Assembly (NCBI RefSeq): GCF_000020025.1
Contig: NC_010628.1
Span: forward strand, 2,850,001-2,882,000
Direction: 5' to 3'
From: Nostoc punctiforme PCC 73102
GTDB lineage: Bacteria > Cyanobacteriota > Cyanobacteriia > Cyanobacteriales > Nostocaceae
DNA length: 32,000 nt
In this document: in pieces, positions 1 through 32,000 of the stretch
Position numbering within the stretch: the stretch's first letter is position 1
Layout: each line of letters opens with the position of its first letter
Notes under the pieces: model-generated
The model's input: only the letters and a program-made list of their open reading frames with translations
Databases searched by the model: none
What the model was told of the DNA's origin: nothing
Made by a program: the position numbers and the translations under genes

Positions 1-339
1 ACAGGCAAGATTGATACATTCTTAGACTACCTGCGGCGATTCCCTGATGTCAAAGTAACTCCTGAAGGCTTTGCTGACAGGCGTGGCGGTGCATCTGGGC
101 ACAACCTGGATCTATCTTTACGCAGAGCGCAGGCAGTGGGAGCAGCCCTGCGTGCTAAGGGTGTAGCTGAAGCTCAAATTAGTGCTGTTACTATCGGCTC
201 TGGTTCAACCGAAGACTTTACCCCTGATGCCACTACTAACCAAGATACAGAAGCAAATCGCCGGGGTAATCGCCGAGTCGTCTTGAGCTTTGAGCATGTG
301 CCAGCAGCAGCTCCAGCAGGGGGAGGAGGGACACCGTGA
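1..339 (+). CDS. OmpA/MotB-family peptidoglycan-binding domain protein, C-terminal part (5' end outside window)
   Basis: Frame +1 is open from nt 1 to the TGA at 337-339. The translation ...RRGGASGHNLDLSLRRAQAVGAALRAKGV...ANRRGNRRVVLSFEHV carries the OmpA_C-like signature (N-x-x-LS-x-RRA-x-AV ... NRRV). Confidence 0.75.
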   Translation, partial: TGKIDTFLDYLRRFPDVKVTPEGFADRRGGASGHNLDLSLRRAQAVGAALRAKGVAEAQISAVTIGSGSTEDFTPDATTNQDTEANRRGNRRVVLSFEHVPAAAPAGGGGTP

Positions 340-1013
340 TCTTGAGAACGATAGGAATATTCGTGATAGTTGTGATGCTGGCCATTGGAGGAAATTTGTA
401 TATGAATAATCAAGACGCTACCGCGATACCTATGGAGCAGATCAAAGCACGTCTCTACTCCACAGATCAAGACACTAGCGCTTTAGCACTGGGTGAATTG
501 ATCCGTTTAGGCAAAAAAGCTACCCCGGTTTTGTTGGAAGCTTTGACTAACCCCAACCCCCGTACCCGTCGGCTTGCAGCCGAGGGACTGAGCGAAATTG
601 CCGATCCCGCTAGTGCCGATGCTTTGTTCCAAGCCACTCATGATACTAATCCAGAAGTGCGTGCCCGTGCTGCCACTGCCCTACACCAATTAGGAGATAA
701 ACGGTCATTATCCGCTTTGGTCGCTACCCTTGATGATTACCCTGACATCCTGCACAATCCCTACACAGCTTCGATGTATCCTTTAATGCGGGGTGGAAAA
801 GAAGTTTTACCTTTGGTAATTCCTCTTTTGCAAGCACCAAACGATCTCACTCGTGAGCGAGCTTTTTTGATTGTTAAGGCTGTAGTGAGTAAGCTACCCC
901 AAGGGCAAGACTGGAATCAGTTGTGGCAGAGTTTGGGAAGTTATGATCCCGCAGGCCAAAAAGCAGAACGTGACAAGGCTGCTCAACAATGGCAGGAATG
1001 GTTGAGCAAATAA
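336..1013 (+). CDS. HEAT-repeat (PBS-lyase-like repeat) protein with N-terminal membrane anchor
   Basis: 225-aa ORF whose GTG start overlaps the upstream stop (GTGA at 336-339). It has a hydrophobic N-terminal helix (ILRTIGIFVIVVMLAIGG). Repeated HEAT-like units follow (LLEALTNPNPRTRRLAAEGLSEI, THDTNPEVRARAATALHQLGD). Confidence 0.75.
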   Translation: MILRTIGIFVIVVMLAIGGNLYMNNQDATAIPMEQIKARLYSTDQDTSALALGELIRLGKKATPVLLEALTNPNPRTRRLAAEGLSEIADPASADALFQATHDTNPEVRARAATALHQLGDKRSLSALVATLDDYPDILHNPYTASMYPLMRGGKEVLPLVIPLLQAPNDLTRERAFLIVKAVVSKLPQGQDWNQLWQSLGSYDPAGQKAERDKAAQQWQEWLSK

Positions 1014-1208
1014 TTGAATTATTCACAAAAAAACTAAGTATGTTACGAAACGTAAATAAGCTTAAAACCTTTACTAATGACCAATGACATAGACGCTTCT
1101 GCGGCTACTCTTCGAGTTCTCCGAAGGAGTACCCGCAGGGTAGGACAAATGACAGCCTTAGCCAGTTAGCTTTAATTTCGCCGATCTACTTACCCATTAG
1201 TAGCGGAG

Positions 1209-1745
1209 TTACCTAACCGTATTATCGAGTCCCCCTACAATTCTTGAACCCAAACAAAGCGCGATGGTGAGCGATGCTGCTGCTGCTAGCGCCGCTACCG
1301 TCCGAATGTGATTCCAGATTGTCCAGTTGGTCAGGTAGCTAGACCATAGGCTCGCCCCTTCAGTGCTGTCCGGCTCGACTTTCGCCAGGGCTTCGTTGAG
1401 CGGCACATTGAAAACTATTGTCACGCCTAATGTACCAACAAGGTAGAGCAAGCTGCCGAGAAGCAAGTAGGCGGCACCGGGTTGATGCCACTTTAATAGC
1501 GAGGAGATTAAAAGAAAGATACAAGCCACAGCCGTTCCCAAAAACGCTGTCATAAAAAATGGATTGATTACCGTGATATTGATGGATTGCATAGCAGCAA
1601 TGCCTTGCGGTGGTTTCAGCCGAGCAAGGGCGCTCATTACGAAGGTTGAGAAGCCGAAGAAGACTCCGGCTATTAGCCCGCAGCCCAGTACCGAGAAAAG
1701 CTTTAATGCGAAATAATATTGTTGATTTATCAAATGTTGCAGCAT
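1209..1745 (-). CDS. DUF1772-family membrane protein
   Basis: The ORF track gives 1209-1805. I prefer the ATG at 1745 (MLQHLINQQ...) because codons 1746-1805 run through a GC-rich hairpin. There are four hydrophobic segments and a VFNVPLNEAL motif typical of DUF1772 proteins. Confidence 0.7.
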   Translation of the reverse strand: MLQHLINQQYYFALKLFSVLGCGLIAGVFFGFSTFVMSALARLKPPQGIAAMQSINITVINPFFMTAFLGTAVACIFLLISSLLKWHQPGAAYLLLGSLLYLVGTLGVTIVFNVPLNEALAKVEPDSTEGASLWSSYLTNWTIWNHIRTVAALAAAASLTIALCLGSRIVGGLDNTVR

Positions 1746-2227
1746 CGCCTCACCGAAAAAATGGGTATGAAGCCCCGTCCTTCTGGGACGGCTTTTATTT
1801 TTCATTCTCTCTAATTAAACGCTTGATTGCTGCCAATAGACTACAGCCCTACGAAGCCGCAATTTTAACAAGTTTCTCGGAAAAGATTATTAAATACGAG
1901 ATTAGCCCTATTCCTTAAAAGGAGAAGCTGCGATCGCTGTTGCATTTTGGGCATTTTAAAATAGCCTTTAAGAAAATCAATGCTCATAGAGTAAAATTAC
2001 TTAGCAAATTAAGGAAATGAGCCGATTGCAAATTCGTAAAGATGACCCGAACAGCATATTTATGACGAAAAAGCTCTATTGAAGCGATCCAGTTTATGTG
2101 GCAAGTTTAGCAAAGTTTGCCAAGAAAACCGATTCGGTAACTATATGAATGGATTGCGAGCAAGAACAAACACAACCTAGAACTTAGGGAGATCCATCCT
2201 CAAAATGCAAATTAGATGTGGAACAGC

Positions 2228-2752
2228 TTATAACATCTTCTCAAGAATATCATCAGTCATCTGAATTTGGTTTTTTCCTATATTACGTTTCAGCAAAAAA
2301 ATACCCGCATCATGTGCTTGCTGACCACCGTCACTAAAGCAAGCATCCTCGATAATAACTGGTTCAATACCACGCTCAAAAGAGTCAATTGCTGTCTTAA
2401 AAAGACAGCTATCAGTTTCAACTCCACAAAGATATATTTTGCTGATTTGATTAAGAAAAATAAAAGCCGAAAAATTTTCTGTAAACGCAGAGTAATAATG
2501 TTTATCAAAAATATTATTTATATATGGTTGAAGTTCATCAATAATGCTAGTTTCGGGTTCATTTATCAACCTTGACCACTGAATTAGTTTGACATAATTG
2601 CTGTCAGTAGTATTGATAAATCTTGTGAATTCAACGAGTTTACCAGTCGCTAAAAAACGCTCAATTAATTTAATGACACTAGGAATAATATGTCTGCATT
2701 TCTCCGACATAAACCCGTTTTGCATATCTACTACAAGAAGTATTTCGCTCAT
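2228..2752 (-). CDS. isochorismatase-family cysteine hydrolase
   Basis: ATG at 2752 (the ORF track starts at a GTG at 2761). LLVVDMQNGF ... IYLCGVETDSCLFKTAIDSFERG matches the Asp/Lys/Cys catalytic context of the isochorismatase-like hydrolase family. The gene is visibly more AT-rich than its neighbours. Confidence 0.75.
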   Translation of the reverse strand: MSEILLVVDMQNGFMSEKCRHIIPSVIKLIERFLATGKLVEFTRFINTTDSNYVKLIQWSRLINEPETSIIDELQPYINNIFDKHYYSAFTENFSAFIFLNQISKIYLCGVETDSCLFKTAIDSFERGIEPVIIEDACFSDGGQQAHDAGIFLLKRNIGKNQIQMTDDILEKML

Positions 2753-2795
2753 GTGTGCCACAATTTATTTAGATTAAGAGCTACAACATTAAATA

Positions 2796-3935
2796 TAGGA
2801 CTTACGCATTGAAAAAAAATATCATCTATGAACTCTAGATAACGATATCACTGCTAAGGTTAGCAAAAATATGCTCACGTACAACTAAAGTGAACAGATT
2901 CCGTTGTACTTCATACCAATTGCTAATTATTTTTTCAGAGCGCATAAACTCTAATCTAACAAAAGCCTGAAGTGAGCAAAATATGTGAGTCTTGATTGCA
3001 TAGGTATCTCTAACCATGAATCGACAAATTACACATACTTGTTTGATGGCTCTGTGAAAGGTTTCAATGCCACAATGGGTATCATGAATTGTGATAAATT
3101 CACTTCGGTTATCTCTTGAATTCTTTCCTCATCGGTCAGATATAAAATATAGTGTCTAAAGTCTTCTTTCTTAAAGTCTTTCCTAAACAACTTTATAAAT
3201 CCAAATTCTTTCAAATGAGTTCTTAATCCTGATTCTGGAATCACCAAAGTGCTTACCTGGCAATACTTATGTGGCTCAATTGAGACAGTTCTATTTTTTT
3301 CAATTCCGAATAAAAAACCCAGTTTCTGGTTTCTTAGAAATTTTAGGTTTTCTATTCCTGAATACCAACTATCTCCTGTTACCATTCTTGGCTTGACTCC
3401 CCAGTTGATTACTTCACTTACCATTTCTCTAAAATAATCGTTTTTTGTTTTTCCCTCCTTTTTGCCATATATTCTGTAATTAATTGGTACTGAATTACCA
3501 TTTATCTCACTGTAATATAAACTAATTAAATTTCAACCAATGATAGTTTTATGGGATTTTCCCGACCAAAAATAACTGACTAATTCTGCACTTTTAGGGT
3601 CACTGTAAATCTTTTCTATCACTGTATCGTCTACACTTAATATCCCTCCTACCAAGTTGATGATTCTCTCTATTATTTTGAATAAATCTTTCGGTTCGTA
3701 TCTCTCTCTTAATAAAAACCGATTCACGCTATCATGTGAAACATCTCCCAATATCTCTGCTAACCTACTGCACCCCCCAAACTTCGGCTCTGACAGCAAA
3801 AATAAGGTGTAGAGGTCTAGATTGCATTGTGCTGTGGATGGTTTAGTAATTTCTCTTATTGTCTGATACCTGGAGAGTAGACGACCCATACTTATCAATC
3901 CACTATTTTGTCATTCTGTCAATGCGTAAGTCCTA
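2796..3935 (-). mobile_element. Decayed insertion sequence (IS701/IS4-like DDE transposase), 1140 bp
   Basis: 17-bp terminal inverted repeats TAGGACTTACGCATTGA lie at 2796-2812 and, as reverse complement, at 3919-3935. AAATA sits on both outer flanks (2791-2795 and 3936-3940) and is a candidate 5-bp target duplication. The repeats enclose transposase fragments. Confidence 0.75.
2835..3898 (-). pseudogene. DDE transposase, broken into three ORF fragments
   Basis: The fragments are 3533-3898, 3029-3424 and 2835-3017. Fragments 1 and 2 share a frame and are separated by an in-frame TGA at 3533-3535 (...HKTIIG*NLISLYYSEING...). Fragments 2 and 3 need a frameshift near 3030-3060; the shifted frame reads HDTHCGIETFHRAIKQVC...RDTYAIKTHIF. 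The motifs VDDTVIEK, TGDSWYSG and GIETFHRAIKQ fit a DDE transposase. The family assignment is tentative. Confidence 0.7.
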
Positions 3936-4232
3936 AAATAAAACAATATTATAAAAGACGACATCCGCCCAAAGTCGCGGATGCCCTTGCGACCAACATG
4001 ATATGCTTGCTGGGATAGGGTGCGGAGTAAGAAAATCTGGGGATATAAGGAAATGAGCAACACCGATAGCCCAGCCTTAGCAAGTCTTGCCTGAGCGTCA
4101 CAGCCCCTTAAAGTAGACATCGCTAGGCGAGGCGTAGTCCATCTCAGCAACAAAAGATTCTCTCAAGATTAGCAAAAGCCTTGCTGATATTAGGGGCTAT
4201 TAGAGTAATTAGATGGCATGTTGTTTATTCAA

Positions 4233-4264
4233 GTTAATCGGGATAGCATATTACCCCGATTAAC
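4233..4264. other. Perfect 10-bp stem / 12-nt loop hairpin just upstream of the GHMP-kinase stub
   Basis: GTTAATCGGG (4233-4242) and CCCGATTAAC (4255-4264) are exact reverse complements. The loop is ATAGCATATTAC. The hairpin ends 15 nt before the ATG at 4280. Function unknown. Confidence 0.4.
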
Positions 4265-4279
4265 AACAGGAAACTTCAA

Positions 4280-4400
4280 ATGAGAATTTTTGTTCCAGGC
4301 CGTCTTTGTTTGTTCGGAGAACACAGCGATTGGGCAGGAGAATATCGCAGGATTAATCCTCTTACCGAAAAGGGTTACACCTTAATTGTTGGTACTAATC
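4280..4400 (+). pseudogene. GHMP-kinase family gene, 5' stub truncated by the ISAs1 element
   Basis: MRIFVPGRLCLFGEHSDWAGEYRRINPLTEKGYTLIVGTN is the N-terminal GHMP-kinase region (P-x-R-x-x-L-x-GEH-x-D). Similarity stops at the IS end at 4401. The rest of the track ORF (to 4483) is read from IS sequence. Confidence 0.6.
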
Positions 4401-4475
4401 CAGGGCTATTTCATTGTAAATGTAGACGCGATATGGTAAGGTGCAGCGCCAGTTCTACTTCAAGCATCTATTACC

Positions 4476-5596
4476 GTGTCTGAAATCGAAATTATCAAAG
4501 CTTTTGCAGGTCTAAAAGACCCCCGTCGCCGCGCCGGACAGAGACATAATCTACCATTATCTTTGGCACTTTTCACATTGGCGTAGGCGCAGCCCGCCGT
4601 AGGCATCGCAGCAGGGAACAAAGGATTTTTAGCAATTGGAGACTGGATTTCAAGCTACCGTGAGCCGTGGATTGAACTTTTTCAACCGCCAAAAAATAGA
4701 CTACCATCTTATAGCACTGTACGTCGTGCCTTATTACACGTAGATTACGAAGATTATTCCGTATGTCTGAGCAAATTCTTTAATGTACAACCAAATACTG
4801 GAGAAACTGTTGGGTTAGATGGTAAAGTCCTCAAGGGTTCATATCAGATTGAAAATGATAACCCTAACTCGGATTCGCATCCAGCGATGATGTTAGTTAG
4901 TTCTTATATTGTTGAGCGAGGCTTAATTTTAGAGCCATTTCAAGTTGATGCCAAAACTAATGATATTATTGCTTTACCTGAGTTGATTTCCAAACTGGCT
5001 CTCAATGGGGTTATCTTTGCTTTTGATGCTATTAATACTCAAAAAAACTTGTGAGTTGATTATAAATAGTGGGAATGATTATATTGCCGCCTTAAAAGGC
5101 AATCAGCTTAACTTATTCAAAGATGTCAAAACAAATTTCACGCCAGAATTGGCTTATGAGCAGATAAATAAAGGGCATGGTCGAATCGAAAAGCGTCATG
5201 TCAGTATTTGTAAAAATCTCGATGGTATTCGTCCTTGGCCTGGACTTACCACTTTGATTAAAGTCAAATCAGAGCGTCAGGTTTTCACACAATGTGATTG
5301 AAGTAACTAATGAAACCCGTTATTATATTTCATCTTTAAGCGAAACGGTGCAAGCCTTTGCTGAACGTATCAGAGGATATTGGGGTGTTGAGAATAAAGT
5401 CCACTATGTTCGAGACGTTACTCAAGGCGAAGATAAATCTAGAATTCGCACTACTCCTCTTCCTCAAATTTTTGCGCTTGCTCGCAATTTTTCACTTAAT
5501 TTATATCGCAGTAATATGTTTGAAAATATGGCACAAGCTCAACGTTTATGTTCTTTTGGACTAGACACACTCAAGCAGCTTTTTAGAATGAAATAG
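4476..5596 (+). pseudogene. ISAs1-family (H-repeat-associated type) transposase with one in-frame stop and at least two frameshifts
   Basis: Candidate GTG start at 4476. Signatures are SEIEIIKAFAGLKDPRRRAGQRHNLPL, DAINTQKKT..GNDYIAALKGNQ, and RYYISSL...IRGYWGVENKVHYVRDVTQGEDKSR. There are three lesions. The first is an in-frame TAG at 4584-4586 inside a 27-nt insert. The second is a frameshift at the A7 run 5041-5047. The third is a frameshift near 5285-5294. Confidence 0.8.
4583..4609. repeat. Small dispersed repeat (SDR-like mini-insertion) inside the ISAs1 transposase
   Basis: GTAGGCGCAGCCCGCCGTAGGCATCGC interrupts the conserved LALFTLA/AGNKGFLAIGDW region and supplies the TAG stop. It shares the core CCCGCCG[T/G]AGGCATCGC with 12474-12490. 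In reverse orientation it resembles 10892-10924. Confidence 0.5.
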
Positions 5597-6129
5597 CCCT
5601 GCCTTCACGAGAGGCTGTCTCTTTAAGTTGAACTAATTGCTGCTCAACAGTTTCGTCAAGTGTATCATTTGACTGCAAAGCTAAATCTAACAACCGACAG
5701 CAGGTACGTACTACATCAGGCGACACCTGCAAAGTCTCTGCCACTTTGTTGATATGCTTCATTGCGCTCAATTCTCCTAATTACTGCTTGCACAATTGGG
5801 TTGTTTTTTTCTTCATTAGATATATGCTTAGTCAAAAAGTTATAAAGAGTTAAGCCATTGACTTTTTGTAAATAAGCATCTAAGCCACCAGCAGGAATTA
5901 CTTGCTGTAAATATTCCTTATACGTCAACCGCCGAATTTTGGTAGCAACGTAGAAAACATCAGCAATCTCAACTGTTGCTGCATCAAAATATCCTCCCCG
6001 CTTTCGCGGTTTTACTATACCAGCATAGGGATACCACTTTTGTAAAGCGGAGATTGAAATCCCGTATCTTTCGGCAAGTGTTTTTTGGGTGTAGATAACG
6101 TTTTCACATATCATCAAACTCAATTCCAA
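5583..6129 (-). pseudogene. Helix-turn-helix-like protein of unknown function, 3' end replaced by the ISAs1 terminus; possible internal frameshift
   Basis: ORF 5716-6129 contains an HTH-like stretch (QKTLAERYGISISALQKWY). A second ORF (5583-5771) overlaps it in another frame. Its last codons (...GRAISF*) are read from the IS inverted repeat (5587-5601), so the native C-terminus is missing. Whether the two ORFs were once a single gene is uncertain. Confidence 0.4.
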
Positions 6130-6430
6130 GTGAAAGACAACATCAATTGAAAATGAATTAAACTAGCACATTACTAAACTGTTTGTAAATTAGAAAATAA
6201 TTTACACATTATGCCAGTTTAGTACAGGTATAGCTCAACTCAAATACACCTACATTTCAACCTATCTCCAAATAAACTGCACACTTGCCAAGTTACATAC
6301 TGCCTGTTGAGAATGCAAGCACGTTTGTATATATGAGTTAAAAAAATAGAACAATACCTCTTTTGGTAAGAAACTGCTCTAACAGAAATATATAACGCGA
6401 TCTGCGCCTTAATAGTCTGTGACAAGTTGA

Positions 6431-6781
6431 TCGAACTATCTTGCCGTATCGTGTTATGATTTACACACTTACGCTGCACAAATAGCTAAAAATTCAAAAT
6501 GGATAGCCGAGAAAATAGATGCTCAAGCAGTCCATAAATTAGTGACAAGAGCATTTAATGCAAGCGAACAAATTTTGCTAGGTAAATCCAAGAAGGTACG
6601 TTTTAAAGTATCTTCCAGATTCAGAAGTATAGAAGGTAAAACCAACAAGCAAGGAATTCGATGGGTAAACAATCAACTGGTTTGGGGAAAACTCAAACTA
6701 AACGCAAAAATCGAGGCAGATAACCCAGTTATTCACCCTCAGAGCGGATCTCTGTCGAGGACAAATCTATTAGCCAGATAG
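6431..6781 (+). pseudogene. TnpB-like (IS200/IS605 OrfB family) internal fragment
   Basis: An open frame without a proper start reads ...AQAVHKLVTRAFNASEQILLGKSKKVRFKVSSRFRSIEGKTNKQGIRWVNNQLVWGKLKL.... This resembles the central K-x-RFK...G...I/L-x-L-x-K-I-G region of TnpB proteins. Only about 115 codons remain, with no RuvC or Zn-finger part. Confidence 0.35.
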
Positions 6782-6886
6782 CCAATAAGGGCGAAAAGCT
6801 AATTTGACCTCTGCCCGATTCTCCCCACTTATAGTGCGGAGAGTGGCTCAAGTGCCTTCACAATCTGATGATTGCAAAGCTTATTT

Positions 6887-7468
6887 TTATTGAGAAATAG
6901 CCTGCTGCTGTTTCTTTACCGCGCTCGCTATCAAAGGAGCTTTTTTTTCTAATCCTTGTAAAGTCAAATCCCCATCCAAATAAAGTTGATACCACTGTTG
7001 ACGCTGGCGCAAGACTCTTTCATCATCCCGTAACCGCAACCGTTCCAAAGTAAATTCCGCCTTTTGACGTTGTTGCGGAGGAACTTTATCTGTTAATACT
7101 AATTGTAGGGAAGGAAGCAAAATTTCAAACCAATCTTCTCCCAAATCAAAAGGGTCAAGTACCTGATCATCAAGCGTACCTTTACTACTATTTATCCAAG
7201 CAGAAGCAAAGCGTAAATTGCTCCATTCGTAAGCTAAATCGCGATAATTTTCACGGCTGCGATAATGATCTACTGTACCAACTGGTTCATACATAACGCT
7301 ATAACCACAAAGATTATTAAATCCATCAGCTAAATAACTTTTGAAAGGCGACCAATAATCTCTGGTTCCTTTTTTGGGATCTCGGTTTTTTGCCAACCAA
7401 GCATTTCCTGGTTGTCGCACTTTTTTATCAAAATCAGGCGGTTCTGGAGGAGGATTAAATGGCATCAT
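6887..7468 (-). CDS. HNH-like nuclease, PtuB-like partner of the upstream ATPase (Septu-like pair)
   Basis: 193-aa ORF. GTVDHYRSRENYRDLAYEWSNLRFASAWINSSKG fits the HNH beta-beta-alpha-metal core (D-H ... W-x-N-L ... N-x-x-K-G). Its size and its position downstream of an ABC/SMC-type ATPase match the PtuA/PtuB arrangement. Confidence 0.6.
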   Translation of the reverse strand: MMPFNPPPEPPDFDKKVRQPGNAWLAKNRDPKKGTRDYWSPFKSYLADGFNNLCGYSVMYEPVGTVDHYRSRENYRDLAYEWSNLRFASAWINSSKGTLDDQVLDPFDLGEDWFEILLPSLQLVLTDKVPPQQRQKAEFTLERLRLRDDERVLRQRQQWYQLYLDGDLTLQGLEKKAPLIASAVKKQQQAISQ

Positions 7469-7471
7469 CGC

Positions 7472-7505
7472 AAGAATTCAGGAGTCAGGAGTCAGAATTC
7501 AGAAT
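7472..7505. repeat. Left inverted heptamer-repeat arm flanking the four-helix-bundle cassette
   Basis: AAGAATTCAGGAGTCAG (7472-7488) is the exact reverse complement of 7884-7900. It continues as the heptamers GAGTCAG AATTCAG AAT. Confidence 0.85.
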
Positions 7506-7850
7506 GGAATTAGCATAGCTTGTTAGTAGCCTACTAACTTCCTCAAGTTGAAGCATTAATCCTGAAGTGTCACCATAGTCAAGGTCTTTTGAAAGAATTA
7601 GATAGTAGCGACATTCTTCTAAAGAACCTTGTGCAATGTTCATAAACCGTACTTTGTCTGTTGCTCCCTTTTTCTTAAAACCCTCAGCTATATTTGCTGC
7701 AATAGAGATTGCTGCTCGTCTAAATTGGGAAGTAAGTCCATATATTTACGATTTAGGGAACTGACTAGTAAATTGATATACCAATAAAACAAACTGGTGT
7801 GCTTTTTGCCAAACTATCAAATCTTGGAATGTCTTGGCTGGTTGTCTCAT
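7485..7850 (-). pseudogene. Four-helix-bundle protein (23S rRNA intervening-sequence protein family) with in-frame TAA
   Basis: The frame has 122 codons. It reads MRQPAKTFQDLIVWQKAHQFVLLVYQFTSQFPKS*IYGLTSQFRRAAISIAANIAEGFKKKGATDKVRFMNIAQGSLEECRYYLILSKDL.... The stop is a TAA at 7746-7748, where family members usually have Glu. This ORF is absent from the ORF track because both halves fall below the length cut-off. Confidence 0.75.
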
Positions 7851-7865
7851 TTATTCTGGCTCCTA

Positions 7866-7900
7866 AATTCTGACTCCTGAATTCTGACTCCTGAATTCTT
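7866..7900. repeat. Right inverted heptamer-repeat arm flanking the four-helix-bundle cassette
   Basis: AATTCTGACTCCTGAATTCTGACTCCTGAATTCTT. The outer 17 nt (7884-7900) pair perfectly with 7472-7488. The inner heptamers are the same units in swapped order. Confidence 0.85.
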
Positions 7901-7914
7901 ACTTATCATCTGTG

Positions 7915-9174
7915 TTATACCCCTGATAACCCAGAATTTCTTTTCTCCGTTGTAACTATCCAACGGGGCCAAAATGGGTCATGTCCTGGTAAAACTCTTT
8001 GAAGTTCCTGATGAATTTGTGTTGATATTCTCAGATTTTCTGGAAACGTATTCATATCATCATCACGCATCCAAGCCTCTGCTGCTTCAATTGCGATTTC
8101 TGCTTCTTTGGAACGGGCTTGTTTGAGTCCAAAAATGTCTGAGGTTAACCATCCAACTATGTCCCCTTGTTTTGACCAAGGTACTTCGTCAAGGCTAACC
8201 TCGCTATCTTGTAATTTAAATAAAAATAGTTTATCTTCTTGCTCATGAAAATTTGGCTCTAAAGAAGCAAGAATAAGTGGAGAATGAGTAGTTACTAAAG
8301 CCTGTATCTTCATCCTGGGTTGTAATTCTGTCACCACAGATAAAATAGCTGGTAAAATCACCCTCTGCCAACGAGGATGCAAATGAGATTCAATTTCATC
8401 AATTAGTAAAACTATCTGATTTACTGGCTTTTGTTGCCGCAGTTCGGAAGCTTTTTTATGTTCGTACCAAGTCCACACTAGTAAATAAGCTAGTCCCAAA
8501 ATACGCTTCATTCCGGCTGAGGTTTGAGTAACAGGAACGTTACCGTAAGGTAGATTAACTGTAGGAATATCGCGCACGTCTTCAATAGAAACTCGTGTTG
8601 TTTCTCCCACTTCTATCCATTCGGAAGGGTGAGGTGCAAGTTTTTTAATAACATTAGAAAAGAGTTCAAATGGATATTTATTGGGTTGATTCTGCCATGT
8701 AACCCAATCTTGAATTAGACCATTACAAATAACTTTATCTTTTGACTTTAATCCATTCCAAAGTGTATTTGGATTAAAATTATAAGCAATATCGCGTTGG
8801 CGAGCAGGGTCAAAAATAGAAAAACTACCATCAACACGCACATAAATAACTACTTCTTTTAATAAAGGCGGCATTTGTAAATTACGCCATTGCTGTTCAG
8901 AAAAATCAAACTGGCTCTGATACTCTCTTATATTTTTTTTATTGCTAACTACGGCTGTAATTTGTGGATTTTCACCTTTGACTCGCTGTGGGTACGCTGG
9001 TTGCTCCGCCCAATTTGTAGTCATCACCCACCATGCAATATCGAGTAAAAAACTTTTACCTAAACCATTATCACCCGTAAATATATTGAGCCTATCAGCA
9101 AATGCGACATCAAAATGGGCAGCAGGACCAACTTGTTGGAGGTGAAGTTCTTTTAACATTTGGCTCTCATACAC
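7915..9174 (-). CDS. ABC/SMC-type AAA ATPase, PtuA-like (Septu-like pair)
   Basis: 419-aa ORF with Walker A FTGDNGLGKSFLLD, Walker B/D-loop VLLIDEIESHLHPRWQ and H-loop VTTHSPLILASL. Confidence 0.8.
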   Translation of the reverse strand: MYESQMLKELHLQQVGPAAHFDVAFADRLNIFTGDNGLGKSFLLDIAWWVMTTNWAEQPAYPQRVKGENPQITAVVSNKKNIREYQSQFDFSEQQWRNLQMPPLLKEVVIYVRVDGSFSIFDPARQRDIAYNFNPNTLWNGLKSKDKVICNGLIQDWVTWQNQPNKYPFELFSNVIKKLAPHPSEWIEVGETTRVSIEDVRDIPTVNLPYGNVPVTQTSAGMKRILGLAYLLVWTWYEHKKASELRQQKPVNQIVLLIDEIESHLHPRWQRVILPAILSVVTELQPRMKIQALVTTHSPLILASLEPNFHEQEDKLFLFKLQDSEVSLDEVPWSKQGDIVGWLTSDIFGLKQARSKEAEIAIEAAEAWMRDDDMNTFPENLRISTQIHQELQRVLPGHDPFWPRWIVTTEKRNSGLSGV

Positions 9175-9244
9175 AAATTTATATTGATCAACTTACTTCT
9201 TGTAAATTAAAATTGGATAGCTCAATAGCAGTTAATCATTTTTA

Positions 9245-10039
9245 ATGAATCCCTACAATATCCTTAATCAGACTGAACTTCAGTGTGTTAGTGATGGCAT
9301 GACCCGACCCCTACTAGAAAATTGCGAGACTGCCTCACATATCCTGATTTTAGTCTGGCCACAACTTGGGGATTTTGATAGTCTTGAATATGCATGGTGG
9401 TTACAGCGCAAAGCTAAAAAATTGCCTCCTGAAAAACTCGCTATTCGTACAGTGGGAATTGGCTCACGCACCTCTGGAACAAGATTCTGTCAATATACAG
9501 GATTTCCACCCGAAAATTTATTTGTTGAACCCAATGCAGAATTACATCACCAACTTAAACTTTATTCAGGTCTGAATCTTTCTCTACCTGGACTTTCTGT
9601 GTCTCATCAAGCTTGGCTAAATCTAATGTTAATGTGTGCAGGGTTTGGAAGTCCAGGAACGCTAAGAGAAGTTTTTCGGGGATACAGTCGTCAAGCCCCT
9701 CAACTCATTGATGATGATGAAATGATTCAAGGTACTCCTCTACCTGCTTTTAAAGGCTCGTTTTTCCGATTAGCTGGCGGAAATGGTTTTCAACGTCCCT
9801 TTGAATTAGCAACTCTACGGCTACGTAATATGGTGGAAGTTCTGAGCAATTGGCACACTTATGTACCAAATTCTGCCTACTTAACTCAGCGTGGTGGAAC
9901 TTTTTTGTTTGATAGTAAAGGCCAGTTACTTTACTCTCATCGAGATCCAGGAATTCTGGGCTTTGCTGCTAATATGAGTCAGCCTTTATCATTTTTATCC
10001 TTTATCGAAGCAAATAGCTTTACGATGGGTGATGCGTAA
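9245..10039 (+). CDS. AhpC/TSA-antioxidant-like (peroxiredoxin-like) family protein
   Basis: 264-aa ORF. ILILVWPQLGDFDSLEYAWWL ... GGTFLFDSKGQLLYSHRDPGILGFA resembles the thioredoxin-fold peroxiredoxin-like family conserved in cyanobacteria. It is divergent from the ATPase gene. Confidence 0.55.
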   Translation: MNPYNILNQTELQCVSDGMTRPLLENCETASHILILVWPQLGDFDSLEYAWWLQRKAKKLPPEKLAIRTVGIGSRTSGTRFCQYTGFPPENLFVEPNAELHHQLKLYSGLNLSLPGLSVSHQAWLNLMLMCAGFGSPGTLREVFRGYSRQAPQLIDDDEMIQGTPLPAFKGSFFRLAGGNGFQRPFELATLRLRNMVEVLSNWHTYVPNSAYLTQRGGTFLFDSKGQLLYSHRDPGILGFAANMSQPLSFLSFIEANSFTMGDA

Positions 10040-10042
10040 AGG

Positions 10043-10070
10043 CCCCGAATGCGCTTTGCTAAATTCGGGG
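10043..10070 (+). terminator. Stem-loop directly after the 9245-10039 gene
   Basis: CCCCGAAT (10043-10050) and ATTCGGGG (10063-10070) form a perfect 8-bp stem with a 12-nt loop. The stem starts 4 nt after the stop codon. There is no clear U-tract. Confidence 0.45.
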
Positions 10071-10294
10071 GATATAAGCGAACTTTCCTGAATTTATTCA
10101 TCAGTTTTCAATTGTTTGGCGTGATTCATTAATCTATGGAATGATCCTGTTGATTGCTACTTGGGGCTAAATTCAATTGATGTCTTCAAACCGCACACTC
10201 GTGACTTCCAGTCATGAGTTAGGCACTCTATATTAAGTATGACTTTGTGTTAAAATTGAAAGGTATTCAGCAAATTCAATAAATTGCCACACAT

Positions 10295-10501
10295 CCAAAA
10301 AGCATTAAATTTACTCTCATCCTCACACACAATCAAGAAGTCTTAATCAATAAGACAATTGGTTGTGCCAGATATGTGTACAACCACTTTTGGGGGCTGA
10401 AGAAAGAGTTATATGCAAGTGAGGGAAAAACCTTAAACTACAACGCTTGTAGTCAACAGCTAACTATACTCAAGAAAGAAATTGAATGGTTGAAAGAAAT
10501 T
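10295..10501 (+). pseudogene. TnpB (IS200/IS605 OrfB) N-terminal stub
   Basis: ...SIKFTLILTHNQEVLINKTIGCARYVYNHFWGLKKELYASEGKTLNYNACSQQLTILKKEIEWLKEI matches the TnpB N-terminal pattern (KF-x-L-x-P...Q...L...T-x-G-C-x-R-x-VYN...L...K......WLKE). There is no start codon, because a TAA lies at 10280-10282 in frame. Similarity ends near 10501. Confidence 0.6.
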
Positions 10502-10516
10502 GCTAGGAGGATTGTA

Positions 10517-10867
10517 ATGCCTAACTGGAGTGCAATTGAAGCGAGTTTTTTACGTCAATCCCACGCGCAACAATTAGGAGAATTGGCAGCTAGTTTGGCA
10601 CGCCTTAACTCTTGGTCACAAAAGAGTGTAATTCGTGAATTAGTTCCAATATTGTTGTCAGAAAGTTTGTTGTACGTGTCTTTAATACAACAAAAAAGTG
10701 AAATTAATAATGTTGAATTAAATCAACTCCAAGACTTATTACAAAACTGGATTAATGTTTGGGACAAATCAATGGAAATTACAGATATTGCATCTGTTGC
10801 GTCTACTTGGTCACAGCGAGTATTGGAGATGTCGGGTTTGCTGGCTTCTGAATCTATGAGTGCATAG
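10517..10867 (+). CDS. Hypothetical protein (116 aa)
   Basis: ATG at 10517 preceded by AGGAGG (10505-10510). The track ORF 10376-10867 fuses it in frame to the TnpB stub. The protein looks helical (MPNWSAIEASFLRQSHAQQLGELAASLARLNSW...). I do not recognise a family. Confidence 0.5.
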   Translation: MPNWSAIEASFLRQSHAQQLGELAASLARLNSWSQKSVIRELVPILLSESLLYVSLIQQKSEINNVELNQLQDLLQNWINVWDKSMEITDIASVASTWSQRVLEMSGLLASESMSA

Positions 10868-10891
10868 TCTTAAGTAATGCACCTGACCACT

Positions 10892-10924
10892 GCGATCAGC
10901 TACGCTGGGCGGTTACGCCATCGC
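10892..10924. repeat. Small dispersed repeat, reverse orientation
   Basis: The reverse complement GCGATGGCGTAACCGCCCAGCGTAGCTGATCGC aligns with GCGATGGCGTACCCGCCCGCCGGAGGCATCGC at 12459-12490. Confidence 0.5.
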
Positions 10925-11058
10925 TCCTCGGTAAATACTGCTGTATCAAGAGTCGGCAGTCGCCTTATCATCAGTAGTAAAGTATTTAGAGGTATAGCAA
11001 TAAAATAATTATTTTTATTTGGTAATTAATTAGATTTTGCTACGGGATTATGAGAATA

Positions 11059-11997
11059 CTACACAGCAATTTGCTCCCAGCTAGAATTCTCTTCAAGAAT
11101 ATTTTTTTCATCTTGAGATAGTATTTTTGGTTGCATTTGTTGTAGGTCACGCAGTACCATTTCGGTATCCTCAGCATTAAATTTATAGTACTCAGTTAAA
11201 CTTCCGATGGGATAATTAAAGCCCTGATAGCGGTGTTTGAAATACAGTTCAACATTACCTCTATGCTCCCAAGTTCCTAATACTCTAATAGCAACACTCG
11301 AATAATGAGCAAGTAAATCAATTTTTACTTCTGCTACTCGCTTGAGAACGGGTCTAGTGGTTACTCCTATTTTGTAGATAATTCCAATATTAGTTTCAAT
11401 CTCTAAAAAATACAGACTAGAGGATAGAATACGTTGAAGTTGAGCGCGATACAGCTTCAAATCAGTAAATCGATATGCTAAATCTGGAGCATTTTTGTAT
11501 TCGGCGTGTTTAAAAGCTAGCTCAAGTTTCAGCAGTTTTTTAAGTAATAGTGGCTCCTGTACATCATTGAACCGCACAAACTCTAGCGCTCCAACGGGAA
11601 TTTTACCCAAATCACTAAATTAATATTCAGGTGGGGTTAAGTATAGGTTTTTTCTTAACACTCCTGCTTTGAGTAAACCAGAAGTAATTAAGTAAGAACT
11701 AATAGGGTAATTTTTGGCTCCGTACTCCTGCCAAAGCAGCTTTAACTGTGCCAAATCCTTGCCAGATAATTGAACATTGAAATTGTCATAGAGTGGGAGA
11801 GTAGGGAATTCTCGGTTAGCTATGGGGCGGCAGGTTTCTTCATTATGAGCAAAATGATGCTCTTTCACCTTGCCTTTTTTAGCAGTTAGACTGCTATTAC
11901 AGTAAGGACACTGAAGTGAAGTCTTCCCCCTATTAATATCTTCAATACATATCAAGATACCTTCTTCATTTACACCATATTTTAGCCACATTGCCAC
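11059..11997 (-). pseudogene. CoiA-like Zn-ribbon + T5orf172 (GIY-YIG-superfamily-like) protein interrupted by one in-frame TAA
   Basis: ORFs 11620-11997 and 11059-11610 are in the same frame and read ...LYLTPPEY*FSDLGKIPVGALEF.... The TAA is at 11620-11622. The N-terminal part CPYCNSSLTAKKGKVKEHHFAH is the CoiA-type Zn-ribbon motif. The C-terminal part GIIYKIGVTTRPVLKRVAEV...ELYFKHRY is the T5orf172/MUG113-type motif. Confidence 0.65.
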
Positions 11998-12107
11998 ACC
12001 ATTACTGAATAGTTAAAGTTGCTCTTACTAGTGTGCTTTAACTTTTCTAATATGTCTCTATCTTCTGGAGTAATATAATGTTGATTTTAAGAATTAATGC
12101 ACCAATT

Positions 12108-12132
12108 AAAAACCCCTCCAAGGTTGGAGAGG
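12108..12132 (-). terminator. Rho-independent-type terminator downstream of the 67-aa ORF
   Basis: The minus strand reads CCTCTCC-AACCTT-GGAGGGG followed by TTTTT (the plus-strand A5 run at 12108-12112). It lies about 40 nt after the stop at 12170. Confidence 0.5.
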
Positions 12133-12169
12133 TAAAGTAGCTTTTCAAAGGCTGTACTGAAACTATGCT

Positions 12170-12373
12170 TTATTCAAAGTTGCTAATACCCATCATGTGA
12201 TAAGCAATAACAGCAGTATCAAAGGGTTGCAGGTAATTGATATTTATGGGATTACTGGGTAAAGTAATTGATGTTTCACTCTTGTTAGAAGTAGCTGTTT
12301 TATTGTTAGCGATTCTAGATAGTAAAATAGAACCAACAAGATTTGCCAAATTGAGCGGGTTAGCGAGTTTCAT
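12170..12373 (-). CDS. Small hypothetical protein (67 aa)
   Basis: ATG-initiated ORF followed by a terminator-like hairpin. No recognisable domain and no clear SD, so the coding status is uncertain. Confidence 0.3.
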   Translation of the reverse strand: MKLANPLNLANLVGSILLSRIANNKTATSNKSETSITLPSNPININYLQPFDTAVIAYHMMGISNFE

Positions 12374-12452
12374 AGGTGATTCTGTGTTGGTTATTGAATA
12401 TATATATTTAACTGAAATAATCTAACAACTTATGCATCACAGTTAATCATTT

Positions 12453-12490
12453 GTAGGTGCGATGGCGTACCCGCCCGCCGGAGGCATCGC
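12453..12490. repeat. Small dispersed repeat with GCGATG...CATCGC termini
   Basis: GTAGGTGCGATGGCGTACCCGCCCGCCGGAGGCATCGC. It shares its core with 4583-4609 and, in reverse, with 10892-10924. A perfect 6-bp hairpin CGTCTC-TAC-GAGACG follows at about 12499-12513. Confidence 0.5.
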
Positions 12491-12701
12491 TCTTTTTTCG
12501 TCTCTACGAGACGCTACTCGCGTTCGCTTCAATAACGCACCGCAGATTCAATAAGTTTATCGATTTTAGTAGGTTGAGATTGCCCAAATTCCTTTGCACA
12601 CATGGCACTGCCTCAAAATTTACGTGCTGGAAGACGCGATTTTAACAGAATTAGTGGGGCGATGAGCAGGAGCCGGGAGTACATTTGTTATCGTTGATTA
12701 C

Positions 12702-12785
12702 TTAAGCAAACCGCCGTTTGCTGGCAGCAACATCAGCAACCCGTAGATGAACATGGTCAATCAGGCGACCTCGATGGAATTCCAT
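12702..12785 (-). pseudogene. VOC/glyoxalase-family N-terminal stub (27 codons)
   Basis: MEFHRGRLIDHVHLRVADVAASKRRFA* has the first beta-strand/metal-ligand pattern (H-V-x-L-x-V-x-D) of VOC proteins and then stops. It is too short to be functional. Confidence 0.35.
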
Positions 12786-12846
12786 AGTGTTATCTTGCCT
12801 CTAAAAATGAGTCATTCTCTGGTCAACCATTGTTCTGGTTGAGTTG

Positions 12847-13248
12847 CTACTCAAGCTGCTCATAAGAGAAGGCGGCTTCTATTTTGTGTCCATCTGGATC
12901 GCGCACAAAGCAGCCGTAATACGGCTCACTATAGTCGGGTCTGCCACCGGGGGCACCGTCGTCTTTGCCTCCTGCCGCTAATGCTGCCTCATAGAAGGCG
13001 TGGACTGCTTCTTTTGTAGGAGCAATAAAACCAATGTGAGTTCCATTGCCAACCGTTGCAGGTTGCCCGTCGAAGGGAGTTCCCACCCAAAATTCGGGAT
13101 ACTGTTTGCCATAGGCGATCGCCCCCGGATGCTCCATAAATCGCTTACAGCCCAATGTTGGCAACACAGCATCATAGAAGGCGATCGCTCGTTCAAAATC
13201 ATTAGTACCAATCGAAACGTGCGAGAGAATGCTGGGATTGTTATCCAT
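12847..13248 (-). CDS. VOC-family (glyoxalase/bleomycin-resistance/dioxygenase fold) protein
   Basis: I prefer the ATG at 13248 (MDNNPSILSHVSIGTNDFERAIAFYDAVL...) over the track start at 13362. The C-terminal part reads YGCFVRDPDGHKIEA. Confidence 0.8.
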   Translation of the reverse strand: MDNNPSILSHVSIGTNDFERAIAFYDAVLPTLGCKRFMEHPGAIAYGKQYPEFWVGTPFDGQPATVGNGTHIGFIAPTKEAVHAFYEAALAAGGKDDGAPGGRPDYSEPYYGCFVRDPDGHKIEAAFSYEQLE

Positions 13249-13361
13249 ATCGGAATCCTTTATCAGTTGATGTGGATGTGCTAGAGAGCCGATCGGTGAT
13301 TTGCTGCACCCTAACACAACTTGATGAAACGATTGGATTATAACAGTAGTGACATACTCCA

Positions 13362-13387
13362 CACACTCCCCTTTCAGGGTGAGTGTG
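13362..13387 (-). other. Hairpin 19 nt downstream of the tnpB stop: candidate IS right-end structure / omega-RNA 3' scaffold / terminator
   Basis: CACACTCCC-CTTTCA-GGG-T-GAGTGTG forms 7+3 bp stems. IS200/IS605 ends carry subterminal hairpins, and the TnpB guide RNA derives from the tnpB 3' end plus the right end. The exact RNA boundaries cannot be set from this one copy. Confidence 0.45.
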
Positions 13388-13405
13388 GGCTTCTCAACGA
13401 CTCTT

Positions 13406-14578
13406 CTATGAAGACATTAATTGAGCTTTGAGGGCGTGTGTCCCACGCGCCTTTATGTTTAAAGAAGCATTCAAATCTCTGCACAAGTTTGCATGACATA
13501 CAGGACAATTGTGCATTCTTTGAGATAGCGGCTTTTTAACTTTGTGACCACAACTAGAACATTCTTGACTTGTACTGTTTGGGTTGACAGCTATTACTTT
13601 TAAACCAGCATTTTCGGCTTTGTTTGAAAGTATTGAGATGAACTGTCCCCACCCTGAATCATTGATACTTTTAGCCAGCCATGTTTTAGCAAGTCCTTTG
13701 ATGTTCAACTTTTCAACTGCGACGACATCATACTTATCTAGTAGTGATTTAGCACTTTTGAAGTGAAAATCTTTGCGAGTATCAGCGACTTTTTTGTGCT
13801 GTTTACCCAATCTCTGAATAGCTTTCTTGCGTCTGTTGGAACCTTTTTTACGCCTTGATACTTTACGCTGTGCTGACTTTAATTTACGTTCAGATTTGCG
13901 TAGATATTTAGGCGCTTTGACTCTAGACCCGTCAGAAGCTACATAGAAATCAATCAAACCAACATCAATCCCGACAATATTATCAGGGCTAAAATCAGGT
14001 TTAATTGTTGGTACTGTTTTGTCATCAAGACTTAAAGTTACATAATAGCCATCTGACTTTTTGGTTACAGATACAGTTTTGATATCAAACCCGTCAGCTA
14101 TTGGGCGATGAACAATCACCTTGATATCCCCAATCTTTGAGAGCGTTATTCTGTTGTTGACAAAATGATGACCCTTAAATTGGGAATATGTAAATGTTTT
14201 ATATTGCCCTTTCCCTTTAAATCTAGGTCTACCAGATTTTTTGCCGTTAGCGTCACCTTTCAACCATCTATCAAAAGCTAATTCAACCTTCTTGGGAACT
14301 TCCTGTAGTACTTGAGAATGGATATTTTTGTACCAAGGACGGTCTTTTTTGAGTTGGGTTAATGATGTTTTTTGGTTGTAGTAATTGGGTTGCTCTTTTA
14401 ACTCTGGTAGGTGACAAATTAATGGGCATCTATCAATAGGACATCGGTTCATCTCATACCAATCGAACCTTTGAGCAAGCAGATAGTTATACTGATACCT
14501 CAGCATCTCAAGCGTTTTATCAATTTTCTCTGACTGCTCTTTTGTGGGTTTAATTTTATATTGGTATGAAATTCTCAT
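13406..14578 (-). CDS. tnpB: TnpB, IS200/IS605-family RNA-guided endonuclease (intact, 390 aa)
   Basis: RuvC-like residues are in context: IVGIDVGLIDFYV (D), VVAVEKLNIKGL (E) and CRDLNASLNI (D). The Zn finger is CSSCGHKVKKPLSQRMHNCPVCH. No Y1 tnpA lies next to it. Confidence 0.9.
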   Translation of the reverse strand: MRISYQYKIKPTKEQSEKIDKTLEMLRYQYNYLLAQRFDWYEMNRCPIDRCPLICHLPELKEQPNYYNQKTSLTQLKKDRPWYKNIHSQVLQEVPKKVELAFDRWLKGDANGKKSGRPRFKGKGQYKTFTYSQFKGHHFVNNRITLSKIGDIKVIVHRPIADGFDIKTVSVTKKSDGYYVTLSLDDKTVPTIKPDFSPDNIVGIDVGLIDFYVASDGSRVKAPKYLRKSERKLKSAQRKVSRRKKGSNRRKKAIQRLGKQHKKVADTRKDFHFKSAKSLLDKYDVVAVEKLNIKGLAKTWLAKSINDSGWGQFISILSNKAENAGLKVIAVNPNSTSQECSSCGHKVKKPLSQRMHNCPVCHANLCRDLNASLNIKARGTHALKAQLMSS

Positions 14579-14644
14579 CTTTGTCCCTTGTTTTTCGACC
14601 TACAAATAGAATAACATAAACGTAAAGATACTGTGTAGGCGTTT

Positions 14645-14821
14645 ATGAAAAACAAAGCATTAAATTTAAGGGTATCAGAGCGTAGATTAAACAAACTACG
14701 TCTGTATTCTGCTCAAAACGATAAAACCATGACTCATGTAATAGAAGATTTTATAGATTCACTCTTAATCAAAAATGGCGATTCCTCCTCGACCCCCTGC
14801 CCTGTCAATCCGCAGGATTGA
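14645..14821 (+). CDS. Small ribbon-helix-helix (CopG-like) protein, 58 aa, divergent from tnpB
   Basis: MKNKALNLRVSERRLNKLRLYSAQNDKTMTHVIEDFIDSLLIKNG... follows the beta-strand/helix/helix RHH pattern (K-x-L-N-L-R-V-S ... L ... A ... M-T-x-V-I-E-D-F-I). It is below the ORF-track length cut-off. Confidence 0.5.
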   Translation: MKNKALNLRVSERRLNKLRLYSAQNDKTMTHVIEDFIDSLLIKNGDSSSTPCPVNPQD

Positions 14822-15048
14822 TTTGGTTATGGGTCAACTCGTCATCACCCAAAAATTCATCTCGTCATCTCCCTTCGGGTAGGTGAGAGGCTTCTTTTTG
14901 TTTTAGCTAAAGTACTAAGCCGACTTGTCTTCTTTTGCCTTTTGTTAAGTTACAAGTTCACCCTGTTAGAAGATTTTTCATTTCTTTTTCAACGGCATCA
15001 TGGATGCCTGGCGCTTTAATCTAAACCTGGCACCCAAGAGGCAGAAGC

Positions 15049-15210
15049 ATGATCTTTATCTTTGAGGAAAGACCATCTGACTCGTCTTTTGTAGAAACAA
15101 TTTGGCGAACTCGAAGTGAAAGTGCTGGTTCTTTTATTTCTCGTGCTGTAAAATCAACATCCTTTGAATGCGGTGTTGTTGTTTTGAATTATGAGCCGAA
15201 ACAGAACTAA
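15049..15210 (+). pseudogene. N-terminal stub resembling the non-HTH N-domain of AraC-type regulators
   Basis: MIFIFEERPSDSSFVETIWRTRSESAGSFISRA... resembles the start of a widespread AraC-family N-terminal domain (ERPSDSPFVE..IW). It terminates after 53 codons with no HTH part. Confidence 0.3.
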
Positions 15211-15269
15211 GACAGGCGAAACATAAACAGCTTTCACATTGCTTGCCCAATTTAAACTGTTGTAAACCC

Positions 15270-16669
15270 TTAGCCGGACTGAATGTTAGGTTGAACTTCG
15301 CGCAACCGACGTTCCAGAAAACGACGCTCACTGTCATTTGTCACTAATTCTAGTGCCCGTGTATAGCTCTGGGTCGCTTCCTCTAATGCTCCAACACGCC
15401 GGAATAAATCTGCACGGGTGGCATGAAAGAGATGATAGCTGTCCAGTTCTGGAGCAAGGCTATCAATCAGTCCAAATGCGGCTTGAGGACTGTCTGCTAT
15501 TGCGATCGCCACTGCTCGGTTCAAGGTCACAATGGGTGAGGGCTGCAAGCGTTCCAACACCTCATAGAGCCGCACGATCTGCGCCCAGTCTGTTTCTTCG
15601 GCGCGGGTTGCCTGACAATGGAGGGTGGCGATCGCCGCTTGCAGGGCATACACTCCGGTTCCAAAGAGCAACGCTTCCTCTACCAGAGGTAACGCCCCAG
15701 CAATCTGTAGATGATTCCAACGACTGCGATCCCGATCTTCTTCTAGCAAAATCAAATCGCCTGCCTCATCTAGACGCGCATTGCGCCGCGAATCGTGCAA
15801 TAACATCAGCGCCACCAGTGCTGTGACTTCAGATGGGGGTTGGGGTGCCAGCAATTGCCGCACCAGTTGCCCCAAGCGAATCGCTTTGATGCAGAGGTCA
15901 GCCCGCACGATCGCATCTCCTTTGGTTGCGGCATAGCCTTCGTTGAAGATGAGATAGATGACTGTCAGGAATGCCTCTATCCGGGGAGCGAGATCAGTCG
16001 TCTCAGGTACTTTGTAAGGAATGCCTGCGTCTCGAATTTTGCGTTTAGCACGAACTAACCGCTGTGCCATTGTTGCAGTCGGTATAAGAAAGGCGCGGGC
16101 AATTTCGTCGGTTTCCAGTCCACCTAACATTCGGAGGGTCAACGCTACTTGAGTTTCCGTTGCCAGTGCCGGGTGACAGCAGGTAAAGATTAATCGCAGG
16201 CGATCATCTCCAATTTCATCACTGTCATAGGTTGCAATACTGCTCGGTTAAGGATTTTTAACTCGGAGTTGGGTTTGGGGAAAAGGTTAAAGGGTAAAGG
16301 TTAAAGGTTTTTTCTTTCCCCTTCTCCTTTTCCCCTTAACCGACAAGTATTGTCATAGGTTGGTTCTTCAGTGGATGGAATTAAGCCAGATGCCGCATAC
16401 CACTCTAGTTTTTCGGTCAGTTTCGTGCGTCGTCGGAGGCGATCGATCGCCTTGTACCGGGCAGTTCGGATAATCCAGGCACGGGGACGATCGGGAATAC
16501 CGTCGCTTTCCCACTGATTCACTGCCGCTGTAAATGCTGCCTGTGCAGCTTCTTCAGCTACATCAAAATCTCCGACCAGCCGAATCAGAATAGCGACAAT
16601 GCGCCCCCATTCAGTTCGATAAAGGGCAGCAATTGCTTGAGCCACATCTGTTTTTGGGATTGAAGCCAT
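15270..16669 (-). pseudogene. ECF-type sigma-70 family factor with long C-terminal extension, split by a MITE
   Basis: The N-terminal part (16351-16669) carries region 2 (PRAWIIRTARYKAIDRLRR). The C-terminal part (15270-16234) carries region 4 (ALTLRMLGGLETDEIARAFLIPTATMAQRLVRAKRKI) plus a TPR-like tail. Removing 128 nt (element plus one target copy) joins ...STEEPTYD to SDEIGDDRLRLIFTCCHPAL in frame, giving 423 aa. Confidence 0.8.
16235..16350. mobile_element. MITE-like insertion (about 116 bp) with terminal inverted repeats and target-site duplication
   Basis: The TIRs are CAATACTGCTCGGTTAAGG (left) and CCTTAACCGACAAGTATTG (right), matching 17/19. The direct repeat TGTCATAGGTTG occurs at 16223-16234 and 16351-16362. 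The exact TSD length (10-12 bp) is ambiguous because TG is shared with the TIR. The interior is G/A-rich versus C/T-rich and self-complementary (GGGGAAAAGG...CCTTTTCCCC). Confidence 0.75.
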
Positions 16670-16703
16670 ACCTTTGACAAAAAGACATAAAGAATTTTCG
16701 GCA

Positions 16704-16734
16704 AGGTGTCGATTTGAGCAATTGCCGTTCGACT
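16704..16734 (+). promoter_or_regulatory. Copy 1 of a 31-bp direct repeat in the sigma/YciI divergent region (candidate ECF-type promoter)
   Basis: AGGTGTCGATTTGAGCAATTGCCGTTCGACT. It recurs 83 bp downstream with 28/31 identity. The spacing GGTGTC-N15-CGTTCG resembles ECF -35/-10 architecture. This is inference only. Confidence 0.3.
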
Positions 16735-16786
16735 GACTGATAAAGAGAGATAAAGTTCAATCGTACTAGACAAAATTTTTGCACTC

Positions 16787-16817
16787 AGGTGTCGATTTGG
16801 ACAATTCCCGTTCGACT
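16787..16817 (+). promoter_or_regulatory. Copy 2 of the 31-bp direct repeat, 23 nt upstream of the yciI-like start
   Basis: AGGTGTCGATTTGGACAATTCCCGTTCGACT, followed by AAGGAGG (16826-16832) and the ATG at 16840. Confidence 0.3.
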
Positions 16818-16839
16818 TAATCACAAAGGAGGCAACCGA

Positions 16840-17199
16840 ATGAAATATTTGCTGCTGATTTATATGGACGAAAACGCCATGAGCGACACCGAGCGGGAGC
16901 ATTGCTATGGGGAATCTGCCCAACTCGCCCAGGATTTGCATACTCAAGGACAATTTCTGGCGACGGCTCCACTCCATCCTGTTGCAACCGCAACCAGTGT
17001 CCAAGTCCGTGATGGCAAATCACTCGTGACCGATGGACCATTTGCCGAAACCCGCGAACAATTGGGTGGATTCTTCCTCGTTAATGCTCAGGATTTGGAT
17101 GAAGCCATTGCGATCGCCACCCGCATCCCAGGTGCAAAAGTCGGCACCGTCGAAATCCGTCCTGTCATCGAAGTTGCGGGACTACCAGCACAGCCCTGA
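16840..17199 (+). CDS. YciI-family (DGPF-domain) protein
   Basis: ATG at 16840 with an AAGGAGG SD. MKYLLLIYMDE...LVTDGPFAETREQLGGFFLVNAQDLDEAIAIA is the YCII/DGPF signature. The track ORF starts earlier, at 16789. Confidence 0.85.
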   Translation: MKYLLLIYMDENAMSDTEREHCYGESAQLAQDLHTQGQFLATAPLHPVATATSVQVRDGKSLVTDGPFAETREQLGGFFLVNAQDLDEAIAIATRIPGAKVGTVEIRPVIEVAGLPAQP

Positions 17200-17234
17200 C
17201 CGTCCTTAACCGCTTGAACTCAAGGAGAACCCTC

Positions 17235-17732
17235 ATGCAAAACAATTCCAAAATCACTCCCTGTTTATGGTTTGACGATCAAGCCGAAGCCGCCGCTCAG
17301 TTTTATACGTCGATTTTTCGCAATTCCAAAATTGTCCACGTCAGTCGATATGGAGACGCTGGACAGGAAATGAAAGGAAAACCAGCCGGAGCCGTCATGA
17401 CTGTCAGCTTTGAACTTGATGGTCAGCCGTTCACAGCACTCAACGGTGGTCCGACCTTCAAATTTAACGAGGCGATTTCCTTCCAAATCTTTTGCGATAC
17501 CCAGGCGGATGTGGACGATTACTGGCAAAAATTGTCTGCCGGTGGGGATGAAACCGCACAGCAATGCGGCTGGCTCAAAGACAAATACGGCGTCTCCTGG
17601 CAAATTATTCCTCGCATTCTGATTGAGTTACTCAACCACCCCGACGCGGCAACCTCTCAAAAAGTGACCACTACCATGCTGCAAATGAAGAAGATCGAGA
17701 TTGATGAACTCAAGCGTGTCGCTGCTGATTAG
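17235..17732 (+). CDS. VOC-superfamily protein (PhnB / 3-demethylubiquinone-9 methyltransferase-domain type)
   Basis: ATG at 17235 with an AAGGAG SD. ITPCLWFDDQAEAAAQFYTSIF...VMTVSFELDGQPFTALNGGP...CGWLKDKYGVSWQI is typical of this domain. Confidence 0.8.
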   Translation: MQNNSKITPCLWFDDQAEAAAQFYTSIFRNSKIVHVSRYGDAGQEMKGKPAGAVMTVSFELDGQPFTALNGGPTFKFNEAISFQIFCDTQADVDDYWQKLSAGGDETAQQCGWLKDKYGVSWQIIPRILIELLNHPDAATSQKVTTTMLQMKKIEIDELKRVAAD

Positions 17733-17819
17733 CGGTTCCTTCAAAGTTGCGCTTTGCGCTAATCAGCACACTCAACCCCTCGCAATCTAACTCAAAACCA
17801 TTCAACAGGAGATTTCACA

Positions 17820-18251
17820 ATGAAAGTCATGGTCTTTGTCAAAGCAACCCAAGACTCCGAAACTGGGGTCATGCCGAGCGAACAGCTTTTAACTGAAATG
17901 GGGCAGTACAACGAAGAATTAGCGAGGGCAGGTATCTTGCTCGCCGCTGAGGGGTTTCATCCTAGCTCAAAAGGGGTGCGAGTTCACTTTTCAGGAACCG
18001 ATCGCACCGTCACTCAGGGACCTTTCACTCCAGCGCAGGAGCTAGTGGCAGGGTACTGGCTGTGGCAGGTGAACTCAATGTCCGAGGCAGTTGCTTGGGT
18101 AAAGCGCTGCCCTAACCCTATGCCAGGAGACTCCGAGATTGAGATTCGTCCCGTATTCGAGGCAGAGGATTTTGGTGAAGTCCTGACACCCGCCTTAAGG
18201 GAGCAGGAAGACCGCATTCGCGCTCAACTTGAAACGCAGCAGCAACAGTAA
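17820..18251 (+). CDS. YciI-like family protein
   Basis: MKVMVFVKATQDSE...VTQGPFTPAQELVAGYWLWQVNSMSEAVAWVKRCP. The pattern is YCII-like (GPF ... G-x-W ... S-x-x-E-A). Confidence 0.8.
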   Translation: MKVMVFVKATQDSETGVMPSEQLLTEMGQYNEELARAGILLAAEGFHPSSKGVRVHFSGTDRTVTQGPFTPAQELVAGYWLWQVNSMSEAVAWVKRCPNPMPGDSEIEIRPVFEAEDFGEVLTPALREQEDRIRAQLETQQQQ

Positions 18252-18335
18252 CGTCATCAGCAACCGCACAAATGATATTCATGTGCGAACGATCCGCTCA
18301 TCAAGACGCAGAATCGATTACAAAAGGAGAAATCA

Positions 18336-18746
18336 ATGAAACTCAATTCTTACCTGATGTTCAACGGCAACTGTGAGGCAGCGTTCAAGTTCTATGAACA
18401 ATGTCTGGGTGGCAAGATGACTATGATGATGACACACAAAGAAGCACCTTCTGCCGAGAATGTCTCACCGGAATGGCAGGACAAAATCATGCACGCTTGC
18501 CTTGAACTAGACGATCGCCTCCTGATGGGATCTGACTGCCCACCAGGATACTTTGAAACACCGCAAGGTTTCTACGTACAAATTAGCGTTCCCCAAATCG
18601 CTGAGGCAGAACGGCTTTTTCACGCTCTGGCAGAAAACGGCAAGGTGAAGATGGCGATCGCGCAAACGTTCTGGTCATCGCGCTTTGGCATGTTGACCGA
18701 TCAGTTTGGGACACCGTGGATGATCAACTGCGAACAAACCATCTGA
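18336..18746 (+). CDS. VOC-family protein (PhnB-like)
   Basis: AAGGAG SD. MKLNSYLMFNGNCEAAFKFYEQCLGG...IMHACLELDDRLLMGSD...FWSSRFGMLTDQFGTPWMIN is a classic PhnB/glyoxalase-fold pattern. Confidence 0.8.
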   Translation: MKLNSYLMFNGNCEAAFKFYEQCLGGKMTMMMTHKEAPSAENVSPEWQDKIMHACLELDDRLLMGSDCPPGYFETPQGFYVQISVPQIAEAERLFHALAENGKVKMAIAQTFWSSRFGMLTDQFGTPWMINCEQTI

Positions 18747-18790
18747 GCCGAATGGCACGCTTGAAAAGCTGAAACCTCCTTGCTGGCAGG

Positions 18791-18847
18791 GTGTGGGAGG
18801 TGTGGGAGGACGGGGAAGAAGTTTTACCCCCCACACTCCCCACACTC
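18791..18847 (+). terminator. Imperfect hairpin built from inverted GTGTGGG-type repeats after the operon's fourth gene
   Basis: GTGTGGGAGGTGTGGGAGG ... CCCCCCACACTCCCCACACTC. Two 7-bp blocks pair on each arm. It lies about 45 nt after the stop at 18746. Confidence 0.45.
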
Positions 18848-18924
18848 AAAATCTTGTTATATCAGGGCTTTGCAATTAACAAGCGTGCCATTCCCATCTG
18901 AGCGTATACCAACATCTGTCATTC

Positions 18925-18964
18925 GTCCTTTGTCCTTTGTAAATAGCCACTGACCACTGACCAA
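18925..18964. repeat. Two short heptamer (STRR-type) arrays
   Basis: GTCCTTT x2 (18925-18938) and CCACTGA x2 plus a partial unit (18947-18963), upstream of the GST gene. Confidence 0.6.
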
Positions 18965-19005
18965 CAACAAGATGAAAGATATTTGCACATCACTGAGGTT
19001 GATTC

Positions 19006-19638
19006 ATGAAACTCTATGAATTTGCTCCCACACGATCAATTCGGGTTCGCTGGGTTCTTCAGGAACTTGGGGTGGAATTTGAAGCAATCTCCATCAACAT
19101 GCAGGCAGGTGAACACCGTACACCCGATTTTCTCACCATCAATCCCACTGGCAAGCTCCCTGTACTCATTGATGGCGAACATATCATCACTGAATCCGTA
19201 GCCATTGCTTTGTACCTCGGTGAGAAGTACCCAGAATCTAACCTGGTACCCACAGACTTGCTTCTGCGAGCACAGCTTTATCGTTGGCTTCTCTTTACTG
19301 CCACCGAATTGGAACAGCCGCTATGGCGTATCGCTCGCCACACGTTTATATACCCAGAAGAGTTGAGATTGCCTGCTGAAATACCTCTCGCTCGGCAAGA
19401 CTTCACCAGTATGGCTGTCGTTTTAGAGAACCATCTGTTGGATCGGCAGTTTGTACTGGGTGAACACGTCACAGTGGCTGATTTTGTGCTTGCTTACACA
19501 CTTGATTGAGCGAACGAAGTTCAGCTACTCGCCACTTTTCCCACGCTGGTAGACTACATGGAACAAATGTACAAACGACCAAAGGCATCTGGGCGAATCG
19601 CAGCTGCACTTGCAAGTCTCAATCAGACCTCACAATGA
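19006..19638 (+). pseudogene. Glutathione S-transferase with in-frame TGA at a conserved Trp position
   Basis: The N-domain reads MKLYEFAPTRSIRVRWVLQELG...KLPVLIDGEHIITESVAIALYL. The same frame continues through the TGA at 19507-19509: ...FVLAYTLD*ANEVQLLATFPTLVDYMEQMYKRPKA.... GSTs typically have D-W-A here, so the change is TGG to TGA. Confidence 0.8.
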
Positions 19639-19658
19639 TTCACAAAAGGAGATGTCTA

Positions 19659-19748
19659 ATGGAACCCAACCAAGCTGAACAAACCTCACCCATGCCTGCT
19701 CAACCGCAAAAAGAAAGAACATCAGTGGCTTCACAAACTCGTCGGTGA
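19659..19748 (+). pseudogene. Stub of a DUF1579-like gene (frameshifted and truncated)
   Basis: After a GGAG SD the frame reads MEPNQAEQTSPMPAQPQKE.... Shifting frame in the run CAAAAAGAAAGAA gives KEHQWLHKLVGD, the E-H-x-W-L-x-x-LVG-x-W opening of DUF1579-type proteins. Similarity is lost by about 19750. Confidence 0.3.
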
Positions 19749-19857
19749 CATCCAGGTTAATTTTTCCAGCTTCTACCAATTGCAGCGCTGCGATCGCTTC
19801 TAGACGCAATCATTGTCTAGCAAAAGCCAAGTCACTTCAACGATATCATCAAAGCTG

Positions 19858-20499
19858 TTAATCTCCTGAACAGTCTTCTTCATCTACCCAATCTTCATCC
19901 CAGAGAAGTTCATTGTAAACCTTAGTTGTTTGAGATATTTTTAGGTTGTGAGCTGCTGTCACACAATTTCTTGGTTGCCAGCCAATGAGGGCATATTTTC
20001 CATGTAAATGTCTGACAGCATTTTTGCAGTCATTAATTACTGGAATATCTTCTTTGATGTATTTCCGCAATTGGACTCCTAAACGAATTGCCTCCATTTC
20101 ATAATTTTGAAAGTAGGGTTCTTCAACATCAGGTGTAGAAATCAGCAATGCTCTCACCCAGGCATGACTTTTATAGATAGCCTTCGCTACAACTAAATTG
20201 ACTTGTTTTGGTGTCCAGTTGCTCCTTTGTAAAAAGTTATCTATTGCTGATTCATCATCTAAATCTATATCTACATTAGATTCTGAAAGTATTTCCGAGA
20301 TATCTGTATTTTCTAGGAACAGTTCGTACCATTCTTGAAATGTTTCGGGACTAAATAGTTTTCGCGCTTCTTCAAATGAAATTTTCTCCCATCCTGCATC
20401 TGTAACTATTTCGTTACCAGTCTTTGCAATGAACAGATTCTTTTCTTCTACCATCCAAGGGAAGGATGGCTTCTGATGTTTTCTCTTTCGTTTACCCAT
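19858..20499 (-). CDS. Hypothetical protein (213 aa), basic N-terminus and acidic C-terminus
   Basis: Long ATG ORF on the same strand as, and downstream of, the BREX genes. It starts MGKRKRKHQK and ends ...WDEDWVDEEDCSGD. I recognise no domain. Confidence 0.55.
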   Translation of the reverse strand: MGKRKRKHQKPSFPWMVEEKNLFIAKTGNEIVTDAGWEKISFEEARKLFSPETFQEWYELFLENTDISEILSESNVDIDLDDESAIDNFLQRSNWTPKQVNLVVAKAIYKSHAWVRALLISTPDVEEPYFQNYEMEAIRLGVQLRKYIKEDIPVINDCKNAVRHLHGKYALIGWQPRNCVTAAHNLKISQTTKVYNELLWDEDWVDEEDCSGD

Positions 20500-20668
20500 T
20501 GAGCCATTGCAATGTCTATCGCCTTGCCGCCTAAACGTCTACGCACTCAACTTTAATGCTACCGTTGATTATTTGGTAGGCTTCTTTACCAAAGAGCAAC
20601 TCCTGTTTGTGACAGTACGTACACTACAAGACAAAAGTATTGTTTTTTACCTATGTTTAACAGGAGTA

Positions 20669-20929
20669 TCACCCACAAAAATCATCCACCCGGATATCCC
20701 GCCAAATGTCAGAAATCTGCCAGCCAGAGTTGCCAACAGACTGTACTGGAGGATTGTCAAGGAATGGAATATAGTCAGGAACTCTAGCCACTGGAATTGC
20801 TGCTGGTTGCTCATCAACTACAGGGGCTGAGGAATTGACGGTATCAGCTTGAAGATTTTGGTCTTCAGTGTGTTGGATTTCCATCATTTTCTTCAGAGTC
20901 AGCTTGTCGGATTTTTTGATGATCTTCAT
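20669..20929 (-). CDS. Hypothetical protein (86 aa)
   Basis: ATG ORF between brxHI and the 213-aa ORF, on the same strand. No recognisable motif or SD. Confidence 0.35.
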   Translation of the reverse strand: MKIIKKSDKLTLKKMMEIQHTEDQNLQADTVNSSAPVVDEQPAAIPVARVPDYIPFLDNPPVQSVGNSGWQISDIWRDIRVDDFCG

Positions 20930-21336
20930 AATCTATCTTGTTAATGTTTTCATTCACTGCTCCCCAAAGGCATCGGCTGAAAATCTGGATGACAGCAAAG
21001 TTGGGAGAAATTGGGTGTTAATAATTGCACGGAATAAACAAGATACAGCAAATCTATGGAAAATACGAGTCTCTTGCTGAGGAATTTATCTTTTTCGATA
21101 CAAATTTCTTTTTCGTGCAGATGTCACAATATTTTACACAGATGTTTTGGGCACTCTTTAGCCTTATAGGAACCATTGATTCCCAAAATCAAACTGGAAA
21201 GGATTTTTTGCAGACAGGGAATTTTGATAACAAGCGTAGGTGATGATGAGCGCAACCCACAGTCTTTTAAACTTTGACTTGATTTTAGTTCAATCTAAGG
21301 TATCTCGCTCAAAGTGGCTTTGTTACTGAGATAAAA

Positions 21337-23477
21337 CTATTCAAGTTTATTTAAATTCAAAAATTTAATTACTCCTGGCATATCTAGCAAATAATTGCTA
21401 ACCATCTCTAGAGAATACGCTTCTAGCAACGCCCTCTGAAACTTACTTAGACGATATTCTGGTAATTGCGAAAGAATGAAGCGCTGGGTAGCTGAATTTT
21501 CCCAAAAGGCAGGAGTACTCATCTGAGCGATCGCTAAACTTAAAGTTGCATAACCAACACTATCGCCTTCAATTTTTAACTTGAAGTTGTCAGAGGTAAT
21601 CTTCCAATCATGGTGAAATTGCAGACCGTATTTGAGGGTGTGATTAATTTGTCCACCTGCGAAAGTCCACCACAGCGCCCGATCTGTTTCTAATTGGATG
21701 CTTGATTGAACTTCTGTTATTAATGGCCTGAGATCAGAACGGTACTCATCTAACACAACTTGCGTCTTAGCATCAATGTAAGGAATAGTACTTTCTGATT
21801 GCAATATTTCCGCAATTTGCTGACAAAGTTCAAAGCCTAGTAGCTGTGGGGCAAAGCCACCCCAGCTTGGTTTTTTACCACGGGGGGCTGGAACAACTCC
21901 AACTGTGCGTTCCTCATGGCTAACGTGCATGACTGTCCAAGCCCGACCGCCGAGAAGAAATGAACTCATCTGTGCAACTAATTTATCAACAAAAGCTTGC
22001 TCTAGAGAGCCTACAGTGTAACCTGCTGGTGTTTGAACTTTATAGAGAACTGGGCTACTAAAAACAGCGTAGAGTTCCATGAAGTTTTTACGCCCAAACA
22101 CTCGTTCTGCTTTTTCTCCCATTGACAGTAGCCCACCAGCTAGAAACAGGAAATCCTCCTGAATCATGTGTTTGATAAGTATTTCAAATTCTGAGTGGGT
22201 TATGCCTGAAAAATCAGGAACTACTGAAAGTTGCCCCCAGCAGAGTTCTGGGCTAATGCCACCAAATTGTAGGGTAAGTGCTAATAGCTGATGTACAAGT
22301 ACGGGCCATGCGCGTGTCTGAGTAGGTATAGATTCGACCCAGCCTTTCCTAGCTAGTTCAATGATGGCGATCGCTTGCAAAACTGTCTCTACATTTTCAC
22401 AGAAAAATGTAGTATTAGCTTGTTGCCCTGTTCTTCGTCCAGTGCGGCCCAAGCGCTGGAGGAAAGATGAGACAGTAGAAGGGGCATTAGCTTGCAATAC
22501 TAAATCGAGATCGCCAACATCGATACCCAACTCTAGAGTGGAGGTACAAATAATGCTGGCATTTGTCCCTCTATGAAAACGGTCTTCTGCGGCTGTTCGT
22601 TCTTCTAGGGAGACAGAACTATGGTGGACAAAGACATCTGTACCTCGGTTACGCATCCGTTCGGCAATTTCTTCAGCCAAAGACCGACTTTGGCAAAAAA
22701 ACAGGCTTTTCTTGCTCTGCGTTATCTGGCTGGCATCTTGAGCGATCGCGCCTAGCGTATCACGCAGATAAACGCGCAAATCCTTTTTCGAGGGAACTTT
22801 GGGCGGATTGACTACGCAACCTGGACGTTTTGATGTACCTTGGAGCCAATGCAAAATATCTACCGGATTACCAACGGTGGCACTAAGTCCAACGCGCTGC
22901 ACATCATTATTGGTGTAACGAACTAGCCGTTCCATAACGGACATGAGATGGGCACCTCGGTCTGTACCAGCTAGAGCATGAACTTCATCAATTATTAAAG
23001 CACGCATATCGCCAATATTAAAGCACGCATATCGCCAAAGATTTTTGTGTGGGGGACTTTGGCGGATAGCAGCATTACCTCTAATGACTCAGGAGTGGTC
23101 ATCAATAGTGCTGTCGGCTCTTTAATAAAGGCACGCTTTTCCTTATCTTTAATATCCCCATGCCAAAGAAAGCGCCTTAGACCTACCATTTCGGTGTAAT
23201 GCCCCAAACGTTCAGCTTGATTATTCAACAAAGCTTTAATTGGTGCAACATATATAAGTCCAACTCCTTCAGGTTCGCGTTCCATTAACGTTGCTAATAA
23301 TGGAAATATAGAAGCTTCCGTTTTGCCACCAGCTGTAGGGGCTAGAACAATTGCATTATTACCGTCGAGCAGTGTATGTCCTGCCAGTTCTTGGACAGGA
23401 CGCAGAGAAGACCACCCTAAGTTGGAGACAATAGCGGCTTGCAGACGGGGAGGAAAGCGAGCAAAGGCTGAAGTCAT
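21337..23477 (-). pseudogene. brxHI: BREX helicase BrxHI (Lhr-like DEAD/DEAH-box SF2 helicase) split by a 23-bp tandem duplication
   Basis: The N-terminal fragment (22995-23477) carries motif I VLAPTAGGKTEA. The C-terminal fragment (21337-23007) carries DEVH, GLSATVGN and QRLGRTGRR. Removing one repeat copy gives a continuous ...KIFGDMRALIIDEVHALAG... protein of about 705 aa. Its start lies 2 nt after the brxD stop. Confidence 0.85.
22993..23038. repeat. Perfect 23-bp tandem duplication
   Basis: TATTAAAGCACGCATATCGCCAA occurs at 22993-23015 and again at 23016-23038, 23/23 identical and directly adjacent. Confidence 0.95.
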
Positions 23478-23479
23478 GG

Positions 23480-24799
23480 CTAGAACTCCACGGCTGCGTA
23501 ACCTTGGATATCCGCAGGATCTTCGTCAAAATAAGTACGACCTTCACGGATGAGCAATTCTACTTCATTTAAATCTGTGGGTTCAAAACCTTCTGCGCTC
23601 ATCGGGTCAAATTCATCATTTTCTGATGCTAAATCAAGGATGTTGACAAACTGGCGCAGAAATTGTCGAGGAACTACTCCCACGTCTCCCTTAAAGCCAG
23701 CAGTAACTTTGGCAACTAGCCGTTCAATAAATTCGAAAGTGACTTTATTGACAATTCCAGTCCGATTGGCTGTGGGGAAAATTTCTCGCAATTTGAGTGC
23801 CACCTCTTTTAGACGGCGTGCATCAAAGGGTTTGAGTTCTAACTGGGGTTGGCGGGGGTTTGCAAAGCCAGCAAGAGTCAGAAATTGGATACGGTCATGC
23901 AGAGGTTCTAGTCCAGCAACTCCGCGTTTAGTATCAAAAAATTCAGGTGTCCCCGTATAAATCCATAACAATCCTCTGTAACGGTCGGCGGCATCACAGA
24001 TTTGGCGAATTCCATTTAAAGATTTACCTCGACTATCATGCCGCATTCGCAGTACTGTTTCTACTTCATCAATGACAATAACCAGTCCCTTGTAGCCTGC
24101 GGCTTTGACAATTTCGAGAATACCGTGCAGGTAGTCTAGGGCATCTCGGCTAGCAATATCTCCCTTAATGCCTGCGGCTTTTTTAGCGGTAGCAGCCACA
24201 TTTTCACTACCAGCTAGCCAAGAAAGCAAGGCGCTGGCTTCAGCAATTTCACCTTTCTGCTTAAAAGTAAAAATAGCACGGAGAACTCGTGCCATATCTT
24301 CTGGAGCTTTACCGCCCGTGAGAGAAGCAAGTTCTTCTTCTATGCGTTGCTGTACTAAAGTATCGAACTCGTCGCTGTTTTCATCTGCCCCGCCAGCAAT
24401 CAGTGCATCTTCCACACGCGCAATCCAGCGATCGATAATATCGCTTAAAGCACCTCTAGGACAAGAACTAGTTCCCAATTCCTGAACGACTTTGCGATAA
24501 ACATCATCGAATTTGTAAAAGTGCAAATCGTTATCAGAAACGACAACAAAACTGGTGGCAAAGCCTTGAGCTTGGGCATCAAGGATGGCCAGACGGGACA
24601 TAAAAGTTTTACCACAGCCGTAGCCACCGCGTAAAAACTTGAAGACACCTTCGCTATTAGCTGCTAGTTGGAATTGGCGATGAATTTCTGTTCGCTGTTT
24701 GTCAATACCGACAGCAAAGGCTTCTAACCCTCGTTCTGGAACAACACCGGAGCGAAGACGCTCAAAAATATGTTCAATATCTCGTTCACTGATTGCCAT
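23480..24799 (-). CDS. brxD: BREX ATP-binding protein BrxD (DUF2791-type P-loop ATPase)
   Basis: 439 aa with P-loop LRGGYGCGKTFMSRL and Walker B GLVIVIDEVETV. Its position between pglZ and the Lhr-like helicase matches BrxD in type 2/6 BREX. Confidence 0.85.
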   Translation of the reverse strand: MAISERDIEHIFERLRSGVVPERGLEAFAVGIDKQRTEIHRQFQLAANSEGVFKFLRGGYGCGKTFMSRLAILDAQAQGFATSFVVVSDNDLHFYKFDDVYRKVVQELGTSSCPRGALSDIIDRWIARVEDALIAGGADENSDEFDTLVQQRIEEELASLTGGKAPEDMARVLRAIFTFKQKGEIAEASALLSWLAGSENVAATAKKAAGIKGDIASRDALDYLHGILEIVKAAGYKGLVIVIDEVETVLRMRHDSRGKSLNGIRQICDAADRYRGLLWIYTGTPEFFDTKRGVAGLEPLHDRIQFLTLAGFANPRQPQLELKPFDARRLKEVALKLREIFPTANRTGIVNKVTFEFIERLVAKVTAGFKGDVGVVPRQFLRQFVNILDLASENDEFDPMSAEGFEPTDLNEVELLIREGRTYFDEDPADIQGYAAVEF

Positions 24800-24841
24800 A
24801 GTTGATTTTAATTAATACGTTTACTTTTATACATTAATCTG

Positions 24842-27694
24842 TTAATTTTGCTTGACATAGCGTTTACCATTACTGGTTGTTTCAATCCTGACTGAGAAAG
24901 GAACCTTCTTCAGGTGTTCCTCAAAATCTAAGGAGAAACGTCGCACCAGTCTGGCTGAACCAAGGATTTGGTTTAGTTCAGGTTCTGTAATCGAGCCGTG
25001 TTGCTGGAGGTGGAAGAACACACGCCGAACGGTTTCATCCTCGAAACTATCTTGCCAGTCAGTATTTTTGGGTAATTCGGTAGCGGTAGAAACCTCACCC
25101 TGGAATGAGCCAGAGACATTGAAATAAGTTTGAGGAACTATTGACTCTACATCTTCAACATTATCTGGGTGATAAATTTCCAGACGGACACGCTCATCTC
25201 GCTGTCCCTTGAGGTCAAAAAGCACCTCAATCCAATCTCCTTCGACGGCAATTTGGAGTTGCTGATTTTTGACTTCTGCACCAGGGGCATCCTTAATCGT
25301 AACTTGGATATCAGGTCGCTCTGGCACGCGCAAAGCGACATTAATTTCCCTGGCTCCCACAAAACTGAGAACGCCTTGGGCAACAGGCGCGGGCTTAACC
25401 CTAACCCGAATTCGGCTACAGTCTAAAATATTTGGCTCTGGTTTGGCTTCGATGAGATATTTCACCATTGCCAAATGAGACTGATGACGATGGGATACTG
25501 TTAGTACAGGAATAACTCGCTCTTGAAGGCTATTCCCACCATGTACAAAGGTAGCACCAGGATTGCCAGTGGCAAAAACAGCAGTATCTTTACGGAATAG
25601 TAAGTAACCTTCTTGTCCTTCATATTTGAGGGCATTTAAAGAAACTGTTACCATTCCTTCTTCGGAGCGAGATTCTTTGGCAAGGATATAACGGCGATTG
25701 GAGTCACGATAGGGTTTTTCTTGGGTGGTTTGGTCTTGTAGGAGAAATCCGTGGTCAGCAGTGAATATAAACTCATTTATACCAATACTTTTGAGGTGGT
25801 TCCAGGCTGACTTGATTTGTTGCAGCCAGGTTTCAAAGGTTGCTAAACCTACATTAGCTTCGCCTGCATCGTCAATTTCTCTACTGTGAACAACAACAAG
25901 ATTGGTATTAGCGCAGCTTTGTTTGAGGCTGGTGGTTGACCAATTGCAGACCTCTGCTAGAGTCAGACCCCGAACTTTTCTACGACCTGCACTGATATTA
26001 TCAATACTCTTCTCACTCATTGCCCGAACTCGTTCATCAGGCTTTCGCACAGTATACTCACCTGTTTTAAAACCTTTGAAACCATCACTACCCGCTAATA
26101 CTACCCGACCATTTTGGTTAACGGGGGCAAGGATGTTCATCCCGACAGCAGTGATGCTGGGTAATTCGGCATATCTCCCTTTCAACGTTACGGTAGTACC
26201 AGCCCCTTCAAATTCTTGGATAAGTTCTGTTGCCATTTCGTAGCGGAAGGCATCAATCAGAAAGTAAGCAACTTTTTTATTACCTTGGGTGAGGGGGTGT
26301 ACTACTTGCTCGTAGAGAGTGCGTTGCTGAAGCCCATCATCGGGTAAAAAGCTTTCTGTGGTGCAGATGACGGCAAAATCTTGTGCCAGGGTATCAGCCC
26401 AATTGCGATACTGAAAACGAAGTTTATCGGCAGCTTCTAGGAGTTGGGCGAAGTGGGGTAAGGTGGGTTCTAGGAGTTTTAACCTCTGCTGCTCAAAACG
26501 GCGATGTGCTTTGTCTACTTCAGAGCCAGTTTGTGTATAGTATTCTAAAGCTTCTCTGAGGGTTTGTTTGCCCTGAAGCTGCCCTGAACCTTGAATCATG
26601 TAACCCAAAGTGGCTGCATCTTTGATTAATGACCATTCTAATCTGCGAGTGCGATCGCGTTCTAGCCAAAATGAAGCAGACTCGGTGTGAGATTGTGACC
26701 AGTGTAAGGCTTTCTGAAATTCCCCAGTCAGCAGTGCTTCTACAGCACCCTGTAAAATGGCTGTTTCTTCCCACTGGAAGGTTTCAAATTGTCCTAAGTC
26801 TTCGGGGCTAATTTGATTAAGTTCTTGTTCTAGATGGGATTCTACAATTGCTGCTTTGGCTGCATAAATATCTGGATGGCGTTTTCGCAGATATTCAACA
26901 AGTTGCTTGCAGGTCTTTCGCAAGGGTAGAGAAAGTTGGGCCAGGGGTTGAAGTGCATCAAGATGAGGTGGGCGAGTGAGGTCATGGACATATTCAACGC
27001 ACATCAGCCAAGCAGCAAATGTTTCGCCCAGGTCGAGGAAAGATAGGGGTGTGTCGCCGTGAAAAAAGCACACAAAGGCTGTGTTCATCCCTGTGTGGCG
27101 GTAGAGATGTTCTGTTAAGGTGTTGAGAGCGGTTTGGTCGCTGATTCTCGATTGCAGTACTTTGTCTTCGCCCAGGATACCGTCTACAATCCACTCTAAA
27201 CTCAGACTTGTTAAATAAGCTGCTAGTCCGTCCTGGGGTTGGGAAAGGTTATTTTGCAGCCACTCCTCGGCAGATTGTAAGTCAGTGATGCCATTGTTAA
27301 GGTAGTTTTCGATACTAGCAGGGTTAACGTGGCCTGTAACTGCTTCCCGAATCAATGTGTCAAAGGCTTTGCGGAAACGGTAGCCGGCGCGGTAAAGTTC
27401 CAGAATAGGAGTTTTGCGGATAGTTTCTTCCGTATGACCGGGCATGTGAATTAACAACGGTTCGGGGTCAAGTCCATTGCCATAAGTTTCGAGGGCAAGT
27501 ACCATCTCTAAGTAACTGCCGCGAAAGGCAACGACTGGGGCAAAAAAGTCACCACGGTTATAGCGGGCGATTAACTCATCAACATAACTGTTGTAGTACC
27601 CGTCTTTATCTAGCCAAATAACGATACCGCGTTGACGCAGTTCTCGCTTCAGTTCTGCTTCTAAAACTGTGGTAATTGGACTTAATTGACTCAT
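24842..27694 (-). CDS. pglZ: BREX alkaline-phosphatase-superfamily protein PglZ
   Basis: 950 aa. The PglZ-domain core reads AYFLIDAFRYEMATEL ... SITAVGMNILAP ... FIFTADHGFLL. Its start overlaps the pglX stop (ATGA at 27691-27694), which suggests translational coupling. Confidence 0.9.
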   Translation of the reverse strand: MSQLSPITTVLEAELKRELRQRGIVIWLDKDGYYNSYVDELIARYNRGDFFAPVVAFRGSYLEMVLALETYGNGLDPEPLLIHMPGHTEETIRKTPILELYRAGYRFRKAFDTLIREAVTGHVNPASIENYLNNGITDLQSAEEWLQNNLSQPQDGLAAYLTSLSLEWIVDGILGEDKVLQSRISDQTALNTLTEHLYRHTGMNTAFVCFFHGDTPLSFLDLGETFAAWLMCVEYVHDLTRPPHLDALQPLAQLSLPLRKTCKQLVEYLRKRHPDIYAAKAAIVESHLEQELNQISPEDLGQFETFQWEETAILQGAVEALLTGEFQKALHWSQSHTESASFWLERDRTRRLEWSLIKDAATLGYMIQGSGQLQGKQTLREALEYYTQTGSEVDKAHRRFEQQRLKLLEPTLPHFAQLLEAADKLRFQYRNWADTLAQDFAVICTTESFLPDDGLQQRTLYEQVVHPLTQGNKKVAYFLIDAFRYEMATELIQEFEGAGTTVTLKGRYAELPSITAVGMNILAPVNQNGRVVLAGSDGFKGFKTGEYTVRKPDERVRAMSEKSIDNISAGRRKVRGLTLAEVCNWSTTSLKQSCANTNLVVVHSREIDDAGEANVGLATFETWLQQIKSAWNHLKSIGINEFIFTADHGFLLQDQTTQEKPYRDSNRRYILAKESRSEEGMVTVSLNALKYEGQEGYLLFRKDTAVFATGNPGATFVHGGNSLQERVIPVLTVSHRHQSHLAMVKYLIEAKPEPNILDCSRIRVRVKPAPVAQGVLSFVGAREINVALRVPERPDIQVTIKDAPGAEVKNQQLQIAVEGDWIEVLFDLKGQRDERVRLEIYHPDNVEDVESIVPQTYFNVSGSFQGEVSTATELPKNTDWQDSFEDETVRRVFFHLQQHGSITEPELNQILGSARLVRRFSLDFEEHLKKVPFSVRIETTSNGKRYVKQN

Positions 27695-30600
27695 GCGGCT
27701 TCCTCCTCTTCTTGCTCAAACAGAGGGCCGAAATCTTCTTCTTGGGTTTCTTCTTTTTTGCGTTTGCGTTCCCGTCGCTTCTCTTCTTTTTCGATAATTT
27801 CTTGCACTAGCTGAGGATTTTCTTTAGCAAAGGCTTGGCGCAGACTATCAGAATTTTGTTCATCAATAGTGAAATCCTCAGAAATTTCATCTTGCAAGCG
27901 CAGTTCCCACTCGTAAGCTTTAGCTGGGTGATATTTCCAAAAGCAACTGTGGGCAATAGCTAGGGAAGGATCTAGTTTGCATTTACCCTCAACCCGTTGG
28001 GGAAAATAACGGGCGGCTAAATGTGACCAGTCATAATCTTTTTTACCTTGGGCGTTGCAGAGTTCTAACCACCATTTTTTGGGTTGGTTCCACTGGGGTT
28101 CGAGTAAAGGCCAGAGGGCTGCACTATTGACCATCACACCGTCATCCAAAGCCATTTTGAAACGGGCATCAACTTCGCGCTTAATATCTTTTGCATTGGC
28201 TGGGGGTGGCCCTTGTTCCGCGCACTGTCTCACTAGGTTGATAAATGCTTTGAGTTCTTCGTGGAGTTTTTGTACTTCGCTGTAGTGTTCTTCAGCTTTT
28301 GCTTGTGTTTTTTTATCGCCTTGATGTCTGGCTGTGGTCAGGTCGTTGAGTTCGCCTTCTAGTTGGCTGAGTTCGGGGATGAGGTAATCTGCTAATAAAG
28401 TTTGCAATGTGTTATCAGCCCAGCGATGAATGCTGATAAAAGCAACAAAATTTTTCCGTTGGGATGAAAGGGGAAAGTAAATTGGGCGGCTTTCGTACAT
28501 TCCTAAGTGAACATCTTTAAAGAAGGATAACCGCAACCATTTGCGAAGTTGGGTTCCTTTGGCAATAATTGAACCGTACTCGTGCCAAGTTTCTTGGATG
28601 GGTTTACAGCTTGGGTGTTCTAAACTGTCTTTTTCAGAATAGGCGGAAAGATAAAGGATACCTTCGCCATTTGTGCCAAATCGCCCTAATGCTACGCCAA
28701 TAGCATAGGAAACGAAATTGGTTGGGAGTGGTTCTTCGTAGACAGGTTTGTAGTTTGGTAAAGGTGTGCCAGGTTCACGGTCTACTGCTGTTTGCGCCCA
28801 TTCTTGGGCATAGTTCCAAGCTGATGTACCTGGTTTTTTGAATTCTACTGAGGTTTCGCGAGCGGCTTCGTGTTCAGTGAAGGCTGTGTCAAGTTGGGCG
28901 AAGATTTCGTCTGCTGATTCGATGGGGAAAAGGGGAAGGCGTTTTGCATCTCCGACCTGAAAACTAATGCTAGGGTTTAATGCAATCAGTACATTACGGG
29001 CAATTTTAGAATTCATCAAACATACTGTGTTGCTTGTAATGTTTGGGAAAACTGATTGACCTTTTACATCAAACACACTTTTAAATCTATGAAATCTTGC
29101 TGCAAAAATACTACCTGTAGATGTGAATGCAACTCCTGCTCGGAAGTAATACTGTTCATTTTGAGGTCGTGAAGTTTGTTCTCCACCACGCTCCATTAAC
29201 TTTACAGCCAGTGCATTTGGTTCCCAAAGTAAAACATCTGTAAGTGGTTCAAACCAAACTTTACCAGCAGCACCCTTGATATAAGGAACCCATTTATTTC
29301 GAGGAAGGCTCAAAAGAGGAATATTTGTAGCACAAATTAAGAGTTCAGTAAGCTTAATTTCCCAAGGCTGTCGTAAAAAACGGGTATTATTGGCAGTTTG
29401 CATCCCTACTCTGACATCAGTTTCATCTCCCATTTTTGGTGTTTCAGCATAGCATTTGAGAAAATCTTTATCCCACCAATAAACAAGAGGTTTTTCTTTG
29501 ATAACCTCAAAGCGATTGCTCCAAAATTCAAAATGCCCAGCTTGTGATAAAAGTGTTGCCTGTTTCCGTTTTGTTCGCTTTCTATCATAAGAATTTTCAC
29601 CTAGCGGAGTTGCCTGCATTGCTATACTCATTTCTCCGCTAGGTAGCGTATTTAAGAATATGCTCATCATGACAGCAAGAACTTCTGAGTTTTGTACATC
29701 TTCAAAAGCGGCTGTATTTAAATCTCCTATCATTCGCAAATCAGAATTACCCAATAACCATTCTCGAATCTGCGTATATTGTTGAATAAACATCCAATTC
29801 CGCATTGTCAATAACGCAGACACACCCCCAGTTCTTGCTAATTGCAAACCCCGTTCCAAAAAAGCTGCATACAAATCCGCCTTTCCTTTAGGGTAATTCT
29901 TCGTAATATACCCAACATCCGCCATCTTACTCGTCCCCTGATACGGCGGATTGCCAATCACCAAATTATAGCTATTTTCACGTACAAGGCGGATAAATCT
30001 GATACCTGCTGCTAACTGCTCACCCCGCAACCGCAAGCCCAAATCATCGCCACTGGTACACCGCGAGAGAAATTGCTCAAGTTTATCGAGTAAAGAAGCT
30101 TTCGTCTGCTGAAAATTAAAGTCTGGTTTTTGCTCACCAAAGCCTGCAAAAATATTGCCTTGAATCACCTGTTGAAACTGACTTTCGTACTCGCTAATTG
30201 CTGTATCTACCGCAGTGTCTACCTTCAACAGTGTTCCTAAATAATCTGCCCCCTGCAAAGCATATACAATCTGATTTGTCAATTTTTCTGGAATTCCCGT
30301 CGCTTCCGTCACCTCTCGCCGCAACTCCACCAACGCCGGATCATCTGCTGGTAAAGAACCCAACTGAAGATTAGATGCAACCAAATTTAGATGTTTAGGA
30401 CTTGCTTGTGGAGAAAGTAGCCGCGCCTTCAGTATTAACGCTGCTGCCGCAATTTGTATTGCTCTGGGGTCAATATCAACACCATATAAATTGTTCTCTA
30501 GAATCGACTCAACAATTTGGCGATCGCTCCAATTTTCCCCCCGATGCCTTGCTTCTTCCTGGTAAAGTGTAAATAATAACCCAAAAGCAATTACTAGGAA

Positions 30601-31629
30601 ATGAGCCGAGCCAGTGGCAGGGTCTAAAATTTTGAGCGATCGCACACTCTCTGGTGCATGAGTGACTGCATCTGCGGTTAATGGTTGGGGAACCCAATAT
30701 TTCCAATTTTGTTCAATTCCCGGTTCAATTGGCATTAACGCATCTAACGCTACCTCTTTTTGTTCGCGCTTTTCTCGCCACTCTTTACGCCTTGCTTCCA
30801 AACGAGCTAAAGTTCCATCTGCCTCAACCTCAGCCGTCCAACCGTTCTTTTTGCACATCGCCAGCCACATCTGCCCCAAACTGTTATGGAGTAACCACTC
30901 CACCATGTAACGTTCTGTAAACATTTGGGTTTTGCTGGCAATTTCATGGGGTTCTACCTTCCCGCCCCCATTTAGTTTTGCATCTAGGGCTTCTCGTTCT
31001 GGGTCGTTCCAGTATTGATAAACCCACCCCAAAGTTGTATCATCCAGCCAAACATCCTTTAATTCAGCTGCATCCAAAGCCTCAATTGCTGCTCTCAAGG
31101 TACTGGCTGGAATTGGGAATAGTGCTGTCACTCCGACATTGCCAAACAAACCAGGCAATTCCTGAGCCAGTTCATCGTAGAGTAATTGCAGCAATGTTCC
31201 GTATCCCTCAGTTTCATCCTTGCACAAGTCCGGTGCAAAATCTCGAAACTCCCGATAACCCCGACTCTGCCAACCTCCGGTTAATACAGCAGGTTTAATT
31301 AATCCGTGTGCTTCCATCTGCTTAATTACTATCAGCCGATTGAGCAAGGTTGCAGCTGCGAGCTTGACTGCTGTTTTCAAATGGCGATCGCGTATTTCAT
31401 CTTCTTGTCTCTTACTTTTACCCTGACTACGGGATTGCTCATCCAGCCATTGTTCCAAGCGCTCTCGTTTCACCTGTTGCTCTTCTGCTAATCCCGCCTT
31501 ATTTAAGGTTTTAATTGATAATCGATAGGTGCTTTCTATCGCGTTTTGCAAATCAGTGAGCAAACGTTCTCTTAAAGCACGAATTGTATTTGATAATTTG
31601 GATTTAGCTTCAGGGGTGAGATAGGACAT
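27691..31629 (-). CDS. pglX: BREX N6-adenine DNA methyltransferase PglX
   Basis: 1312 aa. The SAM-binding motif I is [13 protein letters not shown] and the catalytic motif IV is VIGNPPYQG. The long N- and C-terminal extensions are typical of PglX. The tail is highly charged ([21 protein letters not shown]...EEEEAA). Confidence 0.9.
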
Positions 31630-31630
31630 T

Positions 31631-31728
31631 AGGAATAGGGAATGGAGAATAGGGAATTGGGGATTGGGGATTGGGGATTGGGAGTTGGGAGTTGGGAGTT
31701 GGGAGTTGGGAGTTAGGGATTGGGAGTT
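31631..31728. repeat. STRR-type array of 14 tandem heptamers
   Basis: AGGAATA GGGAATG GAGAATA GGGAATT (GGGGATT)x3 (GGGAGTT)x5 AGGGATT GGGAGTT. The array starts 1 nt upstream of the pglX start codon (31627-31629, minus strand). It fills most of the 132-nt spacer to the upstream gene. Confidence 0.9.
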
Positions 31729-31761
31729 GAGTATTTATGCTTCTTATTCCCCATGCCCCAT

Positions 31762-32000
31762 TTAAGATAAGCGAATGCGAGTATTGGGTTTGAGTTGAGC
31801 TAATAGCCGCTCTTTTAACTGGTTAACTAGTGCATTAATTTCTGCTTCTGTGCTGACTTCACGACCGCTAAGATTTAGCGGTAGCTGCACCACTTGATCT
31901 TCGGTGACTTCAGACAAGACATCATCAAGCCTGTTATTAGCAGTAGTCTCAGCCTTTTGAAGCTTAATTAGTGCTGAATCTTTGAGTTCTAACAAACTGG
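31762..32000 (-). CDS. 3' end of a gene running out of the window; by position probably brxC/pglY
   Basis: The frame is open from the window edge to the TAA at 31762-31764 (...[26 protein letters not shown]). The assignment rests only on the expected gene order upstream of pglX. No diagnostic motif lies inside the window. Confidence 0.4.

What the first reader, a model, noticed from the sequence alone, without database searches (positions are those of the whole stretch)
22993..23038. Perfect 23-bp tandem duplication switches off the BREX helicase next to its DEVH box
Seen directly:
- TATTAAAGCACGCATATCGCCAA is present twice, back to back, 23/23 identical.
- On the coding (minus) strand the upstream ORF reads ...KIFGDMRALI and then LAICVL-stop.
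- The downstream ORF begins MRALIIDEVHALAG.
- Deleting one copy restores ...KIFGDMRALIIDEVHALAG..., an uninterrupted SF2 helicase of about 705 aa with motifs I, II, III and VI intact.
- 23 nt is a +2 frame shift.
- Everything else in the visible operon (pglX, pglZ, brxD) is intact and tightly coupled.

Established: the Streptomyces coelicolor Pgl system (BREX type 2) phase-varies through a homopolymer tract in pglX.

Inference: a perfect tandem repeat can be lost again by one slippage or recombination event. This could therefore be a reversible ON/OFF or toxicity-escape switch rather than terminal decay.
Basis: partly seen in the sequence, partly recalled or inferred. Interest (0 to 1): 0.8.

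Follow-up and report, generated by a model that had tools for sequence, protein, structure and literature searches.

The report
Frameshifting 23-bp duplication in decaying BREX helicase
A perfect 23-base duplication really does break the helicase gene of a phage-defence (BREX type 6) operon in Nostoc punctiforme, but a second core gene of the operon is also broken, so this looks like ordinary gene decay rather than an on/off switch.

Summary
Window 22993-23038 holds two perfect, adjacent copies of a 23-mer. It splits a minus-strand brxHI helicase into a 160-aa ORF and a 556-aa ORF. Deleting one copy gives a 705-aa protein that matches BrxHI profiles end to end.

The window comes from the Nostoc punctiforme PCC 73102 / ATCC 29133 chromosome, and the operon is BREX type 6.

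The duplication is not an assembly artefact. The exact 160-aa truncation product is indexed in 81 blocks of public read-set assemblies, and all 10 contigs fetched carry exactly two copies. The repaired 705-aa protein is absent from about 15 billion proteins.

The switch interpretation is not supported:
- BrxC in the same strain is only 745 aa, against 1206-1207 aa in relatives. It lacks its P-loop half, and the break lies about 2 kb beyond the window.
- All 23 orthologues covering the site have one copy, so the site is not a recurrent hotspot.
- The locus carries different, independent lesions in many Nostocales relatives.
- The window holds at least two more disrupted genes.

Most likely this is a fixed, lineage-specific inactivating mutation in a decaying defence locus. 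It may have been selected as an escape from self-targeting. Minority one-copy alleles in raw reads could not be tested.

The parts
22993..23015 (.). Copy 1 of the 23-bp tandem duplication (TATTAAAGCACGCATATCGCCAA on the + strand). On the coding strand this is the second copy. It contains the ATG of the downstream ORF (23005-23007) and the premature TAA (22995-22997).
23016..23038 (.). Copy 2 of the 23-bp tandem duplication, 23/23 identical to copy 1. On the coding strand this is the first copy and encodes ...GDMRALI in the native frame.
22995..23477 (-). 5' fragment of brxHI: a 160-aa ORF (RefSeq WP_202947539.1) with helicase motifs I, Ia and Ib. It ends in 6 out-of-frame residues, LAICVL, then TAA.
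21337..23007 (-). 3' fragment of brxHI: a 556-aa ORF (RefSeq WP_202947538.1) starting at the duplicated Met. It carries motifs II (DEVH, 22978-22989), III and VI, plus the Lhr-type winged-helix and C-terminal domains.
23480..24799 (-). brxD (439 aa, ACC80909.1), intact. NCBIfam BREX_BrxD scores 522 bits against a cut-off of 350.
24842..27694 (-). pglZ (950 aa, ACC80910.1), intact. NCBIfam BREX_PglZ_6 scores 1064 bits against a cut-off of 400.
27691..31629 (-). pglX (1312 aa, ACC80911.1), intact. NCBIfam BREX_6_MTaseX scores 2180 bits against a cut-off of 900.
31628..31729 (.). Heptamer (STRR-type) array, 14.6 copies. It fills the brxC-pglX spacer and runs into the pglX start codon. Its length is hypervariable among relatives.
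31762..32000 (-). 3' end of brxC. The whole ORF is only 745 aa (WP_052304589.1) and covers BrxC profile positions 451-1172 of 1173. The homology break lies at virtual window coordinate ~34035-34055, outside the window.

Best explanation
This is a lineage-specific loss-of-function mutation. A spontaneous 23-bp tandem duplication (+2 frame) arose inside RecA-like domain 1 of the BrxHI helicase of a BREX type 6 operon in Nostoc punctiforme PCC 73102.

Its effect on the protein: translation from the native start runs through motifs I, Ia and Ib, reads 6 wrong residues and stops. The rest of the gene (motifs II-VI, winged helix, C-terminal domain) could only be made by re-initiation at the duplicated ATG, and that product would lack the ATP-binding P-loop. 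The helicase is therefore inactive.

The allele is fixed at consensus level in the strain as held by laboratories. It sits in a defence locus that is already non-functional or decaying, because BrxC has lost its P-loop half.

Shown: the duplication, the two ORFs, the restored full-length match, the BrxC truncation, the fixation in public assemblies, and the decay of the locus in relatives.

Inferred: that the two fragments do not reconstitute activity. Also inferred: that the knockout was neutral after BREX was lost, or was positively selected to stop the BrxD/BrxHI effector module acting on unmethylated self DNA once the BrxC-dependent methylation module failed.
For: Anatomy of the lesion:
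- Perfect 2.0-copy repeat and the ORF anatomy.
- The Pfam DEAD domain spans residues 26-197 of the repaired protein without interruption, so the break at residue 154/155 lies inside the domain.
- The repaired protein is a full-length BrxHI.

Source and fixation:
- The source is the N. punctiforme 8,234,322-bp chromosome, and RefSeq already carries the two fragments as separate proteins.
- The 160-aa product is indexed in 81 blocks of Logan assemblies. The 10 contigs fetched, from runs in the SRR6394275, SRR8435145-64, SRR16479520-27, SRR21010785 and SRR24693403 series, are 99.99-100% identical across the operon and carry exactly 2 copies.
- The exact 1-copy 705-aa protein is not in the collection.

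Second lesion in the same system:
- BrxC is 745 aa, against 1206-1207 aa in 12 listed relatives.
- It covers only profile positions 451-1172 of 1173 and scores 281.7 bits, below the 400-bit cut-off.
- BrxC homology starts at nt ~19-21 of contig L041, with an in-frame TAG at nt 6-8 and unrelated sequence upstream.
- In E. coli BREX, brxC deletion abolishes both modification and protection, while deletion of the effector brxL abolishes protection only (PMC6326788).

Comparative evidence:
- All 23 orthologues covering the site have one copy.
- Independent lesions in relatives: brxHI frameshift (L018), brxHI and pglX deletions (L036), remnants (L037, L038, L040), pglZ deletion (L014), pglX/pglZ/brxD loss (L015), and pglX deletions (L017, L024, L026, L034).
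- There are further disrupted genes in the same window: a GST with an in-frame TGA and a sigma factor split by a MITE-like insert.
- Nonsynonymous change in brxD is raised on the N. punctiforme branch: 4N/9S against 1N/34S, Fisher p = 0.015.
Against: - Both brxHI halves are otherwise clean. They have no further stops or frameshifts, and the terminal-branch N/S of 7/13 is not different from relatives (p = 0.27). The lesion is therefore young, or the halves are still constrained.
- pglX, pglZ and brxD are intact.
- The downstream ORF begins with an ATG created by the duplication and overlaps the upstream stop by 13 nt, so both fragments could be translated.
- Minority 1-copy alleles in raw reads were not testable here. 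All public runs may descend from one laboratory stock.
- What lies upstream of the brxC break, and whether a second BrxC exists elsewhere in the genome, could not be seen.
Confidence: 0.8

Rival explanations
1. Reversible ON/OFF (phase-variation) switch. The population flips between 2-copy (OFF) and 1-copy (ON) alleles by slippage or recombination between the two 23-mers, tuning BREX defence or its cost.
For: - A perfect tandem duplication is intrinsically revertible.
- Pneumococcal capsule genes switch in exactly this way (PMC4243769 citing Waite 2001 and 2003).
- One-copy restoration gives a flawless full-length BrxHI.
- Neither half carries a secondary lesion.
Against: - BrxC lacks its ATPase half, so an ON state of the system is not expected.
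- 10 of 10 contigs from at least 5 run series carry 2 copies, and the 1-copy protein is absent from about 15 billion sequences.
- No orthologue shows a duplication here.
- There are only two copies and no SSR tract. No homopolymer longer than 7 and no short-unit repeat of 4 or more copies occurs in the operon.
- Relatives lose the locus by assorted irreversible lesions.
Confidence: 0.07
2. Functional split gene. The two overlapping ORFs are both translated by coupling at the ATG/TAA overlap, and the fragments reassemble into an active two-piece helicase.
For: - A 13-nt ORF overlap with an ATG start for the second ORF.
- Both ORFs are annotated as proteins in RefSeq.
- No extra lesions in either half.
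Against: - The split cuts RecA-like domain 1 directly before the Walker B/DEVH strand, separating the P-loop from motif II.
- The arrangement is unique to one strain. Every complete orthologue is a single 699-717-aa protein.
- No split version is conserved.
Confidence: 0.05
3. Assembly or sequencing artefact of the reference genome.
For: Short perfect duplications can arise from mis-joins in older Sanger assemblies.
Against: The same 2-copy sequence was assembled independently from many later read sets (81 index blocks; 10 of 10 fetched contigs).
Confidence: 0.01
4. Programmed ribosomal frameshift. It would read through the duplication to give a helicase with an 8-residue insertion.
For: A -1 shift inside the second copy would restore the frame.
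Against: - There is no X_XXY_YYZ slippery heptamer in the zero frame before the TAA.
- A +1 slip at CUU-UAA runs into UGA after two codons (sequence inspection).
- No relative has such an arrangement.
Confidence: 0.01

Closest known systems
BREX type 6 (BREX-6). Expected gene order, from my recollection of Goldfarb et al. 2015: brxE-brxA-brxB-brxC-pglX-pglZ-brxD-brxHI. PMC12839542 now treats it as a subtype of type 1 in which BrxL is replaced by a helicase.
   Same: - PglX and PglZ hit the BREX-6-specific NCBIfam models far above their cut-offs, and BrxD hits its equivalog.
- Gene order brxC-pglX-pglZ-brxD-brxHI is identical to the annotated intact operon on Aulosira laxa NIES-50 plasmid 3.
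- BrxD and BrxHI form an adjacent pair, as described for this dyad (PMC12839542).
   Different: Two of the genes seen are broken here: brxHI by the 23-bp duplication, and brxC by loss of about 450 N-terminal codons. The upstream genes corresponding to brxB, brxA and brxE could not be inspected.
Phase variation by spontaneous intragenic sequence duplication in Streptococcus pneumoniae capsule genes cap3A, cap8E and tts (Waite et al. 2001, 2003; cited in PMC4243769)
   Same: A perfect tandem duplication of tens of bp inside an ORF causes a frameshift and loss of function. Precise loss of one copy would restore the gene.
   Different: In pneumococcus both states coexist and interconvert measurably, and many different duplications recur in the same gene. 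Here only one state is seen in all public assemblies, no relative has a duplication, and the rest of the system is already broken.
Streptomyces coelicolor Pgl (BREX type 2), with phase variation through a G-tract in pglX.
   Same: It is a BREX-family defence system whose activity can be lost by a frameshift in one component.
   Different: Different BREX type, different gene (methyltransferase rather than helicase) and different mechanism (homopolymer slippage). No homopolymer longer than 7 nt occurs in this operon.
Mutated StySA BREX of the Salmonella laboratory strain LB5000 (bioRxiv 10.1101/2021.11.15.468586)
   Same: A BREX locus in a widely used laboratory lineage is inactivated by mutations in more than one component, including brxC, while the methyltransferase gene stays intact.
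   Different: Those are point-mutation clusters in a type 1 system obtained by deliberate mutagenesis or selection. Here the lesions are a tandem duplication and a 5' truncation of unknown origin.

Membership tests
BREX type 6 system | BREX-6-type PglZ phosphatase | tested here: met
   NF033443 BREX_PglZ_6 scores 1063.9 bits (cut-off 400), residues 8-949 against profile 2-954 of 958. RefSeq name is 'BREX-6 system phosphatase PglZ'.
BREX type 6 system | BREX-6-type PglX adenine methyltransferase | tested here: met
   NF033455 BREX_6_MTaseX scores 2180.5 bits (cut-off 900), near full length. RefSeq name.
BREX type 6 system | BrxD ATPase adjacent to the helicase | tested here: met
   NF033438 scores 522 bits (cut-off 350). 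There is a 2-nt gap to brxHI.
BREX type 6 system | Intact BrxHI (Lhr/Ski2-like SF2 helicase of about 700 aa) | tested here: not met
   It is encoded as 160-aa and 556-aa ORFs. Only the in-silico repaired 705-aa sequence matches PADLOC BrxHI end to end.
BREX type 6 system | Intact BrxC P-loop ATPase (about 1200 aa) | tested here: not met
   The ORF is 745 aa, covers profile positions 451-1172 of 1173 and scores 281.7 bits, below the 400 cut-off. Relatives are 1206-1207 aa. The homology break is shown.
BREX type 6 system | Upstream brxE, brxA and brxB genes | not testable with these tools
   They lie beyond the window and beyond the longest retrievable contig (L041).
Phase-variable locus by reversible tandem duplication (pneumococcal cap3A type) | Perfect intragenic tandem duplication causing a frameshift | tested here: met
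Phase-variable locus by reversible tandem duplication (pneumococcal cap3A type) | Both allelic states are found among cultures or sequencing runs of the same strain | tested here: not met
   At consensus level, 10 of 10 contigs carry 2 copies and the product is indexed in 81 blocks. The exact 1-copy protein is absent. Minority alleles within reads are not testable with these tools.
Phase-variable locus by reversible tandem duplication (pneumococcal cap3A type) | Recurrent, independent duplications in the same gene across isolates or relatives | tested here: not met
   23 of 23 orthologues have a single copy at the site. Lesions in relatives are deletions and a frameshift elsewhere in the gene.
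Phase-variable locus by reversible tandem duplication (pneumococcal cap3A type) | Reversion restores a working system, so the switch has a phenotype | tested here: not met
   The ORF would be restored, but BrxC lacks its ATPase half. brxC is essential in type 1 BREX (PMC6326788). The phenotype itself was not measured.
Simple-sequence contingency locus (as in the S. coelicolor pglX G-tract) | Homopolymer or short-unit repeat tract of many copies inside the coding sequence | tested here: not met
   The longest homopolymer in 21337-31629 is 7 nt, and no 2-7-nt unit repeats 4 or more times.

The most novel reading that the evidence does not exclude
The duplication is a selected, still-revertible escape from BREX autoimmunity. 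On this reading, once BrxC (and with it self-methylation) was lost, the BrxD/BrxHI effector module became harmful and was silenced by a mutation that leaves every codon intact. In polyploid Nostoc filaments, a low-frequency 1-copy allele could then persist and be re-selected. That would make intragenic tandem duplication a soft, reversible way of parking a defence effector.
Probability: 0.1. Interest if true: 0.5.

Novelty: new member of a known kind. Interest (0 to 1): 0.15.

Why it matters
The practical value is modest. It shows that the BREX-6 system of the model symbiotic cyanobacterium N. punctiforme PCC 73102 carries at least two lesions, in brxHI and brxC. The system should therefore not be counted as an active defence system in defence-island surveys, or treated as a barrier in genetic work.

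It also documents how often this cassette decays in Nostocales. In some relatives the cassette is plasmid-borne.

If raw reads did reveal a 1-copy subpopulation, the locus would be an easy test case for reversible duplication-based silencing of a defence effector. The BrxC truncation makes a functional switch unlikely.

Tried and rejected
- **Microhomology at the junctions:** looked for it as a slippage signature and found none. Only weak 8-13-nt inverted repeats lie nearby. The origin of the duplication stays unexplained.
- **Metagenome scan:** used a pattern accepting a 0- to 23-nt gap to catch both 1-copy and 2-copy alleles. The single hit was a 1-copy allele in a 94%-identical relative. 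This says nothing about N. punctiforme.
- **Sequence upstream of the brxC break:**
  - pglZ and pglX look-ups returned only Logan contigs that stop at the same point.
  - The 18 unrelated nucleotides at the break have no match in the window.
  - A protein search with the N-terminal 450 aa of Aulosira BrxC found no N. punctiforme fragment.
  - The best unnamed hit, P0153, came from an unrelated sample, ERR10900024.
- **First BrxC cluster look-up:** failed because I left Leu instead of Met at the TTG start. It was repeated correctly.
- **L001:** it first looked like a second strain sharing the duplication (98.8% identity). In fact it is 100% identical through the operon and diverges only beyond a dispersed repeat at about 21015. 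It is not evidence for an old allele.
- **Programmed frameshifting:** considered and rejected from the sequence.
- **Literature:** no paper combines 'Nostoc punctiforme' with BREX, and no N. punctiforme methylome paper was found.
- **Not attempted:** structure prediction, because the domain-level position of the break was already clear from Pfam.
Full report
**1. The observation**

Window 22993-23038 contains TATTAAAGCACGCATATCGCCAA twice, head to tail and 23/23 identical (TRF period 23, 2.0 copies, 100% matches; string comparison).

- The bases on either side do not extend the repeat, so it is exactly two copies with no junction microhomology.
- About 4.5e-10 such events are expected by chance in 32 kb.
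- On the minus strand, a 160-aa ORF (22995-23477) ends ...KIFGDMRALILAICVL*. A 556-aa ORF (21337-23007) starts MRALIIDEVHALAG. The two overlap by 13 nt.
- Deleting one copy gives a 705-aa ORF. It has an uninterrupted Pfam DEAD domain (residues 26-197), Helicase_C and the Lhr winged helix. It matches PADLOC BrxHI end to end (1.5e-276).
- Motifs I, Ia and Ib lie in the first fragment. Motifs II (DEVH), III and VI lie in the second.

**2. Where the window comes from and what the operon is**

The two fragments are RefSeq proteins WP_202947539.1 and WP_202947538.1 of Nostoc punctiforme. BrxD is ACC80909.1, PglZ is ACC80910.1 and PglX is ACC80911.1. All are on the 8,234,322-bp chromosome of strain PCC 73102 / ATCC 29133.

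NCBIfam places PglZ and PglX in the BREX-6-specific models, far above their cut-offs, and BrxD in its equivalog. The gene order brxC-pglX-pglZ-brxD-brxHI is the same as in the fully annotated operon on plasmid 3 of Aulosira laxa NIES-50. There the proteins are 1206, 1327, 950, 439 and 703 aa, preceded by three small genes.

The system is therefore BREX type 6. A recent survey treats this type as a type-1 subtype in which BrxL is replaced by a helicase, with BrxD and BrxHI as a tightly linked pair (PMC12839542).

**3. It is not an artefact, and it is fixed at consensus level**

- The exact 160-aa truncation product, which can exist only with the duplication, is indexed in 81 blocks of Logan assemblies of public sequencing runs.
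- The 10 contigs fetched come from at least five separate accession series: SRR6394275, SRR8435145-64, SRR16479520-27, SRR21010785 and SRR24693403.
- All 10 carry exactly two copies and are 99.99-100% identical to the window through the operon.
- The exact 1-copy 705-aa protein is not present among about 15 billion proteins.
- One contig, L001, at first looked like a diverged strain. It differs only beyond a dispersed repeat that starts near 21015, where several other contigs also end. It is not evidence for an old allele.
- A metagenome scan designed to catch both alleles found only a 94%-identical relative with one copy.
- Minority alleles inside raw reads cannot be examined with the tools available.

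**4. A second lesion in the same system**

The longest contig, L041, extends 2 kb beyond the window.

- Homology to BrxC begins abruptly there, at residue ~451 of the Aulosira protein. An in-frame TAG lies 13 nt upstream. The first 18 nt are unrelated to the brxC sequence of N. favosum at that position.
- RefSeq annotates exactly this 745-aa ORF as 'hypothetical protein' WP_052304589.1, while the full-length members listed in its 90% cluster are 1201-1207 aa and mostly named BrxC.
- The fragment covers only BrxC profile positions 451-1172 of 1173 and scores 281.7 bits, below the 400-bit cut-off. The P-loop half is therefore missing.
- In E. coli type-1 BREX, deleting brxC abolishes both methylation and protection. 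Deleting the effector brxL abolishes protection only (PMC6326788).
- By analogy (inference), N. punctiforme BREX-6 cannot be turned on by repairing brxHI alone.
- I could not see what replaced the 5' half of brxC.

**5. Relatives**

Thirty loci from species-representative genomes encode relatives.

- All 23 that cover the site have a single copy of the 23-mer. The reconstructed N. punctiforme single-copy sequence is identical to two of them across the 23-mer. The site is not a recurrent duplication hotspot, and the duplication is specific to the N. punctiforme lineage.
- The nearest orthologues are about 97% identical at the nucleotide level.
- The cassette decays often and in many different ways:
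  - a brxHI frameshift with loss of the upstream genes (Nostoc sp. WHI);
  - a brxHI internal deletion together with a pglX deletion (N. favosum; NCBI lists a 365-aa product);
  - bare remnants (L037, L038, L040);
  - a pglZ internal deletion (L014);
  - loss of pglZ and most of brxD (L015);
  - pglX deletions (L017, L024, L026, L034).
- Five close relatives appear intact (L011, L012, L013, L016, L032). In Tolypothrix/Aulosira and Anabaenopsis the cassette is on plasmids; the one checked (Aulosira laxa plasmid 3) is typed conjugative.

**6. Age of the lesion**

Neither brxHI half has further stops or frameshifts.

- Codon changes unique to the N. punctiforme branch are 7 nonsynonymous and 13 synonymous. 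This is not different from relatives (23/76 pooled, p = 0.27).
- brxD shows 4/9 against 1/34 (p = 0.015), a weak hint of relaxed constraint.
- The duplication is therefore probably recent relative to the ~3% divergence from relatives. That fits either a young pseudogene or a parked allele.

**7. Mechanism**

Shown: the +2 frameshift truncates the helicase after motif Ib. It leaves the remainder accessible only from an internal ATG, without the P-loop.

Inferred:
- The two pieces do not reconstitute a helicase, because the cut lies inside RecA-like domain 1, directly before the Walker B strand.
- The knockout was either neutral, because BREX was already dead through brxC, or favoured, because an effector module without self-methylation is dangerous. 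BREX components show toxin-antitoxin-like dependencies, and brxL alone is toxic (PMC6326788).

The order of the two lesions is unknown.

Reversion by loss of one copy is physically possible. Pneumococcal capsule genes use exactly this route for phase variation (PMC4243769). None of the population-level hallmarks of such a switch is seen here.

I found no slippery site for programmed frameshifting. No simple-sequence tracts occur in the operon.

**8. Context**

The same 32-kb window holds other damaged genes:
- a glutathione S-transferase with an in-frame TGA;
- an ECF-type sigma factor split by a ~125-bp MITE-like insert;
- a TnpB gene.

The brxC-pglX spacer is a heptamer array that runs into the pglX ATG. 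It varies from none to about 45 repeats among relatives.

**9. Verdict**

The feature is real and was correctly read. It is best explained as an ordinary, lineage-specific inactivating duplication in a defence locus that is already broken elsewhere. Interest is low. The remaining open point is whether raw reads hide a 1-copy subpopulation.

Noticed in passing
window 31628-31729 (and L011-L014, L032, L036 brxC-pglX spacers): A heptamer (STRR-type) array, CTCCCAA/TCCCCAA/TTCCCAA on the coding strand, fills the brxC-pglX spacer and runs directly into the pglX ATG. Among relatives the spacer ranges from about 30 nt with no array (Tolypothrix/Aulosira plasmid) to about 360 nt. It is hypervariable in copy number and sits immediately upstream of the methyltransferase start. 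Its effect on expression is unknown.
   Followed up: partly
virtual window coordinate ~34035-34055 (L041:1-21), outside the window: brxC of the same operon is truncated to 745 aa and has lost the P-loop half. Relatives have 1206-1207 aa. What replaced the 5' half could not be retrieved.
   Followed up: partly
window 19006-19748 (+): A glutathione S-transferase gene has an in-frame TGA at 19507-19509 (..FVLAYTLD*ANEVQLL..), and the GST C-terminal domain continues in the same frame. It is a likely nonsense pseudogene.
   Followed up: partly
window 15270-16669 (-): An ECF-type sigma factor is split. Sigma70_r2 is in 16301-16669, and Sigma70_r4_2 plus DUF6596 are in 15270-16142. The interruption is a ~125-bp MITE-like insert with 19-nt terminal inverted repeats (CAATACTTGTCGGTTAAGG / CCTTAACCGAGCAGTATTG) and internal heptamer repeats at 16278-16309.
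   Followed up: partly
window ~20675-21018; L001:5200-5540: A dispersed repeat lies downstream of brxHI. Five Logan contigs end at 21015-21018, and contig L001 continues through a roughly 80-85%-identical copy into unrelated DNA encoding 1318-aa (Helicase_C) and 1061-aa proteins. This could be a mis-path in assembly or a rearranged substrain.
   Followed up: no
window 13406-14578 (-) and 7915-9174 (-): There is a TnpB / IS605 OrfB-type gene (OrfB_IS605 plus the Cas12f1-like TNB domain). There is also an AAA_21/AAA_15 (AbiEii/OLD-like) ATPase next to a 14-nt x 3.6 tandem repeat at 7853-7903. The neighbourhood looks like a mobile or defence-rich region.
   Followed up: no
L044 (Logan ERR10900024), 672-3841: An unrelated cyanobacterial sample has a brxC cut short at 685 aa, followed by two short ORFs, one with a faint UPF0236 hit. 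This is another apparently shortened brxC.
   Followed up: no
L011-L017, L032, L036 pglX against the other BREX genes: Among close Nostoc relatives, PglX is only 81-91% identical with many gaps, while BrxC, PglZ, BrxD and BrxHI are 92-99% identical. One possible reading is swapping or diversification of the methyltransferase's target-recognition region.
   Followed up: no
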